Origin: an uncultured virus (IMG/VR IMGVR_UViG_3300042350_001000)
Lineage: Duplodnaviria > Heunggongvirae > Uroviricota > Caudoviricetes
IMG/VR virus record: IMGVR_UViG_3300042350_001000
DNA length: 64,000 bases
Reading direction: 5' to 3' (one strand)
Shown here: one piece after another, positions 1-64,000 of the stretch
Layout: every line of letters starts with the position of its first letter
Position numbering within the stretch: position 1 is the first letter of the stretch
The notes under the pieces: model-generated
Told to the model about the DNA's origin: nothing
Seen by the model: only the letters and a program-made list of their open reading frames with translations
The model's database searches: none
Made by a program: the position numbers and the translations under genes

Positions 1-1772
1 TTCGCAGCGGCTGCTCTTTGAGCAATAAGTTGGTCAAGTTTATTTTGCTGAGAGGTTAAAAAGTCAGGAGTGAGTGCTGCTGTTTGATTACTCATAGCTG
101 TTTCCACAGCTTTAATACGAGCATCATACGAATCAGTCGCGGCTTTTTCTGCTCTTGTTAACCCTTCAACATATTTTTGATCCGCTAACAAACCTTTAGC
201 TTCAAGTCTAGCTTCTCTTTCCTCTGCTATACGTCTGTCAGATTGGGCTAGCTGCGCTTTAACTTCATCTCTTCTAGCTTGCAACTGGGCCATAGCAATA
301 TTTTCACCACTGGTTCTACTTCTAGCTTTTTCATCAAGGTTATAGAACGAGTTAACAGCAGTTGAATAAAGCTCGGCTTCTTTAGTTTTGGCAGCATCCA
401 CTTTGTCTTGCCTACGCTCAACCATACTAAGAGCAGTTGCAGATTTTGTACGAGCTGCTGTTTGCTCGGCAGACTTGAGTTCCATCTCAGATTTATCAAG
501 TTCCCGACGGGCTTTTTGATAATCCTTAAGATCTTGCCCAAATCCTTTAACAGCTTCAGAAGCGCCCTTACCAATATTGACAAAAGCATAAGGCGAAGAC
601 CCGCCAAGTATGCCAAGACCAGCCTCAAGAAGCCGCATGTTAGCTGCCTCTTTTTTATCTGTCTTAGCCTCTTCCCTCATTGTGTCTATGCGGCTTTGTA
701 TCTTTTCAAAAAATTTAGGGTCAACCCCAGATTTTTCTTCGATTGTTTTTATTCGTTCTAAAGCAGCTTCATCAGTCAAAGCTTCTGGCTTTGGTAGCCC
801 AGCCACATTTACAAGGCTTCTAGCCCTTTCTTCTGGAGATGCAGCAAAGTCACCAGTCTGGCCTGATCCCACAAAAGGTAATGAAGGCACAGTTGAAGAA
901 AGACCTGTAGTTGCCACAGCTTGTTTAACAGCGTCTTTGTTTGCTTGAGTCTGTCCCTGATCTGCTGTCCTATTAGCAAACGGATCAATCTTGGGTCTAC
1001 CCGTAGCATCGGCTCCAGGAGGAGCTGTCATTGTGCCGCGCTGTCCTTGTTCATACTGCTGCAAATATTTCTGCATATCAGCGGACATATTTTGCGGCAT
1101 AGCTCCACGTTGTGGTTGACCGGCTCTTTCTATGAATTCACTATAGGTAATATATTCCCCTGTATTAGGATCACGTTTCTTACGTTGATTCATTGGACGA
1201 GAGAACAACTCAGTAATCCCACGGGTCATAGGGCCGTACATACCACTATCTTCAACAGGTAGTTGATCCCAAGTAAATCCCGCTAGTCGTAAATCGCTAG
1301 GCTGTCCAAGTTTTACTGCCCCTTGATTCTGAAACCGCTGCACGTCCCCACCACCAGCAAATGCAACCATGCCGCCATCAGCATAGTCAAACATGTTGTC
1401 AGGTACGGGTAGGCCGGAGATGCCACGCTCCATCGCAGGTGACGGCACTTGGTTATTACTGACAGCAACTTGACCGCCGTAGGCCATACCGACTGGAGCT
1501 TGTTGCGGTGCAGCAGGCGGAGGCATAGCGGGTTGTGGGGGCGGTGCCATTCCAGTGTCTTGAGCGACTGTCGTACCGGATGGTGGTTGAGTGTTTGCAG
1601 CGACAATCCGTTGGATCGTCATCATCGCCATGAGTGCAGTCGTGGGGTCAATCTTTCCCGCAGCAGCGTCCATCTTCAGGCGTTGCACGTTAGATCCGTA
1701 AGTGGCAACAATGTCACCAACCGTACGATCTGCGGTCCTATTAACCGCTTTTTCTAGTGTCCGAAGGCTCAT
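1..1772 (-). CDS. Partial (runs off window) internal virion / DNA-ejection protein, module A
   Basis: Not in the ORF track; translated by hand from ATG 1772 (ATGA overlap with the upstream stop): MSLRTLEKAVN...MAYGGQV...YADGGMVAFAGGGDV...LLEAGLGILGGSSPYAFVNIGKGA. The frame was open in the stretches I checked, down to the window edge. It follows other ejection-type genes. Confidence 0.65.
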   Translation of the reverse strand, partial: MSLRTLEKAVNRTADRTVGDIVATYGSNVQRLKMDAAAGKIDPTTALMAMMTIQRIVAANTQPPSGTTVAQDTGMAPPPQPAMPPPAAPQQAPVGMAYGGQVAVSNNQVPSPAMERGISGLPVPDNMFDYADGGMVAFAGGGDVQRFQNQGAVKLGQPSDLRLAGFTWDQLPVEDSGMYGPMTRGITELFSRPMNQRKKRDPNTGEYITYSEFIERAGQPQRGAMPQNMSADMQKYLQQYEQGQRGTMTAPPGADATGRPKIDPFANRTADQGQTQANKDAVKQAVATTGLSSTVPSLPFVGSGQTGDFAASPEERARSLVNVAGLPKPEALTDEAALERIKTIEEKSGVDPKFFEKIQSRIDTMREEAKTDKKEAANMRLLEAGLGILGGSSPYAFVNIGKGASEAVKGFGQDLKDYQKARRELDKSEMELKSAEQTAARTKSATALSMVERRQDKVDAAKTKEAELYSTAVNSFYNLDEKARSRTSGENIAMAQLQARRDEVKAQLAQSDRRIAEEREARLEAKGLLADQKYVEGLTRAEKAATDSYDARIKAVETAMSNQTAALTPDFLTSQQNKLDQLIAQRAAAA

Positions 1773-2935
1773 CCTTTACCCCCGCCAAGCATGTTATACA
1801 GCCCAATCCCTGTCAAGCCCAAGCCGGTTAACTGACTAGCAAAGCTCGGTGGGGGTGTAGTTGCCGTTTGTGTGGAACCCTGCATCGGGATACCCCGCAA
1901 CAGATTAGAGAGTTGACCCACTTGAGTCATACCATATTGTGCTTGATCTGTAAGTTGTTGACGCTGAGCATCCATTTTCTGCTGCTCAATAGCACGTTGT
2001 AAATCACCAAACGCACCTTGTGTCTTGAGTACGTCAAGCTGACCAGCAAGTTGTTGTGTACCAAGCTGACCGAACGTACCTGCTAGCCCACCAAGTCCTT
2101 GGGCCGCACCCAGCCTAGTTTGTGCAGCCTGCTGCTGTGCTGCCTGATTTGCTAATTGCGCCTGAAGATCTTGCCCTGCACCGAGCTGCTGAACCCCAAG
2201 TGCTGCTTGCAGGTTCTGACTACCGATACCCATTTGTGCTGCACGATCCCGCTCAAACTGAGCTTGAGCATTTTCAAACGCAGACTGTAGACCTTTAGCT
2301 TGAATATCCGCCAGTGTTGATTGAAGTCCTGCTTCTCTTGAACCTTGGAGTAGTGTTTGCCTAGCACCACCATAAGTGCCTTGACGCGCCGCAGCAAGAT
2401 TCTGTCCTAACTGTGCTTCTCTAGCTGATTTAAGTGCCGCCGCCTGTTGACGATCCACAACCGACTGCATGTACGGCGACATGTAATTCTGAACTTCGGC
2501 GGCGCTGAACTGCCTAGCGGGGTCAAGTTGATAAGTAGTTAGCTGTGGCCCAGCTACGCCTAGCCCCTGATAGTTTTGGAGTGCTTGCAGTCCTGATGCC
2601 GCTGCTTGCCCAGCCTGTGTACCTAGTTGATATTGCCCAGGCGTACCCATCGTACCGAGCTGTTGTCCAACCGCTTGTTGGAAAGGCGAAAGATCAGCAA
2701 CGCTGCCTCTGCCCATTAGCCCTGCTTGGAACAGTGGAGCATATTGCTCTTGATAAGCAGCTTGGCCTGTTAGCCCTTGAGGTCTTTCCCCGGTTATTCT
2801 AAAAATTTCAGATACACCACGACCAATTAGTCCTGGTTTGTAGCCTGTTTCGCCTTCTTTGCCGGTTCCTAGATAAAACTGCTCTAGGACTTTTGGTATC
2901 TCGGCTGCGGTGGTAATTGTTTGCGTAGTGCTCAT
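1769..2935 (-). CDS. Gln/Ala/Gly-rich internal virion (ejection/pilot-like) protein, module A
   Basis: 388 aa; YMSPYMQSVV...GTYGGARQ motif and C-terminal hydrophobic Gly helix; homologous to 56855..57829 (YMNPYIKDVV...GGFGGKR). Confidence 0.6.
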   Translation of the reverse strand: MSTTQTITTAAEIPKVLEQFYLGTGKEGETGYKPGLIGRGVSEIFRITGERPQGLTGQAAYQEQYAPLFQAGLMGRGSVADLSPFQQAVGQQLGTMGTPGQYQLGTQAGQAAASGLQALQNYQGLGVAGPQLTTYQLDPARQFSAAEVQNYMSPYMQSVVDRQQAAALKSAREAQLGQNLAAARQGTYGGARQTLLQGSREAGLQSTLADIQAKGLQSAFENAQAQFERDRAAQMGIGSQNLQAALGVQQLGAGQDLQAQLANQAAQQQAAQTRLGAAQGLGGLAGTFGQLGTQQLAGQLDVLKTQGAFGDLQRAIEQQKMDAQRQQLTDQAQYGMTQVGQLSNLLRGIPMQGSTQTATTPPPSFASQLTGLGLTGIGLYNMLGGGKG

Positions 2936-2945
2936 AGTTATTTCC

Positions 2946-5900
2946 TCAAGCAGGCATCAAACGACCCGTGTCTACTTCGGGCGGTTGTTCTGTGGTGCCA
3001 TGTCGTGCTTTTCTAACTCGATCCATCATGGCGTAAAGTTTCTTAGACCCAGCGTTACTGGAGCCGTTACCTAGATCTGCAACAACATCGGCAGGGATCA
3101 CAAACTCTCCATCGGCAAGACGCGCCTCTTGAACACCCTCGATGGTAGCAGGCACACTATCACTCATGCCATCCCCTGCGCCATTTATTGTGCGTGGTTC
3201 GTTAGCAGGCCCAGTGGCACCCCCCGCAGCAAGTGCGCCAAGCCCAGCCATACCACCTGAAGCTGCACGGAACGGCACACGTCCAAGTGTTTCGGCAAAC
3301 AAATCTGCCCCACGGCGTTTTTTACGTTCTTCTTCCTCTTCTTGTGCGGCCATAGCCTGTGCGTACTTGTCACCTTCAGACACCATACCGGCTGCACTAA
3401 TTGCCATCGGCACCGCATACAATGTGCTTATGGGTTGATCTGCCACTGATTGAAATTTTTCAAATCCAGCAACTGCTTTGTCTTTAATGGTGTCTAGCGC
3501 AGAAGGTTGAGTAACTGGGGGTGTGCCAGGAGAAGCATTGAAAGCACCTAAATCAGCCGTAGGCATACTCGGAGTCATTATTTCTTTTGCAAAGTCAGTA
3601 GGTACTGTGGATATTTCTGGGGCAACAGGTAACGTAGAAGGACCACCAAACATCACACTATTCCCTACATTTCCAGCCATAAGATTTGGATCTGTAAACC
3701 GACTAGCCGTATCAATAGCTGCCTGTGGTGCTGCTCCTGCACCTGTGGGTGCGGCTCCGCTTGTAAGCCCAAGATTTTGTGCGGCACTGCCAATGCCATA
3801 AGACATCAAGCCTGACATCAGACCGCGTTTAAAGTCAAAACCTTTCTCGCCGCCAAGACCGCCAGCAACACCAGAAATTAGTGCTTTAGTAGCAAGTCCT
3901 AACCCAGGGATAAACGGCGCTATGAACGGAGCAACTTTACCTACAGTCTTTAATACTTTCCTCCAACTGAAGTACTCAGGCAGGCCAGTCTGTGGATTTA
4001 TAGTACCCGCACCACCTGCGGCTTGTAGCATCTGAGCTTCTTCGGGGCTAATGTGAGCTAGCATTGTGTCGCCAAACCGACCCTTTTGTGCCATCTCTTG
4101 AGCGTAGCCTTTCATGGCAATACTGCCTAGACCACGACCGACACCACCGCCTTCGGCGTATTGATAAAGCCCTCGAATACCGCTTGTAGCTGGAGCTACT
4201 GACTTAAACATGGTTGCTGGGAAGTATTCAGCACCGGTCCGTCCTTGTCTAAGCATCAAATGACGTAACGCCGCTTCTTGGTCGGCAGGACTCATGTTTG
4301 CACGCGCAGCAGCTTCTAGTCCTTTAAGCTCAGGGCCAAATAAAACATTACGCGGCACATCAAAAACACCCTGCTTACGCGCTAGTTCTACCGTAGCGGG
4401 AGTAAGCCCAAAGTCTTCAAACGAGAACTTCTTCTCCCCAGCCATTTCTGTTTTGCCACCTTCGGCAAGGGCTATTGGTCCGCCAGCGTAAGTTTGCACT
4501 ACATCATCTGCAAAAGGGTCTTCTTTTGTTGGTGGAGTTCCCCCACCTCCTGGAGGTGTGTCTGGAGTACCCGCTTCTCTAATAGGCGCGTCCGGTCCTT
4601 CACGTTCTCCAAACAATATCCCAGGTATATCTAAATACCCTAAGTCAAAATAATCTTTATCTACTCCGCCAGTTGTAGTACCGCCAGCATCACTTACACC
4701 ACCTACGCCACCACCAACACCTATACCACCACCAACACCTATACCGCCTGCGCCACCACCGATAAACGAAGATCCTTCCCCGCCAACCGTATTACCTGCA
4801 CCACCAACCGTATTACCCGCACCGCCAACCGTACTACCTGCGCCTCCCGTATTTGTTCCTACAGAACTAGGTGCCCCACCATAAGTTAACGAAGGGGCAG
4901 CTAACGCATTAACCTGCGGTGGTGCAACTTGTTTTGCAGCGTTTATAGCCGCCGTTCTTTCTGCGGCTAATTGTTTTTGAGCAAAGAACTGTGTAGGTGT
5001 CAAACCAATAGCGGCTTGGATATCAGTCTCTGGGATGTTGTACCGAGACATTTCATACGCAACAGACTGCGGTGTTATCGATGGGTTTGCAAAGTAGTTA
5101 GCAATATTTTTAAAGTACTGAGACTCTCCAATACCGCCCGGACGAGTTGCATAAGACAATCCTGCGGAGGGCTGCTCCGTTAGCGTCCCCATACCACTAG
5201 GCCCAATAGAACGAGTCATCGTTCTTAAGTTGGGTTGCCCTACATATTCCGATACAAGCCGACCTAGCCCACGCGACGGAGCTAGTTGTGTTGGCGCTTG
5301 ATAAGGCGCATTAAAACCTGTCGGCACTGGGCTTGTAGGCGCACCTGCTGGTAACCCCAAAAGCTGAAAAGCTGCATCTGTAGCATTTGCCGGATCGTTG
5401 TATTTAATAATGGACTTAATCTGGTCCGGGGTGTACATCTTCAACAGATTCTGAACATATCCACGTTTGGTGTCTAAGCTAGCACCACTGTTCCACTGCA
5501 ACCCACCGATGTTGTAGATTCTGCTTGAGGTTGGTATATCTGCGGCAACCGCACTAAGAGCCGCACCAAGCCCAGTATTTGTAGTAGTTGTGGGGATTGT
5601 AGTAGTTGTAGTGTTTGTCGTCCCAGTGTTTGTGGTGTTTCCAGTGTTTGTGGTGTTTGTGGTGTTTGTGGTGTTTGTAGTCCCAGTGTTTGGTTGGGCC
5701 AAAGCTGCTATTTGGGTATCGTTAAAACCTTGATTAACTCTGGCGGCAACCGTGGATTTCGCAAGTCCTGTAGCAGTTGCTAAAGCATTAATTCTAGCGG
5801 TGTACGCATCGTTAGCCTGTGAGTAAAGATCTTGGGCTATATCTGCGGTAACCGCACTTTCTTGCGTTGCACTGGGCTTTTTATTTAGCCCGTTAGCAAG

Positions 5901-6041
5901 CATCCAAGTAATGGTACCTTCGTCAATACCAGCACTCTCTAAATCTTTTGCTGTTATATCGTTGGCGTTAAACCAATTAATTTTTTTCTGAGCGTCGTAT
6001 TTTGTTGGGTCCGCCCAATCAGCAGGAAGTGTAAGTGCCAT
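2946..6041 (-). CDS. Large low-complexity internal virion protein, module A
   Basis: 1031 aa; GRFGDTMLAHI...GTINPQTGLPEYF motif; C-terminal GAGDGMSDSVPA...LADGEFVIPADVV domain shared with 57832..61563; TTN and GGAGNTV repeats. Confidence 0.6.
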   Translation of the reverse strand: MALTLPADWADPTKYDAQKKINWFNANDITAKDLESAGIDEGTITWMLANGLNKKPSATQESAVTADIAQDLYSQANDAYTARINALATATGLAKSTVAARVNQGFNDTQIAALAQPNTGTTNTTNTTNTTNTGNTTNTGTTNTTTTTIPTTTTNTGLGAALSAVAADIPTSSRIYNIGGLQWNSGASLDTKRGYVQNLLKMYTPDQIKSIIKYNDPANATDAAFQLLGLPAGAPTSPVPTGFNAPYQAPTQLAPSRGLGRLVSEYVGQPNLRTMTRSIGPSGMGTLTEQPSAGLSYATRPGGIGESQYFKNIANYFANPSITPQSVAYEMSRYNIPETDIQAAIGLTPTQFFAQKQLAAERTAAINAAKQVAPPQVNALAAPSLTYGGAPSSVGTNTGGAGSTVGGAGNTVGGAGNTVGGEGSSFIGGGAGGIGVGGGIGVGGGVGGVSDAGGTTTGGVDKDYFDLGYLDIPGILFGEREGPDAPIREAGTPDTPPGGGGTPPTKEDPFADDVVQTYAGGPIALAEGGKTEMAGEKKFSFEDFGLTPATVELARKQGVFDVPRNVLFGPELKGLEAAARANMSPADQEAALRHLMLRQGRTGAEYFPATMFKSVAPATSGIRGLYQYAEGGGVGRGLGSIAMKGYAQEMAQKGRFGDTMLAHISPEEAQMLQAAGGAGTINPQTGLPEYFSWRKVLKTVGKVAPFIAPFIPGLGLATKALISGVAGGLGGEKGFDFKRGLMSGLMSYGIGSAAQNLGLTSGAAPTGAGAAPQAAIDTASRFTDPNLMAGNVGNSVMFGGPSTLPVAPEISTVPTDFAKEIMTPSMPTADLGAFNASPGTPPVTQPSALDTIKDKAVAGFEKFQSVADQPISTLYAVPMAISAAGMVSEGDKYAQAMAAQEEEEERKKRRGADLFAETLGRVPFRAASGGMAGLGALAAGGATGPANEPRTINGAGDGMSDSVPATIEGVQEARLADGEFVIPADVVADLGNGSSNAGSKKLYAMMDRVRKARHGTTEQPPEVDTGRLMPA

Positions 6042-6049
6042 TATTTATC

Positions 6050-6817
6050 TCACGCAATAGTTACAGTTGGCGCATAACCAGCTAGTGTAAGAGACTTTGT
6101 TGGGTTAATTACGAATCGGTTAGGAATAGCAGAAACCCATGACAGCGTTGCAATTACAGAAGGAATGGCTGGTCTACTTGGACTAGACGAGGTAGGTAAC
6201 GTTTGGATACTAACAGCGACATCGTCAGTTTTCCACATGATTTCTACGTAGTCTCTGGCGTTTAACTCTGTAAAAAAATTAAGTGCGGCAATTAAGTGCC
6301 CATCTACACCACCATGACTGTTTGGCACGGAGTATCTAGAATTTGAATTCGCTATGTTTGTACCGTTTTTTCTAAACCAAATATCTATGTCATGAATTTG
6401 CGCATCAGTATTAACGAGTTGAATACTAAATTGAAGATTATATAACCCGCTTACATAAGGAGTAATTCTTGAACTATTCTCAACAAAAACTCCGTTTGAA
6501 TAATCAGTCGTGTTGTACGTTACTGGATAAGCAGTTGTTGTATTCGCAGCAATTTGATCAGTGCTATCTTGAAACGCGCCGTAGGGTACAACCAGTCCAG
6601 ATCCAAACCCCGAAAGCGTGCTTGCGGTTACACTGCCTCCACTAAATGATCCACCAATAAATTGATTCGCACGATAAGACTGTGCCTCGTTAGGAGACAA
6701 CGAATCCAAACGGTTAAAGTACAAACGCAACGCACGAATAAACTCGTTTTGCTGACGTACGTCATACTGTGGAGGCGGTAGCGGTAGCGCAGGTGCCCTG
6801 AACCCAACAAGCGCCAT
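6050..6817 (-). CDS. Tail-associated protein with C1q/TNF-like (BclA-C-like) beta-sandwich
   Basis: YGAF..GLYNLQFSIQ..DIWFRKNG..PAIPSVIAT pattern, also present in 21010..21594; lies directly after the nozzle gene. Confidence 0.5.
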   Translation of the reverse strand: MALVGFRAPALPLPPPQYDVRQQNEFIRALRLYFNRLDSLSPNEAQSYRANQFIGGSFSGGSVTASTLSGFGSGLVVPYGAFQDSTDQIAANTTTAYPVTYNTTDYSNGVFVENSSRITPYVSGLYNLQFSIQLVNTDAQIHDIDIWFRKNGTNIANSNSRYSVPNSHGGVDGHLIAALNFFTELNARDYVEIMWKTDDVAVSIQTLPTSSSPSRPAIPSVIATLSWVSAIPNRFVINPTKSLTLAGYAPTVTIA

Positions 6818-6819
6818 GA

Positions 6820-8742
6820 CTATCTCTTACCATCCGGGCGTACGTCAAGACGAAGCGAACCTAGCTGCCATTGCACTCCTAACTCGGTGGACTCTACCTT
6901 TAACGCCATCTGCCTACCACGGGCACGAATAAACACCTGATCTGTGTACTGGTCAATCGTTGCGCTACTAGAAATAACACTCTGAGTATCCGACGCAGTG
7001 TTTGCGTAAGCACTTCCTGAGAACCTCTTAGGACGCATGGTCATCGTTACGGTCGGTGAAGCGGCTGTCGATTCCGTAAAGTTAAGGTCAGGCAGTAACC
7101 GTCTAGTCAGCATAAACTGCTCTCCGTCACCCAAGTCAAAATCAGAAGACTGGATGTAAGAAGTCATGGGAGCGCCGTCGTCGTTGACTCCATCTTCGTG
7201 CGCGTATACGTAACCTATATCTTCATTTTCACCTGTTTTACAAGCAATTGGGTTACCACGGAGCGCGGTATCTAGCCAAGCTGTACGAACGATTTCGCCG
7301 TAGTACCAAGCGTTTTCTAAATGATTAAAGATGACGTAACGGTTATTCCACGTTGACTCTGCGCTTGGATAAAACCACCAAATCTCGGTAAACCCTTCGT
7401 TACTCCCGCAGACAATTTGGTCTGATTGGTTTAAATTTATATCTTGAAAGACGTATTGACGCAAGGTACAAGGCAGCGTCTGCACCTGACCTGTATATAC
7501 ATAGAACTTATCCTGCCCCATCCAATACGTGACGTTGTTTGCTGTAGCTACTGCACGCGGCCCAATAATAGAGATGTTGTCAGCTAATTCTTGCAGCCCA
7601 AACACATCGGTCGTGCCCAGATACTGCATCGAATAAAGACTGGAGTTTGTCCAAATCAAAATCTCTTGGCGCGTCGCTAACGCACGGACAATTTCCGAGC
7701 CTCTAGAAACCCGGATAAATCCAGCAGAATTAGATGTTGACGGAGTCCAATTTTGCGGCTCGTCTTGATTAGCCCAACGAATAAGCAAGGGATCAAAATC
7801 AGTCACCGCCCCACCATAAGGTTGACAACCAAAAGCCAAAAGATGTTTGTCGTTCTGAGACACTAAAGTCTGCATAGCAGTAGTAGGCACGCCACTAGCA
7901 CCTGTAAGGCTAGACAGAGGAACTGCGCGAGTATCTAGAACTGTCGATGGGTTTGGTAATGTCCCCCGCTCCCAGTAATAGATCGCTCCATTACGGATAT
8001 TCATTACGAGGTCGTTGTCAAAATTATCAAACCACCAATCTCGCTGTTGTAGAACAATAGGCGCGTTGCTTCCGTACCCCCAGCTAAAAGATCCATAACC
8101 TCCAGTACCCCAACCATATCCATAAGTGGTTACGGTATAGCCAGAAGAGATGGCATATTTAGCAGTGACCGCACCTCCACCGGTTCCAGAGTCCGAACTA
8201 TTGGCTACTACAGGAACAACAGCATTTAAATTTGAAGACCTTGCCGATATTTTGTAAGACGTTGCGCTTACTATTTCTGTTATTTCATAATCTTGGTCAA
8301 GCACTGCGGCTGTTATATTTCCGCCAAGACTAGCCGCTCCGCTAAACGTAACAAAATCGCCTATTGCGCGATTTGCTGGGCAGCTACTGTCTACAACCGT
8401 AATGATGGAAGATCCGTTTGTAACCGTAAACGTTGTGGTATTTGTTGTCGTACCGGCAGTTTCTAGGGGGGTTATATTGTAATAATAACCACCAGCTTCT
8501 ATGTAAACGTGGCTATCTGTACCTAGAGCAAGTAAATTATCACTGTAGGAAGTGATCCAGTTAAATAACTGCCTACAAACACCAAAGAAAAAATAAGTAC
8601 TAGCTTTTTCCCAACCACCTATTTTTTGTGGGTAGCCTGAAAAGAATCGAATCTTGTCGCACTCATACCAACCACCTTCGCCGGAATAGCTCGTTTGGTC
8701 GCGGTTGACCCCTGGTCTAAAATTCAGTTTGAGGAATGGCAT
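6820..8742 (-). CDS. Tail nozzle / packaged-DNA stabilisation protein (P22 gp10 / T7 gp12-like), module A
   Basis: 640 aa beta-rich; PGVNR...KIGGW, YWMGQDKFYVY, EIWWFYPS, RARGRQ..PDGKR motifs; homologous to 61792..63879. Confidence 0.7.
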   Translation of the reverse strand: MPFLKLNFRPGVNRDQTSYSGEGGWYECDKIRFFSGYPQKIGGWEKASTYFFFGVCRQLFNWITSYSDNLLALGTDSHVYIEAGGYYYNITPLETAGTTTNTTTFTVTNGSSIITVVDSSCPANRAIGDFVTFSGAASLGGNITAAVLDQDYEITEIVSATSYKISARSSNLNAVVPVVANSSDSGTGGGAVTAKYAISSGYTVTTYGYGWGTGGYGSFSWGYGSNAPIVLQQRDWWFDNFDNDLVMNIRNGAIYYWERGTLPNPSTVLDTRAVPLSSLTGASGVPTTAMQTLVSQNDKHLLAFGCQPYGGAVTDFDPLLIRWANQDEPQNWTPSTSNSAGFIRVSRGSEIVRALATRQEILIWTNSSLYSMQYLGTTDVFGLQELADNISIIGPRAVATANNVTYWMGQDKFYVYTGQVQTLPCTLRQYVFQDINLNQSDQIVCGSNEGFTEIWWFYPSAESTWNNRYVIFNHLENAWYYGEIVRTAWLDTALRGNPIACKTGENEDIGYVYAHEDGVNDDGAPMTSYIQSSDFDLGDGEQFMLTRRLLPDLNFTESTAASPTVTMTMRPKRFSGSAYANTASDTQSVISSSATIDQYTDQVFIRARGRQMALKVESTELGVQWQLGSLRLDVRPDGKR

Positions 8743-8745
8743 CGA

Positions 8746-9228
8746 TCACCTCATTAAGGCAGCTTCTGCCGCACGGCGACGGGTAAGGCCGGGAAGAACT
8801 CGACCGGCAGCTTTATTCCAGAGCATACATTGGTCTGCTGCACCATCCCAGTCCCCTGCATCAATACGTTTCTTGAACGTGGAAACCCGATAGTTCCCTA
8901 AGCCACAATTGTAAGCCCAGCTTGTCACGGCGGCAATGCGTCTTGGTAATGCAGTCTGAAGTTTGGGAGACATCTTAAAAAGCCCCCTGACAAAGTACTC
9001 AACGTGATGATCCAGCGCATCTTCACACTGCTCAATCGTCCAGATCGTGCCGGGATTAATTTCAGGGCCAGTTGCACCCCAGCCGATTGTCCAAGGATGT
9101 CCACGGGTTCCGGGGTCGGGATAAGCTGTTACACGTCCGTCAGGCAAACGCTTTGCCAGCCCTTCAAAAGGCTTAATTAATACATCCTTGCAAAGCTTCT
9201 TAGCCTCATTCACCAGATTTCTCAGCAA
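8746..9228 (-). CDS. Endolysin, phage lysozyme (GH24)
   Basis: FEG..AYPDPGT..WTIGWG, AYNCGLG, W.KA.G..LPGLTRRRAAE motifs; true start possibly GTG near 9213. Confidence 0.9.
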   Translation of the reverse strand: MLRNLVNEAKKLCKDVLIKPFEGLAKRLPDGRVTAYPDPGTRGHPWTIGWGATGPEINPGTIWTIEQCEDALDHHVEYFVRGLFKMSPKLQTALPRRIAAVTSWAYNCGLGNYRVSTFKKRIDAGDWDGAADQCMLWNKAAGRVLPGLTRRRAAEAALMR

Positions 9229-9388
9229 TCAATCGGTTGACGTGTTCCCAAAGCGCGTGAATCTGCCTATCGTGGTCCTTCTCCAAGTAATCAAGCCGAG
9301 TCTTAATGGTCACGGCATAAACGGCCACGCCAACAAGCGCAACCCCCAAGAACCAAACCCTTGCGAGGGAATCGATCAAGGCTTCCAC
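9206..9388 (-). CDS. Small single-TM lysis-cassette protein
   Basis: 60 aa with one hydrophobic helix and a coiled tail; lies between holin-like gene and lysozyme. Confidence 0.5.
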   Translation of the reverse strand: MEALIDSLARVWFLGVALVGVAVYAVTIKTRLDYLEKDHDRQIHALWEHVNRLIAEKSGE

Positions 9389-9390
9389 GA

Positions 9391-9879
9391 CTACCCACCT
9401 TTGTTGTACTTCTCAATCGATCGTCCTACAAACCAGAACGTAAGCATCATGTTCAGCATGGCGAAATCATCCTCGTCGTAGGACTTGGTCAAGACATCGG
9501 CCCAGTTCGCATTGGTCTGGAAGGCAATCGTTAAGCCAGCAGCTTTAACAGCAACATAAACCCCAAAAGCAATCCAAGTGAGGCCAGGACGGGTGATAGC
9601 AGTGACAAAAGAAGCCAGCCAACCTGCCTCCTTTGCAGTCTGAGCCTGCTCCTTAAATGCCTCCTTGATCGTGTCCATTTGTTGAATGCTGTAGTCAACA
9701 TACTTTTCCTCCATCTTGAACTCGCCCCTCATTTTTTCGAGGTCGGTTTGGAGTTGGAACATGGATAACTCGTGCTGGCGCTCGTTCTTCTTGTCCAGGA
9801 ACTTCAATACCTCCGGCGCAAGCCTAAACAAGCCACCGAAGATGGAGCCCAGGAGACCGCCGCCAAGTAGTTCAAACAT
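9391..9879 (-). CDS. Holin-like membrane protein
   Basis: N-terminal GGGLLG helix, RP.LTW TM segment and C-terminal FWFVGRS.EK; upstream of endolysin. Confidence 0.6.
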   Translation of the reverse strand: MFELLGGGLLGSIFGGLFRLAPEVLKFLDKKNERQHELSMFQLQTDLEKMRGEFKMEEKYVDYSIQQMDTIKEAFKEQAQTAKEAGWLASFVTAITRPGLTWIAFGVYVAVKAAGLTIAFQTNANWADVLTKSYDEDDFAMLNMMLTFWFVGRSIEKYNKGG

Positions 9880-10300
9880 GGTTACCCTTAGCAGTTACGA
9901 TGTCGGCACCCTTCTTGACTGTTACCTTGCTGCCTTCAACATCAACCTGCATAGGCGGCTCGGCACGGTCCAACTTGTCCAGACGGGTGATAAGGTCCTT
10001 GATGACCTCGAACTCGGGTTTTTCCTGCTTTGGCGCGGTTCCAGCAATGCCATTAAGCATTTGGATCAAGGCTGTCAACGAAGCGCCTAGCAGGCCCATT
10101 ACAGCGGCGATCTTCTCGCCCTCAAGGAATAACGATGCACCGACACCCACGAGCACGATCAGGAAGATATAAAGCAGCCCATCTTCGCCAATGGCTTTTC
10201 CTGCTACTTCTTTGGCCGAGTCTTGCGCTTTAAGTTCTTCAAGCCGGATCTTGGCTTGCGCCTTAAGAACCGCCAACTCGTGGGTTTTATCGTCCATCAT
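9872..10300 (-). CDS. Two-TM membrane protein in lysis region
   Basis: Two hydrophobic segments (LLYIFLIVLVGVGASLFL; IAAVMGLLGASLTALI). Confidence 0.5.
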   Translation of the reverse strand: MMDDKTHELAVLKAQAKIRLEELKAQDSAKEVAGKAIGEDGLLYIFLIVLVGVGASLFLEGEKIAAVMGLLGASLTALIQMLNGIAGTAPKQEKPEFEVIKDLITRLDKLDRAEPPMQVDVEGSKVTVKKGADIVTAKGNHV

Positions 10301-10494
10301 ATGCCCAGGAGCTTTTTAACGAACATGGCCGCGACACCTGGACCAAGCAGGACCGCCGCAATCGTGATGTAAAGCAGCCACTCAATGTGACGCATGCGCT
10401 TGCTTCCATCACCGAGGCGTTTCTCGATGTTCTCGTAGCGTTGGGCGCAAACCGCTTCATGTACCGATAAGCGCTTGTCCAGGTCATCACTCAT
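10297..10494 (-). CDS. XhlA-like coiled-coil plus C-terminal TM protein
   Basis: HEAVCAQRYENIEKRL coiled coil followed by a hydrophobic tail; lysis-region position. Confidence 0.5.
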   Translation of the reverse strand: MSDDLDKRLSVHEAVCAQRYENIEKRLGDGSKRMRHIEWLLYITIAAVLLGPGVAAMFVKKLLGI

Positions 10495-10655
10495 CACGCA
10501 GCCTCTTGCTCCCGTGGAACCTCATGCAAACCCGTAACCGGCGGCTTTGCGGCTTCTTTCATACCGTCAATCAGTTGATACACTTCTTGGTACGGACGGG
10601 TGCCCAGGTAGCCAATGATCTGATTGGCAAGGTCAATGGGTAGGTTAAGGGTCAT
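10494..10655 (-). CDS. Small protein (53 aa), possible fibre chaperone
   Basis: Hand-translated MTLNLPIDLANQIIGYLGTRPYQEVYQLIDGMK...; fills the gap with stop/start coupling; below the ORF-track cutoff. Confidence 0.55.
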   Translation of the reverse strand: MTLNLPIDLANQIIGYLGTRPYQEVYQLIDGMKEAAKPPVTGLHEVPREQEAA

Positions 10656-10666
10656 TTCGCTCACCT

Positions 10667-11038
10667 TTAAGCAGCCATCGGTGCTACTTCATCCCAAGCT
10701 TGAGTGCCTTCATTCCAGCTATACATCTTGCCGTCAGTAGGCATGGGGATCGGTGCTTTCCACTGGCAGGTGTTTTCATCAAGCACCCATGAATTAAAAG
10801 GCTTGGGCGGTACAAAAGCGTTACGCGCTTCATCCCAGTCGTAGCCAATGCCAGCATAGTTTTTTCGGAAGTTGCCGTTATAAGACGTTTGCTTCCACAC
10901 ACCGCCAAAAAGCTTCTCGCAGAAGGCTGCGCCAATGTGCTCTTTTTCAACGCCCAGAGCATCTGCTGTGTCCTTGTTATCAACCACAATGACACGCTTT
11001 ACTTTTCCAAACTGATCGATCTCGGCAAAATGTGCCAT
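10667..11038 (-). CDS. Tail-fibre-associated protein
   Basis: MAHFAE..WKQTSYN..RKNYAGIG..W..P.P.P, Trp-rich; follows Gly-rich fibres; GGAG RBS. Confidence 0.55.
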   Translation of the reverse strand: MAHFAEIDQFGKVKRVIVVDNKDTADALGVEKEHIGAAFCEKLFGGVWKQTSYNGNFRKNYAGIGYDWDEARNAFVPPKPFNSWVLDENTCQWKAPIPMPTDGKMYSWNEGTQAWDEVAPMAA

Positions 11039-11055
11039 GACAAACTCCTTATAAA

Positions 11056-11658
11056 TTACACACCAACTTTTAAGCCTGTTAGTTCCATCTCATCACCAAT
11101 CGTACCCATCGGGAAGGTGTTAAAAGACAGACTGATGCGGGTATCACTACCCTGCACATTCGGCACCATATGTTCCAATGACGAGGGGAATAAAATCAAG
11201 CGCCCTGTCACTGCTTCAAACCACCAAGACTCTGAGTTATACGGATTGAAGTCCTCGGCTGGTAATTTGATCTGCTGCCAACCACTGCGATAAAAATAGA
11301 TACGGTCATCAGGATTGGTCTTGGCATAAAACACGCCGCTGATAAAGCTATTGGGGTGAGCATGTTTGTGGTGAAACTGTCCTTGCTGGGTGTAGTTCAA
11401 CCAGCTTTGCGTCATGCGTAGATCGGCATTGTGCTTAGGGTTTGTGGTGGCCTTGAAGTACACCTGAAGGCTTTCATTCATAAACTGCTTAAGATTCACA
11501 AGCGTAGCAGTCTCAAGGATGTTGTTGTTTATTGAGGTGCGATTTCCCGTATTGCTGCGGGTTTCTTGGCCTTCAATGAAAGCAAGCTCGACCTCGGTCA
11601 GGTCTCTGCCAAGGTCAAAGAACCCCACTGGGATGGGAAATAGGTTGTGGATGTTCAT
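11056..11658 (-). CDS. 2OG-Fe(II) oxygenase (TIGR02466-like)
   Basis: HAHPNSFISGVFY, LILFPSSLEHMV, RISLSFN supply the iron ligands and the R-x-S 2OG-binding motif. Confidence 0.85.
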   Translation of the reverse strand: MNIHNLFPIPVGFFDLGRDLTEVELAFIEGQETRSNTGNRTSINNNILETATLVNLKQFMNESLQVYFKATTNPKHNADLRMTQSWLNYTQQGQFHHKHAHPNSFISGVFYAKTNPDDRIYFYRSGWQQIKLPAEDFNPYNSESWWFEAVTGRLILFPSSLEHMVPNVQGSDTRISLSFNTFPMGTIGDEMELTGLKVGV

Positions 11659-11912
11659 CCGTTGATAGCCTTTTGGATCATGTCATTTTGGCCTTTGATG
11701 GCAGCGTATTGCTCAGGCAACCAGACGGTCTGAATGGAATCTTCAAATGCACGGATCTTGTCAATCGTTGCAAAAACTTCTTCTATCGTTGGGCATGGTC
11801 GTGGATCTTCCCATCTCGTAAACATCGTGTTTGAGATTTCCCATTTAGCACCCGGACGCAGCAACTCCATTGCCGTGTCAATACCAACCATACGATAGAT
11901 CTTTTCTTGCAT
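11655..11912 (-). CDS. XkdW-like tail fibre accessory protein
   Basis: 85 aa, L.P.A.W...W....P.PT pattern; directly after Gly-rich fibres. Confidence 0.45.
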   Translation of the reverse strand: MQEKIYRMVGIDTAMELLRPGAKWEISNTMFTRWEDPRPCPTIEEVFATIDKIRAFEDSIQTVWLPEQYAAIKGQNDMIQKAING

Positions 11913-11915
11913 AAA

Positions 11916-13607
11916 TTAGCTCCATGTGATTATTACGATACCTGAACCGCCTGCGCCACCAGAAGTATTATTTGGTGCTGGGCCTCCTGCCGCACCTTCT
12001 CCACCATTCCCCGTATTAGATGTTCCAGCAGCTCCATTTGTACCGGGAGAGCGATCACCGCCCTTTCCGCCAGCCGAATAAGTTACTGATGAGCCTGAAT
12101 ACGAAGATGATGTGCCAGAACCGCCATTTGATCCTGTATTAATCTGCGTGCCGCCTACATCAACCCCAGCCGAAGAAGACCCGCCCCCTCCGGCCCCGAC
12201 TTGTCCGCTTCCATTTCCTAAATTATCACCGCCTTTACTACCTTGGCTTGGGTTTACAGAAGGCGTATTGCCAGCGCCGCCCGGAGATGTCACACCATTA
12301 CCATCAGGGCCACCGCCACCACTACCTCCAGCGGCTGCGGCTGTATTGGCACTGCTTGTCCAACCTCCCCCGCCACCTCCACCGGCTGATGTAATCGTAG
12401 AAAAAACAGAATTACTTCCAGAACTACCCGTGGCTGCAATTCCTCCTCGGCCACCTGCACCTACGGTAATCGTATAGCTTGTTCCCCCGGTAACACTTAA
12501 TCCTGTGCCAGTTCTAAAACCACCAGCACCTCCACCTCCGGCACCCCTTTGTCCGGCATTTGCTCCGCCTCCGCCACCCCCACCGCCAACCACGAGGTAG
12601 TTAACCGAAGTCACGCCAGCCGGGGCAGTCCATGTGGACGATCCTGTGAAGATTGCAGGGCTTGTTGTGGCACCACGAGTGTATTTGAGGATGACGATGC
12701 CTGAGCCGCCGGAGCCGCCAGATGATGGTGACGGATCTGCTCCACCGCCTCCTCCACCGCCAGTATTTGCAGTGCCCGAAACACCGGACTGATTTGGAGA
12801 GGGTGTATCACCACCTTTGCCACCCCCGCCAGAACCACCAGCGCCCCCCGGTCCAGTATTAGGCCCGTTGAATGCGCCTCCTCCACCACCAGCGTAGGTT
12901 ACAGATGAGCCTGAGATTGAGGACGAAGTACCGTTGCCGCCTGCTCCGGCGGGACCATTTGGAGTTCCAGCAGTGCCACCTGCTGCACCGGCACCACCGC
13001 CTCCGCCACCTAATCCGGGATTTCCGCCGGTAGCACCATTACCGTTGCCTCCGTTATTTCCTTGGCTTGGAGAAACCGATGGTGTGTTGCCACTTCCGCC
13101 CGAACCACTATTGTGGCCTCCTCCCCCTCCAGAACCGCCGTTAGATCCAGTTCCCTGACCCCCCGAAACAATTGATCCACCACCACCGCCACCAGTAGAT
13201 GTAATAGTGCTAAAAATAGAATCTGATCCTGAACTACCTCTAGTAGATGACGAAGAAGAACCTGTACCACCACTACCGACAGTAATTGTGTATGTTGTTC
13301 CTGCGGTTACTGAAAGCCCAGTGCCTGTTCTAAACCCTCCAGCTCCACCACCGCCAGCAGCACTAAATCCACCACCACCTCCGCCAGCAACCACTAAGTA
13401 ATCAACCGACGTGACGTTTGCAGGTGCGGTCCAAGTAGCCGAACCAGTAAATGTGATGATTTCGGTAACGCCACCGGCTAACGGCCATGTGCCTGCCTTG
13501 ACGTAGTTCAGCACGGTAGACAACTTCCAAACGCCTGATGCCGTGCCTGTAAACCCACCCGTTGGAGTGGGTGGATTCTTGGTTATAAAGCCACCGGGAT
13601 AATCCAT
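11916..13607 (-). CDS. Glycine-rich tail fibre/receptor-binding protein (2 Gly-rich modules)
   Basis: Two copies of the V.YLVV.GGG...GTTYTITVG...SGIVI module; N-terminal GG.I...SGVW.L segment. Confidence 0.7.
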   Translation of the reverse strand: MDYPGGFITKNPPTPTGGFTGTASGVWKLSTVLNYVKAGTWPLAGGVTEIITFTGSATWTAPANVTSVDYLVVAGGGGGGFSAAGGGGAGGFRTGTGLSVTAGTTYTITVGSGGTGSSSSSTRGSSGSDSIFSTITSTGGGGGGSIVSGGQGTGSNGGSGGGGGHNSGSGGSGNTPSVSPSQGNNGGNGNGATGGNPGLGGGGGGAGAAGGTAGTPNGPAGAGGNGTSSSISGSSVTYAGGGGGAFNGPNTGPGGAGGSGGGGKGGDTPSPNQSGVSGTANTGGGGGGGADPSPSSGGSGGSGIVILKYTRGATTSPAIFTGSSTWTAPAGVTSVNYLVVGGGGGGGGANAGQRGAGGGGAGGFRTGTGLSVTGGTSYTITVGAGGRGGIAATGSSGSNSVFSTITSAGGGGGGGWTSSANTAAAAGGSGGGGPDGNGVTSPGGAGNTPSVNPSQGSKGGDNLGNGSGQVGAGGGGSSSAGVDVGGTQINTGSNGGSGTSSSYSGSSVTYSAGGKGGDRSPGTNGAAGTSNTGNGGEGAAGGPAPNNTSGGAGGSGIVIITWS

Positions 13608-13608
13608 C

Positions 13609-16218
13609 TTAACTCCACTTAATAATTACGATACCGGAGCCGCCTGCACCGCCAGCGCCTTGATTTTGCGGATTATTTAAGTGACCGCCACCACCACCGC
13701 CGCCACCTGTATTAGCTGTTCCAGAAGACGCAGTTAATGCTGAAGATGCACCATTTCCGCCTCCGCCTGAGCCTCCGGAACCAGCGGTACCAGAGCCACG
13801 AAAACCGCCGCCGCCTCCACCGGCATAAGTTACAGATGAGCCGCTAATTGATGAAGCCGTTCCTGCTCCGCCAGCGCCCCCAACGGTTGTATTCCCATTT
13901 CCTCCGGTTGCAGCAGGACTTAAATTAGAACCACCGCCGCCTCCACCACCAGAATTAGGATCAGCAGCATTATTTCCGTTGCCACCTGCATTTCCTTGAG
14001 ATGGAGAGGTGGATGGGGTATTTCCGGCATAACCAGTTGAATAACTACTAGAACTATGAGTGCCACCACCGCCTGATCCACCAGTAGCGCCAGCGCCAAC
14101 CTCAGACGCGCCAGCGCCTCCACCAGTTGATGTTATTGACGAAAAAACAGAATTGGAACCAGATGTTCCTACGGTTCCAGTACCACTACCGCCTCTATTT
14201 CCTCCAGCACCGCCCCCTGAGCCCCCTGCGCCTACTGTAATCGTATAAGTTGTTCCAGCAGTTACGGAAAATCCCGTGCCTGTTCTAAATCCACCTGCGC
14301 CGCCACCACCGCCAGCCGATCCGCCACCACCCCCACCAGCAACAACGAGGTAATCCACACTCGTTACACCCGGAGGAGCGGTCCACGTTCCTGACGTATT
14401 AAAGATGGCTGTGCCACCACCTGATGGCATGAGGTATGCAATGCCTACGATACCGGAGCCGCCTCCACCTGATGCAGCCGTATAGCTTGTTCCGCCACCA
14501 CCGCCCCCTGTATTTACCGTTCCCGCAGTACCTGCGGTAGAAGGAGAGGCTCTCCCGCCAGCACCTCCACCACCTGAACCCCCTGCGCTAAGACCTCCAA
14601 AAGCCCCGCCTCCACCTCCCCCGGCATAAGTTACCGAAGAGCCAGAAAGGGAAATGGCTGCGCCGTTACCCCCAGCACCCCCAGTTGCCGACGGCGGAGA
14701 TGCGCCCGAAGAACCCCCATACCCAACTTGTGACGCACCGCCGCCCCCGCCAGCCCTACTATCATTTGCGCCTGCTCCGCCACTATTTCCTTGAGCCGGA
14801 CTCACTGAAGGAGTATTGCCAGCACCTCCGGAACCCCCAGGTGCCCCAGCACCTCCACCGCCACCGGAACCTCCGGAATTACCATTTACGGCAGAATTTC
14901 CACCTCCTCCACCTCCGGCAGAAGTAATTGAGGCAGGTGCTCCAATTGAAGAATTTGAACCAGCGTTTCCAATCGTATTACTGGGGCTGACTGCTGCTCC
15001 GCCAGCCCCTACCGTAATCGTATAAGTCGTGCCTGCACTAACTGACAAGCCATTCCCAGTTCTAAGTCCTCCTGCGCCACCACCGCCAGCACCTTCCTGA
15101 TTAGAGGAAGAGTTTGAAGTGGCTCCCGATCCACCCCCGCCAACCACAAAGTAGCTAATCGAAGTAACACCCGTCGGTGCGGTCCATGTTCCAGTAGCCT
15201 TGAACTCTTGGTAAACGTAGCTGTAACCTGTGCCAAGCACTTCAAACGTGCCAGACGACAAAAAGGTATGGATGGTATAGCTGCCACTCGTTGATTTGAC
15301 ACCGCCCATAGCGGTAATGCCAGAAGATGTTAAGTAGCGAACGATTACGATGCCTGAGCCGCCGGAGCCGCTAGAACCAGCATCATAAGGACTTCCGTCT
15401 CTTGTCGCGCCACCTCCACCACCACCGCCCGTGTTTGCCGTTCCAGAAGTTGCTGGTCCCGGCATACTTTGACCACCTGCACCACCGCCGCCAGAGCCAC
15501 CAGCACCAGCTGCATACGGCCCTCTAGACCCACCCCCGCCGCCCCCTGCGTAAGTTACAGAGGAACCTGAAATTGAAGATGCCGTCCCTGCGCCGCCTGC
15601 TCCCCCTGCTGAAGTTGTTCCAACGGAACCGACACCACCTGCACCACCCCCGCCCCCTCCTGCAAATGCCGGGGAGCCGCCATATGGTTGACCATAAGAT
15701 CCTGAGCCGCCGTTGTTGCCTTGAGAAGGAGAAACAGACGGGGTGTTACCTGCACCGCCATTTAACGGATCAGAAGAAGCTGCCGCCGTTCTGCCGCCTC
15801 CCCCGGAACCGCCAGACAAGCCGGTGGAATTAGAAGAACCACCACCACCACCGCCGCCTGTAGACGTTATGGTAGAGAAAACAGAATCAGATCCGCTGTT
15901 GCCTCTGAGCCCAAATCCATCTGCGGCAGCAGGATTTCCTGCGCCTCCAGCGCCTACCGTAATCGTATACGTCGTCCCAGCCGTGACAGAAAAACCTGTA
16001 CCAGTACGAAAGCCACCAGCGCCGCCACCACCAGCATTGTCTACTCCACCACTTCCGCCGCCAGCAACAACCAAATATTCAACGGTAGCAGGGGGCCAAG
16101 CGCCTTGAGCGTTGTAATAGAGCTGTTTGGGTAACGTCCAAATGCCGGAAGCTGAGACTGCACTTACTGTAGGCGCAGTGGCGCTAATGACCCCACCGGG
16201 GTAACCGTGAATGGGCAT
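13609..16218 (-). CDS. Glycine-rich tail fibre/receptor-binding protein (3 Gly-rich modules)
   Basis: Three copies of the same module as 11916..13607; same N-terminal segment. Confidence 0.7.
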   Translation of the reverse strand: MPIHGYPGGVISATAPTVSAVSASGIWTLPKQLYYNAQGAWPPATVEYLVVAGGGSGGVDNAGGGGAGGFRTGTGFSVTAGTTYTITVGAGGAGNPAAADGFGLRGNSGSDSVFSTITSTGGGGGGGSSNSTGLSGGSGGGGRTAAASSDPLNGGAGNTPSVSPSQGNNGGSGSYGQPYGGSPAFAGGGGGGAGGVGSVGTTSAGGAGGAGTASSISGSSVTYAGGGGGGSRGPYAAGAGGSGGGGAGGQSMPGPATSGTANTGGGGGGGATRDGSPYDAGSSGSGGSGIVIVRYLTSSGITAMGGVKSTSGSYTIHTFLSSGTFEVLGTGYSYVYQEFKATGTWTAPTGVTSISYFVVGGGGSGATSNSSSNQEGAGGGGAGGLRTGNGLSVSAGTTYTITVGAGGAAVSPSNTIGNAGSNSSIGAPASITSAGGGGGGNSAVNGNSGGSGGGGGAGAPGGSGGAGNTPSVSPAQGNSGGAGANDSRAGGGGGASQVGYGGSSGASPPSATGGAGGNGAAISLSGSSVTYAGGGGGGAFGGLSAGGSGGGGAGGRASPSTAGTAGTVNTGGGGGGTSYTAASGGGGSGIVGIAYLMPSGGGTAIFNTSGTWTAPPGVTSVDYLVVAGGGGGGSAGGGGGAGGFRTGTGFSVTAGTTYTITVGAGGSGGGAGGNRGGSGTGTVGTSGSNSVFSSITSTGGGAGASEVGAGATGGSGGGGTHSSSSYSTGYAGNTPSTSPSQGNAGGNGNNAADPNSGGGGGGGSNLSPAATGGNGNTTVGGAGGAGTASSISGSSVTYAGGGGGGFRGSGTAGSGGSGGGGNGASSALTASSGTANTGGGGGGGGHLNNPQNQGAGGAGGSGIVIIKWS

Positions 16219-16229
16219 CTCAGTTGCCT

Positions 16230-16643
16230 TTAGGTAGATGTAATGGCTTCAAACGTGGCAACAAAAGTCAAAGCTGATGCAGTGCCTGAAGTGACGCCAA
16301 CTGACTGGTTTTGCGTTACATAAAAGCTCGTGGTCTTGTCAACCACAATCAGGGTGGAGTTAGCCGGAACGCTGATCTGATACGCAATGTTGAAGGCCGT
16401 ACCACTACCAAACGTAGCGTTATTTGCAATCGCTACCGTAGCATTTGCCGCGCTTGCCGTCGTGTTACTGACCACAATTTGAGTAACTCGGTTCACCACA
16501 TTGCCAGAGCTTGTGGGCGTAAGGCCGGTAATTGCAGTCGTACCGTCGCAAGTCCATGACGTTGATACGCTGGTAGTTGAAGGGGTCACATACGCAGTAT
16601 TGCCGTTGATCGTTGTGACGTTGACAATATTTGGATTTGCCAT
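16230..16643 (-). CDS. Tail fibre connector/structural protein
   Basis: 137 aa beta-rich, MANPNIVNV...ISVPANSTLIV; between fibre genes. Confidence 0.5.
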   Translation of the reverse strand: MANPNIVNVTTINGNTAYVTPSTTSVSTSWTCDGTTAITGLTPTSSGNVVNRVTQIVVSNTTASAANATVAIANNATFGSGTAFNIAYQISVPANSTLIVVDKTTSFYVTQNQSVGVTSGTASALTFVATFEAITST

Positions 16644-16653
16644 GATCTATTCC

Positions 16654-17181
16654 TTAGAACCCGAAAATCATCGCCATAGCGATACTTTTACCAGTGGAAA
16701 TACCCGAAGCCGTTTGAAACGTAGGGGGTGAACCTGAGCCATTTGAAGTCAAAACCTGCCCAGAAGTACCGGCAGAGGTTGATGTAGGTGCAGCACCTGC
16801 GCCACCACCTAAGACAACGCCGTATTGCGTCAAAGCACCCGAAGACGCCCAGGCTGACGCGCTAGAGAAGTAAGGAACCCCACCCGAGGTTCCCGCCACT
16901 GTCAGGGCAAGCGTTCCGCTCGTGGTGATTGGAGAGCCAGCCACTGAAATAATGCCACCCGTGAAGGTTTGGGCAACCGACGTAACGCTTCCTGATGCAC
17001 CGGCCTTACTTGCAAGCAACTGAACGGTACCGGTATTGTCTTTATAGTAAAGCTTGCCGTCTGTGTAATTCAGCGCAAGCTCGGCACCGTTGGCGGAAGA
17101 GGTTAGGTTTGAAGCGGACGGAGTCGCCGAAGCGGTGCTGCTTCCGTAAATGAGAATGGGCGTATAGCCAGTCTGTGCCAT
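16654..17181 (-). CDS. Short tail fibre protein
   Basis: GAELALNYTDGKLYY, GQVLTSNGSG fibre repeat, C-terminal TGKSIAMAMIFGF. Confidence 0.6.
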   Translation of the reverse strand: MAQTGYTPILIYGSSTASATPSASNLTSSANGAELALNYTDGKLYYKDNTGTVQLLASKAGASGSVTSVAQTFTGGIISVAGSPITTSGTLALTVAGTSGGVPYFSSASAWASSGALTQYGVVLGGGAGAAPTSTSAGTSGQVLTSNGSGSPPTFQTASGISTGKSIAMAMIFGF

Positions 17182-19221
17182 TTAGAATGCACCTCCGTAG
17201 ATGCCTGTTGTTGCTGTTAGCGTTGTAAAAGTTCCGGCAGCGGCCGTTGTTCCGCCAATCGTAGTGCCGTTAATCGTTCCGCCTGTAATCGCCACACTAC
17301 TCGCGTTTTGCGTAGCCATAGTACCCAAACCAGAAACGGCGCTTGAAGAGATCGCGATAGCGGTGTTTGTGACGCTTGTAATCTGGCCCTGAGCGTTAAC
17401 GGCAAAAACTGGAACCTGAGAAGCAGACCCATAAGTCGCAGCGCTGACACCCGTGTTTGTAATAGAAAACTGAGTGCCGGTCAATGTCAATCCGGTCCCG
17501 GCGGTGTAAGCGCCGGAGCCAGAAAATTGCTGCCAAATGATTGGGTCAGTACCAACAACGTCACAAGGCTGGGTTTGGACCCAGCCCGTATTGGCGTACA
17601 GGGTACCGTTGGATACAAAAGTAAAATCGCCGGACGCAATCTCAGTGGGCGTATCAAAATCAGTCGCCCTGGTTAGAACCGTGCCTCCAGTTGCCCAGGT
17701 ATAAATACCGTTATGAGCCTGATTGGTTTCGTTCTTAACCAAGATCCGATTGGTATTAAGTAGGGTGTAACCATCAAGCGTGGTCAGTGCCACGCCAAGG
17801 GTCAGCGTCGCACCGACACCCGAGGTTCCGTTGTTATAAGTAACCGATCCACCGGTAATTGACGCAAGCGTTCCTGTCGTTGCTGCTGCGCAACTGGCGT
17901 GAACATGGAGCCCCTCAGCAACCGCATCAACGTATTGTTTTGTTGCAAGCTGAAGTGCCGATGTTGGGTCGCCAGTTACGGCGACTGAAGTAAGACCGGC
18001 AAGCGTAAGGCTTGTAGCACCCAGTGATATAGTTGTCGTGCCAATTGTGAGCGATGAATTGGTCAGGCTGGCATTGCCGATATTGGTCAACGTATTGCTT
18101 GATCCGCTAATCGTTTTGTTCGTCAGCGTTTGTGATCCGGTGAGCGTTGCGACCGTAGAATCGATGCTGATCGTTCTTGCGGAGGAGCCGTCGTAAGTCG
18201 TCCCGGAGTCAAGCTGCAAACCGGTACCTACGGTGAGTGCATTGGGATTAGCGGCGGTAATAGTGCCAGCGCCACCTAGCGAAACTGTAACGCCGTTGTA
18301 AGTCAACGAGCTATTGGTGAGACTAGCGTTACCGATATTGCTAAGCGTATTGCTCGAACCGCTGATGGTTTTGTTGGTCAGCGTTTGGGTGCCTGTTAGG
18401 GTTGCGACCACCGAAGTGTCGATACCCACCGATCCAGTTGATGTAATCGTTGATGGCGATAGCGAGATGCCAAGACCCGAAGTAATTGAGGTAACGCCGG
18501 AACCGGCAGCGATCGCGCCCCAAGCTCCATTGGCATAGCCTTCAAAGTTTTGAGTGGTGGTGTTATAGCGCATCGTTCCATTGGTCGGAGAGACAGAACG
18601 ATCGCCTGTTGCGCCGGACGGCAATATGACACCCTGAACACCTGGAAGGGCTGGATTATCAGCAATGCTGACAATAGGATTGCCTGAGCTTCCATCGCCG
18701 CTTGCTACATCAATCTCGCTTGCGGTTCCCGTAATCGTTAGCAGCGTAGCGCCGCCACCAGAAGACCTGCTTACAAGACCGGTCCCAGAAGACAGCCCGG
18801 CAACCTGGGCAACATAACCCGCCAATGAAAGGGTTGGGTTTGCCGCAACACCATCGCCATCGGCAATACTCAAACCACTTCCAGAGGTCGCAATTGACCT
18901 CGCTGTAATCGTCGTGCCCGACTTAGTAAGGACTCCATTACTAGCACTTACCAAAGAGGCTAGAGCGCCCGAAGGGCTGATCTGTAACGTCCCTTGAGCG
19001 CCACCGTCAGTAATGCTTAAACCGGAACCCACGCCGATCTGACGACTTAAGGTAAGCAAAGGTTGGTTGCCAACCGTCAGGAACGGGTAATTAAGGCTAA
19101 TAGAACCTGCAATCGCCGCGGTCGTCGTCTGTATGGTCGTGCCGTTTTGGCTGACAGGCACCAGTTCCGTGCCCGTTATGGCGCTACCCGTTGGCAGTTC
19201 AGAGATTCGCAAGTTGGGCAT
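17182..19221 (-). CDS. Long Thr/Ser/Gly-rich tail fibre protein
   Basis: Two TLTG.QTLTNKTISGSSNTL.NIGNASLTNSS repeats, ATKQYVD, RILVKNE..NGIY, MRYNTTTQNFEGY motifs; ends GGAF. Confidence 0.75.
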   Translation of the reverse strand: MPNLRISELPTGSAITGTELVPVSQNGTTIQTTTAAIAGSISLNYPFLTVGNQPLLTLSRQIGVGSGLSITDGGAQGTLQISPSGALASLVSASNGVLTKSGTTITARSIATSGSGLSIADGDGVAANPTLSLAGYVAQVAGLSSGTGLVSRSSGGGATLLTITGTASEIDVASGDGSSGNPIVSIADNPALPGVQGVILPSGATGDRSVSPTNGTMRYNTTTQNFEGYANGAWGAIAAGSGVTSITSGLGISLSPSTITSTGSVGIDTSVVATLTGTQTLTNKTISGSSNTLSNIGNASLTNSSLTYNGVTVSLGGAGTITAANPNALTVGTGLQLDSGTTYDGSSARTISIDSTVATLTGSQTLTNKTISGSSNTLTNIGNASLTNSSLTIGTTTISLGATSLTLAGLTSVAVTGDPTSALQLATKQYVDAVAEGLHVHASCAAATTGTLASITGGSVTYNNGTSGVGATLTLGVALTTLDGYTLLNTNRILVKNETNQAHNGIYTWATGGTVLTRATDFDTPTEIASGDFTFVSNGTLYANTGWVQTQPCDVVGTDPIIWQQFSGSGAYTAGTGLTLTGTQFSITNTGVSAATYGSASQVPVFAVNAQGQITSVTNTAIAISSSAVSGLGTMATQNASSVAITGGTINGTTIGGTTAAAGTFTTLTATTGIYGGAF

Positions 19222-19222
19222 A

Positions 19223-19552
19223 TCAGTCTTCCAGGCCGTCGATGTTACCGTTTACCGGGACATTCGCCTGCTCGGGCGAAATGATCGAGGTGTTATACGG
19301 ATTGGTGATCAGCGCATCATCAACTACGGTTAGTGGCGTATCAGGACGCGGCCACCGAAGTGTAATTCTCTCAGTTTGTCGGGCAGGAAGTCGATAGGGA
19401 TCGAACTGATCCTTGCACCCCTCATCGCAAACCATCAGCCCAGGGTAATTTGGGTCCGAAGAAAGCTGCACATAAGCCCTCTTCATGCTGCACCGACCGC
19501 ATATTGCGATCGACAGCACCGTATTACCATGAGTGTCCAGGAATCTTGGCAT
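19223..19552 (-). CDS. Small Zn-binding virion protein
   Basis: CGRC...VCDEGC.D..P; follows the adaptor gene. Confidence 0.5.
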   Translation of the reverse strand: MPRFLDTHGNTVLSIAICGRCSMKRAYVQLSSDPNYPGLMVCDEGCKDQFDPYRLPARQTERITLRWPRPDTPLTVVDDALITNPYNTSIISPEQANVPVNGNIDGLED

Positions 19553-20601
19553 TATCGTGTGTACATCGAAATGTTCGGAGCGAAGTAGATCGGGCTCTTG
19601 TCGCGCTCTTCCTGCTCGACGTCGTACAAGGCCTTCTCGGCGTACTTTTCAAGCAAAAGGATGCGGTTTTCCTGCACGTCAGGAAGCTCGAGGCTCATCG
19701 CATGGGCAAGCATGGCCTGAATGGCCGGGAACCAACGCTGGGGGACCTCGATGGAGTCCTTTAAGGCTCCGACATCCTCGATCTGACGCTGCCGCCAGCA
19801 GACCATTTGCACGAAGCTATTATTCGGGACCGGCCACAAGTAAACCTGGGGGTCCAACTTGCGATCGAACCAGAATTGCAGGGGCTGATTGCTTGGGAAG
19901 TTGCGGTTTGGCAGGTTCGTGTAGTCGTCCTGATTAAGCCTAGCCATCGGTATATCGGTTACCGTGGTCCCAAAGTAGACCTCGCGCATAACCAGGGTGC
20001 CTGATACGGCCCTCACGCGGTAATAGGGCACCGATACCCCAGGCTCGATCGTGAACCATGTCCACTCGTTATCCACTAAAACCGTCGATCCGGGGTTCTT
20101 GAGCGTGCTCCAAGTCGATCCGTCGGAGGAATACTCGATGATCAAGTTGACCGTCGAGGAAGTACCCGGAAGGAGACCGACCATCGTGACGTAGGTGTCC
20201 TCGGTGTACTGGATTGCGATATTGCCGCCAGCCGAGGTTTGTGTGCAAATGGTGTCGGTATTCTCATCAAAGGCATTAGCAACCGTGCCACCAGCCGAGG
20301 ACGTGTAAGAGCCCGAGGGTCTCATCGTCTTGCGGTAGAGCACATTGCGCACGTCCACGGTCCCAACAGGGAGGTCGTAGATGTACTGCAAGGCCTTCAT
20401 GCCGATGATGGTCTGCTCGACGCACCAAAACTGAATCCCGCGGTTTGCGAGGTTCGATAGCAGGTAGTAAAGGTTTTGCCTGGAGGCGTTGACCTGCTCG
20501 ACCGTCAGTGATTCGGCAAACTTACCGCTGCGACGAGCCCCATGATCGATGAGGCTTTGCGTCGTGATGACTGTTTGGCCTACCGTGCCCGATGTTGTCA
20601 T
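19552..20601 (-). CDS. Head-tail adaptor (P22 gp4-like) with inserted discoidin-like domain
   Basis: Helical N-terminus (A.R.G...LANRG), Y..LPN...P.Q.W..R..P...LWPVP C-terminus; insert NAFD...YSSDGSTW..YYRV. Confidence 0.6.
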   Translation of the reverse strand: MTTSGTVGQTVITTQSLIDHGARRSGKFAESLTVEQVNASRQNLYYLLSNLANRGIQFWCVEQTIIGMKALQYIYDLPVGTVDVRNVLYRKTMRPSGSYTSSAGGTVANAFDENTDTICTQTSAGGNIAIQYTEDTYVTMVGLLPGTSSTVNLIIEYSSDGSTWSTLKNPGSTVLVDNEWTWFTIEPGVSVPYYRVRAVSGTLVMREVYFGTTVTDIPMARLNQDDYTNLPNRNFPSNQPLQFWFDRKLDPQVYLWPVPNNSFVQMVCWRQRQIEDVGALKDSIEVPQRWFPAIQAMLAHAMSLELPDVQENRILLLEKYAEKALYDVEQEERDKSPIYFAPNISMYTR

Positions 20602-20610
20602 CGCTACCCC

Positions 20611-21009
20611 TTAGCATTTCCAGCGCCGTAGGGACGCTTTGGCGCGTTCAGCAGGTCCCTTGGCATTATCCACTACCCCTTGCATCCTGGCGCAAAAGGA
20701 GCGCTTTCTAGCGCCTCCTTCGGGCTGTGGAGCCTTCAGGTTTGATCCTGTTTCTCGGTTGTATTTCGCTCTACCCTTGGCGGTAAGACCCGCTCCTTGA
20801 GAGACTGGAAGCTTTTCGCCACGGCCGACCGCAAGGCTCGGACCGCCCTCTTTAAGGCGCTCAGGAAGTTTTGCATAGGACTTTCCCCCGACGTTGGATT
20901 TGGTGTACTCAGACCCTACGCTCGGCTTGATACCGACCTTCTTGGCGAACGAGGGGTTATGGGCCACCGCCTGCATCAGACGGAACTGCTCTTTCGATTT
21001 AGCAGGCAT
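20611..21009 (-). CDS. Basic virion protein
   Basis: Lys/Arg-rich; GLTAKGRAKYN...RKRSFCARM...SLRRWKC; contains LKEGG. Confidence 0.55.
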   Translation of the reverse strand: MPAKSKEQFRLMQAVAHNPSFAKKVGIKPSVGSEYTKSNVGGKSYAKLPERLKEGGPSLAVGRGEKLPVSQGAGLTAKGRAKYNRETGSNLKAPQPEGGARKRSFCARMQGVVDNAKGPAERAKASLRRWKC

Positions 21010-21594
21010 TTAGGCCACCTGCCCCATAGTAGCGATAACGGAGGGGATCGCCGGATAAGCAGGCGATACGCTTGCGGGAAGGTTTTCCATCGTCAAGGTT
21101 GCGACGGTTGGAAGCCATACAATTTGAACGTACTGGGCCGCGGTAAGCGACAGGAAAATATTCCAGGCCGCGACCCCATAACCAAATATGCTTGCAGACT
21201 TGCGTGCGGGTATCGTCATCTGGGTTGCCGAGTTGGCGAGATCAACGCCATCAACCCGAAACCAGATCGTGACGTCCTCTTGCGTATTTTCGACGTTCTT
21301 AAACTGCGCACTGAATTGCAGGTTATAAATCCCGGTGTTGGGAACAGTAATCCTGCTGCTGCTTGCGACCGTAACGCCGTCTGCAACATCCACGGAATTG
21401 AACGTCATGGCCGTACCTGCGCTAATACTTCCAGTTTGGTCGACGTTGCTGCTAAAGGCACCATAAGCTGCGTCAAAAGCACGAAGGGTTGATAGCGTTG
21501 CCTTGACGTTCGCACCGCTCTGGACCATGGGGATAAGCTCCGCACCCGTCAGGGTAGCGGCGGTAGGCATCGCGGAAATCTTTTGATCAGCCAT
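21010..21594 (-). CDS. Head/tail fibre with KIS.[LM]P N-terminus and C1q/TNF-like domain
   Basis: MADQKISAMP N-terminus resembles 17182..19221; C-terminal domain homologous to 6050..6817. Confidence 0.55.
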   Translation of the reverse strand: MADQKISAMPTAATLTGAELIPMVQSGANVKATLSTLRAFDAAYGAFSSNVDQTGSISAGTAMTFNSVDVADGVTVASSSRITVPNTGIYNLQFSAQFKNVENTQEDVTIWFRVDGVDLANSATQMTIPARKSASIFGYGVAAWNIFLSLTAAQYVQIVWLPTVATLTMENLPASVSPAYPAIPSVIATMGQVA

Positions 21595-21833
21595 TACGAG
21601 GCCTCCAATACGATCTTGCTGTTGTCTTCTTGAAGGACGTACCCTGGGGTTGCCTCATCAAGAATGTAGAAGGTGGTTGTTGGTGCCGCACCATACATAT
21701 CGACCACGCCGTTATCGCCAACGTCCAGGCCCCAATCCGTGCCGCCAATGACGTTTTGAGCCCCTACGCCACGAGCAAACCCATCGGACGTATTGGCTTG
21801 ATCAGCAACGCCGGTGTAGCCGACGATGCCCAT
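21594..21833 (-). CDS. Small acidic virion protein
   Basis: 79 aa, C-terminal YILDE..GYVLQEDNSKIVLE; coupled to its neighbours. Confidence 0.5.
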   Translation of the reverse strand: MGIVGYTGVADQANTSDGFARGVGAQNVIGGTDWGLDVGDNGVVDMYGAAPTTTFYILDEATPGYVLQEDNSKIVLEAS

Positions 21834-22135
21834 CAGATACCTGCTTGGATGAGATTAAGCGTTGCGGTACCCGATCCCGAGTTCACCAGGACCTTAACGC
21901 CGGTTACCGGGAAAGCATAGTTGCCATCGGCATTGGCTGCCAGCGAGGCTACCGTAGGATGCGAGAACCAAGTCGTAAAGCCAATTGCCGGATCATCAAA
22001 AGTGTGCTGGACGGTATAGTTGACCGTCCCAGTTACAACGACGCCAAACCCAACATTAAACGGGCTGACGTTAGTATTCATGACCAGAGCGCTGCTTGAG
22101 CCTACTCCTGTCTTTGAAACGGATTGAACTTTCAT
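21833..22135 (-). CDS. Small beta-sandwich virion (decoration-like) protein
   Basis: 100 aa alternating beta pattern, YTVQHTFDD; structural operon. Confidence 0.5.
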   Translation of the reverse strand: MKVQSVSKTGVGSSSALVMNTNVSPFNVGFGVVVTGTVNYTVQHTFDDPAIGFTTWFSHPTVASLAANADGNYAFPVTGVKVLVNSGSGTATLNLIQAGI

Positions 22136-22146
22136 TGCAAGTCCTT

Positions 22147-22171
22147 AAAGTAAGCGGGGGCCTTAGCCCCC
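22147..22171 (-). terminator. Stem-loop, possible intrinsic terminator
   Basis: GGGGGC-TAAG-GCCCCC on the minus strand followed by GCTTACTTT, just after the 22178 stop. Confidence 0.5.
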
Positions 22172-22177
22172 ACCGTT

Positions 22178-22753
22178 TCAGCACGCGCCGCCGTAGGCCT
22201 TCTTAGCAATCCGACCGCCCTTTTTGTGGGTGTCGGCAAGCTTCGTAATGTACGGAGGTTTGGTAGCAGGCACCTTCGGGTACTTCACTGCCTTGCCGTC
22301 GTCCTGAAGTCCGCCCTTCTTGAACTTTTGGATAACGCCACCGGTCGCGTACGCCTGAATAACGCCGCCGGTTGCATAGGCTGCAACACCACCCGATTTA
22401 AGGCCTTTATGCGCCTTGGAAGCAGGCTTGTCCTCGTGGGACTTGAGTTCCTTCTTGATGCCTTTCATCTCGGCCATTTCGGCCTTGTGCATCGACTTGG
22501 ACTCAACTTCGCCGCCCTTCTTGCGCATCATTGGACCGCGCATACCGCCTTTAGGCACGGTCATCTTGGGAGCGATACCACGACGTGCTGCCATGGGGAT
22601 ACCACGCTCTGAAGGCTTTGCAGCCGCAGGCATACCCATAGCGTCGGGCATCCCGCCCATCGCTTTACGTTGCACATGGCCACCCTTCTTCAGCTTTAAC
22701 TCCACTGAAGGCTCGGTGGTCATCATTTTCACCATCGGCTTGAACTGACCCAT
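22178..22753 (-). CDS. Lys/Met-rich internal virion protein built from about 10 xxxGG motifs
   Basis: LKKGG, KAMGG, VPKGG, RKKGG, LKSGG, YATGG x2, FKKGG, HKKGG, KAYGGAC. Confidence 0.65.
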   Translation of the reverse strand: MGQFKPMVKMMTTEPSVELKLKKGGHVQRKAMGGMPDAMGMPAAAKPSERGIPMAARRGIAPKMTVPKGGMRGPMMRKKGGEVESKSMHKAEMAEMKGIKKELKSHEDKPASKAHKGLKSGGVAAYATGGVIQAYATGGVIQKFKKGGLQDDGKAVKYPKVPATKPPYITKLADTHKKGGRIAKKAYGGAC

Positions 22754-22763
22754 GATCCGCTCC

Positions 22764-23156
22764 TTATGCGAACGACTTGTAGACGATCGTCACACGGGCA
22801 GCGCCTGCACTTGCTGCTGTGCCGGTCTGGCTAAAGGTCACGGTTGCATAGTCAATATCGCTGGTACCCACGTTAGCCCAGGCGCTGTATACGCCGGTCG
22901 TAGCGACCGAAGCGCGTCCAGCAGAGCCAACCGAAGTAGCAGCAACAAACGCCGCGGCAGAGCCCGTCTTGCCAACCGTGACCGTATTGGTCGTGCCAGC
23001 ATTGAAGGCGGTCGTTACATCGATATTGACATCAATGATCTGAGCGCCTGCAGGGATCGTACCAATGGTGACAGCAGACGTGTCGGTATAAGCGATCGTT
23101 GCGGTGATCGCCGATAACTGACCTGCTGCATTGGTCACACTGTTGTTGTACGCCAT
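22764..23156 (-). CDS. Capsid decoration-like protein
   Basis: 130 aa, IPAGAQII...TAFNAGT pattern; first gene after the capsid gene; GGAG RBS. Confidence 0.5.
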   Translation of the reverse strand: MAYNNSVTNAAGQLSAITATIAYTDTSAVTIGTIPAGAQIIDVNIDVTTAFNAGTTNTVTVGKTGSAAAFVAATSVGSAGRASVATTGVYSAWANVGTSDIDYATVTFSQTGTAASAGAARVTIVYKSFA

Positions 23157-23176
23157 TTCTTTCTCCTGAAAGGAGA

Positions 23177-23190
23177 GGGGCCGTAGCCCC
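23177..23190 (-). terminator. UNCG-tetraloop hairpin after the major capsid gene
   Basis: GGGGC-TACG-GCCCC on the minus strand, weak U tract. Confidence 0.5.
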
Positions 23191-23198
23191 CCTTCGGT

Positions 23199-24113
23199 TT
23201 AGACGCCAGGAGTGCCGTACATAGCACGCGGGTCGGTCCAGCCGATGTCATAACGCTCGGTGGCCTTGTAGCGCATGGAGTCGGTTTCAAAGTCACCTTC
23301 CATGGTCTTCTCAAGGGCACGGCGCATCATCAGCTTCATACCTTCCGGAGCATCGGTCTGCACCCACCATGCGGTAGGCGAGGTCAAACGGCTGATAACC
23401 GAAGCGCCCTCGGACAGCAAGCCAATCGATTTGATCGGGTTGATGTCGTTGTTTGCGGTACCAGCACGCAAGACGCTCTTAAGCAGGACTTCTGCCTGGA
23501 ACGTGTTGCCGGGTGCTACAACAAGCTTCAGCGGGTTCAAACGGATCTTCTTGCCGTTGTTGTCAACAGCTTGACGGATCTGGATGAGCATTTGCTCGAG
23601 CGACGTTTGCGAGAGGTTCGCGGCGGTCGTAAGCAAGTTGCTGAAGGTGCCACTAACGATGGGGTGCGAAGCGGAGTTCAAGGGAACGCCATCACCACCG
23701 TTATAGCCTGCCGTAAAGGCGCGGTTGAGCACGTTGGCTGCCAAGGTCTCCTTGGTCTCGACGAGAGACTGTGCGAGGTGCTTAGCATAGACCTGACCAA
23801 TACGGATATGGTCACCGTCTTCCACGAGCACTTTGGTCAAGGCGAAGGCAAGGCCATACACCTTATAGACGTAGCGCTTGAGGAAGAGCACGCCGCCCTG
23901 CTGATATGTGACGGGAGTACCGTCAGGCATCTCAGGGGCTGCACCAAAACCGTAAAGGACCGGCTCTTCATGGTAGTTGCGGGGGATACCGTTCTGCTCA
24001 CGGAAAACGGTAGACCATTCATCGGCTCTCTGGTCGTAAATGCCGTCGAACGATTCGTTAAGGATCGGTTCGACAATCGACCGAAAGTCGGTACTGCGCA
24101 TCGGGGCTGCCAT
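23199..24113 (-). CDS. Major capsid protein (HK97 fold, Mu gpT-like family)
   Basis: 304 aa; E.....GFG.A, DGVPL.S..HP, LS.TSLE, DF.T....YKA.ERY..GW.DPR..YG motifs; follows scaffold genes. Confidence 0.85.
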   Translation of the reverse strand: MAAPMRSTDFRSIVEPILNESFDGIYDQRADEWSTVFREQNGIPRNYHEEPVLYGFGAAPEMPDGTPVTYQQGGVLFLKRYVYKVYGLAFALTKVLVEDGDHIRIGQVYAKHLAQSLVETKETLAANVLNRAFTAGYNGGDGVPLNSASHPIVSGTFSNLLTTAANLSQTSLEQMLIQIRQAVDNNGKKIRLNPLKLVVAPGNTFQAEVLLKSVLRAGTANNDINPIKSIGLLSEGASVISRLTSPTAWWVQTDAPEGMKLMMRRALEKTMEGDFETDSMRYKATERYDIGWTDPRAMYGTPGV

Positions 24114-24126
24114 GTTCTAGCCCTCC

Positions 24127-24723
24127 TTAAGCGATGGTTACAGGGTAGGCCTTAGCCGAACCCGTGTAAATGGCGCCGAACTGATGTTCAGCAATCTGCG
24201 CACGCACGATGACATAGGTGTCACCCCAAGCATTGTCGGGATAAGGTGCAATGTCGATAACGCGCATTTGTGCGGAGGCGTTTGCGGCGGCTGCAGTCGT
24301 GCTCAGCATGCAAGCAGACAGACCCGTGGTCGTGCTTCCGGCCGTCGTAGAGGCGAGGTCGTATTCCTGGCCGATCGCGGTTTGTGCGATAGTGGCGTTG
24401 GTTTGGATCTCGTACACGATAGCGGGATCGCTGTAGAAGTACGCAACGATCTCAGTACCGGAAGTGGAAGCAGGCCAGTAGTTGGAAACACGGCGACGAC
24501 CAGTGGTGTCGGTGAATTCAACGCCTGCGAAACAGCCTACAAAAGCGTCACCAGCAGCGGCAACTACGATAGCGCCGGTGCTGACGTCGATCTTGACAGG
24601 CTGACCCTTGAGGATGTTCGTCGCGTAACCCGACGTAATGCCATTGGCGATTGCTTGCGCACGGTCCAACCCAGACGGGTGGAACGCAGGCCGCATGCCA
24701 AAGGCAGCAGAGGTAGCACTCAT
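24127..24723 (-). CDS. Minor capsid / head cement protein
   Basis: FGMRP..., I..G.PV, DP...YEIQ pattern; immediately upstream of the capsid gene. Confidence 0.55.
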   Translation of the reverse strand: MSATSAAFGMRPAFHPSGLDRAQAIANGITSGYATNILKGQPVKIDVSTGAIVVAAAGDAFVGCFAGVEFTDTTGRRRVSNYWPASTSGTEIVAYFYSDPAIVYEIQTNATIAQTAIGQEYDLASTTAGSTTTGLSACMLSTTAAAANASAQMRVIDIAPYPDNAWGDTYVIVRAQIAEHQFGAIYTGSAKAYPVTIA

Positions 24724-24742
24724 TTGTCAGACTCCTGAGGTT

Positions 24743-25279
24743 TCAACCCTCGAATACCGGGGGTCGAGTTGGTTGGTCAAAATTCATCCCGTCGCCCTCA
24801 ACCATCCCAAGCCGTCTGCCGTTTGAGTCGCGTGCGCCTTGCAACTGCTCGACTTGCACCCGGATTTTTTCCTGCTCTTCCAGGGGCGCCTCGAAGTGAG
24901 CCTGCGTCATGTAGTCCTGATAAATGTCCATTGGAAGCTTGAACAAGATCATTTCATTACATGCTACAAACCCTGCAAACTCGCCTGCTTTCACTTTTAG
25001 ATGCTCAAAGCCGGGAAGATCATCAGCTTTAACAGGCTCGTAGCCCAGGCGCATCCGCTTGTGAATCGGATCATACGAATTGGTAGTCGATAGCCAACAA
25101 AGGTGGAAGCCGGGAATCTCCGGCGGCGTCGGGAGAGCCTCCTGTAGCCACTCCGACCGGAACATCTTCCGACGTTCCCCCGCAAAGGCAAAATCTGCCT
25201 CAGGTGCGTCACGCTGTCGATCCTCGGAAGCCCGAGAGCGTCGGCCAGCGTCAGAATTCTTTCTAAGCCTATCGTCCAT
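24743..25279 (-). CDS. Head-morphogenesis protein of unknown function
   Basis: LP.PP..G....W, GYEPV, L.L.K.P pattern; GGAG RBS before ATG 25279. Confidence 0.5.
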   Translation of the reverse strand: MDDRLRKNSDAGRRSRASEDRQRDAPEADFAFAGERRKMFRSEWLQEALPTPPEIPGFHLCWLSTTNSYDPIHKRMRLGYEPVKADDLPGFEHLKVKAGEFAGFVACNEMILFKLPMDIYQDYMTQAHFEAPLEEQEKIRVQVEQLQGARDSNGRRLGMVEGDGMNFDQPTRPPVFEG

Positions 25280-26252
25280 TTCCACTCCTTTGTTGTTCAC
25301 GGTCGAAATCCATGAAGCGTTTGATCATCTTCATGCGTTGTTCCTTGTTGTCCCACATTCCAGCTTCCTTGATCGCAGCCACCCGTTGGGGTGAGAGTAA
25401 AAACTCGTTGCTGCTACCCGAGGTGCTCGAACTGGACCGCTCGGAACCCGTTACAACAGAGCGTGGTCTCGGACGACTATTGCTCTTGCCTTGATTGTAA
25501 CGATGAGGAAGGTACTTTGACAAGCGTTCATCAAGCTCGTCCCAATACTCCTCGGTTGATGGGTCGTATCCCTCTTCGGCCATGGCTTTATCGATCTGAA
25601 GTGCTACTTTGGAATCGGTATCGCGGCCCTTGGGGTCGTACCACCGGTTTTTGGACATCCAATCGGACGCTAGGCGCTGCATATCGGGGTCCGGCGGCTT
25701 AATTCCCGAGGTCTCGATCTGCCTGGAGGCCTGATGCTTGAGGTTTTGCAGCGCTTCGACCTGCCGCTTGGCCTCGTACATGGCTTCCTGGGCGTTTACC
25801 ACCCCATCACCGTCGCCTGACTCGACCGCTTCTTTCAATTTCATCTGCGTCCAGCGCAACCGGACGTCAGCATCCTCGATAGCCTTGTCCACTCGAGCCA
25901 TTTCTGCCCCGGAGGTACGCTTTTCGAGGCTTGCAAGGCGTTCGGCAAGCTCCTGATTCTGCTTTTTGAGCGAGGAAATCAGGTGGTAGTTGTGGCGCTT
26001 CTCTTCTTTACCCAATTGCCGCTTAAGTTTGCGCTCTTCGCGCCTTGCGGCTCGAATTGCCTCGCGATCGGGGTCCGAAGGGTCGATGTCATCGTCTTCG
26101 TTATTGTTAACAAACCCGTTATGAACCGAAATATCCGGCTCCGGAGGGGTCTGATCGATGGGCTCAACGCTATCGGGCAGTTCAACAATGGCCGAGCCAT
26201 CGTTTGCCTCCTGGACGTTAAGCTGCATTTCTAGCTTGTCGCTTGCATTCAC
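25269..26252 (-). CDS. Scaffolding protein
   Basis: Acidic N-terminus, long coiled coil, W...N.WY, Y..ELD.RL; between portal and capsid genes. Confidence 0.65.
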   Translation of the reverse strand: MNASDKLEMQLNVQEANDGSAIVELPDSVEPIDQTPPEPDISVHNGFVNNNEDDDIDPSDPDREAIRAARREERKLKRQLGKEEKRHNYHLISSLKKQNQELAERLASLEKRTSGAEMARVDKAIEDADVRLRWTQMKLKEAVESGDGDGVVNAQEAMYEAKRQVEALQNLKHQASRQIETSGIKPPDPDMQRLASDWMSKNRWYDPKGRDTDSKVALQIDKAMAEEGYDPSTEEYWDELDERLSKYLPHRYNQGKSNSRPRPRSVVTGSERSSSSTSGSSNEFLLSPQRVAAIKEAGMWDNKEQRMKMIKRFMDFDREQQRSGNGR

Positions 26253-26268
26253 GGTTTTCTCCCAAAAC

Positions 26269-26685
26269 CTAGATGTAAATGTGCATCGTCAAGGGGTCCA
26301 TCGTGACCTTGGCGATGATTTCGTGGTCGTTGAAGATGCAAAACAGCGCCTTTTCATCGCTTCCGGGTACCGCAACCTCCCATCGATCCCCGCCCCACTT
26401 GGGAACGCGGACGAATTCGCCGACTTCGCACCATGAGCCTTCAGGCCAGGGGTCCATCGAGTCGCGTTTACGGAAAGCAAGGGGACCGATAGCGATAACC
26501 TTGGCCACTTGGCTGTTCCACTTCTCAACCTCTTTGGTCTCTTCGACCAAAACGATGCCCGAGGACGTCGTTTTCTTCTTGGGCGACTTGATCTGAACGA
26601 GCAATCGAGCGCCTAAGGGTGCTGCACCTGGGTGAACTTCAGGAAATGCTTCCCGAATCGCCGCTTCATTCGAAGCGTTAGTCAT
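26269..26685 (-). CDS. groES: Phage GroES-like co-chaperonin
   Basis: PLGARLLV, KTTSSGIVL mobile loop, VIAIGP, VGEFV, ND.EII. Confidence 0.85.
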   Translation of the reverse strand: MTNASNEAAIREAFPEVHPGAAPLGARLLVQIKSPKKKTTSSGIVLVEETKEVEKWNSQVAKVIAIGPLAFRKRDSMDPWPEGSWCEVGEFVRVPKWGGDRWEVAVPGSDEKALFCIFNDHEIIAKVTMDPLTMHIYI

Positions 26686-26860
26686 ACTGATCCTCCGTTA
26701 AAAGTTGGTCGATAGCCTTCAGAGCTTGTTCAAGCCCTCGGTATTCACCTACGAGGCGCTGATACACCTCGTAACTGTTGGCATTACCGTTCGCCAAGGA
26801 GGTTGCAATATCAGCCTGCAACCCCTTGATGATCCCGATAAGCTGCGAAAAGTCGTTCAT
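26678..26860 (-). CDS. Small helical head-region protein
   Basis: 60 aa, Y...VG...GL pattern; between portal and GroES. Confidence 0.55.
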   Translation of the reverse strand: MNDFSQLIGIIKGLQADIATSLANGNANSYEVYQRLVGEYRGLEQALKAIDQLLTEDQYD

Positions 26861-27012
26861 TTGCGCTTAAGTGCTTCCTTCTCGTAGGGGCGCAGGTTGG
26901 GCGACTCATCCTTCTTCTTGTTGGGCATAGGACGGCCGCCGTTCTTAAGCTTTTGGCCGGTCAGCTTTTCGCCCATAGCAAGACGCTTGTGCATGTTGAT
27001 TGCTTCGCTCAT
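26857..27012 (-). CDS. Small basic protein (51 aa) with LKNGG motif
   Basis: Hand-translated MSEAINMHKRLAMGEKLTGQKLKNGGRPMPNKKK...; ATGA-coupled to the next gene; GGAG upstream. Confidence 0.55.
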   Translation of the reverse strand: MSEAINMHKRLAMGEKLTGQKLKNGGRPMPNKKKDESPNLRPYEKEALKRK

Positions 27013-27014
27013 TT

Positions 27015-29495
27015 TCAAACTCCAAAGGTTCGTTGTGCAGCCTCTTGCGCGGCCATAGCGGTGCGCTCTTGCTCTTGGGTGAGTGCTGCGTTCTCACCGG
27101 CAATTTTTGCCGCCTCGATCTGCTGGCGGGTAAGGTTATCCTCGACGTTCATTGCGATGTCGGCCTGGATCTTCTGGGCGTTTTGCGCCACGTCGGTATC
27201 TTGCTTTTCCTTCTTCAGCATGAGTTCGCCCTGATCCTTTTGGGCTCGGCGCTGGGTTTCTGCCATCGAAGTCTGAACAAGGGCCTCGACCTCCGGCGGT
27301 ACCGGTGGCTTGGGCTGCATTTGCTGCGCGATCTGCATAAGCTGCTGGAGGATCGGCATCATCGGCTCAAAGGTCTCGGCCGAGTCGATATGAACGTGCC
27401 TTGCAACCGCGGACATGAGTTGCTGGGCCTCCTCGAAGATCGGCGTGACCTTCAGGGTGTCCATATCCTTGACCTCGGTGGCGTTGATGTACTCGCTCAT
27501 CCGCTTGAGGTACCAGAGCGTTAAGTGCTGCTTGGCATGTTCAAGCATGGCCGGTACGAACTTCTGCCCGATGATCGGATTCATGCCGTAGACCGGGTCC
27601 ATGGCGTAGGCCAAGTGCGTCTGCAAGTGCGCGATATGGTCCTGGTTCGGGAAGGCTGCGACCGGCTGTCCAAGGGACATGGCCACGTTCTCGAGCGCAG
27701 GGTTCATCTCCTTGACTTCGCGGACATCCGGCAGGACCTGATTGATCTCGGGCACCTTCATCTGCTTCAAGATCCGCTTCATGACCTCCCGGCGATCAAA
27801 TAGGTCGGGGTTGTCCTTAGCGAGGGCGGCCAGGGCTTGGTTTTGGGCAAAGCGCTGGGTCTCGCTGAAGATATGCGGATCAGAAACGGGGACGATGTCG
27901 GTGTTGCGGTCAAAGTCCTGGCGACCAATGACGAGGTCCTCGACCATATCGCCCTTGCGCATATCCTCGAGCCACCAGCGATTGATCCTGCCAAGGACCA
28001 TCAGCATCTTGCGCATGGACTTGTGCAGTCTCATGTGAATGCTGGAGTAGACCGCGGCTCCCTGCTCGATCAAAGCCTGGGTGGTTCCGACCGGTGCGTT
28101 GTTGGATATGTCGGCGATCTTCTCTTCGCTCGTTGTTACGACGCCCTTGGCCGCGTTGGTAATCCAGCCCAGCAACTCGAAGAGCACGGGCGACGGCGGA
28201 TTGAAGGGGAAGGGCATGGCGATCTTCTTAATATCGTCAACGCCTGGGGCTCCCTCGATCTCGGCAACCTGGGTGGGCTCAACCTGCACGCTCTGGCCTG
28301 TTATACGGGCTCCCTTGAGCTTGAGCATGGTCGGTGAGTTGTTGATATGGGCAGAGTCCAAAAGGGCTCTCAGGGCCCCTGTAAGGGCCGCAGACAGGCC
28401 TCCAATCAACTGAGGCAAACCGATCGCATAAGCGCCGCGCCAGGGAATGAATTTGAACTCAATGAGCCAGTCGAGCTTTTGCATTTGCTCGTCGCCCTCC
28501 TCCCAGTTACGGTAAAGGCCGACCACCTGCCGGGACTGCTCGTCGATCATCAGGATGTAGGGCGCAAGGTCGCCAGCCTTGTCGTCGTCCTCTATCGTAA
28601 GGTTGACGTAGGAATGGAAGACGCGACGCTCACCGTCGATGTTCTCGGCGCTTGACTTCTTGCCCTCGATCTTTTCGTTGGCCTTTTGCGCGGCCGTGGG
28701 CTCGGGCTCCATACTGGCGCGGGTATAGGTAACGTCCAGGTAAAGGTTTGCAGCGATCCGGCGGTTGAACTCCTCCTCGGATATATCCTGCATTTCAGTG
28801 CAACGCTGAGCGGTATAAAAGCTTGGCGCGGAGAAGGGCAGCAGGATCTTATCGATGGGCACAAACTCGGCGCAGGGACGCTTCTTTTGCTCGTCATACC
28901 AAAGCTTCAGGTACTGGCTTCCACCAAGGGGAAGCTGGGTAGCAAGCTGCTCGAGTTCATCGCGAAGCTCTTCGATCTGCTCGGTACACTGCCAGTTCAT
29001 GAAGTCACGCTTACGCTCAGCAAGGTTTTGCTTTTGCTCAGTAACCTCGCCAAGGATTTTTGTACCTACAGGACCATCGGGCGGCATGATCTCTTTCATG
29101 CACCGGCTGGCAAAATCCACGCAGGCTTCGGCAATTACTGGGTGTACAGCCTTGGATGCGCCCTGGAAGGTTGCACCGCCTGGAGCCTCGTTACCAAGAC
29201 CGGACCGCTTTAAGCCTTCCTCGTACTGCTTATCGCGCTCCTTGCGGGCCTCCATGTCCTTCTCGAATAGCTGAAGGTACTTAAGCGCGAGGTCGTCCAG
29301 GGTGTTTGGATCGATCTTGGCTGCAAGGTTTTCATAGAACTGCGGATCTTCTTCCGGACCGTCGTTCTCGGTCATGCGGACAACAGCCGACCCGTCCTCG
29401 AGTTCTTCGACATCGGGCTTCTCGTCAAATAGCTTGTAGATCGTCTCGTCGCCCTCGGGGCTTTCCTCAAGGGGTAGATTCATTTCGATCGCCAT
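27015..29495 (-). CDS. Portal protein (P22-like with C-terminal barrel coiled coil)
   Basis: 826 aa; F.GAS...HP..AEA, APVGTT.AL.E.G, VSDP..FS..QR; Gln-rich C-terminal helix. Confidence 0.85.
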   Translation of the reverse strand: MAIEMNLPLEESPEGDETIYKLFDEKPDVEELEDGSAVVRMTENDGPEEDPQFYENLAAKIDPNTLDDLALKYLQLFEKDMEARKERDKQYEEGLKRSGLGNEAPGGATFQGASKAVHPVIAEACVDFASRCMKEIMPPDGPVGTKILGEVTEQKQNLAERKRDFMNWQCTEQIEELRDELEQLATQLPLGGSQYLKLWYDEQKKRPCAEFVPIDKILLPFSAPSFYTAQRCTEMQDISEEEFNRRIAANLYLDVTYTRASMEPEPTAAQKANEKIEGKKSSAENIDGERRVFHSYVNLTIEDDDKAGDLAPYILMIDEQSRQVVGLYRNWEEGDEQMQKLDWLIEFKFIPWRGAYAIGLPQLIGGLSAALTGALRALLDSAHINNSPTMLKLKGARITGQSVQVEPTQVAEIEGAPGVDDIKKIAMPFPFNPPSPVLFELLGWITNAAKGVVTTSEEKIADISNNAPVGTTQALIEQGAAVYSSIHMRLHKSMRKMLMVLGRINRWWLEDMRKGDMVEDLVIGRQDFDRNTDIVPVSDPHIFSETQRFAQNQALAALAKDNPDLFDRREVMKRILKQMKVPEINQVLPDVREVKEMNPALENVAMSLGQPVAAFPNQDHIAHLQTHLAYAMDPVYGMNPIIGQKFVPAMLEHAKQHLTLWYLKRMSEYINATEVKDMDTLKVTPIFEEAQQLMSAVARHVHIDSAETFEPMMPILQQLMQIAQQMQPKPPVPPEVEALVQTSMAETQRRAQKDQGELMLKKEKQDTDVAQNAQKIQADIAMNVEDNLTRQQIEAAKIAGENAALTQEQERTAMAAQEAAQRTFGV

Positions 29496-32400
29496 GATTT
29501 CCTCATCATTTCAAGACGCATAGCGTCGGTATCGGGCTCTCCGCCCTCTTTGTAGCCACGCAACGCCCTCATAAGATCTTCGTGGGTCGTCTTCTCGTCG
29601 GCTACTTTATCCCAGACCGCGTGATGCGCTAGGTGCTGGTAATACGGGTCAAGCGATGGATCAATATCAAGGCCAAGTGCAGACTGTCTGGCCGCCAAGC
29701 GATCGACCGCCTCACGAGCGCCCAGCCCCTTACCCCTTTGCATCATCGTCTGGGGGGCTACAGGGCTGTCCAGGGAGTGCAGGTTAAGCTGCCTTGCGTC
29801 CAGGGTAGGTAGGTCCCCACGGCCCAGCATCGAGCCTATAAAGCCGCTTTTAGCGCCTGCTATGCCCTTAATGCTTTCGGCCCAGTCGCGATACTCATCA
29901 GCCGATCCAACGAGCGCCTGCTGCATTTGCGGGACCAGGGTCGACATGTTGTTGACGCCATACCGAAGCTGCTCGGTAAGCTGGTTGGCTTTGCCGAAGG
30001 GTGCGAACTTAGCCCGAATGTCGTCCAGGGCCTTCTCGTTGACTACGCCACGCTCGGCGTCGTCGAGGAACTTCTGCCCCTGCTTGGAGCCCAGCCATTC
30101 AGCGAAGGCGCCCTCCGGCCTTACCAGCCCTTCGGTCTTCGGCACCTTTAAGCCTGCCTTGGTTGCCGTGTCGTAGGACAGACCGCCGCGGCCAATGCTC
30201 GACTGCGTAATACCGTAGGCCTTGATCAGGTCCCGGACTCCAAGGTTACCGGCCCTGGCTCGTTTGCCCTGCTCAATCATGAAGTCTCCGTACCCGCGCT
30301 GGATGTAATCCGGGACTTCGGCAAGGTTAAGCTGCTTGTTAACCTCGGCCAGAGGCCTCCACTGCCACTCCTGGATCTTGGTGGCCTGGGGGTCTTGGAA
30401 CTTGGCGATAGCCTCAGACGCACGCTTAAGCTTTTTTGCACCGCCTGCCGCCATTTTCACCACCCCTCCATGTTTATACGGGATGGGCTGGCTAAATTTC
30501 TCACGGATCTCGGGGGTGATGTCGAACCCGATCTGGTTCATGGACTTGGTCTTGCTGTACAACTCGTCAAGGTATTGCTCGGCCCTTTCAAGGCTTCGGA
30601 ATCCAGGATGATCTGGTATCGCAATGTCGGTGTCAGCGTCGACCACATAGTACCGATCGCCTTGCAGCGAAAGATCAAGCGGCCGTTGTTGCGTAATGCC
30701 TGGGATGGTCCGGACATTGTCCTTGCCAACCAGAGCCTTGAGCCTGCCGGGGACGATCTCGTCATAGAATTTGCGCATTCCTGCTTCTGTGGATTCGCCC
30801 TTAGCGTCTTGCGGAAAGCGCAGGAAGGACTTGTACCCGTCTATGAATGCAACGCGGTCGTAGCCCTCATCAACTGCACGCTTGATGATGTTCTTCAGGG
30901 ACAGGTCAACCCATTCGTTGGTATTTTTGATAAATGGCCCAGCAGGAGGGCCATACTGCTTCGCATCGTGAAGTTTATTCATCTCCTTAACGAGAACATT
31001 TTCTCTGTCAGCCAAAGCTTTGTATTCATCTTGGCGCTGGGGATCAACTACTAATTCACTGCGCTTAGCAACTACATTACGATGCTCTTCAGCGAGTTTA
31101 TTGAATCGATCTTCTAATGTTGGATCGTCTTTGAACCCATGCTTACGCCCCTCCTGCGCCCAGTCAGACTGAAGCTCTTCAATGAAAAGCACGTTCTTAC
31201 CTTCAGCATCCACACGGTCATTCATCCTAATATGGGATATGACATTGGGGTCCGACCAGTGAGACGAGCGGAAGTCTTTTGATGTCTCTTCAAATATGCG
31301 TCTTGATTCATTTGCAACCTGTTGCTTTTCATCCTCTGACAAAAAGCGCATCTCCTTATTAAACAAAGACATTGCTATGTCATTTGTGTTTGGGGATTTT
31401 TTTGGGACCTTGAGCAAGACCTCGCGATAGTTCTTGCCTCCAGGCTCTTGGTACTCGTGATACTCGGTCAGCCGCTCCCCAGGCTTGGTGCCATAGCTGT
31501 GAGTCCGGCTGAACTTGTTGATGTCCTCTTCGGCCTTCATCGCAAACTCGGCCGCATCGAGGTCGTTCTCCGCAAGGGCCTTCTGATAACGCTCATCGGC
31601 AAGCTTGCGCAACTGAATGATCTGCCTATAGTCATTGACATTCAGGTCTGGCATGTGCAGGTCGGCAAACCCTTTCATGTAGGGCGGTATGACAGATCTG
31701 CTCAGGACCACCTCCTCAACATCGGGCATGGTGCCCTTGGTCATAGCCTGGACTTCCTCACGCGTGACGTTGGGCGCGGCGGCAAGCTTTTGAGCTAGGC
31801 CTGCATCCTCAAGGCGCTGCTTGCTGATCCCTGCTTTGGTGAACTCATTGAGGAAGGCCTGCCCTGGTCCCTGCTTGCGCTGCAAGGTGGTGGCCATTTC
31901 TTCGATGGGGTTGTAAAAGCCAAGCCTGCTGACCGGAGCATTGACGTTCATGGGCGAGACAAAACTTAAAGCGTTTGCAAGTGGGCCCTGTCCGAACATG
32001 GCGCTATCGATTGGGCGAAGGGCTCCCCTTCCCGCCGCCTTGATTGCAGGCATGGCAAATTTGGCGCCTGAGCCAAGCAGTGGCATATACCCAAGAGTAG
32101 CCTCAAGACCTGGACCCGTTATTAGCTCGTAAAGGTCGCCTTTCTTTGCGGCCTCGGACGCTTCGTGATACAGGCGCTCAGGGTCGGGCACAAACATGCC
32201 AACGCTTTTATCCAACAACTGGTTAAGACCTCGTGCTTGCGACTTAGGGGCGCCAAGGGCCTGCAAACCGCTCACCACGGCTCGATCGATCGTGGTTGGC
32301 ATAGCAGACCGCGGCGTCTCGGTCATTTGCGCAGGGTCGGGCTCAATGCGCCTAAGCAGATCCTGGGGCGTTGATCCCATCACGCTCTTGTACCGATTGG

Positions 32401-33211
32401 CCTCCGCGGCCTCACGGCGCATGCGCTCCTGTGCGGCAGCCTTAGCGGCCATGGGATTGAAGTTGAACATCTGGGTGGGGTCGCCACCGTCTTGCATGCG
32501 GATCAGGCCGCCCTCGGCCTTGTTGATGTCCGGGTCGGTTACGTCATAAGTACCCTGATTGCCAAGGTCCGACTTGATTTTCTTCGGGTCGTACACGCCC
32601 AGGTTTTTAACACCCCGTTCTTTAACGAAGAAGCTATCGTGGCCAAGATCCCTTATAACTTGTTGTATATCAGGCCTTTCGATACCGCTCCAGTTATCGT
32701 TTCGCGACGGAAGCTCACGCAAGACTTCTTCAAGATAACGGTGCCTATTAGCATCAAAGGAAGGAACGGCGCCCGAACTGTCGCGAATAAGCGGGAATTT
32801 CTCTTTGTAAAGATTTATAGCGGCTTCGATATGCTCCGGATTGTCGTAATCCCAGGGGTTTTGCGCCTGGACGCGCACAGGATAAACGGTTGGCGCAGTC
32901 CCCGGAGTCACAGCCCACTCCTCCCCAGAATATCTTGATGCAAATTGTGGATCTGGCGTTAAGAAAGCCGCGTCTCGACCTTGTGAGTGCTCAAAGGGCT
33001 TAACTTTGATCTGGGGATAACGCTCCTCCAGTAGTGTTTTTCCGGTTTTGAATTCAACAATACCGGGATTGGTTGACCCGTGGAACATCCGGTCCTTGAT
33101 AAGGCTTGGCTCAAGGAACTTCTTCAGGTTTTCGTCGCGCTCAGCCTTGGTTAAGGCCTTTTTCGCGGCCTTCTTGGGCAGGTTGGCAGTGAACGGGTTG
33201 ATCGGCTTCAT
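29480..33211 (-). CDS. Polyvalent (multidomain) virion cargo protein: ART-like + EExQSDW domain + HhH-GPD glycosylase-like
   Basis: FHGS..F.TP.P..A..Y...IKS..GN.GT.D; GG.NYRE..SHW..H.R..EELQSDW; IKGIAGAKSGF...PTLD. Domains are separated by GG motifs. Confidence 0.65.
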   Translation of the reverse strand: MKPINPFTANLPKKAAKKALTKAERDENLKKFLEPSLIKDRMFHGSTNPGIVEFKTGKTLLEERYPQIKVKPFEHSQGRDAAFLTPDPQFASRYSGEEWAVTPGTAPTVYPVRVQAQNPWDYDNPEHIEAAINLYKEKFPLIRDSSGAVPSFDANRHRYLEEVLRELPSRNDNWSGIERPDIQQVIRDLGHDSFFVKERGVKNLGVYDPKKIKSDLGNQGTYDVTDPDINKAEGGLIRMQDGGDPTQMFNFNPMAAKAAAQERMRREAAEANRYKSVMGSTPQDLLRRIEPDPAQMTETPRSAMPTTIDRAVVSGLQALGAPKSQARGLNQLLDKSVGMFVPDPERLYHEASEAAKKGDLYELITGPGLEATLGYMPLLGSGAKFAMPAIKAAGRGALRPIDSAMFGQGPLANALSFVSPMNVNAPVSRLGFYNPIEEMATTLQRKQGPGQAFLNEFTKAGISKQRLEDAGLAQKLAAAPNVTREEVQAMTKGTMPDVEEVVLSRSVIPPYMKGFADLHMPDLNVNDYRQIIQLRKLADERYQKALAENDLDAAEFAMKAEEDINKFSRTHSYGTKPGERLTEYHEYQEPGGKNYREVLLKVPKKSPNTNDIAMSLFNKEMRFLSEDEKQQVANESRRIFEETSKDFRSSHWSDPNVISHIRMNDRVDAEGKNVLFIEELQSDWAQEGRKHGFKDDPTLEDRFNKLAEEHRNVVAKRSELVVDPQRQDEYKALADRENVLVKEMNKLHDAKQYGPPAGPFIKNTNEWVDLSLKNIIKRAVDEGYDRVAFIDGYKSFLRFPQDAKGESTEAGMRKFYDEIVPGRLKALVGKDNVRTIPGITQQRPLDLSLQGDRYYVVDADTDIAIPDHPGFRSLERAEQYLDELYSKTKSMNQIGFDITPEIREKFSQPIPYKHGGVVKMAAGGAKKLKRASEAIAKFQDPQATKIQEWQWRPLAEVNKQLNLAEVPDYIQRGYGDFMIEQGKRARAGNLGVRDLIKAYGITQSSIGRGGLSYDTATKAGLKVPKTEGLVRPEGAFAEWLGSKQGQKFLDDAERGVVNEKALDDIRAKFAPFGKANQLTEQLRYGVNNMSTLVPQMQQALVGSADEYRDWAESIKGIAGAKSGFIGSMLGRGDLPTLDARQLNLHSLDSPVAPQTMMQRGKGLGAREAVDRLAARQSALGLDIDPSLDPYYQHLAHHAVWDKVADEKTTHEDLMRALRGYKEGGEPDTDAMRLEMMRKSWRSK

Positions 33212-36200
33212 TTGCGCCCTTTCACTATGCCGCCCTTCTTCTTGCTCAGTTTGACGCCCTGGACGTCGGAGCCTTTGGGCGCGATTAGTAAGGATTCGTA
33301 AACGTCGTGGGGCATCTTGCTCGACTTCATGGACATGCGCCCAACGATGTCGCCAATCCCGAAGACATCGCCCTGGCTCTTCGGCCTAAGGGTTGGGTTG
33401 TCGCCCGTCATGGTATTGAACATTTCGGCAGGCGTGGCGTACTCAGTGGCCAGCCCGTACTTGTGTCCCATGCCCGATTGCTCGATGGCCACGAGGAAGT
33501 CCAGGTCCTTGAGGATTGGATCGCCTTCGGTCTCGTAAAGCTGTTTGCGCACGAGGTTTGACTTGGTGATCGAGCCCTTCTTGCGGTCGCCAATGGTGAG
33601 GTCCGTTTCCTTCTCGGCGCTCATCATGGGCCTGCCGGTATTCGGGTTGATCAGTACACCGACGTCCTGCATGACCTTCTTGTCCATGACCTCGCCGGTA
33701 CGCGGGTTCACAAAGGCGCCCGAGTAAAAGTCCGAGCGCTTCATGTTGTTGACCTCGAGAACCTTCTCGACAAGCTTTTGCACGTTCGGGTTGTTCTTGG
33801 GATCAAGGAACCACCGGCTAGGCATCGGCAGGAGGTTGACGCGATCGGGCTGAGTCAGCCTGCTTGCGATGTCCATAGTGGGATCGATGGCCGACGTGAT
33901 GGTCTGCTTGGCAGGCTTAGCAAGGGCCTGGAGACCGCTTACTATGGCCTTGCCGCCTGCTTGCATCTTCTTAACCTTGCCGCCCTTCTTGTAGCCAGCC
34001 TTTTGAAGCTTGGTCAGCAACTCTTCGGATAGGAACTGGGAAGGCGCATAGCCTCGAGTCCAATCCATGTATCCAGGCTGACGACCCTTCTCGGTAAGGA
34101 CCTTGTTGATGTAGTCCTCCATTAGCAGTTCTCGTGGCGCAGGCATGAAGCTGACGCCAAGATCCTCGCCTTTGAGGATGGTCGGGAAGGCCGGGTGAAG
34201 GTCGGGCCTGTCCATCATCTCGCCGCTAAGCTGGAAGAGGCGGTTGCCAAGCGAACCTGTCGGCACTTCCAAGAGCGCCGGATCTGTCGTGCGCTGAATG
34301 ATCCGATCGTAATCGAAGATCTGACCTTTCTTACCGCCAACGCCGATACCTCCCATGACGTCAGCAGCGGCTGCGCGTTTATCGAAAGTGTCGACAAGCT
34401 TGCGGAACTTCCTGGGGTTCGTAATGTCGACGTCGGCCGGGAATAGGTTCTTGCCCTCCTTATCGACCACCGAGGCAAGTTTTGCGTTCAGGGTGTCTTT
34501 GAGTTCGGGCGTAAGCTTTTCTTGCTTAACGCCGCCCATAAACTCCTTGTAAAGGCGGTCAAATACCATTTGGTTCGACTTGTGCTGGGTCGGTGTTCCG
34601 AGCATGGTCGTCCAGATCGCTTGGCCTTCAGGCACGCGGCGATTGGACCCTATGATGGTCTGACCCACTCCAGGCGTCTTAACGCCCCAGGTCGCACCGG
34701 CATAACGCGGGTCGGTAAGCTGAATACCTGAGAATCCCGGACCGCCAAGAAATCCCTCTCCGACTTTAGTTCTATCGGCCTGGGTGATCATCAGTGTCTT
34801 GCCTTCGTGCTTACCCAAAGCTTCGGACGGTAGGATGAGACCAGTCTCGGTGATCTCCAGGATTCTCTTCTCGATGTCCTTGGGCATTTCCATGTTCAAG
34901 CCAGTCTTGCCCTGGAAGCTTTGACCAGGAAGGGCCTTAAAAGCCTTCTCAGCGGCCTTCTTGGCTAAGCCACCGCCTGCCATGCTTACGAGGCCGCCTC
35001 GAGCACCGCCCTGGTAATTGCCAGGATCGTCCGGTTTGGCTGTAGGTACGATCGGCGTCGTTGAGTCGACCGTGGTGGCTGTTGGGTCGGTAACCGCTGG
35101 GCTGGTAACCGTCGGACTGGTCGTCGTAGATCCCGCAGGCGGGACGTAGGTCGACAGCTTGGGTGCCAGGGCATTCAGGCGTGCGGTCTTGGCGGCTGCC
35201 AATTGATTCTGACGGGCAAGACGATCAGCGCCTTGATTGGCAAACTGAGCGGCTCGGTTTTTGGCCATCAGGCTCGAAGCTGCATCCCTTGCTACGGACT
35301 GCTGTCTCATTTGGCCCAGGCCGGTCGCTATGGGATTGATTCCCCTGTAAGGAATACCGCCAGCAGCCATATGCACGAGACCGCCTGCTGAATTGTCTGC
35401 ACGCCACTGGTCGACGCCAGTTGCGCCTATGCCATCGTCAGCGTGGGTACCGTCAACATAACCGCCGTTCGCAAAGCCACGGCCGGACATATCCTGGGCT
35501 ACGCTCGGATCGTAGATTGCATAAGCCTTGCCCGTCGCGTTGGGCATTTGAGTCCCGGCAAAGCCAGCGTCGAGGATCTCCTGGCGGATCATATCCTTGC
35601 CGATCCCTGGCTTGACCATGGCCTGCCTGCGCAGCATGTCGTAGTAGTCAAGGCCTTCCATTTGGCCTTGGGGCGTGTCATACATCTTGTCGAACATCAG
35701 CATTCGGTTGCGATCAACGTCGACAGGCGTGACGTTAGCTCCAGGCTGATTGCCGGTGAACTTGTTGGCGTACCGGGGAAGCTCTGCCGTATAAAAGGCG
35801 CGACCCATCGAGGCGTGGGGATCTGCCCTCATGATGTCGAACTTACCCTCGATCGGGATACGCTGGCCAGAGTAGACGCGCATGAAGTCGGGCTCGGGCC
35901 CCTTGAGTACCTCGGCTACCGGCTTGGGCGCCTTGGGCATCATGGACTCGACCTTCTGCATGTTGTTTAGCCTGCCTGCCATCTTTTGCAGCGCAGCATT
36001 GGTCCCAGCCCCTCCGGCCATCGATGCAGGGACTGACCCAAAGGTCTGGCCCATCTGAGCCGTGTGAGCGCGGTCAGGCTGCGTTAAAGGGTTCGGGGTC
36101 ATGCCTCGTAAGGCGTGGCTCATTTCTTCGCTTGTAGGCCCTTGTAGGCCCCTTGCAAGCATGGCTGGCATGAAGCCTGCCGTCTTGATGTTGCTCAGCG

Positions 36201-36333
36201 CCTGGGTAAGGTCGCCTGCCGTACCCAAGCCTTCTGCCAGGGCGCCTCGTACCGCACCGCGGCCCATGTCGGCTAGGCCTTGCAGGGCCTGGGGAATGAA
36301 CGTCGGATTCTTCTGGGCGCGTGGGTTTGGCAT
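33208..36333 (-). CDS. Polyvalent virion cargo protein: divergent ART-like domain + two unassigned globular domains
   Basis: VYSG..F....MGRAFYT....A..F...GFAG...AIYDP, followed by two domains delimited by GG doublets. Confidence 0.55.
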   Translation of the reverse strand: MPNPRAQKNPTFIPQALQGLADMGRGAVRGALAEGLGTAGDLTQALSNIKTAGFMPAMLARGLQGPTSEEMSHALRGMTPNPLTQPDRAHTAQMGQTFGSVPASMAGGAGTNAALQKMAGRLNNMQKVESMMPKAPKPVAEVLKGPEPDFMRVYSGQRIPIEGKFDIMRADPHASMGRAFYTAELPRYANKFTGNQPGANVTPVDVDRNRMLMFDKMYDTPQGQMEGLDYYDMLRRQAMVKPGIGKDMIRQEILDAGFAGTQMPNATGKAYAIYDPSVAQDMSGRGFANGGYVDGTHADDGIGATGVDQWRADNSAGGLVHMAAGGIPYRGINPIATGLGQMRQQSVARDAASSLMAKNRAAQFANQGADRLARQNQLAAAKTARLNALAPKLSTYVPPAGSTTTSPTVTSPAVTDPTATTVDSTTPIVPTAKPDDPGNYQGGARGGLVSMAGGGLAKKAAEKAFKALPGQSFQGKTGLNMEMPKDIEKRILEITETGLILPSEALGKHEGKTLMITQADRTKVGEGFLGGPGFSGIQLTDPRYAGATWGVKTPGVGQTIIGSNRRVPEGQAIWTTMLGTPTQHKSNQMVFDRLYKEFMGGVKQEKLTPELKDTLNAKLASVVDKEGKNLFPADVDITNPRKFRKLVDTFDKRAAAADVMGGIGVGGKKGQIFDYDRIIQRTTDPALLEVPTGSLGNRLFQLSGEMMDRPDLHPAFPTILKGEDLGVSFMPAPRELLMEDYINKVLTEKGRQPGYMDWTRGYAPSQFLSEELLTKLQKAGYKKGGKVKKMQAGGKAIVSGLQALAKPAKQTITSAIDPTMDIASRLTQPDRVNLLPMPSRWFLDPKNNPNVQKLVEKVLEVNNMKRSDFYSGAFVNPRTGEVMDKKVMQDVGVLINPNTGRPMMSAEKETDLTIGDRKKGSITKSNLVRKQLYETEGDPILKDLDFLVAIEQSGMGHKYGLATEYATPAEMFNTMTGDNPTLRPKSQGDVFGIGDIVGRMSMKSSKMPHDVYESLLIAPKGSDVQGVKLSKKKGGIVKGRK

Positions 36334-36341
36334 GGTGGTCC

Positions 36342-37775
36342 CTAAACCGCGTAAGGATTGACCCGCCGAGGCCGGTCCTCGGGGTATTGGTCGTCATTAT
36401 CCGGCGGCGGAGGATCAATGACAAGCCATCCCATGTCTCGCAGCACGCGCAGGGCCTGGGACGTTGTATCCACGAGGTCGTCATGCCTGACCTCAGGGAA
36501 GGCGCAAAGCTGATTGACGAGGGGCTCAGCCCATGACCGAGGGTGGCCTTCGTTCTTCGTGCTCTCCGGAATATACACCCGACCGGCCTTGATCAGTGGG
36601 GCGATCAGGTTGACCCGCTGGACCTTGTCCGCGCCGCCGGGATTGTATGACCGACAGGGTATGTGGGCACGCCCCAGGTCCTGGAGGAGGGAGATGCCGG
36701 AGGACTTGTCTTCAACCAGAACCATGTCAGTCTTCTTGCCCTGTCCGAATTCATTGGGGTCGCCGTAAACCGTGCCGAAGTCTTCAATTACCTTCTCCTT
36801 CAGGTCAGGATATTGCAAGTGCTCCTCCCAGCAATCGATCAGCATGGCGCAAAAGCCTTTGTCTTCGCTGGGCTTGAAGATCCCCCATACGCTACAGGCT
36901 GAGGGGTCGTTGATGGTCTTCTCGGTATAGGCGCCGTCGTAGGACTGGACCACGAACTCAAAGCGCGGGAAGGGCTTCTCCGAGGGCCATAGCTTGATCC
37001 AGGCGCGTTTGATGATCCCAGCCTCTTCAGGGTCGATGATCTCGGCGTGGATCTCCTGGCGGCCCAGGGAGGTGCCCTCGTACTGCAAGATCTGCTGCTT
37101 GAACGTCCCGGCAAGGTTGGCAAGGTTGTCGTAGGTCGAAGCCTGCGTTACGACGACGTCCTCGCCGTCTCGGTTCAGCAGGTCGATGATCAGCGGCTTG
37201 GGCTTGGGCGTGGTGGTAACAACGATCCGCGGCTTGTCGCCCAGGCGGACTGAGAACATGATCTGGTCCCAGGCTGCATCGAGGTATTCCCAAGCTGCCA
37301 ACTCGTCGCACCAAGCATGGTGCCACTGAGGGCCGCGGAAGCGCTCAGGTTCACTAGCCGGTATGCCCTTGATCAGGGAGCCGTTCGTAAGGACGATCTC
37401 GTGCAGGCTCCTGGTGTACTTGACGCGGATCTCCTCGGGCATGCAGTTAAGAAGGCCTGACTCGCCTTCGATCATCGTGTCGCGGATGTCGGCCGAGGTA
37501 GGGCCCGAGATCAAGATGCGGATGTTGGGCGTCGTCCAGGCTGTATGCCAAACGTCCTCAGCGGCTGTCCTGGTCTTGCCTGCGCCCCTGCCTGCAAGTA
37601 GGAGCCATACCGTCCACCAATTGCCCTTGGGCGGGATCTGGTGCTTGTGCGCCCTCATGAGCCATTTCATCCGGGCTCTGAAGGCTGCCGCTGCTTCCGG
37701 GGGTAGCTTCTTCAGCGCCTCCTGGTGCAGGGCAAGCTTGGCTTCAATCCGCTTGCTTTGACTTGCTGTCAGCAT
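36342..37775 (-). CDS. terL: Terminase large subunit
   Basis: Walker A AGRGAGKT, Walker B WCDE, TTTP motif III, nuclease QSYD...VEDKSSG...FP...HDDLVD. Confidence 0.95.
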   Translation of the reverse strand: MLTASQSKRIEAKLALHQEALKKLPPEAAAAFRARMKWLMRAHKHQIPPKGNWWTVWLLLAGRGAGKTRTAAEDVWHTAWTTPNIRILISGPTSADIRDTMIEGESGLLNCMPEEIRVKYTRSLHEIVLTNGSLIKGIPASEPERFRGPQWHHAWCDELAAWEYLDAAWDQIMFSVRLGDKPRIVVTTTPKPKPLIIDLLNRDGEDVVVTQASTYDNLANLAGTFKQQILQYEGTSLGRQEIHAEIIDPEEAGIIKRAWIKLWPSEKPFPRFEFVVQSYDGAYTEKTINDPSACSVWGIFKPSEDKGFCAMLIDCWEEHLQYPDLKEKVIEDFGTVYGDPNEFGQGKKTDMVLVEDKSSGISLLQDLGRAHIPCRSYNPGGADKVQRVNLIAPLIKAGRVYIPESTKNEGHPRSWAEPLVNQLCAFPEVRHDDLVDTTSQALRVLRDMGWLVIDPPPPDNDDQYPEDRPRRVNPYAV

Positions 37776-38187
37776 TCTGGCGGATGCCGGTCAATTCATC
37801 GATCAGGGATTGTGCGACGTCCATTACTACGTCTACTTGCATGGGGCCTTCATCCTTGCCGGTAACCTCGTGCTTCGTTCGATCGGTGTAGTCCTTGGGG
37901 AATCTTGCGGCCATCGAGCGGGACCAGAGCGAGGTGTTCAGCGTCACGCCGTCCTTGGTCTGCTTTAGGTGATCCTGGGCTATGTCCTCCCACCATTGGA
38001 GGGCTAGTTCCTCTGAAAGGGCCAAGGCGTTAAAAAACTCTTCATGCTTTTGCGCCCAGCCCCACATAGTCACCCTAGTGACGCCTATGGTCGCGGCGAT
38101 CTGCGCCTTGCTTTTTCCCTCTCTACCCATAGCGATAACCAGTTCGCAATATTTGGGGTCGTAGTCGGTTGGTCTTCCTCCGGCCAT
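37744..38187 (-). CDS. terS: Terminase small subunit
   Basis: GRPTDY N-terminus, HTH (QIAATIGVTRVTMWGW), EVTGKDEGP C-terminus; overlaps terL. Confidence 0.85.
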   Translation of the reverse strand: MAGGRPTDYDPKYCELVIAMGREGKSKAQIAATIGVTRVTMWGWAQKHEEFFNALALSEELALQWWEDIAQDHLKQTKDGVTLNTSLWSRSMAARFPKDYTDRTKHEVTGKDEGPMQVDVVMDVAQSLIDELTGIRQNADSKSKQAD

Positions 38188-38232
38188 TCTGATTTTCCTT
38201 CAAAAATCAAGCACTTACCTATAGGATACACG

Positions 38233-38257
38233 AAAAAAAACCCCTGTGGAAGGGGTT
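38233..38257 (-). terminator. Intrinsic terminator ending the accessory operon before terS
   Basis: CCCCT-TCCAC-AGGGG hairpin followed by 8 T on the minus strand. Confidence 0.75.
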
Positions 38258-38307
38258 AACGTCGTGAGGGGAAGGACCCACAACCAGGAGACACACAGAA
38301 AACGCCC

Positions 38308-38532
38308 CTATTGTACCTCCACTTCGGGCTGCTTGTACATCCTCATCCTGATCAGGTCCGACACGCCGAACATGCCCACCGGCTCGGCCAGGGTTGCACA
38401 GACTTCCCGCTCCTCGTCGAGTAGCTGCTGGACATAGGCGGTTAGCTTGTCGATGTTGAAGGCGTACTGCTTGCCCTTGATCTGCTTGCTCTTGAGGGTT
38501 GCGATAATTTGATCTCTTAGCTCTTCGTTCAT
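38308..38532 (-). CDS. Small accessory protein with EREVCA module
   Basis: MNEELRDQ...EEREVCATLAE...DLIR; ATGA-coupled. Confidence 0.55.
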   Translation of the reverse strand: MNEELRDQIIATLKSKQIKGKQYAFNIDKLTAYVQQLLDEEREVCATLAEPVGMFGVSDLIRMRMYKQPEVEVQ

Positions 38533-38711
38533 GTTTCTTCCTTTACTTTGGGTGATCGTTCTTCGGTCCAGAATTCCTCTTCGCACTGCTTGCACTTGTG
38601 GCGGCGCTCTACGAAGTAGTAATGCCTTTCGGGGTTCCAGAATGTTCGGGTCTCGAGGATCTTGGTCTTGTACCCCTGACCCTTTGGGGTTCGGCAGTAG
38701 GGGCAGATCAT
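38529..38711 (-). CDS. Zn-ribbon protein (NrdR-N/Ogr-like), possible late regulator
   Basis: CPYC...TKILETR...RRHKCKQC...F.T.E. Confidence 0.55.
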   Translation of the reverse strand: MICPYCRTPKGQGYKTKILETRTFWNPERHYYFVERRHKCKQCEEEFWTEERSPKVKEET

Positions 38712-38756
38712 GCTCACCCGATCCAAGATTCGTATTTCATGCTTGTCCCCTTGTAG

Positions 38757-39047
38757 TCATTGCGCACCCTTTACTCGAATTTGTTCAGCCAAGCACGCGC
38801 AAATGTTGGCTTGCTCAACGTAAGCCTCCTTATCTCGATCGACTTGCAGCGATATTTTCATCAATGTTTCTGCCTCTTCTTCGCATATGTCTGCACACTC
38901 CTCACGCTCATGCGCTGCAACAAGTTCGGCGAAACGTACTAGGCTTTCTTCTTTTCTTCGCATCTGCCACGTTTCAATTGTCGGGCCGATGTCTATTGGC
39001 AGCAGCCCAGCCTGCTTCGCCATCTTGATAATGTCGTCTCTATCCAC
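38757..39047 (-). CDS. Small accessory protein with EREECA module
   Basis: GTG start after GGAG; DDIIKMAKQAG..RFAELVAAHEREECA..IRVKG. Confidence 0.55.
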   Translation of the reverse strand: MDRDDIIKMAKQAGLLPIDIGPTIETWQMRRKEESLVRFAELVAAHEREECADICEEEAETLMKISLQVDRDKEAYVEQANICACLAEQIRVKGAQ

Positions 39048-39243
39048 CGTTCTTCTCCTCCGGCTCGTGCGTACATGCGTTTTCGTAGTCAATAACGTCC
39101 TGCAACCGATAGCGAATCAATCCACCCAACTTCATGTACCGGACCCCTTTTTTGAAAGACCGGTCACGTTCCAGTGTTGCTTCGCTGATCTTCCATCGAG
39201 TAGCAAGCTCCACTTGTGTTATGAATTGCTCATTTGTTGTCAT
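39040..39243 (-). CDS. Xis/AlpA-like winged HTH protein
   Basis: T..ELA.RW.IS..TL.R.R....G..Y.KLG..IRY...DV. Confidence 0.75.
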   Translation of the reverse strand: MTTNEQFITQVELATRWKISEATLERDRSFKKGVRYMKLGGLIRYRLQDVIDYENACTHEPEEKNGG

Positions 39244-39512
39244 TGCTCACCCCTTGCTCTGATGGCGGCGGAAAAATTCAGCAGCACCGTCGCAGTCCAG
39301 CTTTGCAAGCGATGGTCAGCATCCATTGAGCTGAGGTCTACGTTCAAGAGCAAATTCGCACACGCCTCACGCTCATGCTTGGAAACAAGGGCGGCGAAGC
39401 GTTCAAGAACATCGGGGGTGGCAAAGACTTGCACATCGTCCCAGTGCTCTGGGCTTCTGAAAGGTTTGCACCCCGCCGCCCGCGCCATGCGGATGATTTC
39501 CTCGCGGTTCAT
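39240..39512 (-). CDS. Small accessory protein with EREACA module
   Basis: MNREEIIRMARAAG..LERFAALV..HEREACA..AAIRARG. Confidence 0.6.
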   Translation of the reverse strand: MNREEIIRMARAAGCKPFRSPEHWDDVQVFATPDVLERFAALVSKHEREACANLLLNVDLSSMDADHRLQSWTATVLLNFSAAIRARGEQ

Positions 39513-39823
39513 GTGTTTCCCCTTGCTCGAATGGCTTCGGCGCATAACTTCGGAAGACCCTTGGTGTAATACTTCCCAAAGGCTTCTTCCTTTTCATCGC
39601 ATACTGCTGCACAAAAGTCCCGCTCTGCCTTTCGCCCTGCCTCGAAACCTTCATGCCATGCTGCGTGTCTCTTTTCAACCCAGACGCGCTCCCTCTTTAG
39701 CGTTTGGCGCAGTTCATCAATCTCTTCTTGCATTCGCTCTTGGATCATGCGTTCGCTGATCATGCCGGTTTGATGATCGGGGTGCTCCTCGCACCTCTCT
39801 CTCCAAGTCTTAATGCGTTTCAT
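39509..39823 (-). CDS. Small accessory protein with ERDFCA module
   Basis: KAERDFCAAVCD..CAEAIRARG; coupled stop/start. Confidence 0.55.
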   Translation of the reverse strand: MKRIKTWRERCEEHPDHQTGMISERMIQERMQEEIDELRQTLKRERVWVEKRHAAWHEGFEAGRKAERDFCAAVCDEKEEAFGKYYTKGLPKLCAEAIRARGNT

Positions 39824-40071
39824 TTATTTCCCCTTGCGTTTTTAATACGTTCTTCAATCTGCCAATCCAGCTCTCTCAGCAGGTCCTCGATCGTGTCGCC
39901 ATGACCGGTCGCATAGCCGCGGTCGATCATCCACTGGGCCACTTTCTGCCGGTTGACAATCATCGCAACCGCGGCCCAGGTCTGAGCATCGTCCGCCTCG
40001 AGCTTGTCCATGAGCCCCGTTCTTTCCAGGTACGACTTTGGCTTTTGGTGCAGGTTGTGGTCGCCGCTCAT
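39820..40071 (-). CDS. Small accessory protein
   Basis: KVAQWM...YATGHGDTIEDLL.EL; coupled stop/start. Confidence 0.55.
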   Translation of the reverse strand: MSGDHNLHQKPKSYLERTGLMDKLEADDAQTWAAVAMIVNRQKVAQWMIDRGYATGHGDTIEDLLRELDWQIEERIKNARGNK

Positions 40072-40454
40072 GCTTGACTCCTTGCTCGAATAGCTGTGGC
40101 CAAGTGATTACAGGTGTTCGCATGCTCCATAACGATCCCGTCATGGTCGTCGACTTGCAGCGATATGCTGGTGAAGTTTTCTACCGCAATATCACAAAGC
40201 CTCGCGCAAGCCTCGCGCTCCTTGGCCACCGCCTCAGCGATAAGGCCTTTGATCCTGTCCTGCTCTTTTTGCCACTCTTCCCGCTGCTTTCTTTCTCGAG
40301 CCGCTTTCCACGCCTCGTTGTCTTTATGCCGCCTGCGTAGCTGGCTGACGTACTGCTGCTTGTAGCCGGTCTTTTCGGCTATCTCCCTGGTCGTAAGACT
40401 CGGGTCCTTCACCATCTCGCGGACGGCGTTATAAAGCTCGGTCGGGTCGTTCAT
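40068..40454 (-). CDS. HTH fused to EREACA module
   Basis: TTREIAEKTGYKQQYVSQL HTH; AKEREACARLCD..AIRARS. Confidence 0.6.
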   Translation of the reverse strand: MNDPTELYNAVREMVKDPSLTTREIAEKTGYKQQYVSQLRRRHKDNEAWKAARERKQREEWQKEQDRIKGLIAEAVAKEREACARLCDIAVENFTSISLQVDDHDGIVMEHANTCNHLATAIRARSQA

Positions 40455-40666
40455 ATGCGCTCCTTGATCATTTTTTTAATCCGCTCGGCTTCCGTTTTTG
40501 GGATCTGTGCCGTGTCGATAATCCTGCATACCGAGTCCCTCTCCATGCTCAGCAGCAGGTTTGCAAACCGATCGAGGTCCTTCAGGTAGGCGATGTATGC
40601 CACGTCCTCGATCGTGTCTTTAAGGCCTGCTTCCAAGGCTAGAAGGCGCAGTCTTTTATCGTCCAT
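40451..40666 (-). CDS. Small accessory protein (divergent EREACA family)
   Basis: LRLLALEAG..LDRFANLL..ERDSVC. Confidence 0.5.
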   Translation of the reverse strand: MDDKRLRLLALEAGLKDTIEDVAYIAYLKDLDRFANLLLSMERDSVCRIIDTAQIPKTEAERIKKMIKERI

Positions 40667-40859
40667 CGTCGATCTCCACAGTGATTTTGTACTTCCGGCC
40701 ATTCTCACCCTGGACGCGGACGATCTTCTTAGAACTTAGGTATGCACCCTCCGGCGTAAGGTCCAACTCGATACCGGAAGGGTCCTTCATGAGCCCGTTT
40801 GGGTCCCTTTCCAGGGACTCCAGAACGAGCGCGGCAATGTAGTCGCAGTAGATCATCAT
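40656..40859 (-). CDS. Hypothetical protein
   Basis: 67 aa ORF in a tightly packed operon. Confidence 0.5.
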   Translation of the reverse strand: MMIYCDYIAALVLESLERDPNGLMKDPSGIELDLTPEGAYLSSKKIVRVQGENGRKYKITVEIDDGR

Positions 40860-40864
40860 GGCAG

Positions 40865-41242
40865 TCAGAACGAAAAGTCGTGGTACTTCTCGCGCTCACC
40901 GAGGCGAAGGCCGCAGCCTTCCGACTTAACGAGGCGATTGGTCTCGGGGTTTATGAAGTGCTGGGCCCACTGTCCGTTCTTCATCTTGCGGAAGATCCGC
41001 TTGCAGTTGTCGGGGTTTTGTGTGTACTCGTATTGCTGCGACTCGCTCATGCCGTTGGAGTCAACGCGCTTGTAATCGTCGTCCTGCACGACAATGTAGC
41101 GCTTGGCCATATTGACCTCGACAACCGTGCAGGGGTTGCGATCGGTCCAGGAAAGCAAGGTTGCTGGCATACCAACGTAGGGCGCTGGCTCACCGACTGT
41201 CATGCGGCTGTAGAGGCTGTTTACAAGGCTTGCTGTTTGCAT
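40865..41242 (-). CDS. Hypothetical early protein
   Basis: Strong AGGAG RBS and its own promoter/leader; P.VGM.AT...WTDR...Y.D.SF. Confidence 0.65.
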   Translation of the reverse strand: MQTASLVNSLYSRMTVGEPAPYVGMPATLLSWTDRNPCTVVEVNMAKRYIVVQDDDYKRVDSNGMSESQQYEYTQNPDNCKRIFRKMKNGQWAQHFINPETNRLVKSEGCGLRLGEREKYHDFSF

Positions 41243-41330
41243 TTGGTTTCTCCTGTTTCTCACAGCGACTTGCTGTGGATAGGATTACAGCACAGTTTTT
41301 TATCCTCCTGGCTTATTTTCTTTATCCAGC
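41243..41330 (-). promoter_or_regulatory. Putative promoter with conserved 5' hairpin leader
   Basis: Extended -10-like TG-C-TGTAAT, 7 nt, then ACAGC-AAGTC-GCTGT-GAGAAACAGGAGAAAC; two GGATAAA boxes upstream. Confidence 0.55.
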
Positions 41331-41635
41331 CGACGAACGGTACGTTGCGCCCGAAGAGTGCCGACCATCAGCGCTGCCTTGGCCTGCAAATCCTGCTCCG
41401 TAATCCCGTAATGCTTGGGGAATCCCTTGGTTCCCAGGCCGTGTACGCCCGTCTTTCCCCTATGGTGCTCCGGGCACAAAGGGATGGCCTCGAAGTGCGT
41501 AGCCTTCTTGCCCATGCCAACCCCCGATCGAGGGTGATGGATCTCGGCCGGGGTCCCTGGTGTACCCAGGTGAGCGCAAAGGATGCAGCCGATCTCCGAT
41601 AGGTCGTTGAGCCACTGCTTCTCGTTGTTGGTCAT
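41300..41635 (-). CDS. Ref-family (recombination enhancement) HNH nuclease
   Basis: GCILC...EIHH.R.G.GMG.K....IPLCPEHH. Confidence 0.75.
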   Translation of the reverse strand: MTNNEKQWLNDLSEIGCILCAHLGTPGTPAEIHHPRSGVGMGKKATHFEAIPLCPEHHRGKTGVHGLGTKGFPKHYGITEQDLQAKAALMVGTLRAQRTVRRLDKENKPGG

Positions 41636-42078
41636 CGAATAGCCCTGTGTACGCGCTGATTGCGGCCGCTGTGGCCTTTTCTGCGCTCTCCGGTATCTTC
41701 AATCCAACCCTTGCGCATAAGCGGCGCTATGCGCGGCGTAACGGTCGGAGCCGCGTCGGCAGGGAAGTGCTGAAGGATCTGGTCCTTGATGCAGCCATCC
41801 TGGCCGTAGGACTGGATAACCTGTAGGACCTTAGACTCCATTGCATTTGGATCAAAAGACTTGGCAGCGTCGTGGCTCGTGTCGGGATCGGTCGATCTTG
41901 CGAAGGCCAGGGAAGATACGCCGAAAAGGTCCCGCTGCCTGCTGGCCACGCGCTTTTTGAGTGCCGCATTCCAGGCTGCCTGCCAGCAGTTTGCAAGCGT
42001 TTGGTCCTTAATGCCGGTGCTCTCGTACCATTCGCGGTAGGCGTCACGCATTGCGGGTGTATTGGCCCAGGTTCTCAT
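41632..42078 (-). CDS. Winged-helix DNA-binding protein
   Basis: AR.TDP.TSH.AA followed by wHTH (R..L.R.G.I.DTG.RR...SGR.Q.V); start uncertain. Confidence 0.6.
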   Translation of the reverse strand: MRTWANTPAMRDAYREWYESTGIKDQTLANCWQAAWNAALKKRVASRQRDLFGVSSLAFARSTDPDTSHDAAKSFDPNAMESKVLQVIQSYGQDGCIKDQILQHFPADAAPTVTPRIAPLMRKGWIEDTGERRKGHSGRNQRVHRAIR

Positions 42079-42265
42079 ATGCTTCATCCAGTTTTTGTTT
42101 GACGTTCGGTGGAATCTTGGGCAACGGCGCCCAAGCAATAAATACTTGGCTCCAGGTTCCAATGCAGGCAACGCCTGCCGGGTTAAGCAGCAGCATCTTC
42201 GAGCCAAGCGGGGGCGGGTCCTCTTCCGGATCTCGCCATTCGCAAATGCCTGCTACATGCTTCAT
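42044..42265 (-). CDS. DUF551-like small protein
   Basis: W......PP.G..MLL......G.W....AW.PLP..P. Confidence 0.5.
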   Translation of the reverse strand: MKHVAGICEWRDPEEDPPPLGSKMLLLNPAGVACIGTWSQVFIAWAPLPKIPPNVKQKLDEAYENLGQYTRNA

Positions 42266-42345
42266 AGCATTGCCCAGGCAAGCACCGCATACACCAAGCC
42301 GAATAAAGCACCGCCTAAAACGAGTGTTGTCGTGTCTGATTTCAT
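42262..42345 (-). CDS. 27-aa single-TM peptide
   Basis: MKSDTTTLVLGGALFGLVYAVLAWAML; GGAG RBS; ATGA-coupled on both sides. Confidence 0.55.
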   Translation of the reverse strand: MKSDTTTLVLGGALFGLVYAVLAWAML

Positions 42346-42578
42346 GATCTCTCCTTGTTGAATGATGTCCCGCACTTACCGCACCACCACCATGTCCAGC
42401 CCCATCCGTTGTCGTGGAACTTTCCCTGGGTATGTCCTTCCTTTTCGCAGTCCTCGACCAATTGCCTCCTTGCTGGGTTGTAGACCTTCCGGTCGTACTC
42501 GGCCATGACCTCTTTCATCTTTTCCTGTCGCGCCTTGTCGATCTCATACCTGCGCGTCCATATGTTCTTATCGCTCAT
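42342..42578 (-). CDS. Small Zn-finger-like protein
   Basis: C...GH...CGKCG. Confidence 0.5.
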   Translation of the reverse strand: MSDKNIWTRRYEIDKARQEKMKEVMAEYDRKVYNPARRQLVEDCEKEGHTQGKFHDNGWGWTWWWCGKCGTSFNKERS

Positions 42579-42908
42579 TTAATTCTTTCGGTAGTAGTAG
42601 GCCCAGGCCCCGCGATCCAGGCGCCGTTTGAACAGCGAGGTCTTGCTGATCAGCCCCCTTCCCTCGAGCGCCCTTATCATCTTCAGGGCGTTTTGCGGAG
42701 TGCAATTGAACTCGTCGGCCAAGTCTTGCAGCGACTTCCAATCCTTAAGTGCCTCAAGGTATGCAAGCTGCGTTGGCGTTAACGGCCTTGGCGCTACACG
42801 CTTGATGATCAGCTTGCCAAACTGCTTAACCGACTCCTCAAATTCTGGACGACCCGAGATCATTACCCCAGCCTTCTTGGCAAGCGCAAGAACCTCATGG
42901 CTGTTCAT
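42579..42908 (-). CDS. wHTH protein with LAKKAG N-terminal module
   Basis: LTPTQ..YL....SLQDLA.......A...IRALE.RGLI. Confidence 0.55.
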   Translation of the reverse strand: MNSHEVLALAKKAGVMISGRPEFEESVKQFGKLIIKRVAPRPLTPTQLAYLEALKDWKSLQDLADEFNCTPQNALKMIRALEGRGLISKTSLFKRRLDRGAWAYYYRKN

Positions 42909-43263
42909 GGTTCTTATCCTTCAGTTTGCCAATCTCAGCGGCGGCTCTGACGATGGCGCGGCGAGTTGCGGCTTTTGGGTCATCGCCCTTTATCTCCCCG
43001 ACCTCAATCATTGACGGGATATGCTGGGCGCATACATTTGCATACGGCACCTTCTCATCGGCAAATGTCCAGCCGTGATGAACGCCGATGTCTAAATCGA
43101 CCATCAAGCGAAAAGCATCTTTGTCGTCGCGGAATGGGCTCCATATGGACGCGCCGGACTCCTTTCCGACCCACAAAAGACAGTTCGTCTTCGGCCTATA
43201 CATGGTTGGCTCAACATACCCCGCCGCTTTTGCGGCATACCTCAACAGTTCTTCGTCCGTCAT
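42895..43263 (-). CDS. NinX-like accessory protein
   Basis: AAKAAG..WSP..D..DAFRL...ATRRAIVRAAAEIG. Confidence 0.5.
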   Translation of the reverse strand: MTDEELLRYAAKAAGYVEPTMYRPKTNCLLWVGKESGASIWSPFRDDKDAFRLMVDLDIGVHHGWTFADEKVPYANVCAQHIPSMIEVGEIKGDDPKAATRRAIVRAAAEIGKLKDKNHEQP

Positions 43264-43706
43264 CCATTGCGCTCCTTTAGCTTGCGTAGTAGCTCAACGC
43301 GTTCCAAGTCCCACGCCTTTTGCTTTTGAGCCATAGTGCTGTTTGCCATATGGTCACACCGTTCAGCGTGAAGGAGTTGGGTTTCAATCATCTCGTCAAT
43401 TAATTCAACCTCGCGCTCCGTCAGCCCAACCCATTGTTTCTTTGGCGGTGCGGTGTAGAGAGGTATGTCATCTTGATTGGGGCCGATCAGGTTGCCTTCT
43501 TCGTCAAATTTTGATGATTGATACCACCAAAGCTCCCCCTTGCCACCATCGGTAATCCACGCCACCGGTTCTTGCTCTGTCTCTAATGCTTCGTGCAACC
43601 GGCGCAGTTCGGCGGCTGCATCACCGCACAGGCCGTTTCGACTGAACTGTCGATCAAGTTCATCCAAAGCATCAGCCAGCCGCAGGGCTTTGGGTAGTGT
43701 GCTCAT
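43260..43706 (-). CDS. Modular accessory protein (EPVAW...PLYTAP...WVGLT)
   Basis: ALRLADAL..AAAELRRL, EPVAW, PLYTAP, WVGLT. Confidence 0.6.
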   Translation of the reverse strand: MSTLPKALRLADALDELDRQFSRNGLCGDAAAELRRLHEALETEQEPVAWITDGGKGELWWYQSSKFDEEGNLIGPNQDDIPLYTAPPKKQWVGLTEREVELIDEMIETQLLHAERCDHMANSTMAQKQKAWDLERVELLRKLKERNG

Positions 43707-43941
43707 GTGTTCTTTTCCTCAAGGAAACTGTCTATGGCGTTTATAAGCTCCGCTCTGTCGGTGTATTTATCGTAGAACTCTTCTGCTTCATTTAGTGTCA
43801 GCCCAACCCATTGCTTCTTTTGTGGTGCGGTGTAGAGGGGGTTGCATTTAAATCCCATTTCATCCATATACCGTTTACTACGAGACACATCGCCGCCCTC
43901 TGATATCCACGCCACCGGTTCTTGCTCTGTCTCTAATGCTT
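43555..43941. repeat. 37-bp exact direct repeat (43555-43591 and 43905-43941)
   Basis: ATCCACGCCACCGGTTCTTGCTCTGTCTCTAATGCTT occurs twice; a second near-identical block of about 40 bp lies at ~43421 and ~43798. Confidence 0.9.
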
Positions 43942-44023
43942 GGCGCAGGGCTATCGCTGCTCTTAATTGGATGTCTGGGTTGTCTGACTCCAGCGCCTCA
44001 AGCGCCAGTTGCATAGCGCTCAT
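43703..44023 (-). CDS. Modular accessory protein (EPVAW...PLYTAP...WVGLT)
   Basis: AMQLALEALE..ALRQAL, EPVAW, PLYTAP, WVGLT. Confidence 0.6.
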   Translation of the reverse strand: MSAMQLALEALESDNPDIQLRAAIALRQALETEQEPVAWISEGGDVSRSKRYMDEMGFKCNPLYTAPQKKQWVGLTLNEAEEFYDKYTDRAELINAIDSFLEEKNT

Positions 44024-44193
44024 GCTTGATCGTTGTCCAGCAGTTTCCACTCTTCGCCCTCCTTCACCGTCTTTTTTGCGTCGTTCATACCGGCCTGCCA
44101 GCCTGCGACAAAGGCCATGTAAAAGTGCCCCTTGGATTTGGGATTGAGCCCCTGGAGCCTTGCAAAGGCCTCCCAGTCGGTTTGCATGCTCAT
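44020..44193 (-). CDS. Hypothetical protein
   Basis: MSMQTDWEAF...AFVAGWQAG; coupled stop/start. Confidence 0.45.
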   Translation of the reverse strand: MSMQTDWEAFARLQGLNPKSKGHFYMAFVAGWQAGMNDAKKTVKEGEEWKLLDNDQA

Positions 44194-44522
44194 ACCGTCA
44201 CCTTCCCTTCGGTGCGCAAATTGGCCTGCTCTGAGCGCCATACATCCACCCTGGCCTGGGCGGCGATCAGCTTCCATCGAAGCTCCTCCTCGATCTCGAC
44301 CGCGTCTCGGATACCTTTCAAAAGTTCGATGTATTCCGGGTGCGCGTAGGCGTCCCTTTCCTGGGCGTTAACGGTCGTCTCCAAGGACGTCTGCATGAGC
44401 AGGGCCTTCTTCGACTTGCGGAATTCTTCCAGATAGATCCTCTGGGCCTTAGCGTCAGCAAAGCGCCGACCGTGCGTGATGATGTAGTCGATCGCTTGAT
44501 GCGGGTCGTGTTCAGTTTTCAT
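44190..44522 (-). CDS. Helical phage protein of unknown function
   Basis: RKSKKA.LM...AQERDAYA.PEY...WRS.QAN.R.E. Confidence 0.55.
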   Translation of the reverse strand: MKTEHDPHQAIDYIITHGRRFADAKAQRIYLEEFRKSKKALLMQTSLETTVNAQERDAYAHPEYIELLKGIRDAVEIEEELRWKLIAAQARVDVWRSEQANLRTEGKVTV

Positions 44523-44919
44523 AGATCCTCACTTTCACCATGCCTCCTATGGTTGCTCGGTAGATTCTTAGGTCATCGATCTGGCTATCGTCTTCCCATA
44601 TGCCTGCGTAGGTCAGGGCGTCGAGCAAGCTTTTGAGGATGTTGTCCAGGTCGCGCTTTCTTTTGTCGGGTGGCCAAGCCTCGATCTCGACCCTCAAGCG
44701 GCCGGTATGCAGCTTGCGCTTAGTGGCAACGAGGCCTTGAACCGCGGTCCGGTATATCTGGCCTTCTTTAGCGATGTAAACGATCGTCGCGCCGCCCTTG
44801 TTCGCATGCCGCCAGTAGGTGTTCACCGTCGGCGGCCAGGGCAGTGAGACTTCAAAAGTCGGGGTTGAATCGGTAGGGGTTTGCACCGGCAGCCTCCACG
44901 AATTGTTGGGATTGAGCAT
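44512..44919 (-). CDS. rusA: RusA-family Holliday junction resolvase
   Basis: LPWPPTVN.YW, PPD.R.RDLDN..K...DAL..AG...DDSQI; start uncertain. Confidence 0.9.
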   Translation of the reverse strand: MLNPNNSWRLPVQTPTDSTPTFEVSLPWPPTVNTYWRHANKGGATIVYIAKEGQIYRTAVQGLVATKRKLHTGRLRVEIEAWPPDKRKRDLDNILKSLLDALTYAGIWEDDSQIDDLRIYRATIGGMVKVRIYEN

Positions 44920-45757
44920 GGAACCAGAGCCTCAATCGCGGCTCCGATTCACCGTTTCTTTGCTTCTCGCACAAGAGCATGGCGTCGGGCTCGTCCATCT
45001 GAACGGGCTGGCCAGCTTCTTGCAGTCGTTCTTTTTTCTTGTTGCGCCAGACCATCCAGACGTTATCCACTTGGTCGGCAATCGAGCCTGAGCCCTTCAT
45101 GTCGACCTTTTGCGGGACCTGCTCGTCGGTCTGGCCCTTGCGTATGTGGTGAACGAGGTGGACATGCAGGCCGGTATCGCGTGCGAGGTTTGTGCAGTCC
45201 GAGACAAAGTCCTTTTGCGCATTGAAGTCGTCTTCGCCTGCAACGCACTTCATGAGCGAGTCAACGAAGTAATCCTGGATCTTGTACTGCGTTGCAGCAA
45301 AGTGCCCGACCCCGATGACCGCCTTGCGGTTGACCTCGCCCTGCTTGTCGTAAAACCAAAGCTTGTCGCCGACCCAGCGCGAGAACTCCTCGTACTGCTC
45401 CACCGTTGGAAACCTGGAGTTCGTGAACTGCCGGACCATTCTGGTTAGGGTCGTAACCGGCTTCATCTCAAAGCTTGCAATCAACGCCTTCCTGCCTTGG
45501 CTGATCAGGTGCAGCGCGATCATGCCGGTAATCAGCGACTTGCCTGAGCCATTGTTCCCGGCGTAGACCGTGACCTCGGCATCGCGAAAGGCAAAGCGAT
45601 CCTTAAGCTTGGGCCAGGGCATGAGGACTGGCCTGGGAGGATCGGACCTCAGCAGTTGAATCGCCTCGCTGATCACGTCCTTGGCAGGCTTGACCGTGAC
45701 GGCCGCCTCCATCTGGTGGTACCACTCCAGATAATCGACTTCGGGCATCGGATTCAT
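44852..45757 (-). CDS. DnaB-like (SF4) replicative helicase
   Basis: Walker A AGNNGSGKS, SFEM, VDSL, HHIRK, KGSGSI...DNV, EKQRNG. Confidence 0.85.
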   Translation of the reverse strand: MNPMPEVDYLEWYHQMEAAVTVKPAKDVISEAIQLLRSDPPRPVLMPWPKLKDRFAFRDAEVTVYAGNNGSGKSLITGMIALHLISQGRKALIASFEMKPVTTLTRMVRQFTNSRFPTVEQYEEFSRWVGDKLWFYDKQGEVNRKAVIGVGHFAATQYKIQDYFVDSLMKCVAGEDDFNAQKDFVSDCTNLARDTGLHVHLVHHIRKGQTDEQVPQKVDMKGSGSIADQVDNVWMVWRNKKKERLQEAGQPVQMDEPDAMLLCEKQRNGESEPRLRLWFHAQSQQFVEAAGANPYRFNPDF

Positions 45758-46050
45758 GCGTCCACCTCCGAGTCCCAAATCAGCGCAGGAGACGTTTCTT
45801 CGTAGGTGGCAATGATTCGGGCCGCGCCACAAAGCTTGAGCGCCTCCACGGCCTTAAAAACCGCCTCGGAATCGATTCCCTGAACGTAAACCCTTAGGCC
45901 TCGGGCCCAGCGATAGTCGCGATCGGAGGGGGAAGAGACCACGACCGGGATCGGCAGGGTCGGATCGGGAAGGCCAGAGAAGTCCACAAACACGGCGCGG
46001 GGCGGGGCCTTTTTAAGCTGGCAAGCAATCACGAATTCATGGCCCTTCAT
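45754..46050 (-). CDS. Hypothetical protein between initiator and helicase
   Basis: 98 aa, coupled to both neighbours. Confidence 0.55.
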   Translation of the reverse strand: MKGHEFVIACQLKKAPPRAVFVDFSGLPDPTLPIPVVVSSPSDRDYRWARGLRVYVQGIDSEAVFKAVEALKLCGAARIIATYEETSPALIWDSEVDA

Positions 46051-46739
46051 AACGCACCTGCAAATTGGTCGTCAAGACTGCTTCCGAACTCTTGCTTATC
46101 CCATTCGGCTTTGTAGGTGGTCCAGCCACGCTCACAAACGATACGGATCGCATCAGGGACGGTCCTGCCTTTAGCCAAAGCCTCCCGCTCAATACCAGCC
46201 ATTGAAAGCTTGGTGATGGGAGCCTTCTTGGCCCTGCGAACCAGGATGAAAGCCTGCCAAGCCTCGTCGGTTACCCCCTCCGGCTTATCGACTTGTACGA
46301 AAGAGCTTTTATTTGGTTCTTGGTTCTGGTTCTGGTTATTGGTTGCTATTGGGGTAGCATTGCCCTCCCCAATACCCACCCCATTACCCTCCCTATTGGG
46401 TAGGCCATTGCCACCCTTTTGCTTGGCCTTATCCCACCTAACTTTTGCACCCTTAACACCGCCAAGCTTTTGCTTAATGAACGAAGCAATCTCCTTGTCG
46501 CAGCGCTTGTTCGTGTAGCTGCCGTCTTGCAAAACAAAAAACTCCTCGAGCAGGCCGCGGACCTCCTCGACTGCTGCTGGCATACGGATTAACCGAGCCA
46601 CCTTGGCTGCATCGCTTGGCAACGGCTTTTGGTTGATGTAGTACAGGTCGAGCATGCGCCTGTAAGCAAGATCCTCGGTGTCGCTGAGGTGCGCAGTGTG
46701 GGTCTGATAATCCCCCACATGAAATGGATAGTAGTGCAT
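46047..46739 (-). CDS. Replication initiator, YdaU/DUF1376-like
   Basis: MHYY.FH.GDY...T.HL...E..AYRR.LD.YY..N.RC..EI; C-terminal W..F...R..KKAP.T; upstream of helicase. Confidence 0.8.
   Translation of the reverse strand: MHYYPFHVGDYQTHTAHLSDTEDLAYRRMLDLYYINQKPLPSDAAKVARLIRMPAAVEEVRGLLEEFFVLQDGSYTNKRCDKEIASFIKQKLGGVKGAKVRWDKAKQKGGNGLPNREGNGVGIGEGNATPIATNNQNQNQEPNKSSFVQVDKPEGVTDEAWQAFILVRRAKKAPITKLSMAGIEREALAKGRTVPDAIRIVCERGWTTYKAEWDKQEFGSSLDDQFAGAL
46308..46416. repeat. Putative replication origin: 12-bp-period iterons plus A-rich tract within the initiator gene
   Basis: Minus-strand units GGGTGGCAATGG, CCTACCCAATAG, GGAGGGTAATGG, GGTGGGTATTGG, GGAGGGCAATGC, TACCCCAATAGC, followed by AACCAG/AACCAA repeats. 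Confidence 0.55.
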
Positions 46740-46777
46740 TCAACCCTCGTCAAAGGCTTGTAATCGTCACTGAAGCT

Positions 46778-46833
46778 GGGCCGTGGCAGGGGGGTGACGA
46801 ATCCCCTCTTCGGTAGCTAACCTAGCCATGCCC
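46778..46833 (-). ncRNA. Structured RNA element (three-way junction), C4/CI-antisense-like
   Basis: Outer stem GGGC/GCCC and TGGC/GCCA, inner hairpins GGT-TAGCT-ACC and GGGG-ATTCGTCA-CCCC; intergenic, upstream of the initiator. Confidence 0.5.
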
Positions 46834-46845
46834 TTTGAATGGTAC

Positions 46846-47121
46846 TTAGTGTGTCGTTGGTTTGCAATCGGTCAAAGCGACTCGGATTGCGTCGCTAATA
46901 GTGCTGACGATCTCCTCTAAACCCTTGTAACCACGGCGCTCGTACTCTTGCGTGCAATTTATCAACAGCATGTTCAAGGCCGAATATTGAAAAACCATAG
47001 CTGCAAAATCGTCGCTCGTTGCCTTCGAAAGCTTTTCAATGTTCTCGAGCGTGCGGTCGATAAGCACATCGGCGTACTGAACCACCTGCTGGTACTTCGC
47101 TTCTAAATTTTCAGCGGCCAT
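46846..47121 (-). CDS. Hypothetical helical protein
   Basis: 91 aa after Cro, ends PTTH. Confidence 0.55.
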   Translation of the reverse strand: MAAENLEAKYQQVVQYADVLIDRTLENIEKLSKATSDDFAAMVFQYSALNMLLINCTQEYERRGYKGLEEIVSTISDAIRVALTDCKPTTH

Positions 47122-47282
47122 ACAACCCCCTTCTCGTGTAGCCGCGGCATGAGCATCATGAGCCGATGCAGCGGGATCTTCCCCGTTTTGATGTAGTGGT
47201 GGACCGTGCTTGGAGCCACCCCCAGGTACCGAGCGACTGCCCTGGTACCGCCTAGCGTTTTGATCATCTCTCTTGTATCCAT
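47103..47282 (-). CDS. Cro-like HTH repressor
   Basis: I..LGG..AVA..LGV....V..Y...G.IP..R. Confidence 0.75.
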   Translation of the reverse strand: MDTREMIKTLGGTRAVARYLGVAPSTVHHYIKTGKIPLHRLMMLMPRLHEKGVVWPLKI

Positions 47283-47331
47283 GGCGTTAGAGTAACCGAA
47301 CAAAGAGGGTTACGCAACCCAGGGTTTCAAC
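47283..47331 (-). promoter_or_regulatory. Leftward sigma70-like promoter (likely leaderless) with overlapping operator
   Basis: TTGCGT (47317-47312) - 17 nt - TACTCT (47294-47289) - 6 nt - ATG; operator-like CGCAACCCAGGGTTTCAAC at 47313-47331. Confidence 0.6.
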
Positions 47332-47537
47332 GGTTGCGAATAAAGGCGAACATAGGGGCGGACAGGGGGCGGACAGGGTGGGGAGTATTAGGAGATCAAT
47401 GTTCTAAACTGGATCATGACTTCTCCTATGAGAGACCGGCTAAAAGCGCATAATCGCAGTGGATTTGGCCTGAACAATGCGCGACTTTTCGGACCGGACT
47501 TTCTCGTTAGTGTCCACTGGCGTCCAATAGCGTCCAC

Positions 47538-47628
47538 CGCAACCCAGGGTTACAACACCGCTTGACAAGGGTGTTCGATATATCTAACATCTTCGATACG
47601 GCGTTTTGCCGTGAGAAAAGGAGAAACG
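47538..47628 (+). promoter_or_regulatory. Rightward sigma70 promoter, operator and hairpin leader
   Basis: CGCAACCCAGGGTTACAAC (47538-47556), TTGACA (47562) - 17 nt - TAACAT (47585), then ACGGC-GTTTT-GCCGT-GAGAAAAGGAGAAAC. Confidence 0.75.
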
Positions 47629-47790
47629 ATGGAAGACGATTTTTGGTACCAGCAGCAAATGGAAGAACGTGAGCAACGATTGGAAGACGCTTACGAACGT
47701 GCCCGAGCAGGTCTTGCAGATGAAGAAGACTGGGCTGTTTTGCGTTACGAACTTGGACTACGAAAGGAAAGAGATGCTACTCAAAGCTGA
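47629..47790 (+). CDS. Small acidic early protein (53 aa)
   Basis: MEDDFWYQQQMEEREQRLEDAYER...; strong AGGAG RBS; below the ORF-track cutoff. Confidence 0.65.
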   Translation: MEDDFWYQQQMEEREQRLEDAYERARAGLADEEDWAVLRYELGLRKERDATQS

Positions 47791-48406
47791 AGCTAATACC
47801 GGTTTTACACCCACCCCTCCAGGCGTCTACATGGGACGCTGCTACCGGATCATTGATCTCGGCACGCAAGAAACGACTTGGCAGGGCAAGATCAAACACC
47901 AGCGCAAGGTCCTGCTGTCCTGGGAGATCCATGGCGAGGACGATACTGGCAAACCCCTTTTAACGGACGATGGCAGGCCTTTGATGGCCAGCAAGCGGTT
48001 TACTGCCAGCCTCGGCGAAAAAGCGGCTCTACGGGCCTTTCTTGAGTCCTGGAGGGGCAGGCCCTTTAGCGACGCCGAACTGAATGGCTTTGCTATCAAG
48101 TCGCTGCTTGGCCAGTGGGGCATGATCAACATCACCCAAGAGACTCGAGACGGCAAGACCTACTCGAACGTCGCAACCGTCATGCCGCTGCCACCAGCGC
48201 TTCGCAAGGTCCTGCCTGCTGGCCATAACGCACTCGGGATCTTCTCGATGGACCAGTTCGAGCCCGACATGATGGACCTCTTCAACAGCTTCGGCAAAGG
48301 CCTCCAGGACGTCATCAAGGCTTCGCCCGAGTGGGCCGCCTTGCATGAGCTTCCTGCTAAGCAGGCTACGTCTCTTGCTGATACTGACGACGACATTCCG
48401 TTTTAA
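47774..48406 (+). CDS. Single-stranded DNA-binding-like protein
   Basis: PPG.Y.GRC..IIDLGTQ, SL.EKA.LR..LE.WRG, acidic tail DTDDDIPF; ATG 47774 preferred over the track start. Confidence 0.7.
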   Translation: MLLKAEANTGFTPTPPGVYMGRCYRIIDLGTQETTWQGKIKHQRKVLLSWEIHGEDDTGKPLLTDDGRPLMASKRFTASLGEKAALRAFLESWRGRPFSDAELNGFAIKSLLGQWGMINITQETRDGKTYSNVATVMPLPPALRKVLPAGHNALGIFSMDQFEPDMMDLFNSFGKGLQDVIKASPEWAALHELPAKQATSLADTDDDIPF

Positions 48407-48425
48407 TTTTAATTAAGGAAGACAC

Positions 48426-48647
48426 ATGGAAACCAAAATTATTCCTGCGGGTAGCCGCTTAGCCGAAAAGCATCTGATGATCGCTTATCAGCGCGGTGAT
48501 GTAATGGCCGTACCAAGCTTTAAGAAAGCTGATGTTTACGTCCTTCCCGGCCACATTGAGACGAGCGCTGAAGAGCTTGTATTCAACGGGTTTACCCCGA
48601 AGGTCACGCCCCTTTGGTCGCGCTTTTGGGTCGAGGTGCAGTCATGA
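48426..48647 (+). CDS. Hypothetical protein
   Basis: 73 aa, AAGGA RBS. Confidence 0.55.
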   Translation: METKIIPAGSRLAEKHLMIAYQRGDVMAVPSFKKADVYVLPGHIETSAEELVFNGFTPKVTPLWSRFWVEVQS

Positions 48648-48937
48648 AAAAGCGCAAACCCATGAGCGAAGAGTCAAAGGCCAGGATCAGGGAAGGCGCT
48701 AAAAAGCGCTGGGCCGAATATCGGAGGATGAAAGAGTCTAAGACGACCATTCCCTACGAATTGTTCAAGCAGGCCCAAAACTTGGCCGCGGGGAAAAAGG
48801 AGGAGCCTGTGGCTTACATGCTGAAGGCCCCCGGTGGCGATCAGTTCCTGGTTACGAAGATCGGCGAACATTTCCGTAATTTCTTGAAAGACAATGGCTT
48901 TGAGATTTGGGCCGTCAGTCTGTCGAAAAAGCTATGA
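48644..48937 (+). CDS. Hypothetical basic protein
   Basis: MSEESKARI....KKRWA basic helix; EPVAY motif. Confidence 0.5.
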   Translation: MKKRKPMSEESKARIREGAKKRWAEYRRMKESKTTIPYELFKQAQNLAAGKKEEPVAYMLKAPGGDQFLVTKIGEHFRNFLKDNGFEIWAVSLSKKL

Positions 48938-49683
48938 TCATCAATACCAAGACGGCCGAGTCTGGCCACTGGTATACCAAGGAGGGTAAGCCTGCTTACA
49001 CCATTGTCGGGAGTAACGGCAAGGTGCGCAACACGACCCTCCGGGATGCCAAAAAGCTCAAGCTTTTGCCCTCAGTCACGACGGTCATGTCGGTGGCTGC
49101 AAAGCCTGGATTGGAGGCCTGGAAGCAACAGCAGTTGCTTTTAGCGTCTCTTACCCTACCCAAGGGTGAGCAGGAGAGCCTCGAGGACTATGCCAAGCGA
49201 GTGCTCGAGGACTCCCGCAAGCAAACCAGGGATGCAGCCGACCGAGGTACGGCCATTCACGCTGAGATACAGGCCTTCTACGAGGGCGATCTCGAGAAGA
49301 TGAATGTTCCATATGTCCGCAGGGCGGTTGGCGCCATACAGAGCCATTTTGGGGACCGGACGTGGATCTCTGAGGCGTCATTCGCTGCAACCCATGGCTA
49401 CGGCGGGAAGGTCGATCTGCACTGCCATGACACGGTCATCGACATCAAGACCAAGGAGTTCGCTCCGGGCGACAAGGTGGCGCTGTTTGATGACCATTAC
49501 ATGCAGTTAGCGGCCTATGCGGTGGGGCTCAAGATCCACCCGCCCCGGTGCGCAAACGTGTTCGTTTCGGTTATCGACCCTCACCCAGTCATTGTCCTGG
49601 AGCACGACCCCAAGGACATCCAGAGGGGCTGGGAAATGTTCCTGGCACTGCTTAACTTTTGGAAAATAAGGAGCAACGTATGA
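48934..49683 (+). CDS. PD-(D/E)XK exonuclease (recombination nuclease)
   Basis: PSVTT, RGTAIH, E.......GYGGKVD, IDIKT, QLAAY. Confidence 0.85.
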   Translation: MIINTKTAESGHWYTKEGKPAYTIVGSNGKVRNTTLRDAKKLKLLPSVTTVMSVAAKPGLEAWKQQQLLLASLTLPKGEQESLEDYAKRVLEDSRKQTRDAADRGTAIHAEIQAFYEGDLEKMNVPYVRRAVGAIQSHFGDRTWISEASFAATHGYGGKVDLHCHDTVIDIKTKEFAPGDKVALFDDHYMQLAAYAVGLKIHPPRCANVFVSVIDPHPVIVLEHDPKDIQRGWEMFLALLNFWKIRSNV

Positions 49684-50159
49684 GCATGGAAGAGAAGGTG
49701 GTGCGAAGCATCACGAAGACGCTGGATCAAATGAATATGGCCTATTTGGTATGCGGCGAACACGGTGAACTTATCAGCAACGACTTTCCAATTGAGGCGC
49801 TTATAAGGGCGCTTAAGGCCATGGAAGCCGATTTTGAAATTAGGTACCAAGGAGAGCATTACATCAACAAAGAGCGGTTTGGCCGCAATATGATTTACAA
49901 GGAATTGATTGACGTCTTCGCCGAAATCAAGCCTGGGGAAATGATCATGGTCAAAATCCCTGAGCACTTGGATTTTGAAAAGGCCAAGGCAAGTATCGTC
50001 AATCACTTTAGGCGCCGTTTTCACCCCACGGTAAACACGCACAAGGTAGGCAACTCGCCAGACGATCGCCGATTGCAGGTTTATGTTGCGCCAATAATCA
50101 CCGAGGAGGAAAAGCCCCTCACCAAGTTCCAGGAGTTCATGGAGGAGCTTAAGCCATAG
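49680..50159 (+). CDS. Hypothetical protein
   Basis: Coupled to the nuclease stop; GGAG RBS; weak resemblance to 51341..51697. Confidence 0.55.
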   Translation: MSMEEKVVRSITKTLDQMNMAYLVCGEHGELISNDFPIEALIRALKAMEADFEIRYQGEHYINKERFGRNMIYKELIDVFAEIKPGEMIMVKIPEHLDFEKAKASIVNHFRRRFHPTVNTHKVGNSPDDRRLQVYVAPIITEEEKPLTKFQEFMEELKP

Positions 50160-50192
50160 CCATTCATCGGTCTGACGAACGGTAGCTGTTTT

Positions 50193-50213
50193 AGGGGGTT
50201 TATCCCCCTTTTT
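50193..50213 (+). terminator. Intrinsic terminator
   Basis: AGGGGG-TTTAT-CCCCCT followed by TTTT. Confidence 0.7.
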
Positions 50214-50216
50214 CAT

Positions 50217-50285
50217 TTGACAGGTGGATAAATAAAGAGTCAAATACACCTACTGCGACGTGCAGTGAGAAACCGGAGAAACAGT
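50217..50285 (+). promoter_or_regulatory. Putative promoter with conserved hairpin leader
   Basis: TTGACA at 50217, weak -10, GGATAAA box, then ACTGC-GACGT-GCAGT-GAGAAACCGGAGAAAC. Confidence 0.6.
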
Positions 50286-50579
50286 ATGAAAAACGAAGCA
50301 GCAGTAATCGAAGCAGCAAGCATCGATCAACTCGGTGCCCTCTTGGCTCAGATCGCCGACCTGCAAAAGCAAGCCGATGCAATCAAGGACGCAATCAAGG
50401 ATTCGGCCTCGGCAGGTGGTGCTAAGTCGATCGAGGGTAGCCTCTTCAAGGCAACCTACATTGAGTCCGACCGCTCGGTGTTTGACAAGGCAGCCTTCGT
50501 TAAGGCTTTTGGTACCGAAGTGTACGAGCACTTCACCAAGACGACCGCCGTGTTCTCGGTCAAAGTCACCAGCCGCTAA
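50286..50579 (+). CDS. Hypothetical early protein
   Basis: DQLG.L.AQIA.L...A..IK...EG.LFKA...VKVTSR; GGAG RBS. Confidence 0.65.
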   Translation: MKNEAAVIEAASIDQLGALLAQIADLQKQADAIKDAIKDSASAGGAKSIEGSLFKATYIESDRSVFDKAAFVKAFGTEVYEHFTKTTAVFSVKVTSR

Positions 50580-50592
50580 CCAGGATATTCAC

Positions 50593-50856
50593 ATGAAAAA
50601 AATCGCGCCAAAATCTTTGTATATCGGCCAACTGGTCGTTCTCAACAAGCACACTGAGGCTCAGGTCTACACGATTGCCGAGATCGAAGACTTTACGGTC
50701 ACGCTTATGTGGTACGAGGGCAAGCGGCTTTGCGTGAATGTATGGGACTCAAGCCGCTTTTTTTACCCGGACCTCGAGCAGATCGAGTACAGCATCAACA
50801 GCAACGGCCGTCTCGCTACCGTCCGTGACCGCATGGAAGCACGTTTAACAGCTTAA
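50593..50856 (+). CDS. Hypothetical protein (small beta-barrel-like)
   Basis: MKKIAPKSLYIGQLV...; AGGA RBS. Confidence 0.55.
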   Translation: MKKIAPKSLYIGQLVVLNKHTEAQVYTIAEIEDFTVTLMWYEGKRLCVNVWDSSRFFYPDLEQIEYSINSNGRLATVRDRMEARLTA

Positions 50857-50861
50857 TAACC

Positions 50862-50877
50862 GGGGGCTTCGGCCCCC
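50862..50877 (+). terminator. cUUCGg hairpin
   Basis: GGGGGC-TTCG-GCCCCC without a U tract. Confidence 0.5.
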
Positions 50878-50893
50878 TAACTAGGAGAACATC

Positions 50894-51172
50894 ATGGAAG
50901 AGTTTCAAGCAATGGATAACGTCATAAGCCGCTTCTTCGGCAACACCACAACGCAAAGCAGAAAGCGCGAACCACGGGCGATGTACACGTCAATGTCGGT
51001 GCATAACATTGTGTCGGTCATCATTTCAAAGCCGGAGCTACTTGAGAAAGCAGACTGCCAAACCATGGACATTACCTTCGTTGCGGAGAATGGCGAACGG
51101 GTCCGAATCGTGATATTCGGCGACAACATCGACGTCGTAAGGAGTGAAAATGAAGATCCAAGTGCGGCATGA
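50894..51172 (+). CDS. Hypothetical protein
   Basis: AGGAG RBS, 92 aa. Confidence 0.55.
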   Translation: MEEFQAMDNVISRFFGNTTTQSRKREPRAMYTSMSVHNIVSVIISKPELLEKADCQTMDITFVAENGERVRIVIFGDNIDVVRSENEDPSAA

Positions 51173-51344
51173 CCCAACCCCCCTGGACACGCGCTCGTAT
51201 GACTGGCGTGCTGTTCAGGATGGTTACCAACAGGGTGATCGGATCGGCTGGGGGCGGACCAAGCTCCAGGCCATTCGAGACCTGCTTATCCAACTTGAGA
51301 TGGACCCCGACACAAAGGTGTCGGTTAAGGAGATAAAGACATGA
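51144..51344 (+). CDS. Hypothetical protein
   Basis: P....R..DW.A..D.Y..G..IG.G.T...AI.DL. Confidence 0.55.
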   Translation: MKMKIQVRHDPTPLDTRSYDWRAVQDGYQQGDRIGWGRTKLQAIRDLLIQLEMDPDTKVSVKEIKT

Positions 51345-51697
51345 GCATGCCAGAGATCGTAAAGCGCACGATTCAGCAAGCCATCAAACTGCTTGATGCG
51401 TCAGGCGTTAAGTACAAAATTATTGACCTGGACGGGAATGAATTTGGTACGTTGACTGTTTCCAACCCTAAAAAGACAAACAAAAACTATGTACATCCGC
51501 CGGGAACGATGTTTCGTTACTACCATCCTTTAATAAAAAACATGCAGGTCGGTGATGTTGTGGTTATTGAGTCAGGTGAGTTTGCCCCCAAAAGCCTTCA
51601 AGGGGCGCTCACTTCATGGGCTACGGCACAGTGGGGAAAAGGGTCCTACAAGACCTGCATCATTGAGTCCAATATTGAAATTCTTCGCTGTGCATAG
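51341..51697 (+). CDS. Hypothetical protein
   Basis: 118 aa, GGAG RBS, coupled. Confidence 0.6.
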   Translation: MSMPEIVKRTIQQAIKLLDASGVKYKIIDLDGNEFGTLTVSNPKKTNKNYVHPPGTMFRYYHPLIKNMQVGDVVVIESGEFAPKSLQGALTSWATAQWGKGSYKTCIIESNIEILRCA

Positions 51698-51705
51698 GAG
51701 GGATC

Positions 51706-51915
51706 ATGGGAGAAATGAACCCCGGCCTTCGCGTGCGTGTCGGTAAGAAGCTTGGCATTCTTGAACACCTTCACCCCGACGGGACCTGCGCAATCCGATT
51801 GATTACCGAAAACGAGTGGCCGTTTCCCGAGTGGGTTTACGTCCACCAGTCGCAAGTTAAACGAGCCTACCAACCAAAAAGGAACCTAGATGAGTACGAA
51901 GAAGCCCCCTACTGA
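51706..51915 (+). CDS. Hypothetical protein (SH3-like)
   Basis: AGGAGG RBS; WPFP motif; ends EEAPY. Confidence 0.5.
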   Translation: MGEMNPGLRVRVGKKLGILEHLHPDGTCAIRLITENEWPFPEWVYVHQSQVKRAYQPKRNLDEYEEAPY

Positions 51916-52084
51916 CCGGTTCGATATGTTCGCCGCTGCTGCCCTTCAAGGTTTGCTTGCCGGTGGCATATCGAACTACAACAAACCCGACGGCAGCCCG
52001 ATTGCCAGTCGAGCAGACCTTGCCGAAGTTTGCTTTTCCTACGCGAAATTTATGGTGGAACATGATCCAGATCAACTCAAATAG
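51890..52084 (+). CDS. Small phage protein (D.FAA.ALQGLLA family)
   Basis: FD.FAAAALQGLLA...A.....YA..M. Confidence 0.55.
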   Translation: MSTKKPPTDRFDMFAAAALQGLLAGGISNYNKPDGSPIASRADLAEVCFSYAKFMVEHDPDQLK

Positions 52085-52223
52085 CAAGCAGGTGATTCTC
52101 GAGACCGAGACCTTCCCGGTCCAGTTCTTCGGGGGCTGGGACGAGGTCAACGAGTTCATCGACGCCCTTCAGAAAGTAGCCATGGAGACCTTTGGCAAGC
52201 CCTGGGAGAGCAATCATGGATGA
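52062..52223 (+). CDS. Hypothetical protein
   Basis: MIQINSN...EVNEFIDALQKVA.E.FG. Confidence 0.45.
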   Translation: MIQINSNSKQVILETETFPVQFFGGWDEVNEFIDALQKVAMETFGKPWESNHG

Positions 52224-52560
52224 ACGGATATACGACTCCAGACCGAACGTGGTCGACCGCTGGAGGCAGTTTCCGCAGCCCCACGACCCCAAGCGAACTG
52301 AACCTCTTGTTTCACCGAACTTCACCCCACCATCGGAGGACCCGTACTATGTCAACAAATGGACAAAATTCCGCGAAGAAAACGCGACGGGCGCGTGGTT
52401 TGAGCGGCAGAGAATTGATCGACAACGTAGCGAAAGCGGAGCTATGGAGACTGAGGCAGATCGAGGTGATGTACTTCGCCCTGCAAATGGCGATCGTCGA
52501 GAAGACCGAGCTAAAAGACCGCATCGAAAAGCTTCAACCCGACCATCCGATGGAGCTTGA
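52216..52560 (+). CDS. Hypothetical protein
   Basis: GGAG RBS; V..RWR...F.PPSEDP...KW; 3' part overlaps the next ORF. Confidence 0.45.
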   Translation: MDERIYDSRPNVVDRWRQFPQPHDPKRTEPLVSPNFTPPSEDPYYVNKWTKFREENATGAWFERQRIDRQRSESGAMETEADRGDVLRPANGDRREDRAKRPHRKASTRPSDGA

Positions 52561-52612
52561 TCACATTATTCAGGACTACATAAGCGAACGGGTCTCGAGA
52601 GTCGCGCATTGA
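52349..52612 (+). CDS. Hypothetical helical protein
   Basis: GGAGG upstream of ATG 52349; amphipathic helices. Confidence 0.45.
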   Translation: MSTNGQNSAKKTRRARGLSGRELIDNVAKAELWRLRQIEVMYFALQMAIVEKTELKDRIEKLQPDHPMELDHIIQDYISERVSRVAH

Positions 52613-52764
52613 AGGATTACGACCCCTTTCCCGAGATTACAAAGGCGTACCAGGAAGCCAAGCTTGCCGTGCAAAAGAACACCGACGTGGACTATGCACT
52701 ACGCAAGCTTGCCCTAGTCGTGCTCGAACTTCGACTGCAAAAACAGAAAGAGAAAACGAAATGA
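52609..52764 (+). CDS. Small helical protein (TTG start)
   Basis: Fills the gap, coupled on both sides. Confidence 0.4.
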   Translation: MKDYDPFPEITKAYQEAKLAVQKNTDVDYALRKLALVVLELRLQKQKEKTK

Positions 52765-53045
52765 TGATTACCGTCGGGATGTTCACCCGATCCTCGAGGG
52801 AGTGGTCGCTACTGACCGGCGTCCCCAGGACAACGATTGAGTACAGGGTCAATGCAGGCTGGGAGCCCGACCGACTCTTCGTTCGCAAGGACTGGGTACT
52901 CGAGGGCAATAAGCGCTGCACAAAGTGCCATGCCGTCAAACCCATCAAGGAGTTCTACAAGCGATCCGGCCGCCCAGGCCATTTAGCACACTGTAAGGAG
53001 TGCAGAAAGCATTATGGAAAAGTACGTTATCAGCAACGGGTATGA
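52761..53045 (+). CDS. HTH + Zn-finger protein resembling homing-endonuclease accessory domains
   Basis: EWS...G....TI..R...GW; KRCTKC...K...EFY...CKEC; no nuclease core seen. Confidence 0.5.
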   Translation: MMITVGMFTRSSREWSLLTGVPRTTIEYRVNAGWEPDRLFVRKDWVLEGNKRCTKCHAVKPIKEFYKRSGRPGHLAHCKECRKHYGKVRYQQRV

Positions 53046-53811
53046 GGGGCTAGGCGACCGCCTGCAATGCCTATCTTACTGCCTGGATTTCGCGCTCAAG
53101 CATAACCGCATACTCAAGGTTAACTGGCGCGACAAGGTGTGGGGCCACTGGTTTTATTCTTACTTCCACCTCGTGGATGTCCCGTATACGGATGAAAAAA
53201 TATCGCTTACCGGCAAGTCAGTATGGCCACCTATCTGGGAGGCTTTGGGCGATAAAAGCTCAGACGACTGGGTATATGACATCAAGGAGGAAAAGCTTTC
53301 GCCAAGCGCTTATGACGTGATCGTGCACTCTGGTATTGGCTTCAGGGTTTGGAACATGCCACTGCTTTCAAGGCACCTACGGGTCAGTTTTGAGATTGCA
53401 AACAAAGTCAAAAAGCATGACGTAGTTGTGCATTTGCGAGGGACCGACCGATACAACGAAGGATCAAGCCTGTTTGATCTTTACGGCGAATCGGGCGACG
53501 CTTATGTCATAACCGATGACGCAAGACTTGCCCAGCAATGGGCCGAAATCAGCCCAGAATCGACGATCTCATGCGTAGGCATAGAAGGACATCGACCGGT
53601 CCACAAAACAAATCCAGAGAATACTTATGACCGCAATTCGAAAGCTATTGTTGACTTCATGACGATTGCCATAGCAGGCGAGGCTTATTCCAACAACCCG
53701 GAGAGCTTGTTCTTCAAAATGGCAAGGAGCCTTGGAACCCCGGAGCTTATGCTTACGCCCGCTCCGGAGGAAAAGACCAAGAGGGTCCGATACTTTATTC
53801 GGGGAGCGTGA
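53014..53811 (+). CDS. Fucosyltransferase-like glycosyltransferase (NodZ/GT23 or GT11-like)
   Basis: EGLGDRL (N-terminal), VHLRGTD, YVITDD, AIVDF..IA, S.F resemble the GDP-fucose-binding motifs. Confidence 0.6.
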   Translation: MEKYVISNGYEGLGDRLQCLSYCLDFALKHNRILKVNWRDKVWGHWFYSYFHLVDVPYTDEKISLTGKSVWPPIWEALGDKSSDDWVYDIKEEKLSPSAYDVIVHSGIGFRVWNMPLLSRHLRVSFEIANKVKKHDVVVHLRGTDRYNEGSSLFDLYGESGDAYVITDDARLAQQWAEISPESTISCVGIEGHRPVHKTNPENTYDRNSKAIVDFMTIAIAGEAYSNNPESLFFKMARSLGTPELMLTPAPEEKTKRVRYFIRGA

Positions 53812-55048
53812 TTGTCCGCTGGGGCTTATAGCGATCGTAAAGGTCAGTCAGAAACGGAACCGCCGCGGTCGTTGCAAGCCCAACCCCTCGCGTTAAGGGG
53901 TGGGGCACCAAGCCTGCAACGCCACCAAGGGCGCCGATCGCACTTAAAGCTGCGCCGGGCATATCGCCTTGCATGTACCGGTCATAGGCGTCATAGGCCG
54001 AATAGCCTGCTCCTGCGCCGCCTAGAGTGCCTAATGCCGAGCCTTTGAATAACCCTGTCATCCTGCCGCCGGGACGCTCTACACGCTCAACGGGCAAGCC
54101 TTGACGAACCTCTCCCACGACGGGAGCATTCTTGGCGCGATCAATAAGCCGCTGGGAAAGCTGAGGGGACTCGTCAGGACCCGCAATCCCGTAAAGCTTG
54201 GCCATCCTTCCTGAGATTCTACCTTGAGGCATAGCCCTTCGGTAATCGGTAGCTGCCTCAGAGACGGTTCCGACTCCAGGCTTTACATAGCCCGTGACCT
54301 TGCTGGCCCACTTTTCACCGGGGGTCATGCCTTGGGTTAGCTTTGCGAGATTCTGGTCCCTAGCGGCCCTCTGAGCCTCTTGGAAGGCATCAAAGCGCCT
54401 TTGCTGCATGCCACGCCTAAGATCCGCTCCAGCGCCGCTTAAAAGGGCTCCAGCAGGCGCTCCTACCGCGGCAGACATGGCACGGCCAATGGCAGGGTCG
54501 TCGGGTTGATTGATCTGCATTTGATCGATCTGTTGGGCCAGCCTTCTTGCTTCAAGAGCCGCTTCGCTTTCGGCAGGTTCGCCTTCTTGGCTTGGCTGCG
54601 CGGCCGGTATGACACCGCCTTCAAGCTGCATCTTAAGCCTTCGTGCTTGGCCAACAGCGTCGAACGGATAAATCGCATTGACTTGGTCGGCATAGTCCAT
54701 GTTGGGCGGGTTGTCCATCTTGGCAAACCTTGGTCCGCCGTTATAACCGACCAAAGCTTTTCGGACGTCGCCGCCAGTAAGGTCGAGCATTTCCTTGAGG
54801 TACATGACCCCGCCACGGATGTTGTCGTCCATTTTCTTTGGGTTCACGCCTAGACCCTTAGCGGTGGCAGGCATAAGCTGCATGACGCCAATAGCGCCCT
54901 TATTGCTTTTCTGGGCCTGGGAGAATCCAGACTCGACTTGAGCAACAGCAAGGGCTAGTTGCGGATCAACGCCCTCCTGCTCAGCGGCCTTGATGACTTT
55001 ATCGGCTATACGACGCTGGGACTCGTTAAGCTTTTCAAGATCGACCAT
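53795..55048 (-). CDS. Virion lytic transglycosylase (SLT) ejection protein, module B
   Basis: AVAQVESG, GAIGVMQLMP.TA, NIRGG..YL, A.VGYNGG; C-terminal Gly-rich hydrophobic helices. Confidence 0.85.
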   Translation of the reverse strand: MVDLEKLNESQRRIADKVIKAAEQEGVDPQLALAVAQVESGFSQAQKSNKGAIGVMQLMPATAKGLGVNPKKMDDNIRGGVMYLKEMLDLTGGDVRKALVGYNGGPRFAKMDNPPNMDYADQVNAIYPFDAVGQARRLKMQLEGGVIPAAQPSQEGEPAESEAALEARRLAQQIDQMQINQPDDPAIGRAMSAAVGAPAGALLSGAGADLRRGMQQRRFDAFQEAQRAARDQNLAKLTQGMTPGEKWASKVTGYVKPGVGTVSEAATDYRRAMPQGRISGRMAKLYGIAGPDESPQLSQRLIDRAKNAPVVGEVRQGLPVERVERPGGRMTGLFKGSALGTLGGAGAGYSAYDAYDRYMQGDMPGAALSAIGALGGVAGLVPHPLTRGVGLATTAAVPFLTDLYDRYKPQRTITLPE

Positions 55049-56836
55049 TTAGACCCCCGCCACTTTTCTAGCCTCAGCAAGCTTACCCCTCATTTCCGGG
55101 AAGAACTCGCGCATCGAGCCATCGAGTGCATTGACGTAATTTGCACGAATGCGCTTGTACTCATCCGAGTCGTACATTTGCCTTGGGTCGTACTGCTTGG
55201 CCTCGGAGCGCCTTCTCAAAAGGTCCCCAACCTGCTTGTCGAACTTGGCCATTTCTTGAAGGGCCAGGGTCTTCACAAGGTAGGCCTTGATCGGATCATT
55301 GGAAAGGCTTGGTAAAAGCTGGCCAAACAAGACACGCTCGTAGTTCGATACTTGACCCTCGCCCTTGCGCTCTGCCTTATTCAGCAGAGAATCTAGCCTA
55401 CGCTCAGATTGCAAGAGCAATGACGCTGCATCCAAGCCTTGCTGTTGCAAGTATTTTTGAGCTTCATCGTTTGAAATCCCGCGCTCTTTTGCAACCCTGG
55501 CGACCATTTCAGGATTGGCTCGTACCAACCGCCTCATGCCGTCCTCAAAGCCTCCGATGGTGACGTTCGTGCCACCAACACGGATGCCCTCCTTAATGAA
55601 TTGCGCAAGGGCATACTGACCTCCAGGCTTATTGAAGATCCCAACCGCATAGGGATATGCCGAGGCCAGTTGCATCATTTGCTTGGCTTCTTGCTGGAGG
55701 GAATCAGCCTTGTCGTAACGAGTGAGAATCGGCCCACGAGCTTCCTTAACTTCCCCCGTTAGCATCGAGATATTCTCTTCGGTCTGCTTGGACTCTGCCT
55801 TTTGGCGCTGCTCCCTTTCGGACGCGGTCTCAAATGGTTTCCCGGCTCCTTGCGCAGGAGCGGCTTGCGCAGGTGCCTCTGAAGCTGGTTGCATAGCAGA
55901 TTGCTGAGCAGGTGGCGAATCGAGCGGCCTTGGTGGCGCTATCGCCCCTATCCTCTCGCCAAGTCCTGGGATCTTGCCAACGATGAACTTAGCGGCCTCT
56001 GTCTGACCGCCCCTGTTCATAATCTCGTCGTACTTCATCCAGTCGCCAAGGGGCATCTTGATGTCGCCGCTAAAGTTGCCAAGGTTCAATTGGCGCTCAA
56101 TTGGCTTGGCAAGTTCCGCGGGGTTATAAATTCGCTCACCGGTTCCCGGTACATAAAAAGATCCATCGCCTCCAGGCAAGAAGTTCTTGCGATAGTCTTC
56201 TCGAGCCTGCATAACTTGGTTATAAAGCTTTTCGCCAGCAGGGCCGAGCGGTCTTGTAATCGCTAAAAGCTGCTCGGGGTCCATGGCCATTAAACGACGC
56301 GCCTGCGGGTTACCAACCGCGGCTTCGGCAGAGGCGCCTGATCCAGGTGCGGCTTGCACATTAGCCCCAGGCGCCCCGATGCCGAGCATGGTTGCAATTC
56401 GTTCAGCCTCTTCTTGTTGGGCCATAGCAAGACGATTAGCGGCCAGTTCGGTCCGCATCTTCATCATGGTAGGAAGATTTTTCTCTTGCTCACCACGCTG
56501 CCTCGAGGCCTCTGCGCCTAAGTTTGCAAGAGCACTACCGATTGATCCAGTGCCGGTAGGCTGGCCAAAGGCGAAGAGCAGGCGGGATATGTCGTAGCCC
56601 TCGCCACTAATTCGGCGCTCGAGCGCGGTAATCATGTCTTGCGTGGCTTTTAGGTAGTCCTGCTTTGCAGCACCAAGACCGCCGGGAGCGGCCTGCCCTA
56701 ATCCACTTGGACGCGGAAAATTGACTGGAATCTGGAAATTGTCACTCTTGATCCCAGTGCCGCCACCGAGAGCGCCTTCCATGGTGTCCTCGCCCATCAT
56801 GGCGCCTAATCCACCCATATTCATATCAAGGGCCAT
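55049..56836 (-). CDS. Internal virion / DNA-ejection protein, module B
   Basis: 595 aa helical, P..TGS.G..L and GEGQVSNYER motifs; between ejection genes. Confidence 0.6.
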   Translation of the reverse strand: MALDMNMGGLGAMMGEDTMEGALGGGTGIKSDNFQIPVNFPRPSGLGQAAPGGLGAAKQDYLKATQDMITALERRISGEGYDISRLLFAFGQPTGTGSIGSALANLGAEASRQRGEQEKNLPTMMKMRTELAANRLAMAQQEEAERIATMLGIGAPGANVQAAPGSGASAEAAVGNPQARRLMAMDPEQLLAITRPLGPAGEKLYNQVMQAREDYRKNFLPGGDGSFYVPGTGERIYNPAELAKPIERQLNLGNFSGDIKMPLGDWMKYDEIMNRGGQTEAAKFIVGKIPGLGERIGAIAPPRPLDSPPAQQSAMQPASEAPAQAAPAQGAGKPFETASEREQRQKAESKQTEENISMLTGEVKEARGPILTRYDKADSLQQEAKQMMQLASAYPYAVGIFNKPGGQYALAQFIKEGIRVGGTNVTIGGFEDGMRRLVRANPEMVARVAKERGISNDEAQKYLQQQGLDAASLLLQSERRLDSLLNKAERKGEGQVSNYERVLFGQLLPSLSNDPIKAYLVKTLALQEMAKFDKQVGDLLRRRSEAKQYDPRQMYDSDEYKRIRANYVNALDGSMREFFPEMRGKLAEARKVAGV

Positions 56837-56854
56837 TACTATCTCCGATTAAGA

Positions 56855-57829
56855 TCAGCCACCTGGATTGCTGTTAAACAATCTTCCAAGAGCGTCTACC
56901 GCCTTGGAGCCTGCGTTAATAATTCCTTCGATCGCCGATGCACCCGTGCCGCCAGTACCCGTTGGTGCAAACAAACCTGCAAGCGTACTGACCTGCTGCA
57001 ATCCCGACGGGCTGTACTGAAGACCGGCAAGCGGACCTTCATAGGTCGACGAGGTGTCAGTAGGCATCGTGTAGCCCCTCATAAGACCTGAGACGGCCTG
57101 CGCAGTCTGCAAGGGGAAGTTCTCTTCACCCTGAGCGATCGCTTGCTGCTGGGCCCCTAATGAGGCCAGATTCTGCAATTCTGCAATATTGGTACCGGAT
57201 GCAATCTGACCGAGCGCACCCATGGCCTGAGCACCTTGCAAGTAACGGCCAAGATCACTCGATGCCAGCTTGGAAGCCATATCATAGCCCTGGGACAAAG
57301 CACCGGACTGAGCACCGAGAATATCCCGAAGGGCCTCGCGTTTAGCAATACCTTCCTGCTGAAGACCGCGCTTGCCACCAAATCCGCCAGTCCCAACGCC
57401 AAGGCCACCCATTCCAGGCATGGCCTCTTGCATTTGGCGCTGACCTAGTCGATTAATCTCCGACACGACGTCCTTGATGTAGGGGTTCATATAACCCCCG
57501 CCCATCGTGGTCGTCTCGCCCGTTACAGGATCGGTGTAGTCATAGCCCTGCAATTGCTGAGCGGTTGTAGCACCACCGGCCTGACCAAACCTCGAGGCGG
57601 CGTCCAAGTATCCCTGGCCACCAAACATGCGATTCTTGGCTTCATCAAAGGCCGTGGTTTGCAGTTCTTGTTGCCCGGCGTATTGAGGGCCCTCGGTACC
57701 AAGAAAGCTCTCGCCAGCACTGCCAAGCTTCTTGAGGTAGTCGGTATAAAACCCAGGCGCCGTAGTCGACTGGGCTTGTTTGATATTGACGGGCGGTGGC
57801 GCTGAGCCTTGGGTCCAATCGAATGGCAT
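56855..57829 (-). CDS. Gln/Ala/Gly-rich ejection/pilot-like protein, module B
   Basis: YMNPY...V, GGFGG.R, PS.LQQ; homologue of 1769..2935. Confidence 0.6.
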   Translation of the reverse strand: MPFDWTQGSAPPPVNIKQAQSTTAPGFYTDYLKKLGSAGESFLGTEGPQYAGQQELQTTAFDEAKNRMFGGQGYLDAASRFGQAGGATTAQQLQGYDYTDPVTGETTTMGGGYMNPYIKDVVSEINRLGQRQMQEAMPGMGGLGVGTGGFGGKRGLQQEGIAKREALRDILGAQSGALSQGYDMASKLASSDLGRYLQGAQAMGALGQIASGTNIAELQNLASLGAQQQAIAQGEENFPLQTAQAVSGLMRGYTMPTDTSSTYEGPLAGLQYSPSGLQQVSTLAGLFAPTGTGGTGASAIEGIINAGSKAVDALGRLFNSNPGG

Positions 57830-57831
57830 GA

Positions 57832-60800
57832 TTACCTCGCGCTTTCTTTCAAGTATGCCAAGGGTGACTTAGCCTTTGGCGGAATTTTATTGACCGGTGC
57901 GGCACGCTTATGTTTACGGATTGCCTCACGCATCTTGTCGAGCTTTGCGGCGCCTTCCTTCGAAGAGCCGTCACCAAGTGCAGCAACAATATCGGCGTCC
58001 ATCACATACTCGCCATCCGCTAACAGTGCGGGAATAAGGTCATCCTGACCGCCACCGGCACCGCCAACCGCATAACCCTGCATTCTCCTCGAATCCGGGG
58101 TGCCTGCAAAGCCATTGGTCTCGGCCATTTTCATCAATCCGCCCATGGCCTTTTGCTGGGGCTTTTCAGGTTGGCCGCCGGTCCTTGGCTGCTCACCCAA
58201 AAGCTCGTCAGCATCGACCTGCTCAAGCGCCCCCTTAACAGTCGTGGAGGGCTCCATCGCTCTTTGATCCTCTTCGGATAAGTCGACCTTCGCGTTGGCA
58301 GCAATTTGCGAGATCAGCTTCTTGCTGATGCCCATCCTCATGAGGGTTTGTACCAAGCTCTCGGGGAGGTTGGAGATTGTCTTCTCTTTCATAACCGGCG
58401 CCGCCGCTAAAAAGGTTGGTGATAACGATGGGATGTTCTTAAAGCCTGCGTTGCCCGATACAGAGCCCGATGGGTAGTAACGACTTCCGCCGCCGCCATC
58501 TCCGGCGCCTCCTGAACCGCTACCAGACCCACTTCCGGAACCGCTGCCAGACCCCGATCCGCTGCCCGAACCGCTTCCTGAGCCCGATCCAGAGCCAGAG
58601 CCTGAACCGCTGCCCGACCCAGACCCACTTCCCGACCCTGAACCAGATCCGGAGCCAGACCCCGATCCGGAGCCGCTGCCGGAACCAGAGCCCGAACCTG
58701 ATCCTGAACCCGAACCCGATCCTGAACCCGAACCCGATCCTGAACCCGAACCAGACCCACTACCTGAACCCGAACCAGACCCACTACCTGAGCCCGATCC
58801 GGAGCCCGAACCGGAGCCCGAACCGGAGCCCGAACCGGAGCCCGAGCCACTGCCTGAACCCGAACCGGAACCAGAGCCTGAACCACTACCCGACCCGCTA
58901 CCAGATCCACTACCTGAACCTGAGCCTGAACCAGAACCGCTGCCCGAGCCTGAGCCCGAACCGCTGCCCGAGCCCGAACCACTTCCTGAACCACTTCCTG
59001 ATCCAGAGCCCGACCCAGAGCCGCTACCAGTTCCTGTACCTGTATCTGTTCCAGTTCCCTCAGTCGGCTTTTCGGCTTCGCCGGTCTTAGTTTCACCAGC
59101 CTCGCCGGTCTTAGTTTCGCCGCCGGTTTCGGCATCGACCTTAACAGCGCCGTCCGTGCCGCCGGATGTAACTCCGCCGCTTCCGTCCGTAGCATCGCCA
59201 CCCGCCGGACCGCCCGTTGGGGTACCTGTAGGACCGCCTGTCGGGGTACCCGTTGGGCCACCCGTTGGGGTACCTGTAGGACCGCCTGTCGGAGTGCCCG
59301 TTGGGTCACCTGTCGGGCTACCAGCAGTGCCGCCGCGAACGAGATTGCCGTCCTTGTCGAATGTAAACGAGCCGAGGATGTTGTTAATCCTCTCGTCGCT
59401 AAGCCCACCAGCGCGACCAAGCTTAGCTATCTCGTTGCGATTGAAGACGGCGTTGGGATTATCGGCAAAGGTTTTGCCTACCGAAGCCTTTAAGGCGTCG
59501 TCAGACTGACCTGCAAGGTTTTGACCTTGCGGCTTTTGCGGACCCTCAACTTGACCTTGTTTCGCATCTTGATCCTGCTGAGATATGGGGCCGGTGATCT
59601 TTCCAATTTGGGCATCTATGCCACCGCTGCCCCCGCCACCTCCGCTACCACCACTACCGCCGCCACTACCGCCGCTTTCACCACCAGCGCCACCCTGTGA
59701 AGACAATCCGCCCTGGACTTGTTCACTGCTGGAGGTTTCCCCACCAGCAAGGCCGCCCCCAGGTTTTTCTGGGCCGGTGGTCTTTACCTCTTTTGGCTTC
59801 TCAATCCATGGGTAATCGTCAATCGGGACGTCTTCAAACTCCCGATATTTCGTAAACGGCCTGTCAACCACCGTGTCAGTGGCAAATTCGTTGTAAGGCG
59901 TGAAGGGGCGATCAGCCGTCTTGGTGAGGTCGAATTCGTTGTAAGACGTAAAGGGCTTATCAAGCTTTGTGGACGATACGGTTAACGCTGGCGTCTTATC
60001 GGCATACAAGGGCTTGGTCTCATACTTTCCAATATCCTTTTGGAAGTCCTTGATGTAAGCCTGCTTATCAGCCTCGGTCCAATCAGAAACCGGTTTATTC
60101 GCATAATCAGGGACCGTGGTTGCGTAGTCCATAGTCCACGGAATATCAGCGCCAGGATTTTGTGCTTTTTGAAGGGCGGACCACAAGGCCGCGCCATGCG
60201 CACCAAGCACACTAGCGGCCGCTATACCTTGCTGAATGGCTGGTATCCCAAGAAGCGGGAGCGCAGCAACCTGCTCCCCTTTGGTTAAATCCAAGCCGCC
60301 TGCAAGGTCCAAGCCGCCAGCGCTTGCAATACTCGAAGCAAGATCCGAAGATATATCCGGATTGACATCGGAAGCCAAAGACAGTCCACCGGTCGCAGGA
60401 ATTTGCGTCCCAGGCCCGCCAGTGACGTTGTACTCGTCAATAATATTTCGGCCTCCCATTGCGGAAGCCACGCCCTTCATTCCGGCGGCAATAATGTCAT
60501 AGGGGTTATCAGACTTTGCCGCGGTATAGGCCACGTTAAGTGCAGACCTAACGATCCCTGGATCAAGATTTAGCGAAGAAGCAATATTCCCAGCAGCCAT
60601 ATCGAGGCCGGTGCTTACCCCGTAGGAGGTAACGGCATTTTTGATAAGACTTTCTACATCGGCGCCGCCCATGGCTCGTAAGGCTGTCGATATACCTGCC
60701 GCTTGCAAGGGAGACAAACCGAGACCCGCTGCGCCACCGGTGACGACCATGGCGCCAAAATTAAGCAAGGGAGCGATTGACTTTTGAAACGAGCCTCGTT

Positions 60801-61563
60801 GATCTTGGCGAAGCTGAACGTCCAAAATGTTGCCGTCCTTGTCGACCGTAACCTCCTGGCCAAGGAGCGTCCCCTTGTTGCCGATGTCATGGGCATTCAG
60901 AAAGGCCGAATAGGTACCCGTATCTTCATAGATCGGATTGCCTTCGTTATCGGTGCCGACCTGCTTTCTTATCGGCGAAAATACCGAAGATGAGGTGGGC
61001 ATAAGACCGCCCTCGCCCTCAAAGTAAGTCGGGTTTAGTGCGCTGTTAAGCTGGGTTGCAAGGTCCCCGGAAATGGTTTTACCAATCAACCCTTGGCCTT
61101 GCGCATAAAGTTGGTTGGCTATGTTTTGTGCATTAGCCGCATTGGTTGCGTCTTTGTTATACCCAAGGGCAAGCTGGTCAACCCCTACAAGATTTTGCAT
61201 ACCCGGAATGGTTGAGCCAGCAACAGAAAGCCCTCCCGATACCGTATCCTGACCAAGCGTTCTATTGGCCACCTCCCCAAGAACGTCCTGGGTTATGCTC
61301 GACAGTCCGCCAGCAGTCGAAGTATCAGGCTGTGAGACCGGAGCTAGTCCACCGGTCGGCTCTTTATAGGTGAGCCCAGCATTGCCGAAGTAACTGGAAA
61401 CGTCGCCAGCCGTAAGGTTTGGGTTAACTGTTTGTGCAGCCCTCAAAATATCTGCTGAAGACAGCCCAAGCTCCTGACCGCGGGTGGCCACCACGTTCGG
61501 ATCATTAAGGTTGGCAAGAATGAACTCGCCTGCTTGTCTGTACTGGTCTTCAGTAAAGGCCAT
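57832..61563 (-). CDS. Large low-complexity internal virion protein with (GS)86 tract, module B
   Basis: C-terminal [31 protein letters not shown] domain shared with 2946..6041. Confidence 0.65.
58513..59028 (-). repeat. In-frame Gly-Ser dipeptide repeat (516 nt, 86 copies)
   Basis: Pure GS in translation; mixed synonymous codons in the DNA. Confidence 0.9.
59215..59325 (-). repeat. PTG(G/T/D) tetrapeptide repeats
   Basis: [37 protein letters not shown]. Confidence 0.85.
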
Positions 61564-61564
61564 G

Positions 61565-61795
61565 TCAGTTCACCGCGTTATTGAAAGCGAAGGCCCAATC
61601 TTGCCATCGGTCGAACCCGTGCGGGGTCGGTACGCCATAGTTTGAGAACAAAGCGATCGAGCAGATCGAAAGCGCAAAGTCCTTCCAGTTCTCTTCGGGT
61701 ACCGGCCACATAAGCTGCTGGGCCTCGTACTTTTCCGCGATGAGCGCGTTCCAGTAGGACCATTCCATGTTTCGGGGGTCGTAGATCTGCGTCAT
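61565..61795 (-). CDS. Small Trp-rich tail-region protein
   Basis: YDPR...W..W...W..F...P.P..F..WQDWA; directly after the nozzle gene. Confidence 0.6.
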   Translation of the reverse strand: MTQIYDPRNMEWSYWNALIAEKYEAQQLMWPVPEENWKDFALSICSIALFSNYGVPTPHGFDRWQDWAFAFNNAVN

Positions 61796-63879
61796 GGCGT
61801 GTAACCCCTGACATCGCCCATGTCGAGCGACAAGAGAATGCGGCCCATTTGATAGTCCCCGCCGATGATATTGGACTCAAACTTGAGCCTCAGTTCCCGG
61901 CGCTGCTCTTTTAAGTCGATCTTAGTCGTGTTTGCATCAAACGTATAAGGGCCGGTTGTAACGTCGGCTGCCTGCGCGTAAGGACGCCCAATGATGTACA
62001 TGGTCATCTCTTGGTCTTGCAGGAAGTCAGGCTCCACGCGCTCTAGGCGGGACCAGAAATTGTCACCGATCGGAACCTCTTGCGCAGGGTTGCCAGTCAC
62101 CCAGGACAGGTCGTGCGTCGTGAAATATGAGTCGATGGCAGATACCGAAGGACCGTCCACAACATCCACGCCGACCTCATGCTGCCAAAGCTTGGTATAG
62201 CCGCCGCCAATATCTTCGGTGCCTCCGGCGACCGGATACTTGAAAACCTGGGAGAAGTAGCCCGAGGAGCGTTGAGCATGAATGCTTTGGCCTGCGTCGT
62301 ACCACGTCTTTTCGCGGACGTTGTAAATAATCGCATCGGTACATTCGGTGGCCGATCCTCGAGGGTAGAACCACCAGATCTCGCCATAGCGAGGCACCTT
62401 CCAGGCCCAAACCTTCTGCCGCTGGGTGTAGTTCAGATTGTCGAAGAACCAGTTTTGGTTCATCGGGTTCGGGATCTCTTGGACGACGCCGTTATACATC
62501 AAGAAGCGATCAACCCCGCACCAGTAATAAATCCCGTCGTACTCGATAACACCCGAAGACGATAGGATCGAAGACTGCGAAGTAATAATGTCGTAGCGCC
62601 AGTAATCCGGAGCACCGATATAAGAGACGCGAATCAGCGAATCAAGCGACCAAAATAAGCCGGAGGGAGCGTTCGTACCGCCTCGCACCGGAAGGCCCTT
62701 GACGATCTTGCCCGTAGCGACGTTGACCTCGTTGGCGTCGGCTGAGTTCCAGTCCAGGGGATTCCCCTTGGAATTGTTCTTAATCAGGCCCGAGTTGCCG
62801 TAAACGAAGATGTACGGATGAAGAGCGACAACGCCACCAGAGACCGAGACGATGTCACCCGTCGGATCAGGGCCGCTAACGTCGCGAAGCTCGGTCAATG
62901 TCGTCCCGGTAATCGCGCCATAAAGCACTGGCGTGTTGGTTGTCGAGTCGACCTGCGCCAGATTCTGCCCTGGGTGGACTAAAAGCTGATTTACACCACC
63001 CTGCGAATCGTAAGAAGAGTCGAATTGATAAACATTATTGGCGCTTGCAGTGAAAACCGAACTAATAGTCGCAACTTGGATGCTAAATGGCGTTGTTACA
63101 GTCCCGCCAAGGTTCGTGGCACTCGCCGAAAGCGAATTTCCGACCGTATAACCGACGCCTGATTGCGTATAAGCGACCGTAATGGTCGAAACTGGCACTG
63201 AAAAGCCTGAGCCAGTGCCGCCAAGATTGGCCGTGGTAGCTGAAAGCACGTCACCAGGGGTGTATCCGGCGCCTAAATCGGTTAAAGCGACCGCTGTGAC
63301 CGCCCCGCCGGAGATTGTGACCGTCGCAATGGCTCCTGAACCGAGGCCTCCAGTAAGAGGAACGTCGGTATAAGTGCCGTTTGTGTATGCAGATCCGCCC
63401 GTAATGGTTCCGAGCGTCAAAATCGGGCCGGTTGTTGTAATAACGACTGACGTTACGGACCCGCCAGCGATCGTGATGTTGCAATAAAGGCCGGTTCCGG
63501 TACCTCCGGTCATGGCCACGCCGTTATAGGTGCCGTTGGTATAACCCGTACCGCCTACAAGCGTTCCAAGCGTTGCTGCCGGTCCCGTAAAGGTGAAATT
63601 AGAGACGCCAGCACCGACGCCGTTGTTATCGACGCCAATAACCTGAATGCCTGAAGCGTAGGACGTAAAGATGTTGTTAATGCCGTTGCTGGAATCAACG
63701 AACATCCCTCGAGTCGGGCCATAGATCTGATTGGAGATCCGCTTAACGCCAAGGACTTTTCTAGGCCGTCCGCGCTGAAAGCGTACCCATAAGCCATCAG
63801 AGTATTGATCCCCGTCCAAAACGGTACCGTCCCGGCGTATCCCAGGCTGGGTATTGATCGTAATGACTTTTTCAGTCAT
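61792..63879 (-). CDS. Tail nozzle / packaged-DNA stabilisation protein, module B
   Basis: PGI.RDGT..WVRFQRGRPRK, YYW.G.DRF..Y.G, EIWWFYP; contains inserted GG..YTNGTY..V..TGG.G.G repeats. Confidence 0.7.
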   Translation of the reverse strand: MTEKVITINTQPGIRRDGTVLDGDQYSDGLWVRFQRGRPRKVLGVKRISNQIYGPTRGMFVDSSNGINNIFTSYASGIQVIGVDNNGVGAGVSNFTFTGPAATLGTLVGGTGYTNGTYNGVAMTGGTGTGLYCNITIAGGSVTSVVITTTGPILTLGTITGGSAYTNGTYTDVPLTGGLGSGAIATVTISGGAVTAVALTDLGAGYTPGDVLSATTANLGGTGSGFSVPVSTITVAYTQSGVGYTVGNSLSASATNLGGTVTTPFSIQVATISSVFTASANNVYQFDSSYDSQGGVNQLLVHPGQNLAQVDSTTNTPVLYGAITGTTLTELRDVSGPDPTGDIVSVSGGVVALHPYIFVYGNSGLIKNNSKGNPLDWNSADANEVNVATGKIVKGLPVRGGTNAPSGLFWSLDSLIRVSYIGAPDYWRYDIITSQSSILSSSGVIEYDGIYYWCGVDRFLMYNGVVQEIPNPMNQNWFFDNLNYTQRQKVWAWKVPRYGEIWWFYPRGSATECTDAIIYNVREKTWYDAGQSIHAQRSSGYFSQVFKYPVAGGTEDIGGGYTKLWQHEVGVDVVDGPSVSAIDSYFTTHDLSWVTGNPAQEVPIGDNFWSRLERVEPDFLQDQEMTMYIIGRPYAQAADVTTGPYTFDANTTKIDLKEQRRELRLKFESNIIGGDYQMGRILLSLDMGDVRGYTP

Positions 63880-64000
63880 TAAAACGCACCTCCAGCCAAT
63901 CCATCGGTTGTTAGTAGCATCTTGGCTGTGCCGCCAATAGACATACCAATAGCCGAGCCGCCGGTTGGCCGGTACATGCCAGTATTGGTCTCATTAGTAA
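63879..64000 (-). CDS. 3' end of a tail-fibre-like gene (partial)
   Basis: ...NETNTGMYRPTGGSAIGMSIGGTAKMLLTTDGLAGGAF*, coupled to the nozzle ATG. Confidence 0.6.
   Translation of the reverse strand, partial: TNETNTGMYRPTGGSAIGMSIGGTAKMLLTTDGLAGGAF

Follow-up and report, generated by a model that had tools for sequence, protein, structure and literature searches.

In head-carried, injected proteins, nearly every folded module has a short Gly-Gly peptide at its end, which is probably an address or processing tag. We favour, with a probability of roughly 40%, the view that it is a modular C-terminal tag by which proteins dock for incorporation into the virion, much like the targeting peptides of encapsulins. 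The peptide was examined in a 64-kb window, the whole stretch of DNA analysed here from an uncultured Caudoviricetes virus.

Across the 52 called genes of the window, the pattern [YFMLK][AKQ]xGG occurs 34 times, whereas 9.5 matches are expected from shuffles within each protein. The recurrence described in the original prediction is thus genuine, and all of its examples translate as given at their coordinates. Codons vary between motif copies, which places selection on the peptide level. A refined consensus comprises seven residues, (aromatic/Met/Lys)-(Ala/Lys)-x-Gly-Gly-x-(Val/Ile). Copies are concentrated, and enrichment is significant, in four proteins, namely two cargo proteins encoded between the terminase and the portal (33208..36333 and 29480..33211), a basic, 191-aa repeat protein (22178..22753) and an ejection protein (3..1772):

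33208..36333, minus strand: cargo protein 1, 1041 aa, between terminase and portal, with domain A at about aa 498-781 and domain B at about aa 835-1020 (6 matches against 0.78 expected)
35356..35475, minus strand: FANGGYV and AGGLVHMAAGG in the N-terminal, probably disordered part of cargo protein 1 (translation, AlphaFold2 model)
34969..35004, minus strand: doublet ARGGLVSMAGGG in a predicted disordered linker of cargo protein 1 (translation; segment 391-497 with pLDDT <50)
33952..33993, minus strand: doublet YKKGG..MQAGG directly after domain A of cargo protein 1 (translation)
33223..33243, minus strand: C-terminal motif KKKGGIV of cargo protein 1, then a 4-residue basic end (translation)
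29480..33211, minus strand: cargo protein 2, 1243 aa (5 matches against 0.35 expected)
32483..32521, minus strand: doublet KAEGGLIRMQDGG after the ART-like region of cargo protein 2 (translation)
30440..30478, minus strand: doublet YKHGGVVKMAAGG in cargo protein 2 (translation)
29483..29554, minus strand: C-terminal tag of cargo protein 2, in which the motif leads into an amphipathic helix tail ending in basic residues; it abuts the portal gene
22178..22753, minus strand: basic Gly-Gly repeat protein, 191 aa, downstream of the capsid gene (7 matches against 0.42 expected)
1347..1487, minus strand: MAYGG and doublet YADGGMVAFAGGG in ejection protein 3..1772 (3 matches against 0.2 expected)

Some other copies are at chance level within the window alone, namely five in the Gly-rich fibre proteins (11916..16218), the LKEGG copy of 20611..21009 (p 0.14) and those of two further ejection proteins, given here together with a small ORF carrying a single copy:

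4146..4490, minus strand: YAGGPIALAEGG and YAEGG in ejection protein 2946..6041 (3 matches against 0.86 expected, p 0.05)
58060..58152, minus strand: a ten-residue peptide and YAVGG near the C-terminus of the second-variant ejection protein 57832..61563 (2 matches against 1.42 expected, p 0.42)
26857..27018, minus strand: basic 53-aa ORF after the portal, with one motif (LKNGG)

The protein 57832..61563 resembles lambda gpH at the level of the motif only (BLASTP, E 0.013-0.037). The motif does occur in both ejection modules, as had been claimed, but these are probably not two divergent tail modules of one phage; they probably represent a single locus in two variants that were joined at a distance of about 55 kb. 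Portal, terminase, scaffold-like and remaining early genes of the window have no match, and one replication protein has a single one.

An examination of 12 divergent relatives, drawn from about 76 loci, showed the same distribution among gene classes. Their repeat proteins carry 47 motif copies against 2.6 expected and their cargo slots 39 against 5.9, while the portal has none in 8139 aa, TerL none in 5432 aa and the early ORFs one in 13,940 aa. Together with the counts in the window, this bears out the specificity for internal virion proteins. In the wider family, 146 of 150 homologues have the motif (590 copies, 77 expected), and cargo ORFs of relatives that are unrelated to each other all carry it. 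Val or Ile stands at the second position after GG in 374 of the 590 copies and is as conserved as the upstream side; conservation on both sides of GG fits the expectation for a bound peptide. The repeat protein has 10 GG sites in all, a pI of 10.2 and Cys as its last residue; its homologues carry 9-14 motif copies each, and the N-terminus and terminal Cys are conserved. At the place equivalent to the 53-aa ORF, one relative (L069) has a 122-aa ORF with 4 copies.

The position of the motif within proteins is equally regular. In the AlphaFold2 model of cargo protein 1, domain A is confidently folded (pLDDT about 90) and all six motif sites fall beside it in segments with pLDDT <50, a coincidence that is only mildly informative since such values cover 56% of the protein; these segments are probably disordered. 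Four glycines of the doublet following domain A (G784, G785, G793 and G794) show almost no variation across 30 homologues. Among 523 homologues of cargo protein 1, domains A and B occur in many architectures, and the motif follows the end of domain A in 85 of 111 matches (69 at one offset) and that of domain B in 44 of 49 at a fixed offset, against a background of 10%. This fixed offset implies that many copies are inherited along with the domain, so that the counts do not represent independent events. If His is accepted as first residue too, the motif is kept equally when the domain is terminal (A, 46/50; B, 18/21) and when another module follows (A, 58/61; B, 26/28). The last 35 aa contain the original pattern in 90 of 150 family proteins, the first 35 aa in 13. 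Similarly, 23 of 25 distinct tails upstream of the portal have the motif and 21 add one of three amphipathic-helix tail types, eight of them of the cargo protein 2 type. The location at domain ends and C-termini thus agrees with the original prediction.

In a simple model, the motif would be a short linear tag that a disordered stretch joins to the C-terminus of every autonomously folding module of the head-packed, ejected proteins. It is frequently present as a doublet, and a short run of basic residues or an amphipathic helix frequently comes after it. During procapsid assembly the tag would be bound in trans by a conserved head site present in many copies, loading and holding the cargo, and the 191-aa repeat protein, with its 7-14 copies, might act as a multivalent occupant or bridge of such sites. 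Trimming at or beside the motif could possibly follow, after assembly or after delivery. We infer both that a receptor binds the tag and that this receptor is most likely the HK97-type capsid protein, which is unusually conserved and would bind on its inner face, or, in the case of helix tails, the portal:

23199..24113, minus strand: major capsid protein, HK97-type, Phage_capsid_4, candidate receptor
27015..29495, minus strand: portal protein, phrog_1216, with an acidic N-terminus, candidate receptor for C-terminal helix tails

Capsid identity is 68-88% within the closer group as against 43-66% for the portal in the same phages, and all motif-bearing phages examined have a capsid of the Phage_capsid_4-type family (39-100% identity). 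The capsid protein contains one internal match itself (Y70..G74), invariant in 25 relatives. One point against the docking tag is Caulobacter phage RW, whose same head module is accompanied by only 2 weak copies, indicating that head genes do not require the motif.

The main competitor is processing: a host or unrecognised phage protease would cut at or beside the motif, releasing cargo modules, removing C-terminal tails and chopping the repeat protein into short basic peptides lining the DNA. We consider this somewhat unlikely, but a serious rival, because the T5 tape-measure protein is cut directly before such a motif. According to the available portion of PMC10038345, pb2 is cut after R1127, immediately before A-E-G-G-M-M, the only mapped cut in any phage protein with a motif-like site; pb2 has only 5 GG sites in 1219 aa, one of them beside this cut. 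This favours a processing role over docking, although the cut sits before Ala rather than after GG and is a single case with a rough chance of about 0.05. The title of a 1973 study cited in the same article names host involvement in T5 tail protein cleavage. Likewise, lambda gpH is shortened by about 14 kDa in its C-terminal, Gly-rich region (PMC12617516, in its available text), and the cut lies somewhere in a region holding two exact motif copies. Polyvalent proteins must be processed into units, as is argued in the accessible part of Iyer et al. 2017 (PMC5512222); in addition, the motif occupies accessible segments of low confidence in the model of cargo protein 1, and the tails of 9-42 aa after GG resemble removable propeptides.

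No protease was recognisable in the window, as the original prediction had noted: Pfam assigned none of the 53 proteins to a peptidase family, family searches of these proteins found no prohead protease, HExxH is absent from them and the AlphaFold2 model of the head protein 24743..25300 matched no protease fold. The proposed likeness to adenovirus and ASFV sites failed on the register, the bulky residue being one position farther from GG and the Val/Ile two after GG being as strongly conserved as the upstream side. Nor does cleavage agree with the retention of the motif at extreme C-termini: two proteins in different phages (P0101 and the L073 protein) end at the motif Val/Ile, where a cut would free nothing useful. 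The invariant copy of the capsid protein would moreover have to escape cutting.

The motif might instead help proteins to thread or to keep their order: it would be a Gly-Gly hinge with one hydrophobic anchor, shared by all passengers of the portal and tail channel, and would aid docking, chaining or ordered unfolding at ejection. This is quite unlikely, and we know of no mechanism that requires a sequence-specific hinge. It would account for the presence of the motif in lambda gpH, T5 pb2, crAss001 gp45 and the ejection and cargo proteins of the window phage, and for cargo just upstream of the portal nearly always ending in motif plus helix. The crAss001 cargo gp45 has 4 copies against 0.89 expected; within the available text of PMC10172136, a cryo-EM study, gp45 spans capsid and tail and has a domain located on the portal. 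One copy lies 7 residues past this domain, which also speaks for the docking tag. However, gp46, gp47, gp49 and gp50 are also ejected according to that text and have no copy.

A passive flexible linker or recombination joint, persisting through domain shuffling without any reader, is very unlikely. Domains A and B do shuffle among architectures with the motif at their ends, but conservation at five positions extends to phages with portals of only 43% identity, the motif persists at protein ends with nothing joined, one small protein carries 7-14 copies, and codon usage differs from copy to copy. An AT-hook-like DNA contact or charge-neutralising element is the least likely reading: the repeat protein and cargo protein 1 (pI 9.5) are basic and many copies are Lys-flanked, yet many others are acidic or neutral (YAEGG, YADGG, KAEGG) and lie in acidic proteins of pI 4.6-5.1.

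Taken as a whole, the original prediction stands for the motif, its class and its position, and is not supported for the adenovirus/ASFV register and the two divergent tail modules. We found no description of this cargo motif in the literature. Selection and loading of phage-injected proteins, such as anti-defence enzymes and polymerases, are known for very few systems; a conserved seven-residue signal, present in a capsid lineage of >7271 sequence clusters, would make cargo loading and the dismantling of polyvalent proteins directly testable, and would point to a possible processing place in lambda gpH. As a loading tag, it would be a means of engineering phage heads for protein delivery. A wider reading, which is unlikely, is that tailed phages in general load cargo by means of this peptide (tape-measure proteins of lambda and T5, podovirus ejection proteins, crAss-type cargo and this abundant group of phages with about 55-59 kb), and that the HK97-fold head, or the portal, reads it in a conserved pocket, as encapsulins read their targeting peptides. 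Phage and encapsulin cargo loading would then be two forms of one mechanism, with a portable tag for packing foreign proteins into heads.

Among known systems, the adenovirus protease cuts (M/L/I)xGG|x and ASFV pS273R cuts GG|x. Here too Gly-Gly motifs occur in several internal virion proteins, small basic ones included, but the adenain consensus (hydrophobic P4, any P3, Gly at P2 and P1) is not followed, with Ala/Lys at P4 and the bulky residue at P5; no protease of clan CE or another type was found among the 53 proteins, and any such enzyme would be novel or host-encoded. The capsid targeting sequence of T4 is N-terminal and single, ends in a gp21 site and requires the prohead protease. It likewise is a short peptide sending unrelated proteins into the prohead, joining address and protease site, whereas the peptide described here is C-terminal or internal (13/150 in the first 35 aa against 90/150 in the last) and without a protease gene.

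Polyvalent proteins are large, virion-associated and multi-domain, with shuffling effector modules beside head genes (PMC5512222, available text). The recombination of domains A and B among the 523 matches agrees with several effector domains in one virion polypeptide; of signature domains such as ART-PolyVal and MPTase-PolyVal, the N-terminus of cargo protein 2 shows a weak ART-PolyVal match (PF18760, E 1.5e-4, 23 bits, below the 31.2-bit cut-off), and HExxH is absent. The embedded zincin peptidase proposed there for processing is absent here, and in the accessible text of that article the words 'glycine' and 'linker' do not appear. The tape-measure proteins gpH (processed to H*) and pb2 (to pb2C) carry the same peptide at aa 732-737 and 778-784 and at aa 1128-1134, respectively, in a C-terminal processing region covered by no Pfam family, and also leave through the tail.

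The closest likeness is with encapsulins, whose targeting peptides are C-terminal, behind flexible linkers of 10-20 residues, with a Gly hinge, hydrophobic anchors and terminal Lys/Arg, and bind the interior of an HK97-fold shell (PMC7925596, in the part available). The encapsulin sequences, for example the native Thermotoga maritima peptide and the GSL consensus, are not matched by bulky-(A/K)-x-G-G-x-(V/I), only the general make-up being alike. The phage peptide can be internal too, is frequently doubled and reaches 14 copies in one protein, and its setting is a DNA-filled head from which the cargo is ejected. In both cases, nevertheless, unrelated cargos share one short, linker-borne C-terminal peptide, often with a terminal Lys/Arg, and are destined for an HK97-fold shell, which in the phage is the candidate binding partner.

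The virus is a podovirus-like phage whose head genes form a block on the minus strand, with two large proteins, cargo 1 and cargo 2, encoded between terminase and portal.

Head-gene block of the phage
37744-38187, minus strand, small terminase
36342-37775, minus strand, large terminase
33208-36333, minus strand, cargo 1 (1041 aa)
29480-33211, minus strand, cargo 2 (1243 aa)
27015-29495, minus strand, portal
26857-27018, minus strand, basic ORF (53 aa)
26269-26685, minus strand, Cpn10-like protein
25269-26252, minus strand, scaffold-like protein
24743-25300, minus strand, conserved head protein
24127-24723, minus strand, conserved head protein
23199-24113, minus strand, HK97-type capsid protein
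22178-22753, minus strand, basic repeat protein (191 aa)

The neck, fibre and lysis genes are downstream of this block, as is an ejection module (3-8742). A prohead protease is often found in the slot between portal and scaffold-like gene; here this slot holds the Cpn10/GroES-like gene, which is conserved in every relative, Caulobacter phage RW and Planktothrix phage Pag-Yong1 among them. A 2OG-Fe(II) oxygenase gene (PF13759, 11056-11658) adjoins two very Gly-rich fibre-like proteins (11916-16218, PF21722, 563 and 869 aa), and in the protein at 57832-61563 PTGG and GETKT repeats are followed by well over 100 Gly-Ser dipeptides in a row. Its close relatives, 57-59 kb in size, are uncultured phages, and GenBank record MW202545.1 is syntenic with the window. 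Two divergent ejection-module versions were observed about 55 kb apart (1-8742 and 53795-63879), with protein pairs of 640/695, 1031/1243, 388/324 and 590/595 aa. Since related complete genomes of 57-59 kb have a single version, their 695-aa type being 94-99% identical, the window probably exceeds the length of one genome, with two variants joined in it. Against cultured phages, tblastn gave no match for cargo 1 and one match, N-terminal, for the repeat protein; a scan of genome contigs with the portal found no relatives, and the literature under the names of the cultured relatives yielded unrelated medical papers only.

The original prediction proposed a recurrent di-glycine peptide as a cleavage site or encapsidation tag. 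The pattern [YFMLK][AKQ]xGG is indeed enriched: the 52 genes contain 34 matches where shuffles predict 9.5, and every coordinate quoted for it translates as given. Significant excess was found in 3..1772, in the repeat protein and in both cargo proteins. The copies in the Gly-rich fibres are at chance level, and so, taken alone, are the counts for 20611..21009 and 57832..61563. Codon usage varies from copy to copy, hence the peptide is the conserved entity.

A cargo 1 search of 1.84 billion representatives gave 523 matches, and among the 150 listed the pattern occurs in 146 proteins, 590 times in all where 77 would be expected. Val or Ile stands at the second position after GG in 374 of the 590, which extends the motif to (aromatic/Met/Lys)-(Ala/Lys)-x-Gly-Gly-x-(Val/Ile). 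Specificity for gene class, as predicted, was seen in 12 divergent relatives chosen by length and divergence from about 76 loci: 47 copies against 2.6 expected in the repeat protein and 39 against 5.9 in the ORFs between terminase and portal, compared with none in 8139 aa of portal, none in 5432 aa of large terminase and one in 13,940 aa of early ORFs. The motif is also present in cargo ORFs of relatives without sequence similarity to those of the window. The repeat protein itself is highly conserved over its first 25 or so residues, and in the window and four relatives its last or third-from-last residue is Cys; the DUF6321 protein (20611-21009) likewise has Cys at or near its end. No published description of the motif was found in the literature searched. 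Polyvalent proteins of this kind have been described by Iyer et al. 2017 (PMC5512222), and the words 'glycine' and 'linker' are absent from its text.

Cargo 1 consists of modules that recur in many architectures among its 523 matches, and the predicted placement at domain boundaries was borne out. The motif follows the end of domain A (about aa 498-781) in 85 of 111 matches, 69 of them at one identical offset, and the end of domain B (about aa 835-1020) in 44 of 49, while 10% of random 35-residue windows contain it; as much of its position is inherited along with the domain, these counts are non-independent events. Two unrelated domains nevertheless end in the same peptide. If His is also accepted at the first position, the motif is kept where the domain is terminal (A, 46/50; B, 18/21) and where another module follows (A, 58/61; B, 26/28). 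It behaves as a tag owned by each module and not as a joint. By the original pattern, it lies in the C-terminal 35 residues of 90 of the 150 proteins and in the N-terminal 35 of 13. In one protein of L073, a more distant phage with a capsid 68% identical, and in one homologue (P0101), the Val/Ile after GG is the final residue.

In an AlphaFold2 model of cargo 1 (30 sequences), domain A had a pLDDT of about 90, and all six motif sites fell in segments below 50, which make up 56% of the protein. The C-terminal tails after GG are of few kinds, either short and basic or forming an amphipathic helix that starts with Asp. For the ORF directly upstream of the portal, the motif lies in the final 40 residues in 23 of 25 distinct tails; 21 fall into three helix-tail types (8, 7 and 6), the tail of the window's cargo 2 among them. 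Mimicry of the C-terminus of the scaffold-like protein by cargo tails was dropped, the likeness by eye being vague. Domain A (33994-34842, cargo 1 aa 498-780) is found in >400 proteins at E 1e-30 or better. Foldseek of cargo 1 against PDB found nothing; VIA-wide, domain A gave weak PUA/YTH-like rows (Z 6.8, rmsd 3.9, 131 aligned residues, with a helical insert), a modelled resemblance too weak to name a function. In L073 (53.6 kb), domain A lies not between terminase and portal but in the last part of the ejection operon, following the gene for a lysozyme-like protein, which links the cargo and ejection gene sets.

Some cultured phages share this head module. Caulobacter phage RW has it (capsid 78% identical), lacks a cargo gene between terminase and portal, and carries 2 weak copies only. 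Pag-Yong1 also shares the head module (capsid 39% identical), with copies at the ends of its post-capsid and ejection proteins. Of the crAss001 cargo proteins, gp45 has 4 copies where 0.89 are expected, one at the C-terminus and one 7 residues after domain 425-552, which PMC10172136 gives as portal-bound; the other four have none. Phage T5 tape-measure protein pb2 is cut after R1127, according to PMC10038345, and A-E-G-G-M-M stands directly after this residue (within aa 1123-1135) in a protein with 5 GG sites only. Lambda gpH loses about 14 kDa from a Gly-rich region that holds two exact copies (aa 732-737 and 778-784); PMC12617516 calls the site and enzyme unknown. Two classic tape-measure proteins thus have the same peptide in their C-terminal processing region, a stretch over which Pfam has no family, and together with crAss001 these cases mean that it occurs in several proteins leaving the virion via the tail. 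Homology of the ejection-protein C-terminus to gpH was rejected: BLASTP matches were of motif length only, and Pfam found no family up to E 10.

The T5 and lambda cases make a processing site a strong rival, if on balance a doubtful one. No peptidase family was detected by Pfam (53 proteins) or PHROGs (29 proteins), no HExxH was found, and the Atlas search named nothing. The head protein at 24743..25300, earlier suspected as the protease, gave an AF2 model of pLDDT 67 for which no Foldseek match in PDB reached E 0.001, the best rows being acetyltransferases at E 0.5.

We rank first a docking or loading tag, to which we give a probability of roughly 40%, because the motif is kept at free ends, is conserved on both sides of GG and is multivalent, and because no protease was found. 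Since a conserved peptide needs a conserved site, the capsid was the first candidate receptor modelled: it is 77-88% identical across phages in which identity is 43-66% for the portal and 30-48% for the scaffold-like protein, its family counts >7271 clusters (90% identity), some of them from ocean surveys, and it has no sequence relative in PDB. When three copies of the capsid protein were modelled together with cargo 1 residues 766-812, the complex scored 0.00, in a run without controls that weighs neither way. A resemblance to the GroES mobile loop, alongside the Cpn10-like gene, suggested mimicry; this was rejected because the first residue after GG is mixed and just the second is hydrophobic, which leaves no hydrophobic triplet. 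A threading aid, a passive linker or a DNA contact has lower odds. The peptide could also be docking tag and processing site at once; in T4, the address peptide ends in a protease site. Its design is like that of the encapsulin targeting peptides (PMC7925596), whereas its sequence is not.
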